Below, in pieces: positions 1 to 64,000 of a DNA stretch of 64,000 bases; positions within the stretch are counted from its first letter, which is position 1, and each line of letters starts with the position of its first letter. The stretch comes from an uncultured Collinsella sp. (GTDB taxonomy: Bacteria; Actinomycetota; Coriobacteriia; Coriobacteriales; Coriobacteriaceae): NCBI GenBank assembly GCA_900545165.1, contig UQYA01000002.1, positions 2,543-66,542 on the forward strand, read 5' to 3'. A program made the position numbers and the translations under genes. Below the pieces are notes generated by a model. That model saw nothing but the letters and a program-made list of their open reading frames with translations, made no database searches and was not told the origin of the DNA.

Positions 1-361
1 GATGCTTGCGGCCACGCTCGTCAAACGCGCGAACCATGGCCTCAAAAGAATCCGCGCTCACAAGCGGCTGGTCGCCCGGCAAAAAGAGGCAACCTTTCCA
101 GTTGCGTTCGACTCCCCACGAAAGGCCCGCACGGACGCTTTCGCTGCGCAGCTCGCCATCGTGCAACACGCACGGGCAATGCTTGTCCCCGCAAATCTGA
201 GCGACCTCGGGCCAACGCGTCGAAACCACGACGTCAAAGCCCTGGGGAACCGAATCGATGGTCCGGGCAATCAGTGGCTCGCCATAAATATCGGCAAGCA
301 TCTTGTTAGAGCCAAACCGCTTACCCTCGCCCGAAGCCATAATGACGCAACCGAGTTTCAT
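1..361 (-). CDS. mocA: MobA/MocA-like molybdenum-cofactor nucleotidyltransferase (YgfJ/MocA type); 5' part only, runs off the left edge
   Basis: Not in the ORF track because there is no stop in the window. My own translation from ATG 361 reads MKLGCVIMASGEGKRFGSNKMLADIYGEPLIARTID.... It carries the ASGxGxRFG NTP-binding loop of MobA-like transferases. A GGAGG lies about 10 nt upstream. It sits downstream of arcC, as ygfJ does in the E. coli yge/ygf region. Confidence 0.6.
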   Translation of the reverse strand, partial: MKLGCVIMASGEGKRFGSNKMLADIYGEPLIARTIDSVPQGFDVVVSTRWPEVAQICGDKHCPCVLHDGELRSESVRAGLSWGVERNWKGCLFLPGDQPLVSADSFEAMVRAFDERGRKH

Positions 362-538
362 CTCCGCAAACCTCCCCTGGCTGCTTTGGACACCATAGTT
401 GCTATACCCACCATACCAAGCTCACACTCCGTCGGAACAGGCACGCACTCGTTTTCCAGCGAACGACCCTTGGCTCTCCATAGCACAAAGGAGGGCACCC
501 CGCGACGCAGGGCACCCTCCTCAATGGTGCAGATATGC

Positions 539-1489
539 CTACTCAGCGTCGCCGGTAAACGTGGTACCGGTCTTGCCGGCAAGACCGTCACGCGCCTTCT
601 CGAGCAGCGTGATGAGCGCCGTGCGGCCCGGCTTGCTCTCGGCAAACGTCGAGGCGGCCTGAACCTTGGGCAGCATGGAGCCACGACCGAACTCGTTGGC
701 CTCGGACAGACGCTTTACGTCAGCCGCGGTCAGCGTGTCGAGCCACTGCTCGTGGTCGGTGCCAAAGCCAATGGCAACCTTCTCCACGGCCGTCAGGATA
801 ATCAGGGCATCGGCGTCGAGCTGCTCGGCGAGCTTCTCGGCCGCAAAGTCCTTATCGATGACGGCGGCAGCGCCCTTAAGGTGGTTGCCCTGGGACTTGG
901 TGACGGGAATGCCGCCACCGCCGCAGGAGATCACCACATGGTTGGACTCGACGAGCGACTTAATGGTGTCGAGCTCGACGATGTTCACGGGCTTGGGCGA
1001 GGCAACCACGCGACGGAAGCCCTGCTTCTCGTCGTGGATGAACTGATAGCCGCGATCGGCCTCCAGCTCCTTGGCCTCGGCCTCGCTCATCCACGGACCG
1101 ATCGGCTTGACCGGGTCGGCAAAGGCCGGGTCGTCCGCCGCAACCTCGACCTGGGTGAGCACGGTCGCGACACCCTTGTCGATATTGCGGTCGAGCATTT
1201 CCTCGCGCAGCGCATTTTGCAGGTCATAGCCAATGTAGCCCTGGCTCATGGCGCCGCAAACGGACAAGGGGCAGGGAACGTACTTCTGAGGATTAGAGCG
1301 CGTGAGCTCAGCCATCGCGTTGGCGATCATGCCCACCTGGGGACCGTTGCCGTGCACGACGACGACCTCGTTGCCCTCCTCGATCAGGTCGACGATAGCC
1401 TTGGAAGTCGTCTTGACGGCCTCCATCTGCTCGGGAAGGTTGGCGCCGAGGGCGTTTCCGCCCAGGGCGACAACGATACGCTTAGCCAT
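539..1489 (-). CDS. arcC: carbamate kinase
   Basis: 316-aa ORF with N-terminus MAKRIVVALGGNALG and motif VVVHGNGPQVG, both typical of carbamate kinase. ATG at 1489, 14 nt after the ygeW stop. Confidence 0.9.
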   Translation of the reverse strand: MAKRIVVALGGNALGANLPEQMEAVKTTSKAIVDLIEEGNEVVVVHGNGPQVGMIANAMAELTRSNPQKYVPCPLSVCGAMSQGYIGYDLQNALREEMLDRNIDKGVATVLTQVEVAADDPAFADPVKPIGPWMSEAEAKELEADRGYQFIHDEKQGFRRVVASPKPVNIVELDTIKSLVESNHVVISCGGGGIPVTKSQGNHLKGAAAVIDKDFAAEKLAEQLDADALIILTAVEKVAIGFGTDHEQWLDTLTAADVKRLSEANEFGRGSMLPKVQAASTFAESKPGRTALITLLEKARDGLAGKTGTTFTGDAE

Positions 1490-1503
1490 TTCTCAGCCCA
1501 GCT

Positions 1504-2706
1504 TTAGGCCTGGAACCAACGGGCGGTGTTGCGCTCGTCGAGGGCCTTGAGGGTAGCGGCGGGATCGGCAACCTTCTGCAGGAACATCATGGCTGCGATG
1601 GCGTACGGCTTGTAGCTGGCCTCCTTGTACATGCCCACGCGGTGCATGTCGAAGACGTCGGCGTTGACCTCGCCGTGCTCGCAGGAGACACCGGAGATGT
1701 CGGCGGGCAGCGGATGCATAAAGATAGTGTCCTGGCCGTTGGCGGTCTTCTCCATGAGCTCGGTCGTGGAGCACCAATCCTGATGCGTGGCGTTCTGGGC
1801 GAGCAGCTCCTTCTCGAGCGCTGCGATGCCGGCGTCGTCGCCCTCGGCGTACAGGTTGGTACGCTTTTCCATGGCGGCAAACGGAGCCCAGCTCTTGGGG
1901 ATCACGATGTCGGCGCCCTCGAAGGCCTCGGCCATGGTGTTGACCTGCTTAAAGGTGGTGCCGGACTCGGCGGCATAGGTCTTGGCGCGCTCGACGACCT
2001 CGGGCATGAGGTCGTAGCCCTCGGGGTGAGCCAGGGTGACGTCCATGCCAAAGCGGGGCAGCAGGCTGATTAGCGACTGCGGGCAGGACAGCGGCTTGCC
2101 GTAAGAGGGCGAATAGGCCCAGGTGACGGCAACCTTCTTGCCCTTGAGGTTCTCGAGGCCGCCAAACTCGTTGATAAGGTAGAGCATGTCGGCAGAGGAC
2201 TGCGTGGGGTGATCGGAGTCGGACTGCAGGGAGATGAGCGTGGGACGGTGATCCAGAACGCCGTCCTCGTAAGCCTGCCGGACAGACTCGGAGACCTCGG
2301 CCATGTAGGCGTCGCCCTTGCCGATGTACATGTCGTCGCGGATGCCGATGACGTCGGCCATGAAGGAGATCATGGTAGCGGTCTCGCGGACGGTCTCGCC
2401 GTGAGCGATCTGGGACTTCTTCTCGTCCAGGTCCTGCAGCTCAAGGCCGAGCAGGTTGGCGGCCTTAGAGAAGGAGAAGCGCGTACGGGTGGAGTTGTCG
2501 CGGAACAGCGAGACGGCCAGGCCCGAATCGAAGATCTTGGACGAAACGTTGTTCTCGCGCAGCTCGCGCAGAGCGTCGGCGACGATGTAGAGCGCCTTGA
2601 GCTCATCGGTGGTCTTATCCCAGGTGTGCAGGAAGTCGCTGCCGTACATACCCTTAAAATCGAGGCCGTTCAGCTGCTCGACGAGCTCGGTAAACTTGGC
2701 GTCCAT
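1504..2706 (-). CDS. ygeW: YgeW-type (knotted) carbamoyltransferase
   Basis: ORF 1504..2892 trimmed to ATG 2706, which has GAAAGGA 7 nt upstream. It has the STRTR carbamoyl-phosphate motif (NSTRTRFSF) and an HPLP motif (FMHPLPA). About 400 aa, as in YgeW. Confidence 0.85.
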   Translation of the reverse strand: MDAKFTELVEQLNGLDFKGMYGSDFLHTWDKTTDELKALYIVADALRELRENNVSSKIFDSGLAVSLFRDNSTRTRFSFSKAANLLGLELQDLDEKKSQIAHGETVRETATMISFMADVIGIRDDMYIGKGDAYMAEVSESVRQAYEDGVLDHRPTLISLQSDSDHPTQSSADMLYLINEFGGLENLKGKKVAVTWAYSPSYGKPLSCPQSLISLLPRFGMDVTLAHPEGYDLMPEVVERAKTYAAESGTTFKQVNTMAEAFEGADIVIPKSWAPFAAMEKRTNLYAEGDDAGIAALEKELLAQNATHQDWCSTTELMEKTANGQDTIFMHPLPADISGVSCEHGEVNADVFDMHRVGMYKEASYKPYAIAAMMFLQKVADPAATLKALDERNTARWFQA

Positions 2707-2907
2707 GGAAATGTCCTTTCTAAAGGTGAAACGATCGCAATGAGTAGATGCGCTCCGGCATGCGCGTGTGGCTAGAACATGCAGAGCGCTATGACGAGGA
2801 CCCGCCACCGTCGAGGAAGCATGGGAGATAACGACCGCGGGCCCCAAGTCAACAGGAGGCGCCGGGGGCATAAACTGCCCCCGGCTCAACAAGATCGAGG
2901 AATGGGA

Positions 2908-4293
2908 CTAGTCGATCTTGTTGTTGGTCAGACCGGCGCGGAACACGGTGGCGTCGCCATCGGCCTGGCTCGGATCGTAGAGGTTCAGGGCAGCCACATA
3001 CATGGCGGCAGCGGTGACCAGGTCGTCCTTGTAGGTGACCTCGTTGGGAGCGTGAGCCTGAGACTCGGCACCCGGGCCAAAGCCGACGCAGGGGATGCCA
3101 TAGCGGCCCTGGATGGAGACGCAGTTCGTGGAGAAGGTCCACTTGTCGCACAGCGGACGACCGGTGCGCTTGTCCATGCTGGGCTCGCAGCCGATGCGCT
3201 CGTCACCGAACATGGCCTTGTGGGCGTCGACGAGGGCCTTGACGTGCGGAGCGGTCTCCTTGTTGATCCACGTGGGGAAGTAAGCCTCGGTCTCGTAGAC
3301 CTCGCCGGTCCAGGACGGACGGTCGTACATGTACATGGAGACCTTCACGTCGTCGCCGTACTTCTTGGCGGCCGGCAGGTTGCGGATCTCGTCCAGGCAG
3401 GACTCCCAGGTCTCGCCGGCGGTCATGCGACGGTCGATGGAGATGGCGCAGGAATCGGCCACGGCGCAGCGGCTGGGGCTGGTGTAGAAGATCTGGCTGA
3501 CGGTGCAGGTGCCGCGGCCCAGGAAGCGGGCATCCTCGTAGTGCTCGGGGTTGTACTTGGGGTCGAGCATCTTGACGAGACCCTTGATGTCGGTCGACTC
3601 GTCGCAGCCGTTGTTGTTGAGGGCGCGGACGTCAGCGATGATGTCAGCCATCTTGTAGATGGCGTTGTCGCCGCGGTCGGGAGCGGAGCCGTGGCAGGAG
3701 GTACCGTGAACGTCGACGCGGATCTCCATACGGCCGCGGTGACCGCGATAGATGCCGCCGTCGGTGGGCTCAGTGGAAATGACAAACTCGGGCTTAATGC
3801 CGTCCTTGTTGTAGATGTACTGCCAGCACATGCCGTCGCAGTCCTCTTCCTGGACGGTGCCGACGACCATGATCTTGTAGCCCTCGGGGATGAGGCCCAT
3901 GTCCTTCATCATCTTGGCAGCATAGGTAGCAGAAGCCATGCCGCCCTCCTGGTCGGAGCCGCCGCGGCCGTAGATGATCTCGTCGGTCTCGTAGCCCTCA
4001 TAGGGATCGGCGTCCCAGTTCTCGATGTTGCCGATGCCGACGGTGTCGATGTGGGAGTCGATGGCGATAATCTTGTCGCCCTCGCCCATAAAGCCCATAA
4101 CGTTGCCCAGGCCGTCGACCTTGACCTCGTCATAGCCGAGGCTCTCCATCTCGGCCTTGATGCAGGCGACAACCTCGCCCTCCTCGCAGGACTCAGAGGG
4201 GTGAGAGATCATGGCGCGCAGAAAGCGAGTCATATCAGCACGATGGGACTCAGCAGCAGCCTTGATAGCGTCGAAATCGAGTTCCTTAGTCAT
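2908..4293 (-). CDS. ygeY: YgeY-type M20 family metallo-hydrolase
   Basis: M20 peptidase motifs are present: [29 protein letters not shown]. Start placed at ATG 4293 (GAAAGG 9 nt upstream); the track starts it at TTG 4302. Confidence 0.85.
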
Positions 4294-4397
4294 AACAGTC
4301 AACCTTTCTACAAGGGTTTACCTACAGATAGATATTTCAGATAGATCACTTGTGCCAAGCAGCGTGAGGTCGAGTACCCCACGAGCAAGTGGACGTA

Positions 4398-4516
4398 GGG
4401 TGGCGGAGCATATGTTTGCTCCGTCGCGAGTTCCGCACGCAAAGGAAAGCACTTAATGTGCTTTCCGTCTTGCGCAGGACTGTTCGAGCAGGGAGCAAAC
4501 ATATGCTCCGCCACCC
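4398..4516. repeat. Large palindromic element, copy 1: 25-bp perfect inverted arms around a 69-nt core
   Basis: Arm GGGTGGCGGAGCATATGTTTGCTCC (4398-4422) is the exact reverse complement of 4492-4516. The core 4423-4491 contains the hairpin GGAAAGCAC-TTAAT-GTGCTTTCC. The core recurs in inverted orientation at 52382-52450. Confidence 0.85.
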
Positions 4517-4532
4517 GGACAGGTCAGGCCTG

Positions 4533-5747
4533 CTAGCAGGTGGGGTACTCGCCCTCCCAGACGATGCGACGGTACTGATCCGGATCCGTGTCGCCCTCGG
4601 TGGAGAAGCAGAGCACGGAGCTCGTCTTGTCCAGGCCGATGAGCTCCTTGAGCTCGGCGTACTCGGGATCGAGCATGAGGGTCTCGACCAGGCCGGTGGT
4701 CACCGCGCCGGACTCGCCGGAGATGACGCGCGGGTCGCCCTTCTCGGGAGCGCCCAGGGTGCGCATGCCGCGAGCGGTGACCCAGTCGGGGCAGGACACG
4801 AAGGCGGTAGCGTGGTTGCGCAGGATATCCCAGCCCAGGATGTTGGGCTCGCCGCAGCACAGACCGGCCATGATGGAGGGCATGTCGCCGTCCACGATGC
4901 GCGGATCGCCGTCGCCGGCGGCAGCGCCCTTGTACAGGCAGGCGGCAGGCGCGCACTCAACCACGACGAAGGTGGGCGGGTTATCGGGATACAGGTTGGT
5001 GAAGTAGCCCACCACGGCGCCGGCGAGCGAACCCACGCCAGCCTGGACAAACACGTGCGTCGGGCGGTTGATGGCCATCTCGCGCAGCTGCTCGGCAGCC
5101 TCGGAAGCCATGGTGCCGTAACCCTCCATGATCCAGGACGGGATCTTCTCGTAGCCCTCCCAGGCGGTGTCCTGAACGATGACGCCACGCTCGCAGGCGT
5201 CAGCCTCGGCGGCAGCCATGCGCACGCACTCGTCGTAGTTGACCTCTTCGATGGTCACCGTGGCGCCCTCGGCGGCGATGTTATCGAAGCGGGGCTTGGT
5301 GGAACCCTTGGGCATGTGCACGACGGCCTTCTGGCCCAGCTTGTTGGCAGCCCATGCCACGCCGCGGCCATGGTTGCCGTCGGTAGCGGTAAAGAAGGTG
5401 GCCTGGCCAAAGTCCTCGGCCAGCTGATCGGAGGTCAGGTAATCGAAGGTGCAGTCGGCAACGTCCTTGCCGGTCTCGTCGGCAATATAGTTGGCCATGG
5501 CAAACGAGCCGCCCAGGACCTTAAAGGCGTTGAGGCCAAAGCGATAGCTCTCGTCCTTAACGCACAGGTTGGACAGGCCCAGGCGCGCGGCCTGGCCGTC
5601 CAGGCGGGCAAGCGGAGTGACGGTGTACTGGGGGAACGACTGGTGGAAGGCACGGGCCTTCTTCACGTGGTCGAGACTCATGATTCCCAAGTGCTTGTCA
5701 TCGCTCTTGGGCATCGTGTTGCTCGCCCACTGGATCTTATCGGCCAT
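4533..5747 (-). CDS. dpaL: diaminopropionate ammonia-lyase (PLP-dependent, YgeX/DpaL)
   Basis: 404-aa ORF. The segment KDESYRFGLNAFKVLGG contains the PLP-lysine context of the Trp-synthase-beta-like fold. AAGGAG lies 8 nt before ATG 5747. Confidence 0.85.
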   Translation of the reverse strand: MADKIQWASNTMPKSDDKHLGIMSLDHVKKARAFHQSFPQYTVTPLARLDGQAARLGLSNLCVKDESYRFGLNAFKVLGGSFAMANYIADETGKDVADCTFDYLTSDQLAEDFGQATFFTATDGNHGRGVAWAANKLGQKAVVHMPKGSTKPRFDNIAAEGATVTIEEVNYDECVRMAAAEADACERGVIVQDTAWEGYEKIPSWIMEGYGTMASEAAEQLREMAINRPTHVFVQAGVGSLAGAVVGYFTNLYPDNPPTFVVVECAPAACLYKGAAAGDGDPRIVDGDMPSIMAGLCCGEPNILGWDILRNHATAFVSCPDWVTARGMRTLGAPEKGDPRVISGESGAVTTGLVETLMLDPEYAELKELIGLDKTSSVLCFSTEGDTDPDQYRRIVWEGEYPTC

Positions 5748-5839
5748 ACGGTGAACTCCTTAAGTCCTCTCTTGCCGGCCCCCGCATACGCGTTTCAGCC
5801 CATTCCCATTCATGCGACTGAACTTTTATGTGGATGCCA

Positions 5840-5905
5840 AACAAAAAGTTTGTTAGCACTGTTCTATCACACTTTTTGATTGGAAAACCTAACAAATTGT
5901 TTGTT
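5840..5905. promoter_or_regulatory. Two AACAAA-N3-TTTGTT palindromes in the dpaL / yheO-like divergent intergenic region (candidate operators)
   Basis: AACAAAaagTTTGTT at 5840-5854 and AACAAAttgTTTGTT at 5891-5905, 51 bp apart. They lie between divergent starts at 5747 (-) and 6025 (+). Confidence 0.35.
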
Positions 5906-6024
5906 GCCGTAATCGGTACCTTTTCGCCGCCGAACGGTTATGAATTGCCTTGTTGATGGATTTGTTTGCGGTCAAGTGTGGTTTATGGCAAAGTGTGCCC
6001 AAACTAATTTTTAGGAAGGCACCC

Positions 6025-6678
6025 ATGACCCCCGCACAGATTGAGTTTTACAAGCGCCTCGCACACGGTCTGGCGCTCCAATTTGGCCCCAACTGCGAAG
6101 TCGTCGTCCACGATCTGGAGACCGAGGACGTGGACCACTCCATCGTAGTGATCGAAAACGGCCACGTCAGCGGGCGCAAACTGGGTGACGGCCCCAGCCA
6201 TATTGTGTTTGAGTCCATGCACGAGGGCGTCACCGATGTACACGACCGCGAGCCGTACCTCACTAAAACCACCGACGGTAAGCTGCTCAAATCGTCGACG
6301 ATCTTTATCCGCAACGACGAGGGCAAGCCCGTCGGCATTTTGGGCATCAACTTTGACATTACGCTCATGAAGGCTTTTGAGCGTTCGCTCGACGCCTTTA
6401 CCGGCACCGGCGGCATGGGCTATACCGAGCCCGAGCCCATTACCAAGAACATCGGCGACCTGCTCGAGGACCTGCTGCACGAGTGCGAGCAGTTTGTGGG
6501 CAAGCCCGCGGCACTCATGACCAAAGACGAGCGTATTCGTGCCATTGGCTACCTCGACCGTCGCGGCGCCTTCCTCATTTCCAAGTCGAGCGAGCGCGCC
6601 TGCGAGTTCTTTGGCATCTCCAAGTACAGCTTCTATAGCTACCTCAATGAGGCCAAGGCGGCGGCCGGCGACAAGTAG
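6025..6678 (+). CDS. YheO-like PAS-domain / C-terminal HTH transcriptional regulator
   Basis: ORF 5950..6678 trimmed to ATG 6025 (AGGAAGG upstream). It reads ...VVVHDLETEDVDHSIVVIENGHVSGRK...GILGINFDITL... with a C-terminal HTH segment ERACEFFGISKYSFYSYLNE. It is a paralogue of 39241-39897. Confidence 0.75.
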   Translation: MTPAQIEFYKRLAHGLALQFGPNCEVVVHDLETEDVDHSIVVIENGHVSGRKLGDGPSHIVFESMHEGVTDVHDREPYLTKTTDGKLLKSSTIFIRNDEGKPVGILGINFDITLMKAFERSLDAFTGTGGMGYTEPEPITKNIGDLLEDLLHECEQFVGKPAALMTKDERIRAIGYLDRRGAFLISKSSERACEFFGISKYSFYSYLNEAKAAAGDK

Positions 6679-6801
6679 GCACTCGCCTGGATTGCCCCTC
6701 CCCTTTTGGGCGCGAGTTCTGGAAAGCACGAATCCAAGACCGAGCCGCTTGGGAAGTTCCATATAATCGATGTCATTAGTATTTCGAAAGGATGGGACAG
6801 A

Positions 6802-7764
6802 ATGGCGTTGAGCAAGGCATCATGCACCGGTCGCGGATTGATTCCGGCAATTGGTGGACATGTGCACCACATGTTCGATGAGAGTGAAGACGACCTGTTT
6901 TCGCTGAGCCTTGACGACGTGATGGATGATCGCCCGTGGACCGCCGACGAACTCATGGGCGGCGGGGCTCGCCCGTCAAGTCCCAATCCCGCACTTGCGC
7001 CTAAGCCCGCATCTGCGCCGACTCCTGCGCAGTCGCCCGCACCCACTTCGGCGCCCACGCCCGCTCCCCGCCCCGCAAGCGACCCATCCGAGACGGCGGC
7101 ATTTCTCGCTGCAGCGACGCAGGGCAAATCGGCCGACAGCACCGTTATGTATAACGCCCAGCAGTTGCCCGTTCCTGCGGCGCGCAAGCCTCCGGTCACA
7201 AGGCTCGATGAGCCCGTTGCCCATCAGGTTGCCTACGATTCCTGGGCTGCAGCCGATCTGGATGAGACCTCTACCGGCATGCCGGCGCTCGATGTTCCAG
7301 TTAACCCGCTTTTTGCCGCCAACACGAGCGCCGCAGACTATGAGGGCGGTGCGGCATATTCCGATTATTCCGATGGCTATGCTGGCAACGGTCGCATCGA
7401 GACCGAGGATTATGGCACCGCATCGAGCGATTATCTCAACGATCCGTACGCTGCCACGCCCGCACCGGAATATGACCCGGAGGCCGCGTCCGCGCCGGCG
7501 TATACCAAAAGCACGGGCGAAGAGCGCTTCGCCGATTATTACGCCGAGGAAAAGGCGCTGCGTTTCTCGGAATTTCCGCAGGCAGTCAAGGTTGCCTTTA
7601 TCGCCATTATCATTGCCCTGCTCGGTGTCATTGCGTTTGAGGGATTCCAGCTGTTCCGCGGCCCCACCCAAGCGGAGTCGGAAACCCAGCAAAAAGAGGA
7701 CGATAACCAGTACCTGGACATCAACACCCTCAAGGGCGACCCCAACGACGGAGACGACGAATAA
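6802..7764 (+). CDS. hypothetical Pro/Ala-rich, acidic, C-terminally anchored membrane protein
   Basis: ORF 6706..7764, with the start most plausible at ATG 6802 (AAGGA upstream). It has a low-complexity APxP region and DY-rich acidic segments. There is a single C-terminal TM segment (VAFIAIIIALLGVIAF). A strong terminator follows. Confidence 0.5.
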   Translation: MALSKASCTGRGLIPAIGGHVHHMFDESEDDLFSLSLDDVMDDRPWTADELMGGGARPSSPNPALAPKPASAPTPAQSPAPTSAPTPAPRPASDPSETAAFLAAATQGKSADSTVMYNAQQLPVPAARKPPVTRLDEPVAHQVAYDSWAAADLDETSTGMPALDVPVNPLFAANTSAADYEGGAAYSDYSDGYAGNGRIETEDYGTASSDYLNDPYAATPAPEYDPEAASAPAYTKSTGEERFADYYAEEKALRFSEFPQAVKVAFIAIIIALLGVIAFEGFQLFRGPTQAESETQQKEDDNQYLDINTLKGDPNDGDDE

Positions 7765-7796
7765 CAAATGCCAAAAATTGAGGGTCGTAGACCAAA

Positions 7797-7836
7797 TCAA
7801 CCCCGTGCGCTCATTGCCGCACGGGGTTGATTTTTG
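7797..7836 (+). terminator. rho-independent terminator
   Basis: TCAACCCCGTGCG-(8 nt)-CGCACGGGGTTGA followed by TTTTT, 33 nt after the stop at 7764. Confidence 0.8.
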
Positions 7837-7981
7837 TCCGCGCGCGCTGATAGACTCCATCGTGCCCGCAAGGAGCGGGCGCGTTTTATCCAGAGTCGGG
7901 GTAGAGAGTTGGCTCCACGATCCCGACGCCAACCGGCCAAGAGGCACGGTGGCCCTGCCAACATCGATGAAAGGAGTCCGT

Positions 7982-8404
7982 ATGAACAATTTCTCTATGC
8001 GCGGTGAGCTCAACTTCCACAACCTGGTAGTCAAGCCAAAACGAATGCATCTTCTGGACGAGCCGAGCGGCTATGCCTCGGCCATGGTCAAGAGCAGCCT
8101 CTCCCACCAGATGCGCTTTACGGTGGAGAAGCTCGAGGAAGAGCTTTGCGCCGCCAGCAATCCGCACGTGCTGCAGATCAAGCTGCTTGGAGACGACTCG
8201 CGCGAGCCGTCGAGTTGGAAGTTGTTTGCAGACGGCATGTGCGTCGCAGACGGCTCGGGTGACTTTGCCCGTGAGTGCTTCTACGAGGGAGCCGAGGTAT
8301 TCCTGGACCTGTGTCGCGATGCCGTCGAGACTGTCGAACTGCGCCAGTGGAGCCAGAGGGAGTATGAGCTGTTGAGTGCGGCCCGCGGGATTGCTATGGC
8401 GTAA
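7982..8404 (+). CDS. hypothetical protein (140 aa)
   Basis: This is the last 140 codons of track ORF 6926..8404. ATG 7982 is preceded by AAAGGAG. The last ~60 codons have a decayed second copy at 10045-10250. The antisense ORF 7886..8452 is judged less likely. Confidence 0.45.
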   Translation: MNNFSMRGELNFHNLVVKPKRMHLLDEPSGYASAMVKSSLSHQMRFTVEKLEEELCAASNPHVLQIKLLGDDSREPSSWKLFADGMCVADGSGDFARECFYEGAEVFLDLCRDAVETVELRQWSQREYELLSAARGIAMA

Positions 8405-8426
8405 GCGAGAGATCTCAGCAGTGTCA

Positions 8427-9260
8427 CTAACGAGCAGAATCGATTTTTGCAATCAAGTCGTTCGCCCATGCCACGGCATCATCGACAGTCGGCAAAACGT
8501 TAAGTCCTTCCGCCTGGGAGAAATACAGTGAGTCCCAGCCCACTCCCCTCGAGATCATTGGAGGCCACTCCTGCTCCGCACGATACGCAAAGAGTCTGAT
8601 ACAGACCTCTCGAGTTTTTAGGTAATCAATTTCCCCGTTGGAAATTGCAATCTGGAGATCTATCAGATCATGGGCGCGCTCGCTGCCGGGGCTGCTCGCA
8701 GCATGAAGTTTCTGGGCAATCTGATGCTCGAGCCTCATGCACGGAACCGGCCCCGGTTCGGGAAACCCGAGACCTTTCAATATTGCCGCAGCTTCAGGCG
8801 AGGAAACCATATCGGGATCGTCGGCGTCGCCGATTTCGTTATGACCGACCTCAAGCGGCAGCGTCATCCACGATTTACCATTGTAGGCAATCTTGATTTC
8901 GAACGGACGCATGACGTAAGCAGTTGGAATTCCCTTCGGAGATGCGGGCTCCCTCGGAACAATGGCACCCGAGAATCCGTTCCAGCCCATAGTGAGCGAA
9001 TCTTCAAGCTTCGTCATGTAATCGTTCAGTGAGGATGCCCTGGCGGTATCGAGGTCGCGCGAGAACCGCGTGGCATCCTTCCCAAAGCGAATCTTCAGGG
9101 CATTTCCACCCTTTGCGGCTCCATCGGGTAGCATTTGTCCAACAACAACGGCCGCAATGAGCCTTTTAACGCGGCCCGGTTCTTCGCCCAAATCAGTGCA
9201 GAGTCGGTCTATCGCTATGTCAAGGTTACGTCTGCTGGTTGGCTTCTTGACTTCCTTCAC
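8427..9260 (-). CDS. abiEii: AbiEii/AbiGii-family nucleotidyltransferase toxin (DUF1814)
   Basis: 277 aa with an ...FSRDLD... nucleotidyltransferase-type segment. Its GTG start overlaps the antitoxin stop (GTGA), giving the classic AbiEi-AbiEii gene order. Confidence 0.8.
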   Translation of the reverse strand: MKEVKKPTSRRNLDIAIDRLCTDLGEEPGRVKRLIAAVVVGQMLPDGAAKGGNALKIRFGKDATRFSRDLDTARASSLNDYMTKLEDSLTMGWNGFSGAIVPREPASPKGIPTAYVMRPFEIKIAYNGKSWMTLPLEVGHNEIGDADDPDMVSSPEAAAILKGLGFPEPGPVPCMRLEHQIAQKLHAASSPGSERAHDLIDLQIAISNGEIDYLKTREVCIRLFAYRAEQEWPPMISRGVGWDSLYFSQAEGLNVLPTVDDAVAWANDLIAKIDSAR

Positions 9261-9784
9261 GACAGCTCCTTCATCAGTCTCTCATGCTCATTGGAGGTAA
9301 TAAGGCCCTCGGCTTGAGCGTGCTTGGTTGCCTCGATGAGGCGTTCGGTCATAACGGACCCCTTACAAGCCTCAATCGCATCGGCAACGCATTGAGAAGG
9401 GATTCCTTCATAGAACGTCGTTTTCGCATTCTCTGGAGCGGGCACTGTTTTTACCCAAGCTGGCAGTTTGCGGCGAATACGCTTTGGTGTTGCCACGGTC
9501 ACGGCACGAGGATCAACAAGTGCAAGTGCGTGCATAGACAGCACTGATTCGCCCCACAGGAAACCCTCGTCACCAACAAGAGCCACTGCCTCCGCAAAGA
9601 CGTCCCGGGGCGTCGGAACCCATTGGGTGAGCTTGTACACCCCATGTCCTCGGCGCATCAATTTCCCAGTGGCACACCATCGGCTCAGTTCTCCGGTGGT
9701 TACGCCAATCTCGCGTGCCTGCGCAGCAGTCACGATGCCGTAGCCATCTGCCGCCAGTTCGAATATTTCATCAAAGTGTTTCAT
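9257..9784 (-). CDS. abiEi: AbiEi-family type IV antitoxin (winged-helix N-terminus)
   Basis: 175 aa. N-terminus GIVTAAQAREIGVTTGELSRWCATGKLMRRGHGVYKL is the typical AbiEi wHTH. It is translationally coupled to the toxin gene. Confidence 0.8.
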   Translation of the reverse strand: MKHFDEIFELAADGYGIVTAAQAREIGVTTGELSRWCATGKLMRRGHGVYKLTQWVPTPRDVFAEAVALVGDEGFLWGESVLSMHALALVDPRAVTVATPKRIRRKLPAWVKTVPAPENAKTTFYEGIPSQCVADAIEACKGSVMTERLIEATKHAQAEGLITSNEHERLMKELS

Positions 9785-9820
9785 GTCAAAAGACTAACAC
9801 TTTTGTATGTCTTTTGACAT
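9783..9820. promoter_or_regulatory. 12-bp perfect inverted repeat over the abiEi start (candidate autoregulatory operator)
   Basis: ATGTCAAAAGAC (9783-9794) and GTCTTTTGACAT (9809-9820). The left arm includes the abiEi start codon. Confidence 0.45.
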
Positions 9821-10044
9821 AGACATGGTCTTAATTAAGCATTAGAGATCTATTTAAATTCGTATAGCATTGCAATCGCCCTCTCTGAATTCGAAGTCCG
9901 CGCCGACAGCATGCGGAAGTAAAAAGTACCGGCAAGAACGATATCGAATGAAATCGCTCCCGCTGGCATATATCTTACCATATAAACGAACACGTGTTCG
10001 TTCTCATCAATAATCAATTTATCACACGCCCGCTTTAGCCGCTG

Positions 10045-10250
10045 CCCGCGCGAATCGACTAGCCGATAGCTCTTCGCCGACAGCGCGTGCATCGTAAGCG
10101 GCTCGGGTGCCTTTGCCCGCGAGTGCTTCTGCGAGGGCGCCGAGGTGTTCCTGGACCTGTGTCGCGACGCCGTGCACGCGGCCGAGCTGCGCCAGTGGAG
10201 CCGGAGGGAGTGCGAGCTGCTGAGCGCCGCGCGCGGGATTGCGGGGTGCA
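10045..10250 (+). pseudogene. decayed 3'-end copy of the 7982-8404 gene
   Basis: 10098-10244 aligns by hand to 8249-8395 at roughly 80-85% identity (..GSGAFARECFCEGAEVFLDLCRDAV..LRQWSRRECELLSAARGIA). There is an in-frame TAG at 10067 and no start codon. Confidence 0.55.
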
Positions 10251-10395
10251 GACGAAAGCAATTTAGAATAAGCATTCATGTGCAGTCATCGAGTTCCTCC
10301 GCTGAAGCGCACTGCGAATAGTAACCTTGCCGCCGGCAATGGGCTTGTTGGCAAATCTGCACCGCTGAAGAAGGTAGTAAGACCCCCAAACAGAA

Positions 10396-10419
10396 GGGGG
10401 CTGCACATCTGCAGCCCCC
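10396..10419 (-). terminator. hairpin terminator after the DUF4230 pair
   Basis: GGGGGCTGCA-CATC-TGCAGCCCCC with T-rich flanks on both strands, 27 nt past the stop at 10446. Confidence 0.6.
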
Positions 10420-10445
10420 TTTAATCCGACCGATTGCCAACCAGT

Positions 10446-11030
10446 CTATTCGGCATCCTTAAACTGAACTTCGTACTTCTCGCCCATCCGCTCACCAATT
10501 CCAGTGACGTACCGGCCCAAGAGAGTTTTAGCTCTTTCACGGGCGCTGCTCATCAATGCTGAATTGCCCTCGGCACTTTTTACCATTTCATTTTGGGCTT
10601 CTTCAAGCGCAGCAGACTGATCAACTGTCGTAATAGGAGTTAGCAGTCCGGTATCGCTATAGATATCAGAAAAGGTGCTCTCGTCGGCTTGGGGCTGACC
10701 AAGGACCTGCGCATTAGGGAGCGTGATAGTTACGACATTGTTCTCATCCGGCTTACTGACATCTACCTTGGAGACGTCAACGCCCAGTTGCACCGTTCCG
10801 TCATACTCGAACCACGCTTTCTTGTATCCCACGTTTATCCCAAACAACATATTGGTGCCGTCGTTATAGATTTCCGCGACGTTATGGAATCTGCACTCGA
10901 CGGTAGCAAGCTCGGCAATCTTCGTATAACCCGAAAAATCAGGCTCTTCGTCTTTTTTGGCGCAACCCGAAAGCCCAGTAAGTGACAGCGCCACCACGAG
11001 GGCAAAGCATACCAACCATGGTTTACGCAT
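10446..11030 (-). CDS. DUF4230-like lipoprotein
   Basis: ORF trimmed to ATG 11030 (GGGGGAG upstream). Signal peptide plus lipobox LSGC. The body (ELATVECRF..., GVDVSKVDV..., ITLPNAQVL) matches the DUF4230 pattern as I remember it. Confidence 0.65.
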   Translation of the reverse strand: MRKPWLVCFALVVALSLTGLSGCAKKDEEPDFSGYTKIAELATVECRFHNVAEIYNDGTNMLFGINVGYKKAWFEYDGTVQLGVDVSKVDVSKPDENNVVTITLPNAQVLGQPQADESTFSDIYSDTGLLTPITTVDQSAALEEAQNEMVKSAEGNSALMSSARERAKTLLGRYVTGIGERMGEKYEVQFKDAE

Positions 11031-11763
11031 TGGAGTCAGTCTCCCCCTTGTAATCGGCCAACGGTTTGAAATCAAGCTTGTACTCATCCTCGATAAGCGG
11101 CAGCGTCAGCGCCTTTACGGTATCCCGCAAGCTCGCGTCCGCCTGTTTTTTGATCTCCTTTTTATCGACTTCATCTGCGGCATCTTTGCGACAAAGTGAC
11201 AGAACATCTTTCATATCTGCAGTTGCGTTTTCGGGAAGATAGCCAAACTTACTATTGTCGAGCTGTGGCTCGCTCACCTGCGCTTTGGGGAGATAGGCGG
11301 TAACGGTCTTATTCTCTTCGTCAATGTCAAACTGGATGTCGCTCATCGTATACGATGCACGAATGTGAGCCTCGTATTTAACGCGATAGTCCACGCGATC
11401 CATCCAGAGGAACCTGCCGTGCTTCTCGACGATGCCGTGGTAGGTGTAATCAACCGTAGAAAGACTGTCGATATCTACAGCAGACTTAAGATCCGATGTC
11501 GTGAGGTACTGAGTTTCGTGGTTATCGGTTATCCAAGGAAGGCCACCGCCAAAAAAACTGGCAAGGGCCACCACTATGACCACGACCAAAACAATCTTTA
11601 CTTTGGTCGATAGCTTTCCAAAATGCTTGGCAACCTTCTTACCCCACTTGTCATTCGCCTCGACCGCTTCTTTTCGAGGCGCTTCCACACGCTCATCATG
11701 CCCGGAGGTACATTCGGACTGAATGCCCCTCTCATGTTTGCTATGTTCCAAAACAAGCCTCAC
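11023..11763 (-). CDS. DUF4230-like membrane-anchored protein (paralogue of the downstream gene)
   Basis: 246 aa with an N-terminal TM segment (IVLVVVIVVALASFF). The layout is similar (DYTYHGIVE..., VTAYLPKAQV...). It overlaps the next gene by 8 nt. The start codon (GTG 11763) is uncertain. Confidence 0.6.
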   Translation of the reverse strand: MRLVLEHSKHERGIQSECTSGHDERVEAPRKEAVEANDKWGKKVAKHFGKLSTKVKIVLVVVIVVALASFFGGGLPWITDNHETQYLTTSDLKSAVDIDSLSTVDYTYHGIVEKHGRFLWMDRVDYRVKYEAHIRASYTMSDIQFDIDEENKTVTAYLPKAQVSEPQLDNSKFGYLPENATADMKDVLSLCRKDAADEVDKKEIKKQADASLRDTVKALTLPLIEDEYKLDFKPLADYKGETDSNA

Positions 11764-11845
11764 TCATACCGTTGAGTAATAATCTGCTGGTAGAATTCTA
11801 TCAGCAGTTATTGAACTCATTTCTTCCAGTTCGGCAGGAGGCAAA

Positions 11846-11941
11846 ATGAAGCGGTTGTATGCGGTTTTGGCAGTTGTAATCGCGTTGGTGGTCTTTATTC
11901 TTCTCGCCAGCAGCATCGGCATTATCAGCATCAGGCTTTAG
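11846..11941 (+). CDS. 31-aa hydrophobic mini-ORF (MKRLYAVLAVVIALVVFILLASSIGIISIRL)
   Basis: Found by reading the sequence; too short for the track. AGGAGG lies 7 nt upstream of ATG 11846. The product is a single TM helix. Confidence 0.3.
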   Translation: MKRLYAVLAVVIALVVFILLASSIGIISIRL

Positions 11942-12429
11942 CTTGCCATCAAATACCTCGCATCCATCCCTCGGCAGATTCAGTCTCAGCCTTCAAACTA
12001 GGCAACCACAGCGGCATGCACAACGTCTGCGGGCTCACCGATTCCGATGAGCCCGCTTTCCGCAATCTGGTTGCCAAAAGCTCCACATTAATGATTGCCC
12101 GCATCGACATTGCAATCGATGTACGGTCAGGGAGTGTTGATAAAAAGTGACTAAACGCTTGACGTGTGAGGACGTAAAAGCCTGCATCCCAAATAAGGTG
12201 GGATCAAGCGTGTGCGTCGGCTTCTTGGCAAGCAGAGCAATGGGCGTACAAGATGTTATGCGAGAAATAGCGATGACAGAGATGCGCAAATAAGGTCGTG
12301 GATAGCAGCTCTCAATGGTCCCAAATTGCAACTAGCTTAAGGACGCATTGAAAAACATAGCTGCACGAATGCAGTCAGGACCACAGTGAAACCCGATACC
12401 ATGACTACCAAACCACAGCAGGCTCAGCA

Positions 12430-13203
12430 CTAGTTGACAGTCCCCTTTTTAATGTGACACTCGATGCCGTGATCAAAACAAAAATCACGGACTTCCCTTG
12501 CACTATCACGATAGAAGCGGGCGCAGTCGTCGTAGGAGCTTGTTAACCTGTCATAGTGCGTCCTGCCAAAAACAATTTTATCGACAAAAGAGATCTTGCG
12601 CAGCAGCGCATCCAAATCTTGCTCGCAGATATTTGGAGTCGGATATGGCTCCATGCTAACCCAAGTCTTACAGCCAGCCTTATGGAGAGACTCGAGAGCG
12701 GCAAGCCTGACTGAGTATGCCGCTGCACCGGGTTCCATCCTTTTCCGATTGTCCTCATCAAGTGACACCAAGGTAATTCCATAGGTGTTCAACGCCGCAT
12801 TAGGCAACGCCGCAAGTTCAACGGGAAGCTCTCCTTTCGTTAGAATGCTGCACGGCTTACCGTACTCGTTAATGAGCTCAATTGCACCCAAGCTCATACT
12901 GCCAACTTCTGGATATCCGAGCATAAAAGGATCGGTTGTAAAGCACAGTTGAACCTGTTTTATCTCATCACAATAACGCGGCAACTCTTTGCGCAGCAGA
13001 TCCAAAGTGTTGTCGACAAGGCTCGGCCGCCGCCATTCCTCGTATGTTTTGACACGCCCAAAACGTTTTGCCATTAAATATGCATAGCATGGAAAATTGC
13101 ATCCATGCGAACAGCCTTGCACATGATTCATCGCCCAATCGCCATATTCAACTTTTGTACGGTAGAGCATACTTTTTCGATATATGTGCCCAAGTTGTTC
13201 CAT
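12430..13203 (-). CDS. three-Cys-motif, radical-SAM-like protein (Gp37/Gp68 DUF5131 / SplB-like)
   Basis: 257 aa. The motif GCSHGCNFPCYAYLMAKRF has C-x3-C-x3-C spacing, not the canonical C-x3-C-x2-C. Downstream TTDPF and ILTKG segments resemble radical-SAM barrel strands. It is the last gene of the hsd operon. Confidence 0.6.
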   Translation of the reverse strand: MEQLGHIYRKSMLYRTKVEYGDWAMNHVQGCSHGCNFPCYAYLMAKRFGRVKTYEEWRRPSLVDNTLDLLRKELPRYCDEIKQVQLCFTTDPFMLGYPEVGSMSLGAIELINEYGKPCSILTKGELPVELAALPNAALNTYGITLVSLDEDNRKRMEPGAAAYSVRLAALESLHKAGCKTWVSMEPYPTPNICEQDLDALLRKISFVDKIVFGRTHYDRLTSSYDDCARFYRDSAREVRDFCFDHGIECHIKKGTVN

Positions 13204-13264
13204 TGTTCTTTAATTCTCTTCTCGCTAAACTTCCTCACACCAAAGATACGACCGACCTAAGCAC

Positions 13265-14491
13265 TCATCTTGCTCGATAAACCTCGTCTTTGAGCGCAAA
13301 GCTCTTTTTTGGCTTTCCTTTCAAAGTGTTCTTGACCGCACGCTCAAGAACACCTTCCTCAATCATTGGGCCCACATAGGTCTTCAAAATAGTATTGCTT
13401 CTGTCAAAGACTCCGCACTCGGAAATCAACGTGGCAGCAATATCGCCCATTTTCATGTTTTGGTGAACGGGCATATGCTGGACAAAATCACTGGCCTTGG
13501 CCGCAATTACGGCAGTCTCAACATTGCGACCATCAACATCCACCGCAAACAATCCCAACTGCTTGCATTGCCGGTCGAGGTTGCGCTTAATCATGTTATC
13601 GTTCATCAGAACGCAACCGTCTGGGCTATTGGTCATATGGATCATTCTATATTTGACGAGCCCACCGACATTAACGCGTTTACTCATATCTTTGATAGGC
13701 ATATTCGTTACATACTTATAGTAAGAACGCGCGTTGTTGCAAAAGAGTTCCGAGAGCGCATGTTCAGCCTGCCAAGCGTCGATCTCTCCAGCCTTATAAC
13801 GAACGACCACTTCTTTCCAGTTACCACTTCCGATGCAGGCATTCAGACGTTCAACCCAAACGCTGGCTTTCGTGAGCTCATTAAAGTCGTCTTCCGGCAG
13901 TTCAACTTCATTTGGAAGTGACAGTGGCACTTTCATGGCAGCGCAGGCAACGCGGAATAAACCAAAACTATTGAAGTTGACCAGGGCCTCCGTGTGAGCC
14001 ATATTCGGCGAATTAGTTAGAAGATCGAGTCGTAGGTCTTTAACCCCGAATGGATCGATGTAATAGAAGACTGTTGAGGGCTTACCGCCCCCACAAACGC
14101 TAGTTTGTTGTGCCCGTCTTATAGCATCCTCGCAACTGGAAACGATAATTGGCGGCTTGATATAGCCGCTGGCTCCCTTTGCTTCGTTAAATGTCGATTC
14201 GAGATGCTTTCTAGATTCCGCGTTGGATTCACTAAGAATGAACTGGATGGGCGTCTTTGAACGATTTTTCTTTGCAATTGCAAAATACTTAGAAAGGGCA
14301 ATCAAGGGAGATCCTTTACTGCCATCGGCAAATAAACCCGCGCCAGCAAAAGCATCGATATAAAGAATGCCGTTCCGTGAAGGTCGATACACTTTAGTGA
14401 AAAAAGGCGTTAGATAGCATGACAGAAGATCATCCTTAGTCTCAGACCACGGATGTTTTGCCTGAAAGTAATCTGACTGATTTTTTGCCAT
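13265..14491 (-). CDS. tcmP: TcmP-like 'three-Cys-motif partner' protein (Rossmann/methyltransferase-like N-terminus)
   Basis: 408 aa. N-terminus HPWSETKDDLLSCYLTPFF...ILYIDAFAGAGLFADGSKGSPLIAL matches the family signature as I remember it, including an FAGxG motif-I-like loop. It is paired with the three-Cys protein. Confidence 0.55.
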   Translation of the reverse strand: MAKNQSDYFQAKHPWSETKDDLLSCYLTPFFTKVYRPSRNGILYIDAFAGAGLFADGSKGSPLIALSKYFAIAKKNRSKTPIQFILSESNAESRKHLESTFNEAKGASGYIKPPIIVSSCEDAIRRAQQTSVCGGGKPSTVFYYIDPFGVKDLRLDLLTNSPNMAHTEALVNFNSFGLFRVACAAMKVPLSLPNEVELPEDDFNELTKASVWVERLNACIGSGNWKEVVVRYKAGEIDAWQAEHALSELFCNNARSYYKYVTNMPIKDMSKRVNVGGLVKYRMIHMTNSPDGCVLMNDNMIKRNLDRQCKQLGLFAVDVDGRNVETAVIAAKASDFVQHMPVHQNMKMGDIAATLISECGVFDRSNTILKTYVGPMIEEGVLERAVKNTLKGKPKKSFALKDEVYRAR

Positions 14492-14523
14492 GCTAAGCCC
14501 ACCTTGCTCTTAGTCCTCATCGT

Positions 14524-17500
14524 CTACTTGAACTTCTCCACCAGCAACTGCCCGATGGCGCTCATCATGGCGCGATACTTCTCACTGTCCTCAAAGAGGC
14601 TGGTAAAGGAGTCCGTGTTCTCCACATAGGCGCGGCGAGCCTCTTCATCGAACACCTTGGGCAGCAGGCTTGATTCGAAGACCTGTCTGCCGTCGCGACG
14701 GATGGTGTCGGCGACCTGCGGGTTTTCGGCGATACGCTTCCACAGCGTGTCGATAACCACACGATCTCCCTCGGTGAAGTTGCCAGCCCACTGCTCGTTG
14801 AACTTATCCACGAGCACCTGCAGCGGGTCGCGCTTCTTGTCGGGCGTCACGGTCTTGGCCGCGCCACCGGGATCGAGCACGCCGCCGCCAGGCTCAAGCG
14901 AAATGCTGCCCTCGAACTCTTGCTTGAGCTTGTAGAAGCGCATCTCGACCTTGTCGTCCACCGCCTCGACGGGGATCTTCTCGACCTTGAGGAGGTGGCG
15001 CAGATAGCTCAGATACACGTACTCCTTGTGCAGGTCGCGATCGAACATGCGAACAATCTGGGTGATGTAGGTGTACCACTTGCAGAAGCTACGCACCTTA
15101 CGACGCACCTGATAGCGCGAGTCGTCATCCAGCTCGTTGTAGCGCGAGACCGCAGGCTTCAAAACGGCAGCAAGCTTGCCCTGCACGTTGCCCTGCGGCT
15201 TACCCTTGTCATCCGTGAAGACAATCTCGGCCGCGGCCTCGATGTCGTCCTCGTCGTAGAGTTTGTAGCCGCGAATGTCGGTCTGCACCTGATAGAGGAG
15301 GTCGGTGTTGATCTGCTCGGAAAGCGACGTCTCGGCATAGAAGCGCTCGAACGCCTTCTGGATATCCTCGGGCTTGTTCACAAAGTCGAGGATGTAGGTG
15401 TCCTCCTTGTCCGGATGGATACGGTTGACGCGGCAGAGCGTCTGAACCGCCTTCACGTCCTTGAGCTTCTTGTCCACCACCAGCGTGTGAAGCAGAGGCT
15501 CATCGAAGCCCGTCTGGTACTTCTCGGCGACAACGAGCACGTCACCATAGTTGTGGAACTCGGCCTTCGTTTGGCTCTCGGCGACACGTTGCCCATCGTG
15601 GCCGACGTTGATAGACGGCTCGGTGTACTCGGGACCGTTGGGGCCATCCACGGGGTCGCTGATGGCACCCGAGAACGCCACCAGCACCTCGACGTCGTCG
15701 TAGCCCTTCTTCTGCATGTAGCGCTTGATCTCGTGGTAGTAGCGAACCGTCGCGAGGCGCGAGGCAGTGACCACCATCATCTTGCCCTTGCCGCGGATCT
15801 TGGTGCGCGTAACGTTGCGGAACGTCTCCACGATGAGCTCGGCCTTCTGACCGAGAGCGTAGGGATGCAGCTCCTTGTACTTGCGGAGCAGCTTGAGCGT
15901 GGGGCTGCTGGGCACATCGGGGTTGTCGGGGACCGTGCGCGCGAGCTCGACGGCCTCCGAATAACTCACGTAGTTGGCGAGGGGGTCCATAATGAAGCCC
16001 TCCTCTATCGCCTGGCGCATCGAGTAGACGTGGAACGGGTGGAAGGACCCGTCAGGCCACTCATCGCCGAAGATCTCGAGCGTCTGTTCCTTTGGCGTGG
16101 CGGTAAAGGCAACGAAGGTCAGGTTCTTGTGACGGCCGTGGCTCGCGAGCTCGTCGGCGAGCTGGTCCTCCCAATCGGCTGCGGCGTCCTCGGCTTCCGC
16201 CTCGATCTCAGCGTACTCCTCGAGCGCGTCGCGCTTGTCGGCAAGGGCGCTCTTGAGCTTGAGCGCGCTCGTTCCCGTCTGGGACGAGTGCGCCTCGTCG
16301 ACGATGATGGCGAAGCGCTTACCCTTGCTCTCGACCTGCTCGTAAATCACGGGGAACTTTTGCAGGGTCGAGACGATGAGACGAGCGCCGCCGTTGATGG
16401 CGTCCCGCAGGTCGGCCGAGGTCTTGTCCTTGCCGATGGTCACGACCGAGCCGATGGCGTGGTCGAAGCCCGAGATGGTCTCCTGCAGCTGGCTGTCGAG
16501 AATGCGACGGTCGGTGACGACGACCACGGAGTCGAACAGCGGGGTGTCATCCACAAAGAGGGATGCAAGGCGATAGGCCGTCCAGGCGATGCTGTTAGAC
16601 TTGCCCGACCCCGCCGAATGCTGCACGAGGTAGTTCTTGCCCGTCCCGTTCGCGCGCACGTCGGCGATGACCTTACGCACGGAGTCGAGCTGGTGGTAAC
16701 GGGGGAAGATGATGCGCTCCTTCTTGCGCTTCACCTCGTTGCCGCGCGCATCGAGCTCTGTCTCTTCCTTGACCTCCAGGTGAAGGAACTTGTTGACGAT
16801 ATCGAGCAGGCTGTCCTTCTGCAGGGCGACCTCCCACAAGTGACTCGTGGCATAACCGTCGGGATTTGCGGGGTTGCCGGCGCCGCCGTCGTTTCCCGCC
16901 CCGGCGGAGCCCTGGTTGAACGGCAGGAAGAAGGTCTTCGCGCCCTCCAGCTTGGTGGTCATGTAGACATTTTCGAGATCGACGGCGAAAAATGCCAGCA
17001 TGCGCGCGTTGAACTTGAGACAGCGACACCGTGGATCGCGGTCCTCGCGCCACTGGCGCATGGCGTTCTCGACGTCTTGGCCGGTAAACTGGTCCTTGAG
17101 CTCTATGCCCACCAGGGGGATGCCGTTCACGTCCAGGACCATGTCGATGGTCTGGTTGCCCGTCTCGGCGAAGTGGAACTGGCGGATGCAGCGGCAAACG
17201 TTCTTGGCATAGCGATCGGCGGCGCTTTCGTTAAGACCGCTCTCCGGCTTGAAGAATACAACTTTGAACGGAATTCCTCGGTGCTTGAAGCCGTGTTTGA
17301 GCACTGCAACCATGCCTAGGCGGTCGACGGCGTCGTTGAAGACTTTGGCGAACTTCGCCGTGGAATCGGAGTTGCACATGCGCTCGAAGCGCTCCCAAGC
17401 CTTGGGCTGCGTCGTCTGGATAAAGTTGACCAGAGTCGTAGCGTCGAGCGCGCGGTCGCGGTGTTCCATGTAGCCGCCGCCGACCATCTGATAGGTGCCG

Positions 17501-17616
17501 TCCTCGACGTAGAGGAGCGAATGTTTATCGTCGCACTTAAGGAAACCGCCCGCAGGCGAGCAGAGGAACGACTCTATGTCCTGCTCGAGGTTCTTTTCCT
17601 TTGTCTGCGCAGACAT
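14524..17616 (-). CDS. hsdR: type I restriction endonuclease subunit R
   Basis: 1030 aa. Helicase motif I is QHSAGSGKSNSIAW and the DEAH box is IIVDEAHSSQ. The size and the HsdR N-terminal nuclease region are typical. Confidence 0.9.
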   Translation of the reverse strand: MSAQTKEKNLEQDIESFLCSPAGGFLKCDDKHSLLYVEDGTYQMVGGGYMEHRDRALDATTLVNFIQTTQPKAWERFERMCNSDSTAKFAKVFNDAVDRLGMVAVLKHGFKHRGIPFKVVFFKPESGLNESAADRYAKNVCRCIRQFHFAETGNQTIDMVLDVNGIPLVGIELKDQFTGQDVENAMRQWREDRDPRCRCLKFNARMLAFFAVDLENVYMTTKLEGAKTFFLPFNQGSAGAGNDGGAGNPANPDGYATSHLWEVALQKDSLLDIVNKFLHLEVKEETELDARGNEVKRKKERIIFPRYHQLDSVRKVIADVRANGTGKNYLVQHSAGSGKSNSIAWTAYRLASLFVDDTPLFDSVVVVTDRRILDSQLQETISGFDHAIGSVVTIGKDKTSADLRDAINGGARLIVSTLQKFPVIYEQVESKGKRFAIIVDEAHSSQTGTSALKLKSALADKRDALEEYAEIEAEAEDAAADWEDQLADELASHGRHKNLTFVAFTATPKEQTLEIFGDEWPDGSFHPFHVYSMRQAIEEGFIMDPLANYVSYSEAVELARTVPDNPDVPSSPTLKLLRKYKELHPYALGQKAELIVETFRNVTRTKIRGKGKMMVVTASRLATVRYYHEIKRYMQKKGYDDVEVLVAFSGAISDPVDGPNGPEYTEPSINVGHDGQRVAESQTKAEFHNYGDVLVVAEKYQTGFDEPLLHTLVVDKKLKDVKAVQTLCRVNRIHPDKEDTYILDFVNKPEDIQKAFERFYAETSLSEQINTDLLYQVQTDIRGYKLYDEDDIEAAAEIVFTDDKGKPQGNVQGKLAAVLKPAVSRYNELDDDSRYQVRRKVRSFCKWYTYITQIVRMFDRDLHKEYVYLSYLRHLLKVEKIPVEAVDDKVEMRFYKLKQEFEGSISLEPGGGVLDPGGAAKTVTPDKKRDPLQVLVDKFNEQWAGNFTEGDRVVIDTLWKRIAENPQVADTIRRDGRQVFESSLLPKVFDEEARRAYVENTDSFTSLFEDSEKYRAMMSAIGQLLVEKFK

Positions 17617-17617
17617 G

Positions 17618-18181
17618 TTACAGCCTCATCTCTCTCAGCTCACGACCGAAAAGAACGAGCCACGGAAATATGCTCTTGTTTAGCACCATGTACATCTTCG
17701 CGCGCTGCTTTTCTGTCGGCGCCGTCCTCTTGTTGAACATATCCACCATGAACTCGTAATCGTTTCGGCCGTCGTAACCGTTGTACCTATTGGGCGGAAA
17801 AGCACCTTTCTCGTAAAGGAAGGCGTAGAGACATCGAGAGAACAGGTCCCTGTTCATGCCGTCGAGTCGTACGTCCGGCCTTCTTGCCTCGAGGGCCTCC
17901 AGCAACTTGATTGCCGCTTTCCAACCTTCAACCTCGTTCTTGAGCTCATCGTTTTCGAACTTCAGGATGCAGGTTGAGCCTATTGGTGAGAGCTCGTTCC
18001 CGTTGACAGAGTTTTTGATAGTGAACTCATACCTAATGCCCTCGTGTCCGCAAAGACAATCGCCAGAAGCGTCCCCATTGTCACGGCATCCCGTCACGTG
18101 CCATTCGGAGATAGCGGCATCCCACGTTTTTGACGATGACGCTTCCAACACGATGCGAGGGAGACGATAGGAATCACCCAT
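17618..18181 (-). CDS. hypothetical Cys-cluster protein embedded between hsdS and hsdR
   Basis: 187 aa. Gaps are 3 nt to hsdS and 1 nt to hsdR. Cys/His cluster TGCRDNGDASGDCLCGHEGIRYEF...PIGSTCILKF. I recognise no family. Confidence 0.6.
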   Translation of the reverse strand: MGDSYRLPRIVLEASSSKTWDAAISEWHVTGCRDNGDASGDCLCGHEGIRYEFTIKNSVNGNELSPIGSTCILKFENDELKNEVEGWKAAIKLLEALEARRPDVRLDGMNRDLFSRCLYAFLYEKGAFPPNRYNGYDGRNDYEFMVDMFNKRTAPTEKQRAKMYMVLNKSIFPWLVLFGRELREMRL

Positions 18182-18184
18182 TGG

Positions 18185-19387
18185 CTACACCTCCCGCTTT
18201 CCGGTGACGGCCTCGTAAATGAGCGACTGCTTGTATGCTTTGAGGTCGGCGATGATAGCCTGTTTGGCCCCTATCGACTCGGCAATGGAAGCATACAGGT
18301 CATCCAGTTCCGCCACGATACGCTGCTGCACCTCGATAGAAGGCACTGGCACCGCTATGTCAAACAGATCGCTTGTATACAAGCGCCTGAAACCATCCGC
18401 AACACCAGAGATGCGAATTATAAATTCATCAATCACTGCTGCTGTATGGAATACGTACTCAAGATATTTCAGTGAGGTTCTCTCCATATCGATGGCCTGA
18501 TAAACGGCATATTCTGGGCTAATCAAGCCGTTGTAAGGCGACACATACATCACACCGTAATACGCCTTTAGCTTATTGAAGACCAGGTCGCCAGCATGGA
18601 CAATTTTGGCACCAACAAGGCTTGATGTCGGATTCGGTATGGCCAGTTCAATAGAACGAAGCACTCCACGAGCGATCGTAATTGACAGCGGCTCTCCGAT
18701 TCCGTCAGGAGATTTATCCTTAGACTCCTTCAGCACGTATTTGAGTTTCTCCCGCGGCGCTTCGTGCGAAACTCTGGTAATCATCTCTTCCAAACGTGCA
18801 GAGCGATACAGGTTCAGCTCCTCGATAGACCGCTCGGCGGCGAAGACGGCGCGGTCGATCTCGCCGCACCTCTCGTCCAGGAAGTCCGCGATACGGAGCT
18901 GCTCGTCGAGGGGCGGCAGAGGCACCATTTCCGACTTTAGCTCAACAAGTGAAATATTTCTTTGGATTGTGCCGACCCCTCGACTGCACAGTTCAAGCAC
19001 CTGCACAAAAGGACCTCTAAATAGATAATTAGCGAAACGATCATCTATATTGCTTGTGTTTTTCTCGAGAACATAGTAAGCGGGGCTGACTATTCCGCGG
19101 TAAATAGATATCCCAACGGATCCACGCCATGCTTGTTGGTTGTTTAGAACAAAATTGCCCGGACGAACCAGCTGATACTTCAACAAAGATTTGCTTGGCT
19201 TATGCACCTGCACCCCATCAGAGTCCACATAGCGGATAACTCCACGATTCAAGTAGACCGAAAGGAGCTCTTCGCTCTCGCAATTTGTGATGGAGACCTG
19301 TGAGTACAGTCGTTTGAACGGTGCAAAAGTCCATCCCGCGGGCACCTCGCCAAGCCACTCGACGCCGCTGTCCTTCATCTCCCGCAT
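18185..19387 (-). CDS. hsdS: type I R-M specificity subunit S
   Basis: 400 aa with two target-recognition halves. Each half is followed by the conserved spacer helix (PLPPLDEQLRIADFLDE; VPVPSIEVQQRIVAELDD). Confidence 0.85.
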   Translation of the reverse strand: MREMKDSGVEWLGEVPAGWTFAPFKRLYSQVSITNCESEELLSVYLNRGVIRYVDSDGVQVHKPSKSLLKYQLVRPGNFVLNNQQAWRGSVGISIYRGIVSPAYYVLEKNTSNIDDRFANYLFRGPFVQVLELCSRGVGTIQRNISLVELKSEMVPLPPLDEQLRIADFLDERCGEIDRAVFAAERSIEELNLYRSARLEEMITRVSHEAPREKLKYVLKESKDKSPDGIGEPLSITIARGVLRSIELAIPNPTSSLVGAKIVHAGDLVFNKLKAYYGVMYVSPYNGLISPEYAVYQAIDMERTSLKYLEYVFHTAAVIDEFIIRISGVADGFRRLYTSDLFDIAVPVPSIEVQQRIVAELDDLYASIAESIGAKQAIIADLKAYKQSLIYEAVTGKREV

Positions 19388-19389
19388 CG

Positions 19390-21186
19390 CTAACGCACCT
19401 CTCCGAAGAGGGCCTCGAGGCTCTCCTCGAGCGTCTTTTCGTGCTCTAAGATGCGCTTGGCGATCTCATCGGCAGGCTCGAGCTCGGCGTACTTGTAGAA
19501 CACGCGCGTGAACGGGATGGTGTAGCCCACTTTGGTCTTCTTCTTGTCCACCCAGGCGTACTTGTTGTACGGGCGCACCTCGCGCTCGATATAGGCATCG
19601 ATATCCTGCGTGAGCGGGATGTCCTCGGTGTCCTCCTTGGCCTTGTCCGCCTGCATTTTCCCGCGCTTGTTAAGGACGGGACCTCCTTTCTCATCAACGA
19701 CGGGGCTCTCCACGGCCACACGGTTGAAACCGAACTCGACCGTCTCCATTAGGCGCGCCTCGACGGAGACCTCCTGCCCGTTGGAGCCGGTACCCACCCA
19801 GGTGGCATCGCGATACTCGGAGTACGCCTGCACGATGAGGTCGCGACAGGGCTTGGTGATGTCGTTCTTCTTGTCGCCGATGCCCTTGCGGCGTTTCTCG
19901 AAGCACCGAGAGGCGTCGATGAGCAGCACGTGATCACGATGCTCCGGCGCCTTTGCCTTGCTGAAGAGCCACACATAGGTTGCGATGCCGGTGTTGTAGA
20001 ACGAGTCGCAGGGCAGCTGCACGATGGCGTCGAGCCAGTCGTTCTCCAGCACGTAGCGGCGGATGCCGTCCTCGCCGCTGCCGGGTTTGCCTTTGTAGAG
20101 CGGGCTGGCGTCTTGGATGATTGCCATCACACCATCGTCCTTGAGCTTCGACAGCCCGTTGAGCACGAAGAGCATCTGGCCGTCGCCCTTGGCTGGGAGT
20201 TTCTCAACCGGGAAGCGCCCGCCGCCGGCGGTCTTGAACTCCTTCTCCACCGCAGCGGCCTGTGGGTTCCACGGGTCTCCGAACGGAGGGTTGGAGATGC
20301 AGTAGTCGAACTTGAAGCCCTCGAACTTGTCGGCGGACAGGGTATCACCAAAGCGCATGTTAGCGTCGTCCTCACCGCGAATGAGCGCGCTCGCCTTCGC
20401 GATGCCGAAGGTAAACGGGTTGAATTCCTGGCCGTAGCAGGTCACATGAGCATCGGCGTCGAGCTGGCGTAGGCGTTCCTCGGTGCAACCGAGCATCTGC
20501 GAGGTGCCCATGGTCTGATCGTAGACCGTCTTGGTGATGCGATCGCCTTCGAAGACGTGCGAGTCTGCCTGGATGAGCAGGTCGGTCATAAGGTACACGA
20601 TATCGCGGCTCGTAAAGTGGGCGCCAGCATCCTCGTCGTAAGACTCAGAGAAGCGCTGGATGAGATTTTCGAAGATATAGCCCATATCCACCGCACGGAT
20701 CTTATCGGGAGACATATCGGCCTGCGGCTTGCAGAAGTCGCAGATAATCTGGTAGAGCAGCGGGGCATCCGGGTCGGAGAGGCGTTCGATCTGGTCGGCG
20801 AACTTCATGCGCGCCAGGATGTCCTGCACGTTGTCCGAGAACCCGTTGATGTAGTCCTTGAAGTTATCCTCGATGTTCTCCGGGTCGGCCTTAAGTGTCT
20901 CGAAGGTGAACTTAGAGGTGTTGTAAAAGGGGTATCCAGAGGCTTCGCGCAGAAAGCCGTCCTTCACGGCAAGTGTCTTGTATTTCTCGGCAGCGGCGAG
21001 AACAGCATTGTGTGTGGGAGCGAGGCAATCATGAAAGCGCTTGATGACGGTCATAGGAAGGATAACCAGGCCGTACTCATGCGGCTTGTAGGGACCGCGC
21101 AGGGTGTCGGCAGCGCTCCAGATAAGGGATGCCTTCTCCTGAATATTAGCGCCAACGGCCTTGATGAGATCGTCGCTGTCTGCCAT
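19390..21186 (-). CDS. hsdM: type I R-M methyltransferase subunit M (N6-adenine)
   Basis: 598 aa with the NPPFG catalytic motif (ISNPPFGDPW) and an HsdM N-terminal domain (IWSAADTLRG). Confidence 0.9.
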   Translation of the reverse strand: MADSDDLIKAVGANIQEKASLIWSAADTLRGPYKPHEYGLVILPMTVIKRFHDCLAPTHNAVLAAAEKYKTLAVKDGFLREASGYPFYNTSKFTFETLKADPENIEDNFKDYINGFSDNVQDILARMKFADQIERLSDPDAPLLYQIICDFCKPQADMSPDKIRAVDMGYIFENLIQRFSESYDEDAGAHFTSRDIVYLMTDLLIQADSHVFEGDRITKTVYDQTMGTSQMLGCTEERLRQLDADAHVTCYGQEFNPFTFGIAKASALIRGEDDANMRFGDTLSADKFEGFKFDYCISNPPFGDPWNPQAAAVEKEFKTAGGGRFPVEKLPAKGDGQMLFVLNGLSKLKDDGVMAIIQDASPLYKGKPGSGEDGIRRYVLENDWLDAIVQLPCDSFYNTGIATYVWLFSKAKAPEHRDHVLLIDASRCFEKRRKGIGDKKNDITKPCRDLIVQAYSEYRDATWVGTGSNGQEVSVEARLMETVEFGFNRVAVESPVVDEKGGPVLNKRGKMQADKAKEDTEDIPLTQDIDAYIEREVRPYNKYAWVDKKKTKVGYTIPFTRVFYKYAELEPADEIAKRILEHEKTLEESLEALFGEVR

Positions 21187-21188
21187 CG

Positions 21189-21395
21189 TTACTTCTCCTT
21201 CTTGGACAGATACTCGATGAGGCTCGTCTTTACGAGAGACGTGAAGCTAACGCCATTGAGAGCAGCCGCCTCCCTAGCGGCGTCGCGCATGTTCTTGGGA
21301 ATGCGGACGGTTACTGCCACGTTCTCGCCGCCCACGAGGAAGCTTCTGAGCTCGCTCGGGGTTGCTTCTCCGTCGATAAGGTCGGCGTACTTCAT
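21189..21395 (-). CDS. ribbon-helix-helix (CopG-like) small protein leading the hsd operon
   Basis: Trimmed to ATG 21395 (GGAGG upstream); 68 aa. The segment VTVRIPKNMRDAAREAAALNGVSFTSLVKTSLIEYL looks like a beta-strand followed by two helices. Its stop lies 2 nt before the hsdM start. Confidence 0.55.
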   Translation of the reverse strand: MKYADLIDGEATPSELRSFLVGGENVAVTVRIPKNMRDAAREAAALNGVSFTSLVKTSLIEYLSKKEK

Positions 21396-21699
21396 GGGAA
21401 CCTCCGCGATTGCATGATGCAATACAAATGCGCCTTTGATTCTAGCAAAGGACTGAAAACTAATAACCGTCTAGCACAGATGGATAGACAAGTAATTAAC
21501 GCAAATAAGAAGGGAGAATAACATTCTGAACCGTCGTCTCTCCCGCCTGAAGGAGCTCGACGAGAACTAGTCGGCAACTCAAAAAGACACCGAGCAAGCC
21601 GCTAACACACTTATCACGTTCCACAAAGAGATGGGTAAGCATGACGCCAGCTTGGGCGAGGGCGCTAATGGCATAGAATTGCAGCCAGACTGCCTGAAC

Positions 21700-24063
21700 C
21701 TATTCATCACTTGTTGCCGGCAAGCTGTTGGGCGGCTCGCTCTCACCGGCGGCACCAAGGTGCTTCTGTATCTTCTCGATTCGCTTAAGGGTTGAAGTCA
21801 AATACCCAAGACCCCTCTTCAACTGCTTAAGCAACCTGCTATCCCTGCGGTCCCCCTTTCCATTCTCCTTCTCGACATCTTCCTCAACACCAGCGATGCT
21901 ACGCTGCACGGCCTCGGCCGCCTTCCGCACCAAAATGGCCCCTTCATGCGGACAGCGGTCAGTTGCCACATCAAGAAAAGCAAGGAGCCTGGAACATTCG
22001 ACGAGCACGAATTGCGCGTAGTTCTCCCCCATCGATGCCGCCAAGGCAACGCCGCCGGAACCCAATAGACCAAGCGCGGCGCCGCCGCCCGTAATCAAAG
22101 CAGTGCCACCGGCCATGCCCATGCCGCCGGCGGCCAAGGCCCCACCGCCAGCTGCAGCAAGGCTCGCATTGACAAGCGCAGCCCCGTGAAGGCCGACAAA
22201 CGAGCCCCCGAAGATACCGACAGCAATATCCGGAGCGAGTACCGCGGCCGCCCCTCCTGCGCCTACGGCCGACGCCACGACAATGACGCCGCCCACCAAA
22301 AGCTTTGGCAATGTACCTGAAAGCTCGCGGAAGCGTGTCCCGCAACGTTTCTCGAGAGAACGTATGGCGTCCAAATCAACCGCGTCTTGTCTCCTGGGAA
22401 ATTCGTGTTTAACCCAAGATTCACTCTCCTTCAAACCTTTGTATTCCTTCTTCTCTTCATCTCCCATCTGGGAATAGGGGCGAAACTCAACCAACTCCTG
22501 TGCAACAAGCAAGGCACGCACTTTACCTCCTCGCCGCCGCGAAACTGTCTCAAGGGCTCCGTACGCATCTTCCTCGCTCAAAAAGTAGCCGTCTGCATCA
22601 ATGCCTAGGCCATCCGCGACCGAATCCTGCCACGCGCGGGCCCAGCTCCTCTTTTGCCCTTTGCGCACTTCGTTCTTCTCGTTCCCGCAGTCGTAGTTGA
22701 TGGCGGCAAGCTTCAGCGAGAAGGCAATCCTCGTCGTTTCTCTATCTAGGCTATAAAAGTGAAATCCATCGAAGATATCCTGGCGGCGCCTGGCGCGCTC
22801 AGTCCAAGCCTCGGACATTTCCTCCGCCATATAGCCCCAGTCGGCATGGAGGGCAAACGCAAGGCGTCCAACTCCAACGTAGTTTATTCGCAAGAAGAGC
22901 TTCTGGGCGAACACGACCTTGTTCCCCTCGCATTCGATACCCGCCCTGACCGCCGCCGTCGCTAGATTCGCCAAAACGAACGAAGTGCTCGAAACCGTGA
23001 CCATGCGGGCGAGAGCTCTGCTGTTGTAGGGCATAAAATGCGAAGCCTTGAGCTTGTGCAAGCCGGAAACCTTGCTCACTTCGCAACGTTCTAGCTCGGC
23101 CTTGAGCCTTGAAAGCATGTAGAGACAACGAACGATAACCTCGTTGGCCACGACTGCTGGCACCTGGCTTAAAGCTTGGTTGAGAAGGCCGACTTCCGTC
23201 CGAAGGTCGAAACGAATGGGCTTGCCGTCCTCGGTTTTGAACGCCGTTCCGTTAAACAGCTTTGAGATCCATTGCTGAATGCGAATATCCTCGCCCTTAT
23301 AGGCAATCTGCATGTCTTGAAAAACAGGCAGGGAGGAGAGCTCCTTTAGCAGGGACAGCACGACGCCGGGAATGCCCGTCCCCTTACCGGGGTTTGAACT
23401 AGACCCCGCCATGTCGCTCACGAGATGCATCGCCCAGAACAGAGTGCCAAACGCGATCTTCTCTGGAACGTTCCTGCCTATAAGAGGGCAGTCGGGATCG
23501 AAGGCGGCGGCAGGCAGGTCAAAGGCGACAAACCGGCCGGCTGTATCGGTACCATAGCCTTTGCCCGTGAATTGCGAGAGGATCGAACACGCAAGGCCAA
23601 CCAAACTCGGGTGGTGCGAGAAATCCCGCAGATGATGTTGGAGCCCGCCGCCAAACTCGGCAGCCAGCTTGTCCGCGGCAAGAGGAAACTCTTTCTCTAG
23701 AAAGCGAATAGCGTCTTCTAGAGTTGCATCCGCCTTTGCCATACCCGCAGACTTGGCAATCGTAAGAACGAATTTGCCAACCTTCTCGTCGCCCCACTCT
23801 TTGGCACCCTCTAGGTTGAAGTCTTTCTGCCAAAGGATATTCAACGCGCCCGTGAGGAGCCCGCTAACGGCTGCAAGTTCATAGTCGAGCTTCGTAGCCT
23901 TTTCAGCCCGAGGGTCAAAATCAAAGAGGACCTCCTCCCCATCGGGAGCGTCCTTAAAACCGACCAGTACGGCGCTACCGTTCAGCGGCGCAGATGTAAC
24001 TTTGGGCAGTTGAGACATGGTGTAGACTATCTCGCCACCACTAAAAACAAGTTCGTCTGCCAT
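21700..24063 (-). CDS. large uncharacterised protein with C-terminal Gly/Ala-rich (glycine-zipper-like) membrane region
   Basis: Track ORF 21700..24225 (GTG start). I prefer ATG 24063 because AGGAGG lies 8 nt upstream, giving 787 aa. A ~95-aa G/A-rich hydrophobic block (about nt 22025-22320) is followed by a charged helical tail. No NTPase or nuclease motif was seen. Confidence 0.6.
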   Translation of the reverse strand: MADELVFSGGEIVYTMSQLPKVTSAPLNGSAVLVGFKDAPDGEEVLFDFDPRAEKATKLDYELAAVSGLLTGALNILWQKDFNLEGAKEWGDEKVGKFVLTIAKSAGMAKADATLEDAIRFLEKEFPLAADKLAAEFGGGLQHHLRDFSHHPSLVGLACSILSQFTGKGYGTDTAGRFVAFDLPAAAFDPDCPLIGRNVPEKIAFGTLFWAMHLVSDMAGSSSNPGKGTGIPGVVLSLLKELSSLPVFQDMQIAYKGEDIRIQQWISKLFNGTAFKTEDGKPIRFDLRTEVGLLNQALSQVPAVVANEVIVRCLYMLSRLKAELERCEVSKVSGLHKLKASHFMPYNSRALARMVTVSSTSFVLANLATAAVRAGIECEGNKVVFAQKLFLRINYVGVGRLAFALHADWGYMAEEMSEAWTERARRRQDIFDGFHFYSLDRETTRIAFSLKLAAINYDCGNEKNEVRKGQKRSWARAWQDSVADGLGIDADGYFLSEEDAYGALETVSRRRGGKVRALLVAQELVEFRPYSQMGDEEKKEYKGLKESESWVKHEFPRRQDAVDLDAIRSLEKRCGTRFRELSGTLPKLLVGGVIVVASAVGAGGAAAVLAPDIAVGIFGGSFVGLHGAALVNASLAAAGGGALAAGGMGMAGGTALITGGGAALGLLGSGGVALAASMGENYAQFVLVECSRLLAFLDVATDRCPHEGAILVRKAAEAVQRSIAGVEEDVEKENGKGDRRDSRLLKQLKRGLGYLTSTLKRIEKIQKHLGAAGESEPPNSLPATSDE

Positions 24064-24158
24064 ACCGGCTTCCTCCTGCAAACGCGTAAAATCAGATTGC
24101 TCTACGCCGCCAAATCCCTCTTCGTAGAAGTATTCGAAAATCTCGGTGATGCAGTTGC

Positions 24159-24434
24159 TCAGAACCTCGTCGGGATAGTTCGCCACTGGCAGCCTATACA
24201 CCTCATTGTGCACGATAACGCACACAGCGTCACGGGTCTCTGCCTATCCGTCCAGCGAATCATGTTAGCAAGCCGCTCTTCGATAATGGAAGCCATTTCG
24301 ATGTCCACGCTCTTGACCTGCTTGGTCTCGGCGGGCGTCAGCGTGTCCTTGAATAGCATCTCAAGCACAGCCCTCTGATGCTGATTCTGGAATCCTTCCC
24401 GCAACCATTCCTTCTGCTTGCGCCCAATGGGCAC
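24159..24434 (-). CDS. small hypothetical protein (91 aa) between the exonuclease and the large protein
   Basis: GTG 24434 with GAGGGGAGG 8 nt upstream, inside the end of the exonuclease gene (4-nt gap). The C-terminal tail is Cys-rich (CALSCTMRCIGC). The last 67 nt overlap the long version of the next ORF. Confidence 0.4.
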   Translation of the reverse strand: MPIGRKQKEWLREGFQNQHQRAVLEMLFKDTLTPAETKQVKSVDIEMASIIEERLANMIRWTDRQRPVTLCALSCTMRCIGCQWRTIPTRF

Positions 24435-24438
24435 CCGC

Positions 24439-25173
24439 CTACCTCCCCTCCGCTTTCAGCTTCAGCAGTAAATCGCCCAGCTCGGGGCACTTGCTGGAAA
24501 GGCGCGTCTGGGCTCGCTCGCCTATCCCCCATCGTTGGCGGATCTCCTGGGCGTGCGGACTCACGTGATAGTCCCCCTCCATCATCTGCTTGAGCAGCTT
24601 GGCGGTCACGCGCGCATCGGCTAGGGCACTGTGGGCGTAGCCCGTCGACTCATCAAACTCGATGCCAAACCACGCCGCCGCGTCACTCAAAGAGACGCAC
24701 CCGTGGCTGCCCACGTCCATGATCGAGGTGTAAAACGCCTGCAGGTCGGCCCAGTCCGTAGGAAATGCGGAAAGGTCGATGTGTTTTGCCTGGCACTCAG
24801 TCAAAAGCTGTCGACGGTCCGTCCCGCTCCAGCAAACTATCTGGGCGGAGTAGCGACCGATCCAATCGCTGAGCCTTTTGATCACCATGTAGAGCGGATC
24901 GGCCATCGCGGTGTCCACAGCCGATATCCCTGTAAGCTCGCGGACGGGGAACACAACGCCTTCGGTAAATTCCGTCTGCACAAACTGCGAAAACTCGCCC
25001 ATAACGTTGCCGTGGTAATCGAGTTTGACGGCGCCGACCTCGATAATCTCATGGCGCAGTCCACGGCGCTGGCGCTGCTTTGGCACCGGCGCAAACTCAA
25101 AGTCCAGCACAATCTGGCGCGCAAAGTTCGTCGTATCGATAGCCGAGATGCACGGCGTCTTTTCAGCTGACAC
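24439..25173 (-). CDS. DEDDh-type 3'-5' exonuclease (ERI-1/KapD-like)
   Basis: 244 aa. Exo I is VLDFEF, Exo II is CWSGTDRRQL and Exo III is HSALADARV. It is the first gene of a three-gene operon. Confidence 0.8.
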   Translation of the reverse strand: MSAEKTPCISAIDTTNFARQIVLDFEFAPVPKQRQRRGLRHEIIEVGAVKLDYHGNVMGEFSQFVQTEFTEGVVFPVRELTGISAVDTAMADPLYMVIKRLSDWIGRYSAQIVCWSGTDRRQLLTECQAKHIDLSAFPTDWADLQAFYTSIMDVGSHGCVSLSDAAAWFGIEFDESTGYAHSALADARVTAKLLKQMMEGDYHVSPHAQEIRQRWGIGERAQTRLSSKCPELGDLLLKLKAEGR

Positions 25174-25635
25174 GGTTAGGGCCTTTCTCCGTCAACTGCC
25201 GCTTGTTACATAAGCGACTACATTGCCGTAAGGATAGGCGCCCGTGCGGACACAAAAGCGGGGCGCAACGCCATGCGCCGGTCGCACGCCATGCAGACCG
25301 CCCCAAGAGAGTCGCCCGCTCTATTCAAATACATGAAAAAGATTTAGGCCCGGTGACTTGAATCAGCGGTCATCCCGAGCCCATCAATATGCAGTGTACC
25401 TACAGAGGGCTGGTTAATCAAACGGGCTTTCGGTGACGAAGACCTGCGCGTCTATCCCCAATCGCCCAGCGTCGTCTTCTGCCGCCCTTACGAAAGGCTG
25501 CTATTCGAGGGAATCACGTTGCTGTTATTATCGAACATATATTCGTATTTATGACCGCGCTTTGATAGAATGGCAGTTGTTGACGGCAGTTCCATGTGCC
25601 GGGCAGCGCCCTCCATGCGACGGGAGGTGATGCCC

Positions 25636-25761
25636 ATGACCGATCTGATTGATTTCGTGAAGCTCCTGACCGCTTCGGTCTCGCTCCTCACGGCGCTTAT
25701 CGGACTTACCGAGGCACTCAAGCAGCGTACGAAGCAGAAAAAGAGGGGTCGACGCCTCTAA
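25636..25761 (+). CDS. 41-aa hydrophobic peptide with Lys/Arg tail (holin-like / type I toxin-like architecture)
   Basis: MTDLIDFVKLLTASVSLLTALIGLTEALKQRTKQKKRGRRL. GGGAGG lies 8 nt before ATG 25636. An extended -10-like TGATAGAAT sits at about 25560-25568. Confidence 0.4.
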   Translation: MTDLIDFVKLLTASVSLLTALIGLTEALKQRTKQKKRGRRL

Positions 25762-25919
25762 GGCATTGACCCCTTAATCGAAGTAACGGCGCTGCCCAGC
25801 TATCACCCTTGGGCTGCCGTCGACCTTATTCTACCCACGGGTGCCAGGTTTAACAAATGGATTTTCGGTTACGAAGTCCGGAGCTCGCCCCTCTACTCCA
25901 GCGGCGTTGCGCCGGATTC

Positions 25920-26018
25920 TGGGACGTGCTTTCCGCTCCAGGCCTCTACCGGAAAATGCGTTCCACTCTGAGGCCGAAATCTGGGACGCGCTTTCCGCCA
26001 AAGGGAAAGCGCGTCCCA
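25920..26018. repeat. ~62-bp dyad tandem repeat, array A (~1.6 units)
   Basis: TGGGACgtgcTTTCCG (25920) and CCGGAAAatgcGTTCCA (25949). TGGGACGCGCTTTCC-gccaaag-GGAAAGCGCGTCCCA (25982-26018) is a perfect 15-bp hairpin. The array shares an identical 24-mer (25963-25986) with array B (27702-27725). Confidence 0.8.
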
Positions 26019-26047
26019 TTCCGAGCATCACATCAGAGCGCGCTTGG

Positions 26048-27439
26048 TTATCTCCGCTCGCACATCTCGGCAAACGAAATCAGCTTGGCATCTCCCCTAC
26101 TCTCCGCGGCATCCCGACATCCCTGCGTAAAGCCGCTTTTTGAGAAAAGCGCATAGCTTTTATGCTGCCGCCTAAAAAGCTCGCTTCGGTACACGAGCTT
26201 TTCCAGAACATCCTCGCCTACCGGTTCATTGCGCCATTTGCACTCCGCAAACAGCGCAGCGCCCTCGCCATCGTCAACAATCAAGTCGATTTCTTCCTGC
26301 GTATGCGTGCGATTATCCGTCCCCCACCAGCGCCCAACGCTTGCCGGAACCACATCGAGCTGGCCCGCGCGTGCGAGTTCGTACACGTATTGCCTGCATA
26401 TAAGCTCAAAGACCGTGCCCATGTAATCCGATACGTGCGGCTCAATGCGCTCATACGCCATCTCGGCCATATCGTTTTGAATCAGCCCGATGTTCTGCGG
26501 AACAAACTTGTACCAGAACCTAAACATCTGATCGCTCAGCAGATACACGGCTCGCTTATTGCTCGTCTCGTTTAGGGGCAGCTCGCGCTCGACAATCCCA
26601 AGCGACGCCAGCTTATCCACATAGCTCTTTACGTTGCTCGCAGGGATTCCCGTAGAGCTCGCAATCTCCGAGATCTTCGAGCGCCCCTGAGCAATTGCTT
26701 GCACGATCGCATCATATTGCTCGGGATTGCGGCACTCTTGCAATAGCAGGTTACTCGGCTCTTCAAAGAGATAACCCGTAGGGGTAAGAAAAAGACGCTT
26801 GATGTTGTCCTTGAGCGATACGGTAGGATCGACTTTCTCGATATATGCAGGAATGCCGCCCATCATGCCATAGCAAACCGCAGCGTCTTCGCGACCCATG
26901 CTCTGCCACAGGCCGAGGGTCGTCGTAAAATCGAGCGGCATGATCTTAAACTGGGCCGTACGCCTACCGTATAGTGGACTCTCGTAGCTCAACACCTGCT
27001 CTTCCATGAACGAAAGCGACGACCCGCACAGGATAAGCATGAGCTTGGTCTCTTTGTACAGGTGATCGATCTTATCTTGCAGCAACGAGCTGATCTCGGG
27101 ATTCGATTGGGCGAGATAGGGATACTCGTCAATCACGACAATCAAACGTTCCGCGCGAGCCATGGTGGCCAATGCATCGAACGCCTCGTCAAAACTACGA
27201 AACGACACGCCAGCAACACCAACGGAGCCCGCAAGTATCGCCTGGCTAAAGCCATGCAGGTTTGCCTCTGCATTGGTACGACGAGCTTGAAAGTAAATAG
27301 CCTTCTTGCCTTGGATGAACTCTGTGATAAGACGCGTTTTGCCCACGCGACGGCGGCCGTAAATCACAGGCATCTCAAAGGAGCCCGTGCCATACAGTCG
27401 ATTGAGCTCGGACATTTCCGCTGTTCTTCCGATAAACAT
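26048..27439 (-). CDS. AAA-type ATPase with DUF234-like C-terminus (Arch_ATPase family)
   Basis: 463 aa. Walker A is GRRRVGKT and Walker B-like is LIVVIDEYPY. There is a wHTH-like middle segment. The C-terminus EIDLIVDDGEG..LFAECKW resembles a PD-(D/E)xK motif. Confidence 0.8.
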   Translation of the reverse strand: MFIGRTAEMSELNRLYGTGSFEMPVIYGRRRVGKTRLITEFIQGKKAIYFQARRTNAEANLHGFSQAILAGSVGVAGVSFRSFDEAFDALATMARAERLIVVIDEYPYLAQSNPEISSLLQDKIDHLYKETKLMLILCGSSLSFMEEQVLSYESPLYGRRTAQFKIMPLDFTTTLGLWQSMGREDAAVCYGMMGGIPAYIEKVDPTVSLKDNIKRLFLTPTGYLFEEPSNLLLQECRNPEQYDAIVQAIAQGRSKISEIASSTGIPASNVKSYVDKLASLGIVERELPLNETSNKRAVYLLSDQMFRFWYKFVPQNIGLIQNDMAEMAYERIEPHVSDYMGTVFELICRQYVYELARAGQLDVVPASVGRWWGTDNRTHTQEEIDLIVDDGEGAALFAECKWRNEPVGEDVLEKLVYRSELFRRQHKSYALFSKSGFTQGCRDAAESRGDAKLISFAEMCERR

Positions 27440-27456
27440 AGGGCCATCCTTCCTTT

Positions 27457-27508
27457 ACGTTATAGCTAGCTATATTATATCTTCCTATAATATAGCTAGC
27501 TATAACGT
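27457..27508. promoter_or_regulatory. 23-bp perfect inverted repeat (6-bp spacer) immediately upstream of the ATPase gene
   Basis: ACGTTATAGCTAGCTATATTATA-tcttcc-TATAATATAGCTAGCTATAACGT. It lies 18 nt upstream of the start codon at 27439 and contains TATAAT on both strands. Confidence 0.5.
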
Positions 27509-27563
27509 AATTCGACAAGCGGCGCACGCAAAAGGGTCGGTACACCACCGCACGTGGACCGTT

Positions 27564-27798
27564 CCGGAAAATGTATCCCGTTCTGGAGCCAAAAACTGGG
27601 CCGTAGTTTCCGCCAAGCATGCCATCCGGAAAGTGCGTCCCACCCCGAGGCTCGATTCCGGGACGCAGTTTCCGTTTGAGGCCCGATCTGGAAACGGCAT
27701 CCCACTCTGAGGCCGAAATCTGGGATGTAGTTTCCGCTTGAAGGGCGATCCGGAAAGCACGTCCCATTCCGAGTGGCAATTCCGGGTCACAGTTTCCG
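27564..27798. repeat. ~62-bp dyad tandem repeat, array B (~3.8 units)
   Basis: CCGGAAA-N5-TCCC elements at 27564, 27626, 27688 and 27749 alternate with GGGAC-N4-TTTCCG elements at 27597, 27659, 27720 and 27783. Confidence 0.85.
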
Positions 27799-28093
27799 CA
27801 GACACAGACGACGACCTGCAGCCCTTATCACATGCCTTCAAATATACGATCCAGAGACACAAAACAGCAGATAGAATGCTCTTTTTCAAAAAAGTACACG
27901 TCCCGATACTTACCCAGTCTTCATAACTCGCTACCGTTCAAGGTCGCCGATTACCGCCCACCGATTCAGCTTCAAAAAATGACGTCAAAACCAGGCCATC
28001 TACCTGCATGGTTAGATTTTGGTCAGCTTTTGGTCAGCTGAGCGGCAAGTTCCAGTTGATACGTTTTTGCTACCCAAAAGGAGGCGGTAGCTC

Positions 28094-29092
28094 ATGACCC
28101 ATTGCAATGACCAACTCATCGACCAGCTGTTGAACCAAGCCGAACAAGAGGGGCGCTGTCTGATTCCCCCGAGCGCGGCGATCCGAAAAGCGCTCCTTCG
28201 GCGCACCGGCGGCACGGTTGTCTCGCCCATGCCGGGGTTGTTTGCGCGAAAAACGCGCTGGGATGAACTCAACCGAGCGCAACGCCATTGCGAGACTATC
28301 CGCGCCCTTGCGATCATCCATCCCGATTGGACGTTCTGCTCGTTTTCGGCAGCTTGCCTGCTGGGGCTCGAGGTCTCGTGGCGACACCTGAACGTCGTGC
28401 ATGTTTGCAGCTCGATAAAGCCGTCGGCTCGTCCGGGCGCACATATTCAGCAACACCAGATCGAGCCGGCCGGAGCAATACGCAGAGCCGGCATATCGGT
28501 AACGCCGCCCATCCAAACGGCCACAGATTGCCTGCTGCAAACTGGTTTTGCCGACGGCATGCCCATTGCCGATTCGGCGATCTCAAAGCTCGGCCTTACG
28601 CGAGAGCAGTTGATGGAGGCCGTCGAGCAACGAGCGACCGCCCGCAATGGTCGCGCGATTCGCACCGCCCTCACCACGCTTCGATATGCCGACGCCCGCG
28701 CCGAGAGCGGCGGGGAATCGGTCGCCCGAGCCGTCATGATCGAGACGGGCTTTGCGCCCGACTGGCTTCAATACGAGCTGACGGACCCCTTCGATTCGGC
28801 CAAGCCCATACGAACGGACTTTGCCTGGGAGCGCCAGGCGCGGGAACTCACGCTGGGCGAGCTCGACGGGCTCATCAAATATACCGACCAGACCATGCTG
28901 GCCGGACGCACCACCGCCGAGGCGCTCGTTGCCGAACGACAGCGCGAGGCGCACCTATCGCTCTACGGCCACCCTCTGCTGCGCTTTACCATGAACGAGG
29001 TCCGCTCGGCAGGAATGCTCGCCAAAAAGCTGCAGACGGCAGGCATCCGACAGACCGCTCTACCGACATGGCTCAACGAGGTGGACCTGTAG
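28094..29092 (+). CDS. hypothetical protein: AbiEi-like N-terminus plus DUF559/Vsr-like endonuclease-fold C-terminus
   Basis: 332 aa. AAAGGAGG lies upstream of ATG 28094. The N-terminus has ..SPMPGLFARK.. and ..CSFSAACLLGLEV. The C-terminus (ESGGESVARAVMIETGF..., PIRTDFAW, GELDGLIKY) fits the DUF559 pattern as I remember it. Confidence 0.55.
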   Translation: MTHCNDQLIDQLLNQAEQEGRCLIPPSAAIRKALLRRTGGTVVSPMPGLFARKTRWDELNRAQRHCETIRALAIIHPDWTFCSFSAACLLGLEVSWRHLNVVHVCSSIKPSARPGAHIQQHQIEPAGAIRRAGISVTPPIQTATDCLLQTGFADGMPIADSAISKLGLTREQLMEAVEQRATARNGRAIRTALTTLRYADARAESGGESVARAVMIETGFAPDWLQYELTDPFDSAKPIRTDFAWERQARELTLGELDGLIKYTDQTMLAGRTTAEALVAERQREAHLSLYGHPLLRFTMNEVRSAGMLAKKLQTAGIRQTALPTWLNEVDL

Positions 29093-29127
29093 GAGCTGTT
29101 GAGCTTATGCCCGTCTGCTTGGCAAAG

Positions 29128-29391
29128 CGGGACACACTTTCCGGTTGGCAGCACCCGCGGAAACCAGGGCCCAGATTGAGTGTTCAAAACGGGGTGCGCT
29201 TTCCATATGGCATGCCTAGCGGAAACCGTGTCCCGGAATCAAGGCCTAGAACGGGACAGACTTTCCGGTTGAAGCGCCCAGCGGAAACTGCATCCCGGAA
29301 TAGACGCTCAAACTGGGACGCAGTTTCCGGTTTCCTGCTGTTCCGGAAAGTACGTCCCATTCTGAGCGCCAAATCCGGGACACAGTTTCCG
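29128..29391. repeat. ~62-bp dyad tandem repeat, array C (~4.3 units)
   Basis: GGGAC-N4-TTTCCG elements at 29128, 29190, 29252, 29314 and 29376 alternate with CGGAAA-N5-TCCC elements at 29157, 29219, 29281 and 29343. Orientation is the same as arrays A and B. Confidence 0.85.
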
Positions 29392-29406
29392 CATGCGGAG
29401 GCGCTC

Positions 29407-29442
29407 CAAACAAAAGGCCCCGGCTCGCGATGGGGCTGGGGC
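29407..29442 (-). terminator. probable rho-independent terminator of the xdhD operon
   Basis: On the minus strand: GGCCCCAGC-(9 nt)-GCCGGGGCC followed by TTTTGTTTG. It lies ~70 nt after the xdhD stop. Confidence 0.5.
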
Positions 29443-29512
29443 CAAAGGTGCAGCGTATGTAGTTGATGTTCAGCGCGAACAGCCCGTCAGCAACGGCCGT
29501 GCGCGCCCTACC

Positions 29513-32290
29513 CTACCCGCGGTGACGGGCGCGGCTGTAGGGCGTATCCACCATGGGCAGATCTGGACGCAGCTTACCGTCAAACGCGCGGTAGGCATTC
29601 TGCACGGCGGGCGCCGTGGGGATCGTTGCGATCTCGCCGATGCCCTTGCCGCCGTATGCCACGGGCAACAGCTCGTCCTTCTCCACGTAGATGGCGTGGA
29701 TATTCGGAATCTCGGGCGCGCGGAACAGCCCGAGGGTGCCGTACCTGGCCTGGGGCACGCAGTCCTTGAGCGGCCAATCCTCGGTAAGCGCATAGCCCAT
29801 ACCCATGAGCACGCCGCCTTCGATCTGACCCTGGATGGAGATGGGGTTGACCACCTTGCCGGAATCGTGTGCGGCATAGACCTCGCTCACGCGGCCGTCA
29901 TCATCCAGAATGACCACATGCGTGGCAAACCCGTAGCAGATGTGGCTCTTGGGGTTGGGAACGTCGGCGCCCAGCTTGTCGGTCGGCTCCAGGTACACGT
30001 AGCCAAACTCGCATCCCTCGAGCGCCTTGATGGCAGCCGCGGGATCCTGAGGATGCATACCCTGGTCGGCGACGAGCTCCTGCGTGCGCAGCTGATAGGC
30101 GCGACCGTCGTCGTACTCGATCTTGACGCCGTCGCCGTGGGCGCTCACCGGGCCAGTAGGCGCAGGCTTGCCGGCCTCGACGTCAAGCATGGCATCGCGC
30201 AGCAAGAAGGCGGCACCGCGCACAGCCTCGCCGGTCACGACCGTCTGACGCGAGCCAGACGTGGTGCCGGAGTCGGGAGCGTTCTCGGTGGAGCACTCGC
30301 CGTTGGCAATGCAGCTCAGCGGTAGACCGCAGGCCTCGGCAACGTCCTGCAAAAAGACGGTGTTGCAGCCCTGGCCGATGTCGGACGTGGCGGCGTAGAC
30401 CACGGCGCGGCCATCCTCGATGCGGATCTTGCAGCGGCCGGCATCGGGCAGGCCCACGCCCACGCCGGCGTTCTTCATGGCGCAGGCGATACCGGCGTGT
30501 CCGGGATGCGCGTAGTAGGCATCCTTGACCTCGAGCAGCGTCTCTTTAAGCGCCGTGGAGCAATCGGCAATCTGGCCGTTGGGCAGAACCTCGCCCGGCT
30601 CGATGGCGTTGCGGTAGCGAATCTCCCACGGATCCAGGCCGACCTTCTCTGCCAGCAGGTCGATCAGGCTCTCGAGCGCAAACTCGGACTGGCAGACGCC
30701 AAAGCCGCGGTACGCGCCGGCGGGCGGGTTGTTGGTGTAGTAGCCAAAGCCGCGAATGTCGGTGTTCTGGTACTTGTAGGGGCCGACGGCATGCGTACAG
30801 GCGCGCTCGAGCACCGGGCCGCACAGCGACGCGTAGGCGCCGGTATCAAAGTTGATCTCGCAATCCAGGCCGGTAAAGTTGCCCTCGGCGTCGCAGCCCA
30901 GCGTAAAGGTGCCGTCCATGGCGTGGCGCTTGGGATGGAACGCGAGCGACTCGGCGCGCGTGAGCTTGCACTTCACAGGACGCTGGAACTTATATGCGGC
31001 GAGCGCGGCCAGGTGCTGGATGGACACGTCCTCCTTGCCGCCAAAGCCGCCGCCCACGAGCATGGTCTCGACGACCACGCGCTCGGGCTCGTTATCCCAG
31101 CCAAACATGTGGGCGCACTCTTTGCGCGTATCGTAAGTGCCCTGGTCGGTCGATTGCACCTTGACGCCGTTCTTGTACGGGAAGGCGACGGCGCACTCGG
31201 GCTCCAAGAAGGCATGCTCGGTAAAGGGCGTGGTAAAGCGCTGCGTCACGGTGAACGCGCTCTCCGCCAGCGCCTTGGCGGCGTCGCCGCGCGTCACGTG
31301 ACGGCTCTGGCACACGTTGTCCTTGAGCTCCACCGTGTTGCCAAAGGCAAAGAAACTGTCATGCAGGCGCGGCGCGTCGGCGGCCTTGGCCTCGGCGATG
31401 TTGCGCACGGGCTCCAGAGGCTCGTAATCGATCTTTACGAGCTTCTTGGCCTTCTCGAGCGTCGCCTCGTCCTCGGCAACCACCAGCACGATGGCATCAC
31501 CCACGCAGCGGGTGATATCGCCCTGGGCGATCATGACGTCCCAGTCCTGGATAAGGTGACCGACCTGGTTGACCGGCACGTCCTCGGCGCGCAGGATGCC
31601 CACCACGCCGGGCAGGGCCTCGGCCTTGGAGGTATCGATGGAGAGCACGCGGGCGCGCGGATACTTGGAGCGCACGGCGCTGGCGTAGGTCAGACCCGGC
31701 TGATCGAGCTCGTCGATGTCGTCGGGATACTTGCCCTCGCCGAGCACCTTCTTGCGCACGTCGATACGGAAGGCGCGCTTGCCCACGCCGTAGTCGTCGC
31801 CGCGCTCCAAGCCCTCGTCAATCTGCTTTTCGCCGCGGAGCACCGCAGCGGCCAGCGAAATGCCCTCAATAATCTTCTTGTAGCCGGTGCAACGGCAGAC
31901 ATTGCCGCGAATGGCGTACTTAATCTGCTCCTCGGTGGGCTCGGGGTCCTCGGCGATGAGCGCCGCACCCGCCATGACCATACCGGGGATGCAAAAGCCG
32001 CACTGTACGGCGCCCACGGCGCCAAAGGCGTACACAAAGGCCTCGCGCACGTCCTCGGGCAGGCCCTCGACGGTCACGATGTTGCGGCCGGCGGCAAGAG
32101 CGGTGGTCAGCACGCAGGCCTTGACGGCCGCACCGTCCACGTGGATGGTGCAGGTACCGCAGGCGCCCTCGGAGCATCCGTCCTTGGCGGAATGGATATG
32201 CAGGTCGTCGCGCAGGTAGCGCAGTAGCGGTTTATTTTGGGTCATCGTGCGCTCGATGCCGTTAACGGTAAAAGTGAATTCCTGTGCCAT
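29513..32290 (-). CDS. xdhD: XdhD-type molybdopterin hydroxylase with fused N-terminal 2Fe-2S domains
   Basis: 925 aa. N-terminus DGCSEGACGTCTIHVDG and CGFCIPG/CRCTGY are the two 2Fe-2S motifs of xanthine-dehydrogenase-family proteins. They are followed by an aldehyde-oxidase/XDH Mo-binding body. Confidence 0.85.
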   Translation of the reverse strand: MAQEFTFTVNGIERTMTQNKPLLRYLRDDLHIHSAKDGCSEGACGTCTIHVDGAAVKACVLTTALAAGRNIVTVEGLPEDVREAFVYAFGAVGAVQCGFCIPGMVMAGAALIAEDPEPTEEQIKYAIRGNVCRCTGYKKIIEGISLAAAVLRGEKQIDEGLERGDDYGVGKRAFRIDVRKKVLGEGKYPDDIDELDQPGLTYASAVRSKYPRARVLSIDTSKAEALPGVVGILRAEDVPVNQVGHLIQDWDVMIAQGDITRCVGDAIVLVVAEDEATLEKAKKLVKIDYEPLEPVRNIAEAKAADAPRLHDSFFAFGNTVELKDNVCQSRHVTRGDAAKALAESAFTVTQRFTTPFTEHAFLEPECAVAFPYKNGVKVQSTDQGTYDTRKECAHMFGWDNEPERVVVETMLVGGGFGGKEDVSIQHLAALAAYKFQRPVKCKLTRAESLAFHPKRHAMDGTFTLGCDAEGNFTGLDCEINFDTGAYASLCGPVLERACTHAVGPYKYQNTDIRGFGYYTNNPPAGAYRGFGVCQSEFALESLIDLLAEKVGLDPWEIRYRNAIEPGEVLPNGQIADCSTALKETLLEVKDAYYAHPGHAGIACAMKNAGVGVGLPDAGRCKIRIEDGRAVVYAATSDIGQGCNTVFLQDVAEACGLPLSCIANGECSTENAPDSGTTSGSRQTVVTGEAVRGAAFLLRDAMLDVEAGKPAPTGPVSAHGDGVKIEYDDGRAYQLRTQELVADQGMHPQDPAAAIKALEGCEFGYVYLEPTDKLGADVPNPKSHICYGFATHVVILDDDGRVSEVYAAHDSGKVVNPISIQGQIEGGVLMGMGYALTEDWPLKDCVPQARYGTLGLFRAPEIPNIHAIYVEKDELLPVAYGGKGIGEIATIPTAPAVQNAYRAFDGKLRPDLPMVDTPYSRARHRG

Positions 32291-32302
32291 GGTGATTCCC
32301 TT

Positions 32303-32782
32303 CTACACGCCGGCGGCGATGCCGGTGCGGTCGTGGATGGCGCCATGCGGGCAGACGACGGCGCACATGCCGCACGACAGGCAGTCCACGCCGTCGATAT
32401 GGGCGCAGTTGTCCACGATGCGGATAGCGCCGGCAGGGCACTTTTTGGCGCACATACCGCAACCGATGCAGCTCGTGTCGCAGACCTTGCGCGCAATGGC
32501 ACCCTTATCGGTGTTGTTGCAGCGCACCAGAATGTTCTGGTAGCCGGGGACGAAGGCAATCACGCGCTGCGGGCACGCCATGCCGCACAGGCCACAGCCC
32601 GTGCACTTGGAGCGGTCCACGCGGGCGATGCCATCGACCAGCGCAATGGCGCCGTGGGGGCAGGCCGTGACGCAGGCGCCACAGCCAATGCAGCCTTCGC
32701 TGCAGCGGGCGTCGCCGCCCGCGGAGGCACAACCGCTTCCGCAGGCAACGTAGGCCACATTATGTTGAATGGATTTGGCCAT
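32303..32782 (-). CDS. polyferredoxin, four 4Fe-4S motifs
   Basis: 159 aa with CIGCGACVTACP, CTGCGLCGMACP, CIGCGMCAKKCP and CLSCGMCAVVCP. Confidence 0.8.
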   Translation of the reverse strand: MAKSIQHNVAYVACGSGCASAGGDARCSEGCIGCGACVTACPHGAIALVDGIARVDRSKCTGCGLCGMACPQRVIAFVPGYQNILVRCNNTDKGAIARKVCDTSCIGCGMCAKKCPAGAIRIVDNCAHIDGVDCLSCGMCAVVCPHGAIHDRTGIAAGV

Positions 32783-32793
32783 AAGAGACTCGC

Positions 32794-35793
32794 CTATTTC
32801 TTAAGAAGGTACGAATAGTTGTCGCGCACAGCCCTGATGGTCAGGCGGACGGCCTCGGGAAGACCGGTGTTGACGGCATCGACCGAGACGGTGCGGACCG
32901 TGCCGGCGACGCGAACCTTAAAGTGGTCCTCGTCCACGGCCAGGAAGCCCTCGTTCTCGGAGTTCTCCATGTCCTCCTCGCTCCAGAACAGGGTGAGCTT
33001 GTCCTTGTAGGGACGACCCTCCTGGTAAGGGCAGAACACGGCGCAGTTGCCGCACTCGTTGCACATGCCGTCGACATGGACGACCTGATGCTTGGCCAGG
33101 CCCGGCACCTTAATTGCCACGTTGGCGCGGTTGGGGCACACGTCGCAGCAGACCTCGCACACCGAGCCGCAGCCCAGGCAGCGGGTCTTGGTGCAGTTGC
33201 GCTTGTCGCGGCACAGCGACCCCTTGCGCTCGTAGCAGGTGTCCTCGCGGCCGGCCTGCTCGTTGCAGTCGGCGTACTTGTTAAAGTCCACACCGGCGAT
33301 GGCACGGGCGACCTCGGCGGCATCGGCGATAGCCTCGACCACGGTGGCAGGACCGCGACGGCAGTCGCCGGCAGCCCAAACGCCCTCGACGCCGGTGGAG
33401 GTGGCGGCAAGACGGCCGCGACGGTCGTGCTCGACGCCCGCGGCATCGTACAGGCTGGCATCGATGCCCTCGCCCACGGCGCAGATCACCGTGGTGGCGG
33501 AAAGCTCGACGGTCTCGCCCGTGGCGACGGGGCTGCGACGGCCGCTTGCATCCGGCTCGCCGAGCTCCATGACGTCGCAGGTCAGCACGGAGCCGTTGAG
33601 TGCCTTGGGCGCCAGCAGCTCGCAGAGCTCAACGCCGTCGGCAAGAGCAAGATCGAGCTCTTCCTCGTCGGCGGGCATCTGCTTCTTGGTGCGGCGATAC
33701 ACCAGGCGCACGTTCTTCACACCAGCCAGACGCTTGGCCACGCGGGCCGCGTCCATGGCGGTGTTGCCGGCGCCAATGACCACGACGTCCTCGCCCAGCT
33801 CGAGTTTCTCGCCCTTCTTGGCGGCCTCGAGGAACTCCAGCACATCGAGCTCGGCACCCTCGCCCAGGCCCGCAGAGCCGGGCATCCAGGCACCGGTGGC
33901 CACGACCACGTCGGTAAAGCCCTGGTCCTTGAGCTCGTCAATGGAATCAACGCGAGCGTTGAGCTGCACCTTGGCGCCAAAGGCTAGGCAGAGCTCGGCA
34001 TCGTGGGAGATATCGTCGCTCGCGATGCGGAACTCGGGAATCACGTGACGGACCACGCCACCGAGCGAATCGCGGGCCTCAAAGATGGTGACGGGCACGC
34101 CGGCACGCGTCAGGAAGAACGCCGTCGCCAGGCCGGCCGGGCCGCCGCCGATAACGGCAACGTTGCGCTCGCCGTCGTTTGCGATGGCCTGAGCACGCAG
34201 CTTGGGCAGCACGGCGGTCATGGCCTCGCGGGCGGCCTTGAGCTTGCTGGCGCGAATCTGGGCGCCCTCGGGCTCGTAGAACGCACGCTCGCAGGCACGG
34301 CCGCAGGGATGCGGGCAGATGGTGCCGGTAATGAACGGCAGAGCGTTGCGCTCGATGATGATGTTGAGCGCGTCCTCGTAGCGGCCCTCGTCAACAGCCG
34401 CCAGATAGGCGGGAATATCCTGCTGGATGGGGCAGCTCGTGCGGCACGGCGTGGTAAAGCAATCGGAAAGCGGACTCTTGCCGGCGACCTTGCGGTCGGG
34501 CAGCGGACGCAGCGGCTTCTTGTAGAGCGGGTTGGTGAGTGAGTCGGTCTGGATCGCAGTCACAGCCTCGAGCGAGACGCCCGCGAACGGCTTGCCATCC
34601 AGGTCGGTAAACTCGCCGGCCATCTGGCTAAAGCGCTCGTAGCCACCAGGCTTGAGCACGTCGGTCGCCAGGGTGACGGGCCAAATGCCGGCATCGTACA
34701 GGGCGCGGATGTTGTAGACCGTGGCACCGCCGGAGTAGCTTATGCGCAGTTTGCCATCAAACTGCTCGGTAATGCGGCGGGCAGCCTCGATGGTCAGCGA
34801 GAACAGCGAACGGCCGGACATGTACATCTCGGTGGAGGGCAGCTCGTTCCTCGTCACGTCGACGGGGAACGTGTTGGTCAGCTTGACGCCAAACTCCAGG
34901 CCGCGCTCGGCGCACAGGGCAATCAGGCGCTCGAACATAGGCACGGCATCGGCCCACTGCAGGTCCTCGCGGAAGTGCGTGTCATCGAAGACGATGTAGT
35001 CAAAGCCCAGCTCGTTGAGGCGCTGGCGGGCAAACTCATAGCCCAGCAGCGTGGGGTTGCACTTGATGTAGGTGTTGAGACCCTTCTCGGTAATCAGATA
35101 GGTCGCGATGCGCTCGATCTCCGCCGGCGGGCAGCCATGCAGGGTGGACTCGGTGATGGAGTTGGAAACGCGTGCCGGGATGGACTCGACAAACGCGGCG
35201 TCGACATGCTCAAACTTGTCCAGGTTGGCGAGCGCCCAGGCACGGCACTCGTTCCAGACGTCAGAGCCGCTGGCGTCCTTCATGCCCTCGATGTAGGCGT
35301 CGACCTTGGGGCTCTTGATGCCCTCGAGGTCATAGCCCACGGACATGTTGAAGACAAAGCCGTCCGGGCTACCTAGGCCGTACTCGCGAGCGATGAGGTG
35401 GCAGGCGAACCATGCCTTCACGTACTCGGCAAAAGCCTGCGGAACCTCGAGCTCGGTCGACCACTCGCAGTTGTAGCACTCGTCCTGCGCCACGATGCAG
35501 GGCTTGTTCACACACTTGGAGAGCTCCTCGCCGTCCATAACCTGAACGGTCTTGAGCTCAAAGAAGCGGGAACCGGCCACGTAGGATGCCACGATGTTTT
35601 GGGCAAGCTGCGTATTGGGGCCGGCGGCCGGGCCAAACGGAGTCTCGATGCGCTCGTCAAAAATGGGAAGCGCGCCCTCCTGGTTGGTCGTAACCATCTT
35701 GCGCACGCCAAAGACGGCGCCCTGAGTCTTGTGCTCCTCGATGATCCAGTTCATCAGCTGCGAAAACGGGATCGGCCTCATGATGTCGCTCAT
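32794..35793 (-). CDS. ygfK: YgfK-type Fe-S / FAD-NAD(P) oxidoreductase ('putative selenate reductase subunit YgfK' family)
   Basis: ORF trimmed to ATG 35793 (999 aa). It has an N-terminal DHOD/DPD-like barrel, a Rossmann motif VAVIGGGPAGLATAFFL, and C-terminal Cys clusters (CLGCGSVCEVCCDVCPN, CNECGNCAVFCP). Confidence 0.85.
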   Translation of the reverse strand: MSDIMRPIPFSQLMNWIIEEHKTQGAVFGVRKMVTTNQEGALPIFDERIETPFGPAAGPNTQLAQNIVASYVAGSRFFELKTVQVMDGEELSKCVNKPCIVAQDECYNCEWSTELEVPQAFAEYVKAWFACHLIAREYGLGSPDGFVFNMSVGYDLEGIKSPKVDAYIEGMKDASGSDVWNECRAWALANLDKFEHVDAAFVESIPARVSNSITESTLHGCPPAEIERIATYLITEKGLNTYIKCNPTLLGYEFARQRLNELGFDYIVFDDTHFREDLQWADAVPMFERLIALCAERGLEFGVKLTNTFPVDVTRNELPSTEMYMSGRSLFSLTIEAARRITEQFDGKLRISYSGGATVYNIRALYDAGIWPVTLATDVLKPGGYERFSQMAGEFTDLDGKPFAGVSLEAVTAIQTDSLTNPLYKKPLRPLPDRKVAGKSPLSDCFTTPCRTSCPIQQDIPAYLAAVDEGRYEDALNIIIERNALPFITGTICPHPCGRACERAFYEPEGAQIRASKLKAAREAMTAVLPKLRAQAIANDGERNVAVIGGGPAGLATAFFLTRAGVPVTIFEARDSLGGVVRHVIPEFRIASDDISHDAELCLAFGAKVQLNARVDSIDELKDQGFTDVVVATGAWMPGSAGLGEGAELDVLEFLEAAKKGEKLELGEDVVVIGAGNTAMDAARVAKRLAGVKNVRLVYRRTKKQMPADEEELDLALADGVELCELLAPKALNGSVLTCDVMELGEPDASGRRSPVATGETVELSATTVICAVGEGIDASLYDAAGVEHDRRGRLAATSTGVEGVWAAGDCRRGPATVVEAIADAAEVARAIAGVDFNKYADCNEQAGREDTCYERKGSLCRDKRNCTKTRCLGCGSVCEVCCDVCPNRANVAIKVPGLAKHQVVHVDGMCNECGNCAVFCPYQEGRPYKDKLTLFWSEEDMENSENEGFLAVDEDHFKVRVAGTVRTVSVDAVNTGLPEAVRLTIRAVRDNYSYLLKK

Positions 35794-35942
35794 AATGAGT
35801 TCCTCTCTGTAACGCCCGGCGAGACCGCGCGGCGGGCGCAAATACGGTGTAGCGCTAGCACAGCGCCGGCGACCCCGCGGAGGCCGCCTATGCGCGCGCC
35901 GGATGCGGCGAAACATCCGACGCGCGCGAATCTACTTGTGAA

Positions 35943-37298
35943 TTAGTAGGTGCGATCGTTGAGCGTGCTCCAGAGCTTCTTGGACTCGGCCATGGTCCAC
36001 GCGTTGATCTTGGCCTCATCAATCCCAACGAACTCGCGATCCTTGTACAGGACGCGGCCGTTGATGATGGTGGTGCGGCAGTTTTTGCCCATCATGCCAA
36101 AGAGCATGTGGCCGTCGATGTTCTCCTCGCTCAGCGGCGTAAAGGGCTTGTAGTCCATAACGATAACGTCGGCGGCAGCGCCGGCCTCGAGCACACCGAG
36201 CTTGCGATCGAAGTACTTGCTCGCCATCTTGGCGTTGTTCTCGAACAGCATCGTCATGGCCTCGCACCAGCCCACGTTGGGCATGGCGGCGTTGTGGCGC
36301 TGAATGATCAGGAAGACCTTAAGGCTCTCGAGCATATCGTGGGTGTAGGCGTCGGTGCCCATGCACACGGGGATGCCGCGGCGGAAGAACTCGAGCACGG
36401 GGGCGCAGCCCACGGCGTTGCCCATATTGGATTCGGGATTGTTGACCAGCCAGGTGCCGGACTCCTTGACGATATCCATCTCGGCAGGCGTCACGTGGAT
36501 GCAGTGGCCCAGCATGGTGTCGGGACCCAGCAGGTTGTGCTGCAGCAGGCGCTCGACGGGGCTGATACCACCGCGGTTGAGACGGGAGTCCCACACATCG
36601 TTCATGCCCTCGCACACATGGATGTGGAAGCCGGTCAGGCCGTTGTTGGCCTCGGCCATCTTGTCCATGGTCTCGTCCGACAGCGTAAAGGTGGCGTGAC
36701 CGCCAAACATGGCGGCGATCATGTGGTTATCGTTATCGCGACGCTCCTTGGCGGCCCACTGGGCAAACTCGGCGTTCTCGGCAATGGCCTGGTTGCATTT
36801 TTCCTGGCCGCGGCGATCGGAGACCTCGTAGCACAGGCACGAACGCATGCCCAGCTCCTGAGCTGCATCCTTAATGGTAAAGAGGCTTCCCGGGATCTCG
36901 CAGAAGCTCGCATGGTGATCGAAGATCGTGGTGACGCCATCGCGAATGGAGTCCAGAATCGTGGCATAGGCGCTTGCCTTGGTGCCGTCGAGCGTCAGAT
37001 TGTCGTCGATCTTCCACCACTGCTGCTCAAGATTCTCCAGGAAGTTGGTGGGGTTGCAGCCCTTAATGGCAAGTCCGCGGGCCAGACCCGAGTAGATGTG
37101 GGTGTGGCAGTTGATGAGTCCGGGCATGATGAGGTTGCCCTGGGCGTCGACGTACTCGGCATCCGGGTACTTGGCCTTGAGCTCGCACTCGGGACCTACT
37201 TCGACGATCGTATCTCCGTCAATGGCGACCGCACCGTTTGGAATGAACGGGGCCTGAGCGTTGCGGGTAAAGACGGAACCGTTAGCGACCAGAAGCAT
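35943..37298 (-). CDS. ssnA: SsnA-type amidohydrolase
   Basis: Trimmed to ATG 37298 (AAGGGAG upstream). The metal-binding motif PGLINCHTHIYS marks the amidohydrolase superfamily. 451 aa, as in SsnA. Confidence 0.8.
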   Translation of the reverse strand: MLLVANGSVFTRNAQAPFIPNGAVAIDGDTIVEVGPECELKAKYPDAEYVDAQGNLIMPGLINCHTHIYSGLARGLAIKGCNPTNFLENLEQQWWKIDDNLTLDGTKASAYATILDSIRDGVTTIFDHHASFCEIPGSLFTIKDAAQELGMRSCLCYEVSDRRGQEKCNQAIAENAEFAQWAAKERRDNDNHMIAAMFGGHATFTLSDETMDKMAEANNGLTGFHIHVCEGMNDVWDSRLNRGGISPVERLLQHNLLGPDTMLGHCIHVTPAEMDIVKESGTWLVNNPESNMGNAVGCAPVLEFFRRGIPVCMGTDAYTHDMLESLKVFLIIQRHNAAMPNVGWCEAMTMLFENNAKMASKYFDRKLGVLEAGAAADVIVMDYKPFTPLSEENIDGHMLFGMMGKNCRTTIINGRVLYKDREFVGIDEAKINAWTMAESKKLWSTLNDRTY

Positions 37299-37493
37299 GA
37301 ATGCTCCCTTCAACATCAGGGGCGGGGTTTGACACCTCTGACATGGCGGAGTGCGAAGCGCCGGCCTACACCGGAAACGGGCCCTCTCCCGTCAACGCTT
37401 CACCAAAGGGACAAACCCTTTGAAGTGCGGCTTGGCGCCGCATGGCGTCGGCGGACGAGGCGATGCGTCCGCCGACGAATAGCACCGAATTGG

Positions 37494-38888
37494 TTACTTC
37501 TTGCTCTCGGGCAAGACCAGATCCACGGCAGCGTCCTTGGCAGCATCGATGTGCTGAGCCACGACCGGCGTCTGCGGAAGGATCAGGTTAAGGACAATGG
37601 CCATGATGGCGGTGGGGGTTACGGCATTGGAGCCGATGACGGTGGACACCCAGGCGGGCATACCCTCGCCGGCAAGGCAGCCGCTGGCCATCCAGATACC
37701 CAGGCCAAAGACGACCGAGGTGCCGACGATGGTGGTGGTGCGCTGCGTGAGGCCCTCGCGGGTGAACATGCGCACGCCGTTCATGGTGATGGTGCCAAAG
37801 ACGCCGACGGTCGCGCCGCCGATGACGGGCTGCGGGATAGCGGAAAGGACGGCAGAGAGCTGCGGGAACAGGCCGGCGATGGCAAAGACGGCCGCGATGA
37901 TCACAAAGACCCACTTGTTGACGACCTTGTTGGAGCAGATGATGCCCACGTTCTGGCCAAGGGCGCTGGTGGGAAGACCGCCCAGCAGGCCGCCGACCAT
38001 AGAGGTGAGGCCCTGGGACACGATAGCGCCGGAGAGCTCGCGCTCGGTGGGCATACGGTCGATGGAGCCCAGGCAGGCGGCGGAGACGTCGCCGATAATC
38101 TGGATGGCGACCATGGGGAACACGACGGCGAGGGTAATGCAGACCTCGGGATCAAACTCGAGCGCGTAGGGCATGAGCTTGGGAAGGGCGAAGACCTGAG
38201 CGGTGGCGACGCTGGAGAAGTCGATCATGCCAAAGGGGATGGAGACGATCATGCCAACGATCATGCCAAAGAACACGGATCCCAGCTTGAGCGTGCCCTT
38301 GCCAAAGTTGGCGAGCGCAAAGACCACGGCGAAGGTGATAAGAGCGACGCACCAGGCCTGCGGGGTGCCCCACAGCGGCGTACCCATACCGCCGGCCATA
38401 TACTTGACGGCCGTGGGATACAGCGAAACGCCGATGGAGAAGATGACCGTACCGGTCACGACGGGCGGGAACAGCCACTTGATCTTGCTGTAGGCCAGAC
38501 CAAAGAGGACCGCGACGGCGCCGCCGACGATCTCGCCGCCCAGCAGCGCACCAAAGCTAAAGCCCGAGGCACCCATGGCCTGCAGGGCCGGCAGGAACGC
38601 GAACGAAACGCCCATGACGATGGGCAGGCCGCCGCCGATGCGACGGAAGGGAGCGAAGGCCTGAAGGGCCGTGTCGATTGCCGAAAGAATGAGCGCGACC
38701 TGGATGATGTCGGTGCTCTGCTGGCTATTAAAGCCGTAGACGCCGGCCATGATGACCGCCGGGGTAATGATGCCGGCAAACGATGCCAGTACGTGCTGAA
38801 GGGCACACGGGATCATTTCCTTAACGGGAGGCATGCCTTCGCGAGTGAACAGGGCTTCAGTGCCGTTCGTAACCGTCTCCTGGGTCAT
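37494..38888 (-). CDS. NCS2-family nucleobase (xanthine/uracil/urate-type) permease
   Basis: 464 aa and polytopic, with an NCS2-like layout and glycine-rich TM segments. Its position at the head of the xdhD operon is consistent with substrate uptake. Confidence 0.8.
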   Translation of the reverse strand: MTQETVTNGTEALFTREGMPPVKEMIPCALQHVLASFAGIITPAVIMAGVYGFNSQQSTDIIQVALILSAIDTALQAFAPFRRIGGGLPIVMGVSFAFLPALQAMGASGFSFGALLGGEIVGGAVAVLFGLAYSKIKWLFPPVVTGTVIFSIGVSLYPTAVKYMAGGMGTPLWGTPQAWCVALITFAVVFALANFGKGTLKLGSVFFGMIVGMIVSIPFGMIDFSSVATAQVFALPKLMPYALEFDPEVCITLAVVFPMVAIQIIGDVSAACLGSIDRMPTERELSGAIVSQGLTSMVGGLLGGLPTSALGQNVGIICSNKVVNKWVFVIIAAVFAIAGLFPQLSAVLSAIPQPVIGGATVGVFGTITMNGVRMFTREGLTQRTTTIVGTSVVFGLGIWMASGCLAGEGMPAWVSTVIGSNAVTPTAIMAIVLNLILPQTPVVAQHIDAAKDAAVDLVLPESKK

Positions 38889-39240
38889 TTGACCACCAAT
38901 CCTCGAAGTAGTTGTTTTCGCATCTAACGCTCTATTGTGACGCAGTGCGGGGTTGAGGTTGTGCCTTCATTGCATATCGTATTAAAGATGATTCTCATTC
39001 TCAATAATAATTTTTTGTTATCAGACTATTCTTCAGCTGAAATAACGCATTTCCGCAGGTCAGGAAAGTGTCTGGTCAAAATAACATCTAACTTTTCTTT
39101 TGGTCAACCGTTTACCGCTAAATTCCTACCGTTCGTCTGCATTACGCAATGTACCTGCGGATATACGAGATGATGGGCAGCGTGTTACCATGAGAAAAAA
39201 TTGTTATGAACATTTCCGATTTCACCCAAAGGAGTTGCCC

Positions 39241-39897
39241 GTGAACGAGACCGTACGTCGCTTTTTGCCGATGGTCGATTTTCTGGAGCAGATACTCGGC
39301 AAAAACAGCGAAATCGTGCTGCACGATTTCTCGGATCCCGACCACGCCATCGTTGATATTCGCAACGGCATCGTGAGCGGCCGCAAGGTCGGCGGTCCCG
39401 CCACCGATCTGGCACTCAAGATCATGCACGACGCCAAGTATCGCGACCTGCCGTTTATTACGGGCTACGAGGGGCGCGGTGCCGGCGGCAAGACGTTGGA
39501 GTCAGCGACGTACTTTATCCGCGAGAATGACGAGATCGTCGGTATGCTCTGCGTCAACACCGACCTCTCGACCGTGCGCTCCATCAACGCCATGGCGCAG
39601 CAGCTCATGGCGTGCTTCGACGCGGCGCCGACGCGCACGGAGCCCGCCCCTATCGAGGTCGAAAGCCTTTCGGAGTCCACGCAGGAGCTCATCGACCGCA
39701 GCATTGCCGAGTTGCTGAGCGCGCGCGGGCTGGATGTAGCGTCGCTTGGTCAGAGCGACCGCGTGGACGTCATTCGCCACCTCAACGGCAACGGGGTGTT
39801 CATGCTCAAGGGCGCCGTGGCCTGCGCCGCCACCGCGCTGGGCATCTCGGAGCCCAGCGTCTACCGCTACCTGCAAAAAGTTCGCAAGGAGGGCTAA
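39241..39897 (+). CDS. YheO-like PAS/HTH transcriptional regulator (second paralogue)
   Basis: ORF 39100..39897 trimmed to GTG 39241 (AAAGGAG 7 nt upstream). It reads EIVLHDFSDPDHAIVDIRNGIVSGRK...MLCVNTDLS..., ending in the HTH ALGISEPSVYRYLQKV. It is collinear with 6025-6678. Confidence 0.7.
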   Translation: MNETVRRFLPMVDFLEQILGKNSEIVLHDFSDPDHAIVDIRNGIVSGRKVGGPATDLALKIMHDAKYRDLPFITGYEGRGAGGKTLESATYFIRENDEIVGMLCVNTDLSTVRSINAMAQQLMACFDAAPTRTEPAPIEVESLSESTQELIDRSIAELLSARGLDVASLGQSDRVDVIRHLNGNGVFMLKGAVACAATALGISEPSVYRYLQKVRKEG

Positions 39898-39941
39898 CGG
39901 GCAAAATGGAGCGCGGCTCCACAAGCGATCCGTCACTTAAC

Positions 39942-39980
39942 AAAAGACCCTGCAGCTCGCACGCGCTGCAGGGTCTTTTT
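39942..39980. terminator. bidirectional rho-independent terminator
   Basis: AAAAGACCCTGCAGC-(8 nt)-GCTGCAGGGTCTTTTT, between the convergent regulator (stop 39897) and ridA (stop 40010). Confidence 0.75.
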
Positions 39981-40009
39981 GCATGTCATGTTTAGTTGTT
40001 GCCAACGCC

Positions 40010-40387
40010 TTAGTGAGCGGCGACGACCTCGATCTCGACCAGACCGCCAGCCGGAAGGGCGGCAACCTGGAAAGCGCTGCGCGCGGGGAACGGAGCCTCG
40101 AACTTGGAGGCGTAGATCTCGTTCACGGCAGCGAAGTCGGCAATGTCGGCCAGGTAGACCGTGGTCTTGACGACATCGGCAAACGTAGCGCCGGCGGCAG
40201 TCAGCAGGGCCTCGACGTTGGCAAGGGACTGCTTGGCCTGGGCCTCGACGCCCTCGGGCATCTTGCCAGTTGCGGGGTCGATGCCCAGCTGGCCGGACAG
40301 GAACACCATGTTGCCGGCCTGGATACCGGGGGAATACGGGCCGATGGCTGCGGGTGCGTTATCGGAAGACACGACGGTCTTGCTCAT
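40010..40387 (-). CDS. ridA: RidA-family reactive enamine/imine deaminase
   Basis: Trimmed to ATG 40387 (AAGGAG upstream); 125 aa. It reads APAAIGPYSPGIQAGNMVFLSGQLG...PARSAFQVAALP..VEIE, which is typical RidA/YjgF. Confidence 0.85.
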   Translation of the reverse strand: MSKTVVSSDNAPAAIGPYSPGIQAGNMVFLSGQLGIDPATGKMPEGVEAQAKQSLANVEALLTAAGATFADVVKTTVYLADIADFAAVNEIYASKFEAPFPARSAFQVAALPAGGLVEIEVVAAH

Positions 40388-40587
40388 GTTTTTCTCCTTA
40401 CGATCAATTGAGAGAGCGTGAGCGCGGCGTTCGCACCGGGAGGCACAATTCGGTCTGAACACCGCGCTTGATTGGGATAGTAAGTGAGCTTTTTGCTCGA
40501 TGCAAGATTATTATTACGTTACGAGAATATTTTATCGCCCAACGGCGCCTGTCGGCCGCTAAACGGCACGACCGGACGGTGAGGCTC

Positions 40588-40659
40588 AAAATGATCCGTT
40601 TCCCTCCGTCCCCATCGGATCAGGTGATCCATAGGGGACGGAGGGAAACGGATCATTTT
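40588..40659. repeat. 26-bp perfect inverted repeat with 20-nt spacer (itself a GGATCA/TGATCC mini-palindrome)
   Basis: AAAATGATCCGTTTCCCTCCGTCCCC (40588-40613) is the exact reverse complement of 40634-40659. It lies between the divergent ridA and U32 genes. Confidence 0.85.
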
Positions 40660-40765
40660 TGCTACAAGGGCTGCTGAAGACTTTGTCCTGCTTAGGCTGC
40701 GGGCGTCGCTCACCGCAGCGACGCCACTATACTTTCGAATATCTGAGCATTTTGAAAGGCAGGAT

Positions 40766-43261
40766 ATGACCGCAACCGCCAGTCGAACCACTAACCGCAG
40801 GCCCGAGCTTTTGGCCCCCGCCGGAGGGCCCGAGCCCTTTGTCGCCGCACTCGCCGCCGGGGCAGACGCCATCTATTGCGGCATGGGCAGCTTCAACGCC
40901 CGCCGCAAGGCTACCAACTTTACCGACGAGGCCTTTGAGCAGGCCTGCCGCGCCGCACATCTAGCCGGGTCGCGCGTCTACGTCACGGTCAACATCGTCA
41001 TCAAGCAGTCCGAGATGGGCGATGCGCTGCAACTCATCCATCGCTGCTCCACGCTGGGCGCCGATGCCTTCATTATCCAGGACTGGGGTCTGTTCTTTGA
41101 GGTCAAGCGCACGATGCCCGGCATCGAGACGCACATCTCAACCCAAGCAAACATCCACGACGACCGCGGAACCCTTTGGTGCCGTGAGCAGGGCGCCGAC
41201 CGAGTGACCTTGTCGCGCGAGCTCTCCATTGACGAGATCGCCGCCATCCACGACGCCGCACCCGATGTGGACCTCGAGGTCTTTAGCCACGGTGCCATCT
41301 GCTTTTGCTACTCGGGCCTGTGCCTGCTCTCGAGCTTTGCCATGGCGGGCCGCTCGGCCAACCGCGGCATGTGCGCCCAGCCCTGCCGCCTGCCCTACGA
41401 GCTGATCGACGAGAACGGCCGCTCGCTCTCCCCTGCCGGTCGCGAGCGCGCGCTGTGCCCGCGCGACACCAACACGTCGCAGCTTGTTCGCCGTCTGTAT
41501 GACGCCGGCGCCGCATCGCTCAAGCTCGAGGGCCGCATGAAGGCCCCCGATTACGTGTATTCCATCGTCGATGTGTATCGTCACCAGATTGATGACATGC
41601 TGGCCGATGTTTCGACCTCCAAGGATGAGGATGCCGCCCGCCAGCGACAGCTCAAGCGCTGCTTTAACCGCGACTTTACGCACGCCTACCAGGATGGCAC
41701 CTCGGGCGACGAGATGATGAGCTACGAGCGCTCCAACAACCGCGGCCAGATTGTGGGCACGGTGCTGGGCAGCCGTCTGGCCAACCGCGATGTACGCGGA
41801 CTCAAGCCCGACGACCGCCGTCGCCGCGCCGCCATCGCCCGCATTGAGCTGTTTGAGCCCGTGGGCAAGGGCGACCTGCTGGAGCTTCGTCACGATAACG
41901 AGTTTGACCAGTTCCTGACCACCATTGCCGCCGATGATGCCGCCGCGGGCGACATCATCGAGTGCCGCGTGCCCCGCAGCATGCCCGAGGGCTGCCGCGT
42001 GCGCGTGATTCGAAGCCAGCGCGCCATTGACGCCGCCGGGGCTGCGCTCAAACGCGATGTGCTGCGCCGCCGCGCCGTAGACGTGTCCGTTGTGACGCGT
42101 CTGGGCGAGCCGTTTACCGTTACGCTCACCTGCTGCGACGACCCTTCGCTTACGGCCACGGCCACGGGCTTTACCGTCGAGGCTGCCAAGACCCGCGCCG
42201 TCGAGGCATCCGATCTGGTTGAGCACGTCGGGCGCATGGGCTCCTCTCCCTTTGAGGCCGCAAGCTTTGACGTTTCGCTCGACGCCGGCTGCGGTATGGG
42301 CTTTTCCGCCGTGCACAAGGTGCGCACCGCCGCTTGTAAGGCGCTGGAAGAGGCCATTCTGGCACCGTACGAGGAGCGCGCGAAAACGCTCGAGCTGCCG
42401 GCGATTGTAACCAGTGATTCCCGCCCCGCGCCCGAGCACTACCGCGATGAGCCGCAAATCTGCGCCACCGTCACCTCGCTCGAGGCCGCCGAGGCTGCTC
42501 GCGCCGAGGGTGCAACGCGCATCTACATGACCACCGACGCGCTCGATGCGGCCGAGCTCTCCCCCGCCGATGCATTTGAGCAGGGCATCGTACCCGTGCT
42601 CGACGAGGTCTGCCGCGCCGTTGACCACGTACGCATCGACCCGTGGGTTGTTGCCGGCGCCACGGTCGCTATTGGCAACATCTCTGAGCTTGCCCTGGCC
42701 GCCCAGGTTGGCGCCACGGCCGAGATTCGCTCTTGCCTGCCGGTGCACAACACGCCCTGCATGGAGGCGCTTGCCGAGCGCGGAGCCGGTGCGTTTTGGC
42801 TCTCGCCCGAGATCACGCTCGACGAGATTGTCTCGCTCGGCGCCGCGGCGCCCGCGACTCTGGGCATCACCGTCTTTGGCCGCCCGCGCGTCATGACAAG
42901 CGAGCACTGCATCCTGCAGGTGGCCAATGGCTGCATCCACGATTGTGCCAACTGCCGCCTGCGTGCCCGCAAGCTCTCGCTCAAGAATATCGACGGCAAG
43001 GTCATGCCGGTGCGTACCGACATCCACGGCCGCTCACGCTTGTACGACGCCTACCCCATCGACCTCACGCCTCAGGTTCCACAGTTACTCGATGCCGGCG
43101 TGCGCCGTCTTATGGTCGACGGAACCCTGCTCGAGGCCGATGAGATCGCCCGTGCCGTCGCTCGCGTCCGTCGCGCCGTCGAGGCGGCTCAAGCCGGCCG
43201 CAAGCCCGCCGCCCGCCTGCGCGGGGCGACCTCGGGCTGCATGTTTGTGGGAATCAGCTAA
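40766..43261 (+). CDS. U32-family peptidase-like protein, long form
   Basis: 831 aa. It has PELLAPAGGPEPFVAALAAGADAIYCG and the U32 signature EVFSHGAICFCYSGLCLLS. Confidence 0.8.
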   Translation: MTATASRTTNRRPELLAPAGGPEPFVAALAAGADAIYCGMGSFNARRKATNFTDEAFEQACRAAHLAGSRVYVTVNIVIKQSEMGDALQLIHRCSTLGADAFIIQDWGLFFEVKRTMPGIETHISTQANIHDDRGTLWCREQGADRVTLSRELSIDEIAAIHDAAPDVDLEVFSHGAICFCYSGLCLLSSFAMAGRSANRGMCAQPCRLPYELIDENGRSLSPAGRERALCPRDTNTSQLVRRLYDAGAASLKLEGRMKAPDYVYSIVDVYRHQIDDMLADVSTSKDEDAARQRQLKRCFNRDFTHAYQDGTSGDEMMSYERSNNRGQIVGTVLGSRLANRDVRGLKPDDRRRRAAIARIELFEPVGKGDLLELRHDNEFDQFLTTIAADDAAAGDIIECRVPRSMPEGCRVRVIRSQRAIDAAGAALKRDVLRRRAVDVSVVTRLGEPFTVTLTCCDDPSLTATATGFTVEAAKTRAVEASDLVEHVGRMGSSPFEAASFDVSLDAGCGMGFSAVHKVRTAACKALEEAILAPYEERAKTLELPAIVTSDSRPAPEHYRDEPQICATVTSLEAAEAARAEGATRIYMTTDALDAAELSPADAFEQGIVPVLDEVCRAVDHVRIDPWVVAGATVAIGNISELALAAQVGATAEIRSCLPVHNTPCMEALAERGAGAFWLSPEITLDEIVSLGAAAPATLGITVFGRPRVMTSEHCILQVANGCIHDCANCRLRARKLSLKNIDGKVMPVRTDIHGRSRLYDAYPIDLTPQVPQLLDAGVRRLMVDGTLLEADEIARAVARVRRAVEAAQAGRKPAARLRGATSGCMFVGIS

Positions 43262-43276
43262 CCGAAAGGCTTACAC

Positions 43277-43936
43277 GTGAACGAAGAACCTCAAGTCCTT
43301 TACTGCGACGCCTGGCTCATGGCCATCGACAAGCCCGCCGGCATGATCGTCCACGGCGACGGCACCGGCGAGCGCACGCTCACCGACTACGCCAGCGACC
43401 TGCTGCTGGCGATGGGCGACGGCTTTGCCGCGACCGACATGCAGCCGCTCAATCGCCTGGACCGTGACACCACCGGCGTGGTGCTGTTCTCGCTCGACAA
43501 GCAGACGCAGCCCGCCTTTGACCAGATGATCATCGACCACGCTTTCGAAAAGCACTACCTGGCGCTCGCCGAGGGCAAGATCGACTGGAACGAGAAGCTC
43601 ATCGACAAGCCTATCGCTCGCGATCGCCACGATAGCCGCAAGATGCGTGTCGGCGCCAGCGGAAAGCCCTCTCAGACGCGCGTCAAGGTGCTCAAGCGCC
43701 TTAAGAGCCGCCGTGGCCTGCCCACGCGCTCGTATATTGATGTCGAGTTGCTCACCGGCCGCAAACACCAAATCCGTGTGCATCTGGCGAGCGAGCGTCA
43801 TCCCCTGGTTGGCGACGACCTGTACGGCACGCCGCGCCCCTGCGGCCTGATGCTCCACGCCCACAGCGTGTCCTTCACGCATCCCGTAACCGGCGAGCAC
43901 ATCCACATCGAAGCCCCCTGCCCCTGGGAGCCCTAA
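43277..43936 (+). CDS. RluA-family pseudouridine synthase
   Basis: 219 aa, GTG start. The catalytic-Asp context is LNRLDRDTTGVVLFS, and HQIRVHL is also present. Confidence 0.8.
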   Translation: MNEEPQVLYCDAWLMAIDKPAGMIVHGDGTGERTLTDYASDLLLAMGDGFAATDMQPLNRLDRDTTGVVLFSLDKQTQPAFDQMIIDHAFEKHYLALAEGKIDWNEKLIDKPIARDRHDSRKMRVGASGKPSQTRVKVLKRLKSRRGLPTRSYIDVELLTGRKHQIRVHLASERHPLVGDDLYGTPRPCGLMLHAHSVSFTHPVTGEHIHIEAPCPWEP

Positions 43937-43996
43937 ACCACCACAATGGGGACAGGCGCCTTCGCGGTGGTTTTGGCCTTAGCCCGTCCCCTGCTG

Positions 43997-44743
43997 TTAG
44001 ACCGTGATGACGTTGTCCATTGCCTGGTACTTGGCGGGGACCTCGCCTGCGGTAATAATCGTTGCGTCGCGGAAGTCCGCGAACTTGATGGGCGCCACCA
44101 TGCCAAATTTACTGGCGTCCGAGATTACGAAGCGCTTGGCCGTATGGCGCATCGAGATACGCTTTACTTGCGCCTCCTCGATATCGGGCGCCGTGAAGCC
44201 CTGCTCGGCTGCAATGCCGTTAGAGCCCCAAAAGCCACAGTTGAAGTTGTAGCGGTCTAAGGTTGCCAAGGCATCGGGGCCAACGAGCGCCTCGGTCTCG
44301 GGTTTGAGCTCGCCGCCCAGCACCACGGTACGCATGCCGCGCAAAGCAAGGCGCTGAGCATGGAGCACGGAATCGGTCACATAGGTGACATCTTCAAGGT
44401 GTGGAAGATGCTCGATGAGCCTGAGCGTCGTCGAGCCCGAGTCGATGTATACAAAGCTCTCAGGCTCCACAAGCGCCGCCGCACGGGCGCAGATACGCTC
44501 CTTGTCGTCGTTATGGAGGTCGCTGCGCTCATTAAGCGTTAGGTCGCGCGTCACGTGCGCGCGCTCAAGACTCGTCGCCCCACCGTGGACCTTGGCGATA
44601 CGGTGCGCTCGGTCGAGCGTCTGCAGGTCGCGCCGAATGGTAGACGCCGTCACGCCCAGGGCCTCAGCAAGCTCCGGCACGGTAACCGAGCCGGCCTGCT
44701 GCACCATCGACACGATCGCATTGAGCCTATCTTCCGCAAGCAT
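43997..44743 (-). CDS. DeoR/GlpR-family transcriptional regulator
   Basis: 248 aa. N-terminal HTH is VTVPELAEALGVTASTIRRDLQTLD, followed by a DeoR C-terminal sensor domain. Confidence 0.8.
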   Translation of the reverse strand: MLAEDRLNAIVSMVQQAGSVTVPELAEALGVTASTIRRDLQTLDRAHRIAKVHGGATSLERAHVTRDLTLNERSDLHNDDKERICARAAALVEPESFVYIDSGSTTLRLIEHLPHLEDVTYVTDSVLHAQRLALRGMRTVVLGGELKPETEALVGPDALATLDRYNFNCGFWGSNGIAAEQGFTAPDIEEAQVKRISMRHTAKRFVISDASKFGMVAPIKFADFRDATIITAGEVPAKYQAMDNVITV

Positions 44744-44746
44744 CGC

Positions 44747-45826
44747 TTACTCCTCCTCGGGGTACACGACTCCCCAATCGGCGCGGAGCTTGGTCATAAG
44801 CTCCATTACATCAGAAGCATAATCCAGCAGCTCGCACTTGGAGTCGTCGCCGGCAACGGCCTTCTCAAGATCGGCCATCTCATAGCAAAGGGCGTAAGCT
44901 TCGGTGCCGGCGTGGACCTCCTCGCGGTGGCCGTCCACAGTCCACACGATGGTCGCGTGATCGGCGCGCGGATACTCGTTGACCTCGATATAGCACTTGT
45001 CGAAGCTGATGACCGAGCGCTTGGGCTGCTTGGAGTGGAGCGTAAGGCTCACAACACCCAGCTGCTGCTCGGCGTTACGGCAGACAATGCCGCCCGCAAC
45101 GTCGACACCTGTCTCACAGGTGTTGCCCAGCGAGACAACCTCAGCGGGCTGGCTCGCCATAAAGAGGCGCATAACGGAGAGCGCATACACGCCAATGTCG
45201 AGCATGGCGCCACCGGCAAGGCTACGGTTGTAGAAGCGGTTGGTCAGGTCGCCGTACTCCTTATAGCTGCCAAAGTTGAGCTGAGCGAGATTCATGCGGC
45301 CGAACTCGCCGACATCCATGCGACGACGCAGCTCCTGATACAAGGGCATGTGAAGCACCGTGGTGGCGTCCATAAGGACCACGTTGTGCTCGTCGGCAAT
45401 GGCGCGGGCCTCGTCAAGCTCGGCGGAATTAAGGGTAATGGCCTTCTCGCAGAGCACGTGCTTGCCAGCTGCCAGAGCGGCTCGCAGGTAGGTGATATGC
45501 GTGTTGTGCGGCGTGGTGATATAGACTGCGTCAATGTTCGGATCGGCGTAGAGGTCTTCGACCGTTTCATAGACCCTCTCAACGCCATACTGCTCTGCAA
45601 AAGCTTGAGCCTTGGACAGAGTGCGGTTGGCAACGCCCGCAAGCTTGCGGCCGGCAAGAGCGAGAGACTGGGCCATCTGGTTGGCGATAACGCCGCACCC
45701 GATCACAGCCCAACGAAGCTCGGGAGCCGTAAAAATATCGTCGGGGAACGGCTGATCCTGGACCGAGGCGAATGCCGCCTTAGCGGCTGCTTCGGCGTCG
45801 AGCGGAGCCTGTTTGGAATCTGCCAT
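44747..45826 (-). CDS. Gfo/Idh/MocA-family NAD(P)-dependent oxidoreductase
   Basis: 359 aa. Rossmann motif is WAVIGCGVIANQ and EKA is present in VLCEKAITL. There is a 3-nt gap to the DeoR gene. Confidence 0.8.
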   Translation of the reverse strand: MADSKQAPLDAEAAAKAAFASVQDQPFPDDIFTAPELRWAVIGCGVIANQMAQSLALAGRKLAGVANRTLSKAQAFAEQYGVERVYETVEDLYADPNIDAVYITTPHNTHITYLRAALAAGKHVLCEKAITLNSAELDEARAIADEHNVVLMDATTVLHMPLYQELRRRMDVGEFGRMNLAQLNFGSYKEYGDLTNRFYNRSLAGGAMLDIGVYALSVMRLFMASQPAEVVSLGNTCETGVDVAGGIVCRNAEQQLGVVSLTLHSKQPKRSVISFDKCYIEVNEYPRADHATIVWTVDGHREEVHAGTEAYALCYEMADLEKAVAGDDSKCELLDYASDVMELMTKLRADWGVVYPEEE

Positions 45827-45967
45827 GATGTGCCTCCTAAGTCATCGGAAGTCCTTCATTTCTAACAACCCTATATTCGCACAATTGCGCGCGTATCTGC
45901 TCGTGTTTGCGTGTTTATTTGCTTATCAGTCTTTATTTAGCCATAGTTGCCAGATGTTTGTGCAGTT

Positions 45968-46007
45968 ATGCGCATTATCGCGCAAGGCTATGCGTATAAA
46001 TGCGCAT
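45968..46007. promoter_or_regulatory. cluster of ATGCG(C/T)AT palindromes upstream of the oxidoreductase-DeoR operon
   Basis: ATGCGCAT at 45968-45975, ATGCGTAT at 45989-45996, ATGCGCAT at 46000-46007. Confidence 0.3.
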
Positions 46008-46154
46008 GCGACGATCCTTGTGAAACATAAAGGGGCAGAGCACCATAGCCATAAAAGACAGAGTAGGCCGTATTACTCCACCCCTCTGGGGGCATCAGAC
46101 AACAAAGGACCGTCCCAAACTGTCGGCACATTGAGACTGTCCCCCAACGACTGG

Positions 46155-46213
46155 TCATTTAAGTCTGTCCCCAATGAATGCAACGGCCACTCATTTAAGT
46201 CTGTCCCCAATGA
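46155..46213. repeat. 23-bp perfect direct repeat x2
   Basis: TCATTTAAGTCTGTCCCCAATGA occurs at 46155-46177 and 46191-46213. Confidence 0.8.
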
Positions 46214-46223
46214 GTGGGGATAG

Positions 46224-46259
46224 AAAAAGGCCCGGGTGCCGTGGGGCATCCGGGCCTTT
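46224..46259 (-). terminator. rho-independent terminator after rplX
   Basis: On the minus strand: AAAGGCCCGG-(loop)-CCGGGCCTTTTT, 27 nt after the rplX stop. Confidence 0.7.
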
Positions 46260-46285
46260 GCTAGCAACTTGATGTTGCGGGCAGC

Positions 46286-46591
46286 TTAGAACTTGTGGCC
46301 GCACTTCTTGCAGACGCGCAGCTTGTTCTTGCCGTCCTTCTCGTGACCGACGCGGGTAACCTTACCGCACTCGGGGCAAACGAGATTGACGTTGGAGGCG
46401 TCGATGGGAGCCTCCTGCGAAACGATGCCGCCCTGCTGGTTGGCAGCGTTGGGCTTGACGGCCTTCTTGACGACCGAAACGCCCTCGACAACGACCTTGT
46501 TCTCGGCGGGGAGAGCACGCAGGACAACGCCCTGCTTGCCGCGATCCTTACCAGAGAGAACCTGGACCTTATCGCCCTTCTTGATATACAT
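46286..46591 (-). CDS. rplX: 50S ribosomal protein L24 (C4 zinc-ribbon form)
   Basis: [21 protein letters not shown] is the KOW motif. CPECG...CKKCG is in the C-terminal part. Confidence 0.9.
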
Positions 46592-46604
46592 ATATCTCCC
46601 CTAA

Positions 46605-46973
46605 CTACAGGGTCTCGGGAGCGAGCGAGACGATCTTCATGTACTTCTTGTCACGAAGCTCGCGAGCGACAGGCCCGAAGATACGGGTGCCGACGGGCGA
46701 ACCATCGTTGTTGATGACAACGCAGGCGTTCTCATCAAAGCGAATGTAGGAGCCATCCTTGCGGCGGATCTCCTTAACGGTGCGAACGACGACGCAACGG
46801 ACAACGTCCTTCTTCTTGACGTTGGCGCCAGGGGTAGCCTCCTGGACAGCACCGATGAACACATCGCCGATGCCTGCATAACGACGCTTGGAACCGCCAA
46901 GCACCTTGATGCAGCGAATCTTGCGAGCGCCGGAGTTGTCGGCGACGTTCAGCATGGTTTGCATCTGAATCAT
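46605..46973 (-). CDS. rplN: 50S ribosomal protein L14
   Basis: [18 protein letters not shown]... is the near-universal L14 N-terminus. Confidence 0.95.
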
Positions 46974-47091
46974 GGTAGATGTTCCTCCGAACTAAGAACC
47001 GAAGAGAGGTGCGCAGTCTTTATACGGCCCGTGGTATGCAAGCCAGACATACGCACATCTTCGGAAACGTACAAGTCGTAAGGGCGACTGC

Positions 47092-47352
47092 TTATTTAGC
47101 GCGCTCGACGACCTCGATGAGGCGCCAACGCTTCATCTTGGACATAGGACGGGTCTCCATAACGCGGACGGTATCGCCCACGCCAGCCGTGCACTCCTCG
47201 TCGTGAGCGTGCAGCTTCTTGGAGCTGGTCATCATCTTGCCGTACTTGGGGTGACGCTTGCGCTCGGTGATGGTGACAACAATGGTCTTGGCACCGGAGA
47301 CGGAGGTAACGACACCCGTACGGACCTTACGCGAGTTACGCGAATCAGTCAT
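47092..47352 (-). CDS. rpsQ: 30S ribosomal protein S17
   Basis: 86 aa, reading RKVRTGVVTSVSGAKTIVV...HDE. It lies between rpmC and rplN. Confidence 0.9.
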   Translation of the reverse strand: MTDSRNSRKVRTGVVTSVSGAKTIVVTITERKRHPKYGKMMTSSKKLHAHDEECTAGVGDTVRVMETRPMSKMKRWRLIEVVERAK

Positions 47353-47368
47353 GTTCTCTCCTTAGGTC

Positions 47369-47584
47369 CTACTCGGCGACAGCGGACTTCTCCGCTGCGA
47401 TCTCGCGGGCGCGCTGCTCCGTGAGGACGCGAGCGATGTCCTTCTTCACGGTGTTGACGCGAGCGGTGTTGTCCAGCTGGCTGGTGGCCATCTGGAAACG
47501 AAGGTTAAAGAGCTCGGCGCGCATTTCCTTCAGCTTCTCAACGAGCTGAGCGTCCGAGAGCTCACGAATCTCTGCGGGCTTCAT
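47369..47584 (-). CDS. rpmC: 50S ribosomal protein L29
   Basis: [31 protein letters not shown]. Confidence 0.9.
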   Translation of the reverse strand: MKPAEIRELSDAQLVEKLKEMRAELFNLRFQMATSQLDNTARVNTVKKDIARVLTEQRAREIAAEKSAVAE

Positions 47585-48087
47585 TAGTTCTCCTCCTTGG
47601 CGGCGGCGGCGTCCTCAGCAGCCCACTTGGCCTCGAGAGCGGCCTCCTCAGCCATCTCCTTCTCGATGCGCTGCTCAGCGTTCTTGGCAGCAACAATCTT
47701 GGTCTTGATGGGAAGCTTGTGCTGTGCAAGACGCAGAGCCTCGCGAGCGACCTCCTCGGGCACGCCCTTGACCTCGAACATGATGCGGCCGGGCTTGACG
47801 ACGGCCACCCACTCCTCGGGGTTACCCTTACCAGAACCCATGCGAGTCTCGGCAGGCTTCTTGGTGATGGGCTTATCGGGGAAGATCGTGATGTAGACAC
47901 GACCGCCACGCTTCATGTAGCGGGTCATGGCAATACGAGCGGCCTCGATCTGACGGTTGGTAATCCAATGGGCCTCGAGAGCCTGGATACCAAACTCGCC
48001 GAAATGCAGCTCGGTATTACCCTTGGCCTGGCCCTTCATGGAGCCACGCTGCACCTTGCGGTGAAGAATACGCTTAGGGGCAAGCAC
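47584..48087 (-). CDS. rplP: 50S ribosomal protein L16 (with ~25-30 aa Ala/Glu-rich C-terminal extension)
   Basis: [19 protein letters not shown].... It has TAATG overlaps with both neighbours. Confidence 0.9.
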
Positions 48088-48797
48088 TACTGACCCCTCC
48101 TCTCGGAGTTACGACGACGAGGACGGGAAGAGCCCTCGAGTGCAGGGTTGGGAACAGGCTGGCCCGGGAGCTTCTCGCCCAGGTAGATCCAGACCTTCAC
48201 GCCGCAAGCGCCCATGGTGGTGCTGGCGACAGCCGTGCCGTAGTCGATCTTGGCACGGAGGGTGTGCAGAGGCACGCGACCCTCGCGGTACCACTCACGA
48301 CGGCCCATCTCGGCACCGCCGAGACGACCGGAGCACTGAATACGGATGCCCTTAGCGCCGGCCTTGCGGGCGGACTGGACAGCCTTGCGCATAGCGCGAC
48401 GGAAGGCAACGCGGCCCTCGAGCTGCTCGGCGATAGACTGAGCAACGAGGTTGGCGTCGAGCTCGGGGCGCTTAATCTCGACAACGTCGACGGAGAGCTG
48501 GCCCTTGGAGACGCCAGCGACCTTCTCGAGCTCGGTGCGGAGGGTATCGATCTCGGCACCCTTCTTACCGATGACAACGCCGGGGCGAGCAGTGAGGATG
48601 ATGACCTTCACCTTGTCGCCAGCGCGCTCGATCTCGACACGGGAGACAGCTGCGCGGGAAAGACGCTTCTCGAGGTACTTGCGGATCTCGAGATCGTTAC
48701 CGAGGGTCTTAGCGTAATCCTTCTCTGCGAACCAGCGGGAGCGCCAGTTCTCGGTGATGCCAAGACGGAAGCCGGTGGGGTAGACTTTCTGACCCAT
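48087..48797 (-). CDS. rpsC: 30S ribosomal protein S3
   Basis: [23 protein letters not shown].... Confidence 0.95.
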
Positions 48798-48803
48798 ACA
48801 GCT

Positions 48804-49175
48804 TTACGCCTCCTTTCGAGGAGCAACGACGACGGTGATGTGGGAAGTACGCTTCAGAATGCGAGAAGCGGAACCCTTGGCGCGGGGACGGATGCGCTTA
48901 AGCGTCGGACCCTCGTCAACATAGGCAGCGGCGACAACCAGGTTGTCGGCACGCAGACCGTTGTTGTTCTCGGCGTTCGCAACGGCGGAACGGAGAACCT
49001 TCTCGACATCCACGGCGACGGCGCGGTCGCAGAAGTGGAGGATGTCGAAGGCCTGAGCGACAGGCTTGCGGCGGATCAGATCGACCACCAGGCGGGCCTT
49101 GCTGGGGGAAACACGCACGTACTTAGCGACGGCGCGAACCTCGGTGGCCTCAGTTTCAATAGACTTAGTTGCCAT
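48804..49175 (-). CDS. rplV: 50S ribosomal protein L22
   Basis: ...[25 protein letters not shown].... Confidence 0.9.
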
Positions 49176-49189
49176 TTACGGTTAACCCC

Positions 49190-49450
49190 CTATTTGGCCT
49201 TGTGGCCACGGAACGTACGAGTCGGCGCGAACTCGCCGAGCTTGTGACCAACCATGGACTCGGTAACATACACGGGCACATGCTTGCGGCCGTCGTGGAC
49301 GGCGATGGTGTGACCAACCATCTCGGGGAAGATGGTGGACGCGCGGGACCAGGTCTTCACGACGTCCTTCTTGCCAGCCTCGTTCATCGCGGTGATACGC
49401 GAGAGAAGGCGAGTCTCCACGAACGGGCCCTTTTTGAGACTTCTGCTCAT
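49190..49450 (-). CDS. rpsS: 30S ribosomal protein S19
   Basis: [16 protein letters not shown].... Confidence 0.95.
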
Positions 49451-49482
49451 AAGTGCTTTCTCCTAAAACTCGGTATCCGAAA

Positions 49483-50313
49483 TTACTTCTTACGGCGACG
49501 AATGATGTGCTGGTTCGAGACCTTCTTCTTCTTGCGCGTACGAAGGCCCTTCGTCGGCTTACCCCAGGGGGTAACGGAGGGACGACCAGAGGTGTGGTTC
49601 TTGCCCTCGCCACCGCCGTGCGGGTGGTCGACAGGGTTCATGACGGTACCGCGGACGGTCGGGCGCACGTTCATGTGACGCTTACGGCCGGCCTTGCCGA
49701 TGACGATGTTGGAGTGATCGGCGTTGCCGACCTCACCGACGGTGGCGCGGCAGGTAACGAGGATGCGGCGCATCTCGGAGGAAGGCATACGGACGATAGC
49801 GTACTTGCCCTCCTTACCCATCAGCTGGCAGGAGTTACCGGCGGAACGGGCGATAGCGGCGCCCTTGCCCGGCTGGAACTCGACGGCGTGGATGAGCGTA
49901 CCGACGGGGATGTCGGCGAGGGGCAGAGCGTTGCCCGGCTTGATGTCGGCGTCAGAACCGGACATGATGGTCTGACCGACCTCGAGGCCCTTGGGGGCCA
50001 GGATGTAGCGCTTCTCACCGTCAGCGTAGTGCAGCAGAGCGATGCGAGCGGAACGGTTCGGATCGTACTCGATCGTGGCAACCTTGGCAGGCACGCCGTC
50101 CTTGTTGCGCTTGAAGTCGATCACGCGGTAACGACGCTTCACGCCGCCGCCCTGGTGGCGGGTGGTGATGCGGCCGTTGTTGTTACGACCGGCCTTCTTG
50201 GGCAGGGGCTCGAGAAGAGACTTCTCGGGCTTGGTGCAGGTGATCTCGGAGAAGTCGGAGATCGTCTGCCAACGCCTACCAGCGGAGGTCGGCTTAAGGT
50301 GCTTTACAGCCAT
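49483..50313 (-). CDS. rplB: 50S ribosomal protein L2
   Basis: ORF trimmed to ATG 50313. It reads [17 protein letters not shown]... and has ...HPHGGGEGK. Confidence 0.95.
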
Positions 50314-50492
50314 TACAATCCCTTTCAATAGGAATCCGTTAGCCATCGCAGACAGGGATTCGAGGTTCTGCCTCGGGTGCGATGACACCGGACGTATACA
50401 CGGTTCCGGGCGTGTCCATTTAATACGCCCAAAACCTCGAGCTCTCGCCTCCCCTATTTGGGAGGCATGAGCTCAGTCAACAGCAGCGAGTC

Positions 50493-50780
50493 TTAGGCCT
50501 GGTTGCCAAAGACCTCGATGGTGTCGCCCTCGGCCAGCGTGACGATGGCCTTCTTCCAAGAACGGGTCTTGCCGGCGACATAGCGCACGCGCTTGGTCTT
50601 GGGCTTGACCGTCAGGGTGTTCACGCGAACGACCTTGACGCCGAAGATCTCCTCGACAGCGTCCTTGATCTGATACTTGTTAGCATCCTTGGCGACCTCG
50701 AACGTGTACTTGTTCTGCTCCATGCCGGAGAAGGAACGCTCGGACACGATCGGACGGATGATGATCTCGTGGGCGGTCAT
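50493..50780 (-). CDS. rplW: 50S ribosomal protein L23
   Basis: 95 aa, reading ...IIRPIVSERSF.... It lies between rplD and rplB. Confidence 0.9.
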   Translation of the reverse strand: MTAHEIIIRPIVSERSFSGMEQNKYTFEVAKDANKYQIKDAVEEIFGVKVVRVNTLTVKPKTKRVRYVAGKTRSWKKAIVTLAEGDTIEVFGNQA

Positions 50781-51407
50781 TTATGCAAGCACCTCCCCGA
50801 AGTGAGCGGCGATGTCGGCGGGCATCACCACGGCGTTGTTGTTGACGAGATCGTAGGTGTTGGCCTCGTCAGCGGTGATGATGAACGTCTTGGGAATGTT
50901 GCGGAACGACAGGTAGGCGTTGACGTCCTCATCGCGAACGATGATGGTCAGACGCTTGCCCTCAAGGCCGAGAGCCTTGAGCATGGCAACGGCAGCCTTG
51001 GTGGAAGGCTTCTCGAAGCCGTAGTCGTCGACGAGCACGAGCTCGCCATCGGCCAGCTTGGCGGACAGCGCGGAGCGCATAGCCAGCTTGACCTCCTTGT
51101 TGTTCATACGCTTAGCGTAGGAACGGGGCTTGGGGGCGAAGACAACGCCACCGTGACGCCACTGGGCAGCACGGATGGAACCCTGGCGGGCACGGCCGGT
51201 GCCCTTCTGACGCCAAGGCTTCTTGCCGCCACCGGAAACCTCAGAGCGGCCCTTAGCGGACTGGGTGCCCTGACGCCAAGAGGCCATCTGGCACTTGACG
51301 ATGTGGTGCATAACGTGGATGTTCGGCTCGATGCCGTACACCTCAGCGGCGAGCTCGGCCTCGGCGACCTTCTTGCCCTCGCTGTTCTTTACTTCAAACT
51401 TTGCCAT
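50781..51407 (-). CDS. rplD: 50S ribosomal protein L4
   Basis: ...GGGKKPWRQKGTGRARQGS.... Confidence 0.95.
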   Translation of the reverse strand: MAKFEVKNSEGKKVAEAELAAEVYGIEPNIHVMHHIVKCQMASWRQGTQSAKGRSEVSGGGKKPWRQKGTGRARQGSIRAAQWRHGGVVFAPKPRSYAKRMNNKEVKLAMRSALSAKLADGELVLVDDYGFEKPSTKAAVAMLKALGLEGKRLTIIVRDEDVNAYLSFRNIPKTFIITADEANTYDLVNNNAVVMPADIAAHFGEVLA

Positions 51408-51453
51408 TTAAGTGTTCTCCTTGGTATGACGCTGGGCTAAATGGGCTGGGCCC

Positions 51454-52065
51454 TTAGGCCATACGGATGGCGACGAGACCATTCTTGGCACCCGGGACAG
51501 CGCCCTTGACCAAGATGAGGTTCTGCTCGGCATCGATGCGGACAACGGAAAGGTTCTTAACGGTAACGCGCTCGTTACCCATGTGACCGGCCATCTTGAC
51601 GCCCTTGAGGACGCGCGCAGGATAGGCGCACTGACCGATAGAACCGGGGTGACGCTGGAAGTGAGAACCATGCGTCATAGGACCGCGGCGCTGACCCCAG
51701 CGCTTGATGCGACCCTGGAAGCCCTTACCCTTGGAGGTACCGATGACGTCGACCTTCTCGACATCAGCGAAATCAGCGACGGTGACGACCTCGCCGACCT
51801 TGTGCTCCTCGCCGTTCTCGACGCGGACCTCACGAAGGAAGCGGACAGGCTCGACGCCGGCCTTGGCGAAGTGACCAGCCATGGGCTTGTTCACGTTCTT
51901 GGCCTTGATGTCGCCGAAACCGATCTGGACGGCGTCATAGCCGTCGGTTGCCTGAGTTTTAACCTGCGAGACAGCGCAGGGGCCAGCCTGGATGACCGTG
52001 ACGGGAACGACGTTGTCGTCCTCGTCCCAAACCTGGGTCATGCCAATCTTGCGGCCGAGAATCAT
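51454..52065 (-). CDS. rplC: 50S ribosomal protein L3
   Basis: [14 protein letters not shown].... ATG 52065 is preferred; the track starts at TTG 52074. Confidence 0.9.
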
Positions 52066-52333
52066 GCTGATCAAGATATGATCCCAACTCTCGCGTGGTC
52101 TTGGGACAATGCGTACACCACCGAGCGTACGCCCCTAGAGGACCACTACTTACACGACGTGCTCCCCAGCCTTGTATTTCGCCCGGACTACCTGACAACC
52201 CTATTAAGCAGGCATTTTGTCCAGCCAGAATACTCCCCTGGTTTCACACAGCTGTTTAGTATACACGGCTGCGGGCGTATCCATCGAGATTCATATTTCA
52301 CTCACATTGTTTACGCAGGTAAAGTGCGTGGCA

Positions 52334-52498
52334 CGTCTCCCGAGCTTTGGCGGAGGGGCGGGGCCGAGAGTAGTTAAAGTTGCTGCTCTACAGTCCTGCT
52401 CACGACGGAGAGCACATTAAGTGCTCTCCTGTTCGTGCGGAACTCGCGACAACCTTAACTACTCTCGGCCCCGCCCCTCCGCCAAAGCTCGGGAGACG
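52334..52498. repeat. Large palindromic element, copy 2: 48-bp inverted arms (1 mismatch) around the same 69-nt core, inverted relative to copy 1
   Basis: 52334-52381 pairs with 52451-52498. The core 52382-52450 is the reverse complement of 4423-4491 at about 60 of 69 positions by hand alignment. The central hairpin is GGAGAGCAC-ATTAA-GTGCTCTCC. Confidence 0.85.
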
Positions 52499-52533
52499 AC
52501 ACGTTGATGTCTGCTAAACCTTGCTCGCTCAGG

Positions 52534-53160
52534 CTAATGACTTTGTTGGGGATCGATGATTTGCTGCAAGGTGAACTTGGATTGAGACGTGTCGCCCTCT
52601 TCTCCCGACTTTTCCTCATCGAAATCGAAGATCATGATGGCGCAGTTGGGGAGTTTTGTTGGGAGCTCAAAGTCCTCTGGGGCTGCAGCCTTGATGAATT
52701 GGCGGCTGGCGCTGCCGTGGCTTACTGCTAGGAGGGTTTCTATGCCCTCGGCGCCCATGAGATTGGTGAGGGTGTCTACCATGCGCTCTTGCAGCGCGCG
52801 GCTTCCTTCTCCTCCGAAGGGGACCAGGTCCTCGCCTGGATCCCAGACGTCGGTGGGTAGAGCGTCGTGCGGGCCTTCTTCGAAGGTGCCGTAGCAGCGC
52901 TCGATGATGCCTTCGCAGGGCTCGACTGCTGCGTCCGGGCCGAGGAGCTCGAATGCGACGAGCTGAGCTGTGTCCATGGCTCGGCCTAAGGGCGAAGAGA
53001 CCACTTTGTCGGGGACAACGTCGTGGCCCTTGAGCCATGCGGCTGCCATTCCCGCTTGTTTGCGGCCCAGGTCGGTCAGCGGTGAATCGCAGCGGCCCTG
53101 GACCAGCTTTTTGACGTTGAACTCCGTCTGACCGTGACGGAGTAGATACAGCTTCTTCAT
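52534..53160 (-). CDS. histidine phosphatase (phosphoglycerate-mutase-like) family protein
   Basis: LYLLRHGQTEFN carries the RHG motif. 208 aa. Confidence 0.8.
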   Translation of the reverse strand: MKKLYLLRHGQTEFNVKKLVQGRCDSPLTDLGRKQAGMAAAWLKGHDVVPDKVVSSPLGRAMDTAQLVAFELLGPDAAVEPCEGIIERCYGTFEEGPHDALPTDVWDPGEDLVPFGGEGSRALQERMVDTLTNLMGAEGIETLLAVSHGSASRQFIKAAAPEDFELPTKLPNCAIMIFDFDEEKSGEEGDTSQSKFTLQQIIDPQQSH

Positions 53161-53199
53161 GCTCTCCCCTTCTGCATAACCTGCTTTGCCGGCACAGCC

Positions 53200-54354
53200 T
53201 TACTCGTGGGCATGGCCTACGTAGTCTTCGTCGATAGTGATTTTGGCGACCGACTTGGGATATTCCGATTCGACCCGTTTCGCCAACGCGCGCTTTAGGT
53301 CCTCGGCGCTCATCGCCAAATCCGAGGGTCGCACGCAGTCAAAAATCACATTGGTGTGCGTAGGGCCCGGCACACAGCGTAGGTCATGAATCGAGAGGCG
53401 GCTATCGATCTCTTGAGCCATAGCGTTGATGCGCAGGCGCATGCTCGCCACCTTAGGGTCGTCGGTCACGATGGGGTCGTAATGGAGCGTGACAATCATG
53501 CCGTCTTCGACCCTAAACGACTGCTCGATGTTATCGAGCGTGTCGTGGCTTTCCAGCGGGCTAGCCTCGGCCGCCATCTCGGCGTGCGCACTTGCAAACT
53601 TCCTGCCCGGGCCGTAGTCGTGAACCATCAAATCGTGAACGCCCAAAACGCCGGGATAGCTCATGATCTTGTCTCGAATGTGCTTGACCAGCTTAGGATC
53701 GGGCGACTGGCCCAAAAGCGGGCTCACCGTATCTTGAATAAGTTCAAGGCCGCTCCAGCCAATATAGGCGCCAACGGCAAGGCCAACCCATGCGTCAAGA
53801 TTGATGTGCGTCACCTGCGAAACAATCGCACATGCCAGCACGGCGCCTGTGGCAAGGACATCGTTCTTGGAATCCTGCGCGGTCGCATGCAGCGTCTCGG
53901 ACTCGATACGATCGCCGAGCTTTTGGTTGAGGGCCGCCATCCAGAGCTTTACGACCATCGAAAGCGCCAGGACTGCCACCAGGGCAAGCGAGAACTCGAC
54001 AGGTTCGGGGTGAATGATGCGCTCAACCGAGGACTTCACCAGCTCAACGCCGATCAGCAGCACGAGCGCCGCCACGACCAGACCCGAGAGATACTCGTAG
54101 CGGCCATGTCCGTAAGGATGCTCGGGGTCCGCCGGCTTGCTCGCAAGTTTAAAGCCCAGCACGCTCACAATGTTTGAGCTGGCATCGGACAGGTTGTTCA
54201 TGGCATCCGCCACGATCGAAACCGATCCCGACAGCACGCCAATTGCGCCCTTCGCAGCGCATAGTGCCACATTGGCGAGAATACACACCACGCCCGTCAA
54301 CGTGCCCACGCGCGCACGGTCGCCCTGCGCACGCTTAACAATCCACTCGACCAT
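53200..54354 (-). CDS. cation diffusion facilitator family transporter
   Basis: 384 aa with six N-terminal TM segments, DPEHPYGHGRYEYL, and a C-terminal cytoplasmic domain. Confidence 0.8.
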   Translation of the reverse strand: MVEWIVKRAQGDRARVGTLTGVVCILANVALCAAKGAIGVLSGSVSIVADAMNNLSDASSNIVSVLGFKLASKPADPEHPYGHGRYEYLSGLVVAALVLLIGVELVKSSVERIIHPEPVEFSLALVAVLALSMVVKLWMAALNQKLGDRIESETLHATAQDSKNDVLATGAVLACAIVSQVTHINLDAWVGLAVGAYIGWSGLELIQDTVSPLLGQSPDPKLVKHIRDKIMSYPGVLGVHDLMVHDYGPGRKFASAHAEMAAEASPLESHDTLDNIEQSFRVEDGMIVTLHYDPIVTDDPKVASMRLRINAMAQEIDSRLSIHDLRCVPGPTHTNVIFDCVRPSDLAMSAEDLKRALAKRVESEYPKSVAKITIDEDYVGHAHE

Positions 54355-54504
54355 CTACATCCGCCCCCACGGTGCTATCTATATATCTATTGCTCAAACG
54401 GATTGTAGTGTAGCCACTTTGCCCCACAGATACAAAAAGGCCGCAACCCACACGGGCCACGGCCTTAGAATGTGGCAAAGGAATCGTCCTTGTGTCGCAC
54501 AGGT

Positions 54505-55719
54505 TTACGCGCTTGCTTCGGCCACGCTCTTCGAGGTTTCGGGTGAATCGGCCCCGTCTTCTGCCGCCCGTCCCTGCGCCGGCACCACGCCAAAGCAGTA
54601 GCTCAGCGCCGCAGACACCGCAAATGCTACACCGCCGGCAACGCAGCACCACAGCAGGTTCGAGATGCCGCCCGTGGCAAAGCCAATGACCATAAGGACA
54701 TTCGTCATGCCGATGGTATAGGCCGTAACGTGGCCCACGGCCGCAACAAGGCCTCCGACGGCGCCGCCAATGGCCATGCACGTCAGGCACCTGCCATATT
54801 TAAAGCCGCAACCGTACAGCGCCGGCTCGCTTACGCCGCCAAGAATACCCGAGATTGAATAGCCCAGCATGAGTGCCTTCTCGTCCTTATCCGCAACGCG
54901 GAGCGACGCGCCAAAGGGCATGCCCCAAACGGCGAACGTCGCCATCGTCGCGGCGATCAGGATGCACGAATCCGTTCCCACACTCATAAACTGAGCATAG
55001 GCAAGCGATAGGACAACGTTGCTGACGCCTGCAATCTTAAGAAACTCCCAACCCGCGGCAAGCCCCATGAGCGTGAGCAGCGACACGATGCCACCGGAAT
55101 TGCCAAGCATAAACATAAGCTGGCCCAACAGCATGCCCAGATAGCTGCCCGCCGGCGCCGTGATACACAGCGAAACCGGAACCATGACAAGCATGGTTGT
55201 AAACGGAACAAACGAAAACGCCACGGCCTTAGGGATAACGCGCTTAAAGAAACACTCCACTCGCCATAGCACGGGCACCGAGATGAGAACCGGAATAACA
55301 GTCGTCGTGTAATCGTTGACCGGCGCGGGAAGCAGACCATACACGGAAGTCATCGATGCCCCCGTCGTCGATGCGGCATCGACGAGCTTAAGCAGATCGG
55401 GCGCAATCAATACGCCGCCCAGCATCATGCCCAGCTGCTCCGAGCAACCGAGCTGGCGGGCGGCCGCCCAACCAAGATAAATGGGCAAAAAGTAGTAGCC
55501 GGCGTTATAGAGCCAACTGTAGAACAGGCGATAGATATCGGAATCGGCAGACCACAGGCCCAGCATGCCTTCGCCCATAATGACAGCGACGGTGCGGAAC
55601 AACGCCGCGCAGACAATAAACGGCAGCGCCGACATCATGCTTTTGGACAGATAGTCCACCACGGCCATGGCGTTTGATGAAACCGACGTTGTAAACGAGG
55701 TGTTAGAAACTTGTAGCAT
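54505..55719 (-). CDS. PTS EIIC-type permease (stand-alone)
   Basis: ORF 54505..56019 trimmed to ATG 55719, because the upstream part overlaps accDA. It is polytopic. GGVSEPALYG matches the EIIC GITEP-type motif. Confidence 0.65.
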   Translation of the reverse strand: MLQVSNTSFTTSVSSNAMAVVDYLSKSMMSALPFIVCAALFRTVAVIMGEGMLGLWSADSDIYRLFYSWLYNAGYYFLPIYLGWAAARQLGCSEQLGMMLGGVLIAPDLLKLVDAASTTGASMTSVYGLLPAPVNDYTTTVIPVLISVPVLWRVECFFKRVIPKAVAFSFVPFTTMLVMVPVSLCITAPAGSYLGMLLGQLMFMLGNSGGIVSLLTLMGLAAGWEFLKIAGVSNVVLSLAYAQFMSVGTDSCILIAATMATFAVWGMPFGASLRVADKDEKALMLGYSISGILGGVSEPALYGCGFKYGRCLTCMAIGGAVGGLVAAVGHVTAYTIGMTNVLMVIGFATGGISNLLWCCVAGGVAFAVSAALSYCFGVVPAQGRAAEDGADSPETSKSVAEASA

Positions 55720-55759
55720 GGAACGCCTTTCCCAATATGACATGCGGGCTGTCCCTTTG

Positions 55760-57470
55760 TCACATCGTGCGGTACTGACCGATTGCGCGGTACTTGTCGT
55801 AGCGGAGGTTTGTGAGGGTCGCGTCGTCGAGCTGCCCAAGCGTATCGAAGGCATCAAATGCCGAGGACATGACGGCACCGGCGATCTCCTCATGCGACAG
55901 GCCCCTATCGTCAACAATGCCGTCGATGATGCCGAGCGCCAACAGATCGGGGGCCGTGAGCTTAAGCGCCTCGGCGGCCTCATTCGCGCGCTCGGTATCC
56001 TTCCACAGGATCGACGCACAGGCCTCGGGGCTCACGACCGAATAGGCCGAGCTCGAGAGCATCAGGATGCGGTCGGCCACGGACAGCGCCAGCGCGCCAC
56101 CAGAGCCGCCCTCGCCTGTCACCACCGAGACAATCGGCGTCTTGAGGCCGCTCATCTCCATGAGATTCTGGGCAATCGCCTCGCCCTGGCCGCGCTCCTC
56201 GGCACCGATGCCGCAAAACGCGCCCGAAGTATCGACCAGACACAGAACCGGTCGACCAAACTTTTCGGCCTGGCGCATAAGGCGACGCGCTTTGCGGTAG
56301 CCCTCGGGATGTGCCATACCAAAGTTGCGACGCATGCGCTCTTTGGTCGTGGTACCGCGCTCGACGGCGATAACCGTCACGGGTCGCCCGTCTTTCCAGC
56401 CAATGCCAGCCACCACGGCGGCGTCGTCGCCAAAGTAACGGTCGCCATGCAGCTCCACAAATCCATCCAGGCCCAGCGAGATCATCTCGCCCGCCGTGGC
56501 GCGATCTGCCGAGCGGGTCTGCTTGACAATCTCGAGCGCGGTTTTTGGTGCGGTCGAGCGCTTGAACAAGTGTCCCAGCTTTTTGCCGCGACGACCCGTA
56601 TGCACGATCTCATGCGGTGCCCCCAGGCCGGGCGCGTGCCCTTCGTGCAGTGCCAGCAGCTCGCCTACCGTGAGCGCAATCTCGCCACGCGGAACAACGG
56701 CATCGCAAAAGCCGTGCTCCAGCAAAAACTCGGAGCGCTGGAATCCCCTGGGCAGGCGCTTGTGCATGTTCTGCTCGATCACGCGCGGGCCGGCAAATGC
56801 CGTCAGGGCATCGGGCTCGGCCAGGATAATATCGCCCTCCATGGCAAAGCTCGCGGTTACGCCTCCGGTCGTGGGATCAGTGAGCACCGTGATATACAGG
56901 CCGCCCACCTCGCTATGGCGCCTAACCGCCGCAGAAATCTTGGCCATCTGCATAAGCGATGTCACGCCCTCTTGCATGCGTGCACCGCCCGAAACGGTAA
57001 AGCCGACAACTGGCAATCCAAGCTCGGTCGCTCGCTCAAATGTGCGACAGATCTTTTCGCCCACCACGGAACCCATCGAGCCCATCATAAAGTTGGCGTC
57101 CATAAAGAAGAGCGCGGTATCGCAACCGCAGATTTTGCCCCTGCCGCACACAACGGCATCGCGCTCGCCCGAACGCTCGCTCACGCTCTTGAGCTTGTCG
57201 GCATAGCCGGGAAACGAGAGGAAATCCTCCGACGCCAGATTGGCATCCCATTCCTCAAACGTGCCCTCGTCGACCGTCATGCGCATGCGCGCGCGACCGC
57301 TCACGCGAAAGTGTTTGCCGCAACGAGGGCAGACCTCGAGGTTGTCGTGCAGGCGTGCCTCATCGATCACGCGGCGGCACTCCGGACACTTGATAAATAC
57401 GTGGCGCGCGGGAAACTCGGCGCACGACTCGGTCATCGGCCCCTCGAGGACGTTGACCGTCTTCGCTTTT

Positions 57471-57484
<14 letters not shown>
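55760..57484 (-). CDS. accD: acetyl-CoA carboxylase carboxyltransferase, fused beta-alpha (AccD-AccA)
   Basis: 574 aa. The N-terminal zinc ribbon CPECRRV...CPRCGKH is AccD-type and is followed by a second carboxyltransferase half (AccA-like). Confidence 0.85.
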
Positions 57485-58814
<1,330 letters not shown>

Positions 58815-58824
58815 GAAGCCTTCC

Positions 58825-59256
58825 TTAACTTTCGTGCATGAGTGCAAAAGACATATCGGCGCGGCAGCAAACCTCACCGTTGACGCTCGCAGTACCCGTC
58901 GCAAAGCGGAACGGCCCGCGCGCACGCGTGATGGAGCACACCAGATCCACCGTGTCGCCCGGGCGCACCGGACGCTTAAAGCGCACCTTGTCCAGACTCG
59001 TGTAGAACGGCGTCGCGCCGTGCGCTTCCTCATCGCCCATCAGCAACACGCAGCAGTTCTGGGCGAGCATCTCGCACTGAATAACGCCGGGGACGACCGG
59101 GTTTCCCGGAAAATGCCCCTGCAAAAAGTATTCGTCGCCCGTAATCGTGATCTTGCCGTGGGCCTCGTCGCCCACCAGCTCGGCTTCGTCGAGCAAAAGC
59201 ATCGGCTCGCGATGCGGTAACAGCTTCTTGAGCTCTTCTTTGTTCATGGATATCAC
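58825..59256 (-). CDS. fabZ: 3-hydroxyacyl-ACP dehydratase
   Basis: LPHREPMLLLD...GHFPGNPVVPGV. Confidence 0.9.
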   Translation of the reverse strand: MISMNKEELKKLLPHREPMLLLDEAELVGDEAHGKITITGDEYFLQGHFPGNPVVPGVIQCEMLAQNCCVLLMGDEEAHGATPFYTSLDKVRFKRPVRPGDTVDLVCSITRARGPFRFATGTASVNGEVCCRADMSFALMHES

Positions 59257-59730
59257 CTATCCGATCCTCATGAGGCAGCTGCCGAACTCCACGAGGTCGC
59301 CGTCGGCCACGCAGATCTCGAGCACCTCGCCATCCGCCTCTGCCGTCACCTCGTTGAGAACCTTCATGGCCTCGATGATGCAAAGGGTCTCGCCAGCCTT
59401 GACCTTGGAGCCCACGCGCACAAACGGTTCGTCGCCCGGCGCCGGGGCAGCATAGAAAACGCCGACCATGGGAGCGGTCACCTCGGTGCCCTTGGGCTCC
59501 GGTGCGGCGGCAGGTGTCTGCGCGGCGGGCTCCGGTGCGGCAGGCGCGACTGTGGGAGCTGCAACTGGAGCGGCCATAGCGCTCGGCATGGGCATGGGCA
59601 CGGCAACCGGCTGTGCGGCGCTCGCGCGCTCGAGTTCGACCGCGGTGCCATCGGGCTCCTCAACGCGCACGCGCGTGAGGCCGCGGTCCTCCATCACATC
59701 GGCTATCTCGGCAAGTCTTTTGGAATCCAT
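59257..59730 (-). CDS. accB: biotin carboxyl carrier protein
   Basis: An Ala/Pro linker and the biotinylation motif CIIEAMKVLNEV. Confidence 0.9.
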   Translation of the reverse strand: MDSKRLAEIADVMEDRGLTRVRVEEPDGTAVELERASAAQPVAVPMPMPSAMAAPVAAPTVAPAAPEPAAQTPAAAPEPKGTEVTAPMVGVFYAAPAPGDEPFVRVGSKVKAGETLCIIEAMKVLNEVTAEADGEVLEICVADGDLVEFGSCLMRIG

Positions 59731-59733
59731 GCT

Positions 59734-60984
59734 CTAGCTCCTCGTATATCTACGCAGCGCGATGGCGGCGTTGTGCCCGCCAAAGCCTAGGTTGGTCGAA
59801 AGCGCCCAGGTAAGGTCGGCGCGAACCGCGCGATTGGGCGTGTAGTCAAGATCGCAGGCGGGATCGGGCGTGTGGTAGTTAATGGTCGGCGGCACCACGT
59901 CCTGCTCGAGCGCCATGGCGCAGGCCATGACCTCGATGGCGCCCGTGGCACCGATCATGTGGCCGGTCATCGACTTAGTCGACGAGACGTGCGCGGCGCG
60001 CGCCGCGTCCTCGCCGAGCGCACGCTTAATGCCCGCCGTCTCGGACGAATCGTTGAGCTTGGTAGATGTGCCGTGGGCATTGATGTAGAGACCCTCGGAA
60101 GGCTTGACGTCGCCCTCGGTCACCGCCAGCGATATCGCGCGGGCAATGCCGGCAGCCTCGGGATCAGGGCTCGTGATGTGATAGGCATCATCGGTGTTGC
60201 CGTAGCCCACGACCTCGGCATAAATGTGCGCACCGCGCGCCTGCGCATGTTCCATGCTCTCGAGCACGAGCACGCAGGCGCCCTCGCCCATCACAAAGCC
60301 GTCGCGGTCTGCATCGAACGGACGGCAGGCCGTCGCGGGATCGGGGTTGGTGGTCAATGCGCGGCAGGACGTAAAGCCCGCAACGGCATCGGGGATAATG
60401 GCCGCCTCGGCGCCGCCCGCGAGGATCGCGTCGGCATAGCCGTGCTTGATGGCGCGGAACGCCTCGCCCACCGCATGGGCCGAGGTTGCGCACGCGGTCA
60501 CCACGGGCAGGGTCGGGCCCTTTGCCTTGTGGCGGATTGCGATATTGCCCGATGCCATGTTGGGGATCATCATCGCGATCATATAGGGCGATGCGCGGCG
60601 GGGCCCACGTTCGGCAATCGTATGGACGTTGTCGACGAGCGTCGTCATGCCGCCCACGCCCGAGCCCACGTAGACGCCCAGGCGCTCGCGATCGATGGCG
60701 CCTTCGACATCAAAGCCCGCATCGTGCATGGCTTCGTCCGAAGCCGCCATCGCAAACTGAACGCAGGGGTCGAGATGCTTGGCGTCACGCTTGCCAAAGT
60801 ACTCGTTGCCGTCAAAGCCCTTGACCTCGGCTGCCACCTTGACGGCAAACGCATCGGTATCGAAGTGCGTGATCGGGCCGATGCCGCACGTGCCGGCGCA
60901 CATGGCCGCCCAGGTGGCAAGCGCGGTGTTGCCGAGCGGCGACACGGCACCGATACCGGTGATTGCAACTCTCTGTTCCATCAT
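59734..60984 (-). CDS. fabF: beta-ketoacyl-ACP synthase II
   Basis: RVAITGIGAVSPLG, active-site Cys in VVTACATS, and HGTST. Start placed at ATG 60984 (GAGGAG upstream). Confidence 0.9.
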   Translation of the reverse strand: MMEQRVAITGIGAVSPLGNTALATWAAMCAGTCGIGPITHFDTDAFAVKVAAEVKGFDGNEYFGKRDAKHLDPCVQFAMAASDEAMHDAGFDVEGAIDRERLGVYVGSGVGGMTTLVDNVHTIAERGPRRASPYMIAMMIPNMASGNIAIRHKAKGPTLPVVTACATSAHAVGEAFRAIKHGYADAILAGGAEAAIIPDAVAGFTSCRALTTNPDPATACRPFDADRDGFVMGEGACVLVLESMEHAQARGAHIYAEVVGYGNTDDAYHITSPDPEAAGIARAISLAVTEGDVKPSEGLYINAHGTSTKLNDSSETAGIKRALGEDAARAAHVSSTKSMTGHMIGATGAIEVMACAMALEQDVVPPTINYHTPDPACDLDYTPNRAVRADLTWALSTNLGFGGHNAAIALRRYTRS

Positions 60985-61020
60985 GGTCTCCTCATCCAAG
61001 CCGTTCTTCGGCCCTGGTTT

Positions 61021-61794
61021 CTACATCGCCATTCCGCCGTCGACGCGCACGACCTCACCCGTAATGTAGGCAGCCGCATCACTCGCCAGAAAGCGCACTA
61101 CGCCGGCCACCTCCTCGGGGCGCGCCATACGCTTAAGGGGAATCTGCTCCTCGGTTACCGTACGCACCTTCTCCGAGAGCTTTGCCGTCATATCCGTCTC
61201 GACAAACCCGGGGGCAACCGCGTTCACTCGTACGCCGCGGGGCGCAAGCTCGCGCGCCACCGCCTTGGTCAGGCCGATCACGCCCGCCTTGGAGGCAGCG
61301 TAGTTGGCTTGCCCGGCATTGCCCATCAGGCCCACGACCGAGCTCATGTTGACGACGCAGCCGCCGCGCTGGCGCATAAAGGTCTTGGTGAGCGCGCGCG
61401 TCGTGTTAAACGTTCCTTTAAGATTGACATCGAGCACGCGATCGAAGGCGTCATCGCCCATGCGCATGAGCAGGCCATCGCGGGTGATGCCAGCGTTGTT
61501 GACGAGTGCCCAAATGGAGCCAAAGTCGTTGAGGACCGCTTCCACGCACGCGTTGACGGCAGCGGGGTCGGCCACGTCGCATTGATATGAGCGCGCCGTG
61601 GCGCCAGCCGCCTCGCAGGCGTCGCACGTCTCGCGCGCCGCATCGACGCTGCCGGCATAGACGACGGCGATATCGTAGCCATCCTCCGCCAGACCGATAG
61701 CGCAGGCGCGGCCGATACCCCGCGAGCCGCCCGTGACCAGTGCCACGCGACGTGAGTCGTTGCGCTCGAGCGCGCCATTGTTCAAGTTGCCCAT
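61021..61794 (-). CDS. fabG: 3-oxoacyl-ACP reductase
   Basis: ALVTGGSRGIGRA and YAASKAG are SDR motifs. Confidence 0.85.
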   Translation of the reverse strand: MGNLNNGALERNDSRRVALVTGGSRGIGRACAIGLAEDGYDIAVVYAGSVDAARETCDACEAAGATARSYQCDVADPAAVNACVEAVLNDFGSIWALVNNAGITRDGLLMRMGDDAFDRVLDVNLKGTFNTTRALTKTFMRQRGGCVVNMSSVVGLMGNAGQANYAASKAGVIGLTKAVARELAPRGVRVNAVAPGFVETDMTAKLSEKVRTVTEEQIPLKRMARPEEVAGVVRFLASDAAAYITGEVVRVDGGMAM

Positions 61795-61824
61795 GTCATT
61801 CCTTTCGGGTTACAGCCCTGTGGA

Positions 61825-62751
61825 CTATGCGAGCTCGTCGGCAATAGCTGCGACCTGCTCGGCCGTCTCGCACGAATACACACGAACGTCGCTCAGCGTA
61901 CGCTTGACCAGGCCGGACAGCGTTTTGCCGGGGCCGACCTCAATAAATGTGTCGATGCCTTGATCCTGCAGAGCATGCAGCGTATCGACCCAGCGTACGG
62001 CATGGCTCACCTGATTGGCCAAGACATCCGATGCCGTCTGGGGATCCGCCGGATAGGGCGCCGCTGTCATATTTGCCAAAACAGGAATGAGCAACGGGGA
62101 CGGCGCGTGACCGGCCTCAATATATGCGGCAAGGCCACAGGTCGCCTCGGCCATATAGGGGCTATGAAATGCACCCGACACCGCGACCTTCATGGCGCGG
62201 CCGCCAGCCTCTTTTACTAGGACGTCGAGCTCCTGCAGCGCCTCGGGCGCTCCGGCCACAACCGTCTGCTGTGGGCTGTTGTAGTTGACTGGCCAGCAGT
62301 CCTCGCCGGCCTGTTTTGCCAGGCCCTCGACTTGCGCCGCATCGAGCTTGATGACGGCGCGCATGCCGCCCGGATGGCGCTCGGCAGCCGCGGCCATCAG
62401 CGCCGCGCGCTCGCACACGAGCTCAAAGCCCGCTCGCGTATCGAACGCCCCCGCAAAGGTGAGCGCGGCGACCTCGCCCAGCGAGAATCCCGCACAGGCG
62501 GCAGGTACCACGCCGCGCTCACGCAGGGCGGCAGCCGCTGCCAGGTCGTGAACGAACACGCACGGCTGCGTGTTCTCGGTCTGCGAGAGCTCCTCCTTGG
62601 AGGCACTCCGGCATTGCTCGCTGGTCCCCGGGCGCACCTCGTCGGCAATGGCGAACACCTCGGCGGCCGCCGGCGATGTCTCGATCAAGTCGACGCCCAT
62701 CGCGGGGTGCTGGGCACCCTGGCCGGCAAACAAAAACGCTACGCCACCCAT
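61825..62751 (-). CDS. fabD: malonyl-CoA:ACP transacylase
   Basis: AFLFAGQGAQ and GFSLGE. ATG 62751 is preferred; the track starts at GTG 62757. It overlaps the fabK end. Confidence 0.85.
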   Translation of the reverse strand: MGGVAFLFAGQGAQHPAMGVDLIETSPAAAEVFAIADEVRPGTSEQCRSASKEELSQTENTQPCVFVHDLAAAAALRERGVVPAACAGFSLGEVAALTFAGAFDTRAGFELVCERAALMAAAAERHPGGMRAVIKLDAAQVEGLAKQAGEDCWPVNYNSPQQTVVAGAPEALQELDVLVKEAGGRAMKVAVSGAFHSPYMAEATCGLAAYIEAGHAPSPLLIPVLANMTAAPYPADPQTASDVLANQVSHAVRWVDTLHALQDQGIDTFIEVGPGKTLSGLVKRTLSDVRVYSCETAEQVAAIADELA

Positions 62752-63683
62752 GCGCACGCACCCTTCAGGACGTGCTCGGCGCCATCGACCAGGTCGTCAA
62801 CGATTTCGCGTGCGCTCTGGCGCTCGTTGACCATGCCGGCAATCTGTCCACACAAAAACGAACCCTCTTCGTAGTTGCCGTCCTTGGCGGCCTTACGCAG
62901 CGCACCGGTTCCCATAGCACCGAGCTCCTCGGCACTCGCGCCGGAACCCTCGCTCTTGGCATAGGCGTTGGTGAAGGGGCTCTTGAGGGCGCGCACTGGA
63001 TGTCCCGTCGAGCGACCGGTCGCACGCGTCGAAGTGTCGTTGGCCTTCAGGACCATCTCTTTGTACTGCTCCGCGACGGTGCACTCGTCTGCGACCAGAA
63101 AGCGCGTACCCACTTGCACGCCTTCGGCGCCCAGCATAAAGGCGGCCGCCACGCCGCGGCCGTCGGCAATACCACCGGCGGCCACGACGGGAATGTCAAC
63201 CGCATCGACGACCTGCGGCACCAGTGCCATCGTCGAGGTCTCGCCAATATGGCCGCCCGATTCGGTACCCTCGGCAACAACCGCCGTGGCTCCACGACGT
63301 GCCACGAGGCGCGCCAGCGCCACCGAGGCAACGACCGGGATGACCTTGATGCCCGCCTCGTTCCACGCCTTCATGTACTTGGCGGGATTGCCGGCGCCCG
63401 TCACGACGACCGGCACTCGCTCGTCAATCACGACCTGTGCAACCTCGTCGGCAAACGGGCTCATGAGCATGACGTTCACGCCAAAGGGCTTATCCGTCTT
63501 GGCGCGCAGCTCATGAATCTGGTCGCGAAGCCAGTTGGCGTCGGCGTTCATGGCCGCGATGATGCCTAAGCCACCCGCCTCGGACACTGCGGACGCCAGC
63601 GAGGCATCGGCAATCCAGGCCATACCGCCCTGGAACACGGGCTTTTCGATGCCGAGCAGATCGCAGAGAGGAGTCTTGAGCAT
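62739..63683 (-). CDS. fabK: enoyl-ACP reductase II (FMN, nitronate-monooxygenase fold)
   Basis: LLGIEKPVFQGGMAWIADASLASAVSEAGGLG. It sits within the fab operon. Confidence 0.8.
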   Translation of the reverse strand: MLKTPLCDLLGIEKPVFQGGMAWIADASLASAVSEAGGLGIIAAMNADANWLRDQIHELRAKTDKPFGVNVMLMSPFADEVAQVVIDERVPVVVTGAGNPAKYMKAWNEAGIKVIPVVASVALARLVARRGATAVVAEGTESGGHIGETSTMALVPQVVDAVDIPVVAAGGIADGRGVAAAFMLGAEGVQVGTRFLVADECTVAEQYKEMVLKANDTSTRATGRSTGHPVRALKSPFTNAYAKSEGSGASAEELGAMGTGALRKAAKDGNYEEGSFLCGQIAGMVNERQSAREIVDDLVDGAEHVLKGACAWVA

Positions 63684-63685
63684 CT

Positions 63686-63922
63686 CTACTTCTCCAATGC
63701 CGCCTCGACCGTATCGGCGAACTCGCCGACCGTCTTGGGGTTCTCCTCGGTATCGAGCTGGATGCCAAACTCGTCCTCGACGGCAACGAGGATCTCGACG
63801 GTGCCCAGGCTGTCGAGACCAATCTCCTCGAGCGTGGACTCGGGCTTCATCTCGACATCGTCAAGACCGGCGGTCTCGCGGATAACGTCGCAAACGCGCT
63901 CGAAGGTCTTCTGATCTGCCAT
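63686..63922 (-). CDS. acpP: acyl carrier protein
   Basis: 78 aa. GLDSLGTVE carries the phosphopantetheine Ser in a DSL motif. Confidence 0.9.
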   Translation of the reverse strand: MADQKTFERVCDVIRETAGLDDVEMKPESTLEEIGLDSLGTVEILVAVEDEFGIQLDTEENPKTVGEFADTVEAALEK

Positions 63923-63973
63923 GGTAGTTCTCCTTTGGTTGTGCCCTAGGGCGTTTTTATTTCCTATGTGCGA

Positions 63974-64000
63974 CTACTTCCAACGAAGCAGATAGCCACC
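63974..64000 (-). CDS. 3' end of an upstream gene (possibly fabH); only 8 codons in the window
   Basis: My own translation gives ...GGYLLRWK-stop (TAG at 63974-63976). The position upstream of acpP fits KAS III, but 8 residues cannot prove it. Confidence 0.25.
   Translation of the reverse strand, partial: GGYLLRWK

What the first reader, a model, noticed from the sequence alone, without database searches (positions are those of the whole stretch)
25920..29391. Three same-orientation arrays of a ~62-bp dyad repeat bracket the DUF234 ATPase gene and the AbiEi/DUF559-like gene
- **Repeat unit:** each unit alternates GGGAC-N4-TTTCCG with its inverted partner CGGAAA-N5-GTCCC, at a ~62-bp period.
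- **Arrays:** array A (25920-26018), array B (27564-27798) and array C (29128-29391) hold about 1.6, 3.8 and 4.3 units.
- **Conservation:** units are only ~70% alike, yet the two half-sites are kept. Arrays A and B share an identical 24-mer, CCACTCTGAGGCCGAAATCTGGGA.
- **Extent:** together the arrays fill essentially all the non-coding DNA around two cassette-like genes at the right edge of the island. Array C ends just before the xdhD terminator.
- **Possible roles:** the conserved, phased half-sites look more like reiterated protein-binding sites or structured-RNA units than simple satellite DNA. Candidates are binding sites for the wHTH of the ATPase or the AbiEi-like protein. They could also be recombination substrates that shuffle cassettes.
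Basis: seen in the sequence. Interest (0 to 1): 0.7.

Follow-up and report, generated by a model that had tools for sequence, protein, structure and literature searches.

The report
Collinsella-wide intergenic dyad-repeat arrays
The three repeat arrays are real, but they are local copies of a 62-bp palindrome-like repeat scattered through the intergenic DNA of Collinsella genomes (a REP/BIME- or MIRU-like family), not control sites made for the two genes they flank.

Summary
The repeat is real. GGGAC-N4-TTTCCG (≤1 mismatch) occurs 19 times in the window against 1.15 expected, and every hit lies in the three arrays. The spacing is rigid: 29 and 33 bp, giving a 62-bp period.

Two claims need correcting. 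Array C is not same-orientation: it reads − − − +. The arrays cover 11%, 38% and 64% of their intergenic regions, not essentially all.

The element is a Collinsella-wide interspersed repeat. A capped scan returned 120 loci, all Collinsella or Coriobacteriaceae. They hold 143 arrays of 1–9 units, 137 of them intergenic, at about 25 or more chromosomal sites. These sites lie beside unrelated genes such as dnaK, asd, ArsC, patatin, CLC and Cas2.

ATPase homologues in other taxa lack the repeat but keep the AT-rich palindrome upstream of the gene. That palindrome is the likelier operator.

The stem shows no covariation, so a structured RNA is not supported. The blocks GGGA and TTTCC are 95–100% invariant, while the five bases between them vary freely. 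This points to sequence-specific recognition by an unknown factor.

Orthologous arrays change copy number in register. Three gene gain, loss or replacement events at this locus have breakpoints inside arrays. Genus-wide, synteny is not broken more often at arrays.

Verdict: a new member of a known kind, of modest interest.

The parts
25921..26018 (+). Array A. One full 62-bp unit (25943-26004, + polarity) plus a leading half-site (25921-25935). A terminal perfect 15-bp inverted repeat with a 7-nt spacer lies at 25982-26018. The array sits 30 nt downstream of the ATPase stop codon.
   Evidence: (I17). The hairpin folds to -32.7 kcal/mol, z=-5.0. Orthologous arrays hold 0-5 units.
27558..27805 (+). 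Array B. Four 62-bp units, all + polarity. Half-sites are at 27565, 27598, 27627, 27660, 27689 (2 mismatches), 27722, 27751 and 27784. It lies in the divergent region between the ATPase and the 332-aa gene.
   Evidence: Orthologues hold 1-6 units and differ by in-register insertions and deletions.
29129..29398 (.). Array C. A leading half-site at 29129, then units at 29151 (−, degenerate), 29213 (−), 29275 (−) and 29337 (+). It lies in the convergent region between the 332-aa gene and the xdh-like gene.
   Evidence: (I1-I6). The polarity switch at 29275-29398 folds as one long hairpin: -68.8 kcal/mol on the + strand and -84.5 on the − strand.
26048..27439 (-). ATPase_2 + DUF234 + wHTH ATPase (PADLOC candidate defence protein PDC-S27). 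It is a neighbour of the arrays, not part of the repeat system.
   Evidence: Homologues elsewhere lack the arrays.
28094..29092 (+). Gene for a 332-aa protein of unknown family, with only a weak AbiEi-like match. It is a neighbour of the arrays. It is absent from three orthologous loci, where a single two-unit array remains.
27455..27510 (.). Perfect 25-bp inverted repeat (TTACGTTATAGCTAGCTATATTATA, 6-nt spacer) that overlaps a promoter-like site for the ATPase. It is the likelier operator of the ATPase gene and is separate from the 62-bp repeat.
   Evidence: (I7). Conserved in 13 orthologues. Similar AT-rich 15-bp-period elements lie upstream of three distant homologues, L124-L126.
29407..29444 (-). 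Intrinsic-terminator-like hairpin followed by UUUUGUUU, serving the xdh-like gene. It lies between that gene and array C.
   Evidence: first sequence; sequence read.

Best explanation
The three arrays are local instances of a Collinsella-specific family of interspersed intergenic repeats. The family is built like the REP/BIME elements of enterobacteria and behaves like mycobacterial MIRU minisatellites.

**Unit structure.** The 62-bp unit holds two inverted 15-bp blocks, each reading GGGA-YRYRS-TTTCC(G). An 18-bp segment with its own conserved motif (TCTGAG ... ATTCY) separates them and gives the unit a polarity. A 14-bp linker joins one unit to the next.

**Shown.**
- The family occurs at many unrelated intergenic sites across the genus.
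- Arrays grow and shrink by whole units in register, as expected from replication slippage or unequal recombination.
- The units supply homology at which neighbouring genes have been lost, gained or replaced at this locus.

**Inferred.**
- The GGGA and TTTCC blocks are almost invariant, while the bases between them vary independently on the two arms. The constraint is therefore sequence-specific recognition of the blocks by an unidentified trans-acting factor. That factor could be the agent that spreads the repeat or a host DNA-binding protein. The constraint is not maintenance of an RNA or DNA hairpin.
- When transcribed, individual units can still fold into stable hairpins. These could incidentally affect 3'-end stability or termination.
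- The arrays are not cis-elements dedicated to the DUF234 ATPase or the 332-aa protein.
For: **Distribution**
All are Collinsella or Coriobacteriaceae.
- A scan of 2.9 million viral contigs gave one hit, which is host flank next to a tmRNA gene.
- The 120 loci hold 775 half-sites. Spacing is 29 bp in 206 of 233 F→R pairs and 33 bp in 292 of 297 R→F pairs.
- They contain 422 units in 143 arrays of 1-9 units with 62-bp spacing. 137 of 143 arrays are intergenic.
- There are 46 combinations of flanking gene families. Pfam-identified flanks include Hsp70/DnaK, Asd, ArsC, patatin, a CLC channel, GH5 and Cas2; an rpoB-like flank was recognised by eye from the sequence.

**Constraint**
- In 379 half-site slots defined only by their neighbours, GGG is 95-100% conserved, A 89% and TTTCC 98-100%. 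The five inner positions are 50-70% conserved.
- Watson-Crick pairs at the variable stem positions do not exceed the number expected under independence.
- The formal pair count equals the shuffled control.

**Copy-number change and rearrangement**
- Orthologous arrays hold 0-5 (A), 1-6 (B) and 3-9 (C) units. The differences are in register.
- The 332-aa gene is absent in L087, L092 and L119, where a hybrid two-unit array remains.
- The ATPase is replaced by a SIMPL gene in L082.
- Array A is replaced by a DUF4143 ATPase gene in five genomes, with the breakpoint inside the first half-site.

**Independence from the ATPase**
- ATPase homologues elsewhere lack the repeat.
Against: - No trans-acting protein or mobilising enzyme was identified. 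No RAYT-like ORF lies within the 855 kb around the arrays.
- The mechanism of dispersal to new sites is unknown. No empty site or target-site duplication was seen.
- The invariance of the blocks could partly reflect gene conversion or recent amplification rather than selection.
- A role in transcripts cannot be excluded without expression data. Unit polarity relative to the nearest gene is only weakly biased: 19:12 gene families downstream and 11:5 upstream.
Confidence: 0.72

Rival explanations
1. The arrays are phased operator arrays bound by the wHTH of the adjacent DUF234 ATPase, or by the AbiEi-like 332-aa protein, to regulate these two genes.
For: - The arrays bracket both genes, and the ATPase has a wHTH domain.
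- The half-sites are conserved and regularly spaced.
Against: - The same repeat flanks unrelated housekeeping genes at about 25 or more other sites.
- Five ATPase homologues at 49-67% identity have no such units or arrays. Three of them keep an AT-rich palindrome directly upstream of the gene.
- That palindrome disappears together with the ATPase in L082, while the array remains.
- Arrays persist at the locus in three genomes that lack the 332-aa gene there.
Confidence: 0.04
2. Each unit is a structured RNA element, either a cis-regulatory hairpin or a small RNA, selected for its fold.
For: - Single units fold to between -19 and -33 kcal/mol, with z-scores down to -5.
- The polarity switch in array C folds to -69 and -85 kcal/mol on the two strands.
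Against: - There is no covariation: 84.4% of cells are paired against 84.9% in shuffles, and the covariation score is 0.116 against 0.121.
- Watson-Crick pairs are at or below expectation. At the position next to the CGGAAA/TTTCCG arms (unit columns 14/49) they are depleted, 84 observed against 127 expected.
- RNAalifold predicts no consensus hairpin.
- No Rfam family matches, including Collinsella-1 (RF01700).
- Units occur in both polarities, both upstream and downstream of genes.
Confidence: 0.06
3. The arrays act mainly at the RNA level, as REP-like 3'-end stabilisers or U-tract-less, bidirectional terminators between genes.
For: - Convergent intergenic regions are over-represented: 46 of 119 arrays with both flanks known, against about 25% expected.
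- Arrays often start within 0-70 nt of a stop codon.
- The hairpins are stable, and the polarity switch forms a very long hairpin in the convergent region C.
- The 332-aa gene has no other terminator-like site before array C.
Against: - Twenty-nine arrays lie in divergent regions upstream of both neighbours, including array B.
- The xdh-like gene has its own canonical terminator before it reaches array C.
- No U-tract follows the units.
- There is no selection for pairing.
- Many of the counts come from orthologous copies of a few loci.
Confidence: 0.15
4. The units are non-autonomous mobile elements (MITE or REPIN type), spread by a dedicated transposase such as a RAYT. The invariant blocks are its recognition sites.
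For: - The family is dispersed and genus-restricted.
- Each unit has terminal inverted 15-bp blocks with invariant cores.
- Single-unit loci exist, 25 of 143 arrays.
Against: - No RAYT-like ORF was found in 8050 six-frame segments of all 120 loci plus the window: phmmer gave nothing at E≤10 and the best tblastn hit had E=1.1.
- There is no GTAG motif, and no target-site duplication or empty site was seen.
- The fixed 14-bp linker and the in-register copy-number changes indicate tandem amplification, not repeated insertion.
Confidence: 0.12

Closest known systems
REP / BIME elements of Escherichia coli and other enterobacteria (especially BIME-2)
   Same: - Both are short dyad elements confined to intergenic DNA.
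- Both form clusters in which blocks alternate in orientation and are joined by two alternating linker types of fixed length.
- Both vary in the number of units per cluster.
- Both are frequent at gene 3' ends and in convergent regions.
   Different: - The repeated block here is a 15-bp sequence that is not itself a stem-loop. A REP is a palindromic unit of about 35 bp.
- There is no GTAG motif.
- No RAYT gene was found near any array.
- There appear to be tens of sites rather than hundreds.
- The host is a different phylum (Actinomycetota, Coriobacteriia).
MIRU (mycobacterial interspersed repetitive units) and similar bacterial minisatellite/VNTR loci
   Same: - Both are tandem arrays of 40-100-bp units at a few dozen dispersed intergenic loci of an actinobacterial genome.
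- In both, the unit number differs between strains or species by whole units.
   Different: - MIRUs are direct repeats without a strong internal dyad.
- Many MIRUs carry short ORFs coupled to the flanking genes. A 62-bp unit is not a multiple of 3.
- Here the unit has two inverted blocks and can occur in either polarity within one array.
- The MIRU properties listed here are from general knowledge.
REPIN-RAYT systems (Pseudomonas, E. coli)
   Same: - Both have two inverted short repeats separated by a spacer as the repeating module.
- Both have near-invariant recognition-like cores and are lineage-restricted.
   Different: - The defining partner gene (a RAYT, a Y1 HUH transposase flanked by the repeats) was searched for and not found.
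- Units here are arranged as head-to-tail arrays with a rigid 62-bp period.
Integron attC sites / gene-cassette boundaries
   Same: - Both are imperfect palindromic sites lying between individually variable genes.
- At this locus, breakpoints of gene gain and loss fall within them.
   Different: - No integrase lies in the window or in the orthologous loci (ORF and family results).
- The flanked genes have their own promoters and lie in mixed orientations.
- The repeats also occur beside core housekeeping genes.
- There is no genus-wide excess of synteny breaks at arrays.

Membership tests
REP/REPIN-RAYT | Short imperfect palindromic repeat confined to intergenic regions and dispersed over the chromosome | tested here: met
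   137 of 143 arrays are intergenic. There are 46 combinations of flanking gene families across the genus.
REP/REPIN-RAYT | A RAYT (Y1 HUH transposase) gene flanked by the repeats | tested here: not met
   E. coli RayT was compared with 8050 six-frame segments from 120 loci plus the window. phmmer gave nothing at E≤10 and the best tblastn hit had E=1.1. Limits: a single-sequence query, and only 855 kb around the arrays.
REP/REPIN-RAYT | Conserved GTAG tetranucleotide at the 5' end of the palindrome | tested here: not met
   The unit consensus CCGGAAAGTGCGTCCCATTCTGAG...ATTCCGGGACGCAGTTTCCG has no conserved GTAG.
BIME (clustered REPs) | Blocks in alternating orientation joined by alternating linkers of fixed type and length, in variable number | tested here: met
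   F→R spacing is 29 bp (206/233) and R→F is 33 bp (292/297). Arrays hold 1-9 units.
BIME (clustered REPs) | Each repeated block is itself a stem-loop-forming palindromic unit of about 35 bp | tested here: not met
   The 15-bp block GGGAYRYRSTTTCCG is not self-complementary. The dyad forms only between neighbouring blocks.
BIME (clustered REPs) | Binding of IHF, DNA gyrase or Pol I | not testable with these tools
   Needs biochemistry.
MIRU-type minisatellite (VNTR) | Tandem 40-100-bp units at multiple dispersed intergenic loci, with whole-unit copy-number differences between genomes | tested here: met
   Array A has 0-5 units, B 1-6 and C 3-9 in about 20 orthologous loci. Insertions and deletions are in register.
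MIRU-type minisatellite (VNTR) | Unit length compatible with a reading frame, or short ORFs coupled to the flanking genes | tested here: not met
   The period is 62 bp, sometimes 61, which is not a multiple of 3.
Structured RNA family | Base pairs maintained by compensatory changes | tested here: not met
   Paired cells are 84.4% against 84.9% in shuffles (451/500 at least as high). The covariation score is 0.116 against 0.121. RNAalifold gives no hairpin. There is no Rfam match.
Operator array of the neighbouring DUF234 ATPase | Co-occurrence of the sites with the regulator gene across genomes | tested here: not met
   Five homologues at 49-67% identity lack the units (best PWM score -31 or lower). 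The repeat occurs at many loci without the gene.
Integron-like cassette array | An adjacent tyrosine-recombinase integrase and promoterless, co-oriented cassettes | tested here: not met
   No integrase was found among the window genes scanned. The two genes are divergent and have their own upstream conserved elements.
MITE | Terminal inverted repeats plus a target-site duplication, with insertion polymorphism | tested here: inconclusive
   Inverted 15-bp blocks are present. No empty site or duplication was seen in the loci available.
Intrinsic terminator | GC-rich hairpin followed directly by a U-tract | tested here: not met
   No array unit appears among the terminator-like sites. The units are followed by GCTTGAGG-type linkers.

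The most novel reading that the evidence does not exclude
The near-invariant GGGA-N5-TTTCC blocks, repeated at a rigid 62-bp period (about six helical turns), may be loading sites for an as yet unknown Collinsella DNA-binding or recombination protein. That protein would assemble along the arrays and promote in-register recombination. The arrays would then be active boundary or exchange sites for gene cassettes, as seen at this defence-island edge, rather than passive repeats.
Probability: 0.15. Interest if true: 0.55.

Novelty: new member of a known kind. Interest (0 to 1): 0.3.

Why it matters
- **Annotation.** It removes a tempting but wrong reading, that the arrays are a regulatory or defence-specific cis-element of the DUF234 ATPase and the AbiEi-like gene. 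It replaces it with a genus-wide repeat family that genome annotators should mask or label in Collinsella, a common human-gut genus.
- **Strain typing.** The arrays are copy-number-variable, so they are ready-made VNTR markers for Collinsella strains.
- **Assembly and HGT calls.** They are a likely cause of assembly breaks and of spurious or real rearrangement calls.
- **Open question.** The combination of invariant blocks, no covariation and no RAYT poses a small, well-defined problem: what recognises GGGA-N5-TTTCC in Coriobacteriia?

Tried and rejected
- **Rfam.** At gathering thresholds only a SAM riboswitch at 7883-7973 was found. With permissive E-values on 25500-29800, only generic miRNA-hairpin models matched. 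Collinsella-1 (RF01700) did not.
- **Hairpin covariation.** It was tested within units (R-18-F) and across the linker (F-14-R). Neither shows any.
- **Polarity versus transcription.** A rule that transcripts read one sense looked promising in the raw counts. After collapsing to independent gene families it falls to 19:12 and 11:5. Polarity-switch patterns are about evenly split between − + and + − types. Rejected as unproven.
- **Arrays as boundaries of variable segments genus-wide.** Top-neighbour conservation is 0.81 at array junctions and 0.85 at junctions without arrays, Mann-Whitney p=0.36. Rejected as a general claim.
- **Helical phasing of conserved columns.** The 10.33-bp harmonic is high, but so are the 31-bp and 15.5-bp harmonics, which simply reflect the dyad. 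Inconclusive.
- **RAYT search.** Negative.
- **Viral origin.** The single viral-contig hit is host flank next to a tmRNA gene.
- **Literature.** Five searches found no description of this repeat.
- **Identity of the 332-aa protein.** No Pfam or NCBIfam hit, and only a weak PADLOC AbiEi match.

Full report

Yes. GGGACN4TTTCCG with at most one mismatch occurs 19 times on the two strands of the 64-kb window. Shuffles give 1.15±1.01, and none of 100 reaches 19. Every hit lies in 25921-26017, 27565-27798 or 29129-29391.

Forward (F) and reverse (R) copies alternate. F→R spacing is 29 bp and R→F spacing is 33 bp, giving the 62-bp period that Tandem Repeats Finder also reports at 27624-27799. The shared 24-mer is present exactly twice, at 25963 and 27702. 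The nine units are 53-79% alike, mean 63%.

Three statements in the finding need correction.

- **Orientation.** The 18 bp between an R and the following F carry a conserved asymmetric motif (A/G-n-TCTGAG ... ATTCY), which gives each 62-bp unit a polarity. By that polarity A is +, B is ++++ and C is −−−+. This agrees with the long inverted matches between B and C and within C (I1-I6). The arrays are therefore not all in the same orientation.
- **Coverage.** The arrays occupy 11%, 38% and 64% of their intergenic regions, not essentially all.
- **The 28094-29092 protein.** Its label 'AbiEi/DUF559-like' rests on one weak PADLOC match (E=0.009). Pfam and NCBIfam give nothing.

**2. What is it?**

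All are from Collinsella or unnamed Coriobacteriaceae, and most come from different assemblies. The 2.9 million viral contigs gave one hit. It is host DNA next to a tmRNA gene at a prophage junction.

- **Geometry.** In these 855 kb there are 775 half-sites. F→R is 29 bp in 206 of 233 pairs, and R→F is 33 bp in 292 of 297.
- **Arrays.** A position-weight scan finds 422 units in 143 arrays of 1-9 units. Spacing is 62 bp (sometimes 61) whatever the polarity. The best score in shuffled sequence is -33, against a threshold of +25.
- **Polarity.** Most arrays have a single polarity. About a third switch polarity once.
- **Location.** 137 of 143 arrays lie between predicted genes: 46 in convergent, 29 in divergent and 44 in tandem contexts.
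- **Neighbours.** The flanking genes fall into 46 family combinations. Pfam-identified flanks include Hsp70/DnaK, aspartate-semialdehyde dehydrogenase, ArsC, a patatin-like lipase, a CLC channel, a GH5 glycosidase, a GyrI-like protein and Cas2. An rpoB-like flank was recognised by eye from its sequence. Some arrays lie next to tRNA or tmRNA genes.

The repeat is therefore a genus-wide interspersed intergenic family with no specific gene partner.

**3. Is it tied to the two flanking genes?**

No. The ATPase belongs to a very large family: more than 8000 proteins at E≤1e-20. It matches the PADLOC candidate defence protein PDC-S27. Five homologues at 49-67% identity were fetched with 3-kb flanks. 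Two come from contigs with about 60% G+C and three from contigs with 44-48% G+C.

- None of the five has Collinsella-type units: the best PWM score is -31 or lower.
- None has any array with a period near 62 bp.
- Three of them (L124-L126) share with the window an AT-rich, 15-bp-period TATAATATA-type palindrome directly upstream of the start codon.

In the window that element is the perfect 25-bp inverted repeat at 27455-27510 (I7). It overlaps a promoter-like site and is conserved in all 13 orthologues. It disappears together with the ATPase gene in L082, while the array stays. It is the better candidate for the ATPase's own operator.

**4. RNA structure or DNA sequence?**

Individual units can fold well, at -19 to -33 kcal/mol. 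The − + junction in array C folds into a 124-nt hairpin of -69 kcal/mol on the + strand and -85 on the − strand. Evolution has not maintained the pairing, however.

- At the variable stem positions, Watson-Crick pairs do not exceed the number expected if the two arms vary independently. This holds within the unit and across the linker.
- On 140 distinct units, 84.4% of cells are paired against 84.9% in shuffles. 451 of 500 shuffles do as well. The covariation score is 0.116 against 0.121.
- RNAalifold returns no consensus hairpin.
- At the position next to the CGGAAA/TTTCCG arms (unit columns 14 and 49) the two arms tend to carry the same base on one strand, giving G·G or C·C. Watson-Crick pairs there number 84 against 127 expected. 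The arms are not even designed to be complementary at that position.

By contrast, the blocks themselves are strongly constrained. In 379 half-site slots defined only by their neighbours, GGG is 95-100% conserved, A is 89% and TTTCC is 98-100%. The five bases in between are 50-70% conserved and vary mostly by transitions.

Strong constraint on sequence with none on pairing points to recognition of the blocks as sequence. That reading is an inference, and no factor has been identified.

Two further tests gave no clear answer.

- Helical phasing of the conserved columns is inconclusive.
- The bias of unit polarity relative to the nearest gene is weak: 19:12 and 11:5 independent gene families.

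**5. Dynamics at this locus**

About 20 of the 120 loci are orthologues of the window's region. The common order is: DEDDh exonuclease – A – ATPase – B – 332-aa gene – C – xdh-like gene.

- **Copy number.** A has 0-5 units, B has 1-6, and C has 1-6 − units followed by 1-6 + units. In B the flanks and the first and last units are conserved. Differences are deletions or insertions of whole units in register. In L030 and L104 a single hybrid unit is left.
- **Loss or gain of the 332-aa gene.** L087, L092 and L119 lack this gene. They carry one two-unit + array that joins B's first unit to the xdh terminator region.
- **Replacement of the ATPase.** In L082 the segment holding array A, the ATPase and the palindrome is replaced by a SIMPL/DUF541 gene. 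The right-hand breakpoint is in array B.
- **Replacement of array A.** In L021, L031, L035, L092 and L118 a DUF4143/AAA_14 ATPase gene with its own upstream short repeats replaces array A. The sequences diverge inside the first half-site (GGGTCGCGCT|AAGG).

The arrays thus mark recombination breakpoints here.

Across all loci the picture does not generalise. Gene junctions that carry arrays are not more variable than nearby junctions without arrays: top-neighbour frequency is 0.81 against 0.85, p=0.36.

**6. Comparison with known systems**

- **REP/BIME.** The architecture is that of REP/BIME clusters: inverted blocks, two alternating fixed linkers, a variable number of units, and an intergenic location.
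- **MIRU.** The behaviour is that of actinobacterial MIRU-type minisatellites: whole-unit copy-number polymorphism at a few dozen dispersed loci.
- **Membership fails for each.** The block is not itself a palindromic unit. There is no GTAG motif. No RAYT-like ORF lies anywhere in the 855 kb around the arrays. A 62-bp period is not compatible with coupled short ORFs.
- **Other candidates.** It is not an Rfam family. It is not integron-like, because no integrase was found and the genes have their own promoters. It is not viral.
- **Literature.** Five searches found no description of it.

**7. Verdict**

The gene-specific interpretation is wrong, the RNA interpretation is unsupported, and the recombination idea is right locally. 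This is an apparently undescribed, genus-specific member of the well-known class of bacterial interspersed intergenic dyad repeats.

It has practical value for annotation, strain typing and assembly. It also leaves one open question: what recognises the invariant blocks, and how the family spreads without a RAYT.

Noticed in passing
window 27455-27510: A perfect 25-bp inverted repeat (TTACGTTATAGCTAGCTATATTATA, 6-nt spacer, 15-bp internal period) lies just upstream of the ATPase start and overlaps a promoter-like site. It is conserved in 13 orthologues. Similar AT-rich elements precede three homologues at 63-67% identity in other genomes (L124-L126). It is probably the ATPase operator/promoter.
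   Followed up: partly
window 28009-28039: A tandem TGGTCAGCTTT (2.8 copies) lies about 55 nt upstream of the 332-aa gene. It is nearly invariant in 13 orthologous loci and may be that gene's regulatory site.
   Followed up: no
window 8427-25173: A low-G+C stretch (0.47-0.59) looks like a defence island. It holds AbiEii toxin (8427-9260) with an upstream 175-aa ORF (9257-9784), two DUF4230 proteins, and a radical-SAM protein. It also holds type I R-M hsdR/S/M (14524-21186), a BnzB-like 841-aa protein (21700-24225) and a DEDDh exonuclease (24439-25173). No integrase was found.
   Followed up: partly
L092 2811-3013 (also L021, L031, L035, L118): Four copies of a motif of about 18 bp (ATGGCGTAAAAACTACAT) lie upstream of a DUF4143/AAA_14 ATPase gene. 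In these genomes that gene occupies the place of array A.
   Followed up: no
window 29275-29398: At the − + polarity switch of array C, two whole units form a 124-nt near-perfect hairpin (-68.8 and -84.5 kcal/mol on the two strands, z about -8 and -10). It lies midway between two convergent genes.
   Followed up: partly
unit columns 14 and 49 (e.g. window 27633/27668): The base next to the CGGAAA/TTTCCG arms is S (G or C). It tends to be the same base on one strand in both arms, so a G·G or C·C mismatch is favoured. Watson-Crick pairs number 84 against 127 expected. The reason is unexplained.
   Followed up: partly
L062 1265-1628 and 1980-2227; L121 5077-5609: One array lies about 350 bp downstream of the tmRNA gene. 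The only 'viral' contig carrying the repeat joins phage-like DNA to this host flank at the tmRNA 3' end, which looks like a prophage attachment site.
   Followed up: partly
window 7883-7973 (+): A SAM riboswitch (RF00162, 45.1 bits) is the only Rfam match in the window at gathering threshold.
   Followed up: no
L014, L015, L086, L120: In some genomes one single-unit locus lies 160-340 bp from a cas2 gene. In other genomes the same site is flanked by a CLC channel or a GyrI-like gene instead, so gene content is variable on one side of that unit.
   Followed up: no
literature (PMC7771070): A deep-learning study of HGT insertion sites lists Collinsella among its top genera and reports learned palindromic patterns. 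Whether those calls fall on this repeat family was not checked.
   Followed up: no
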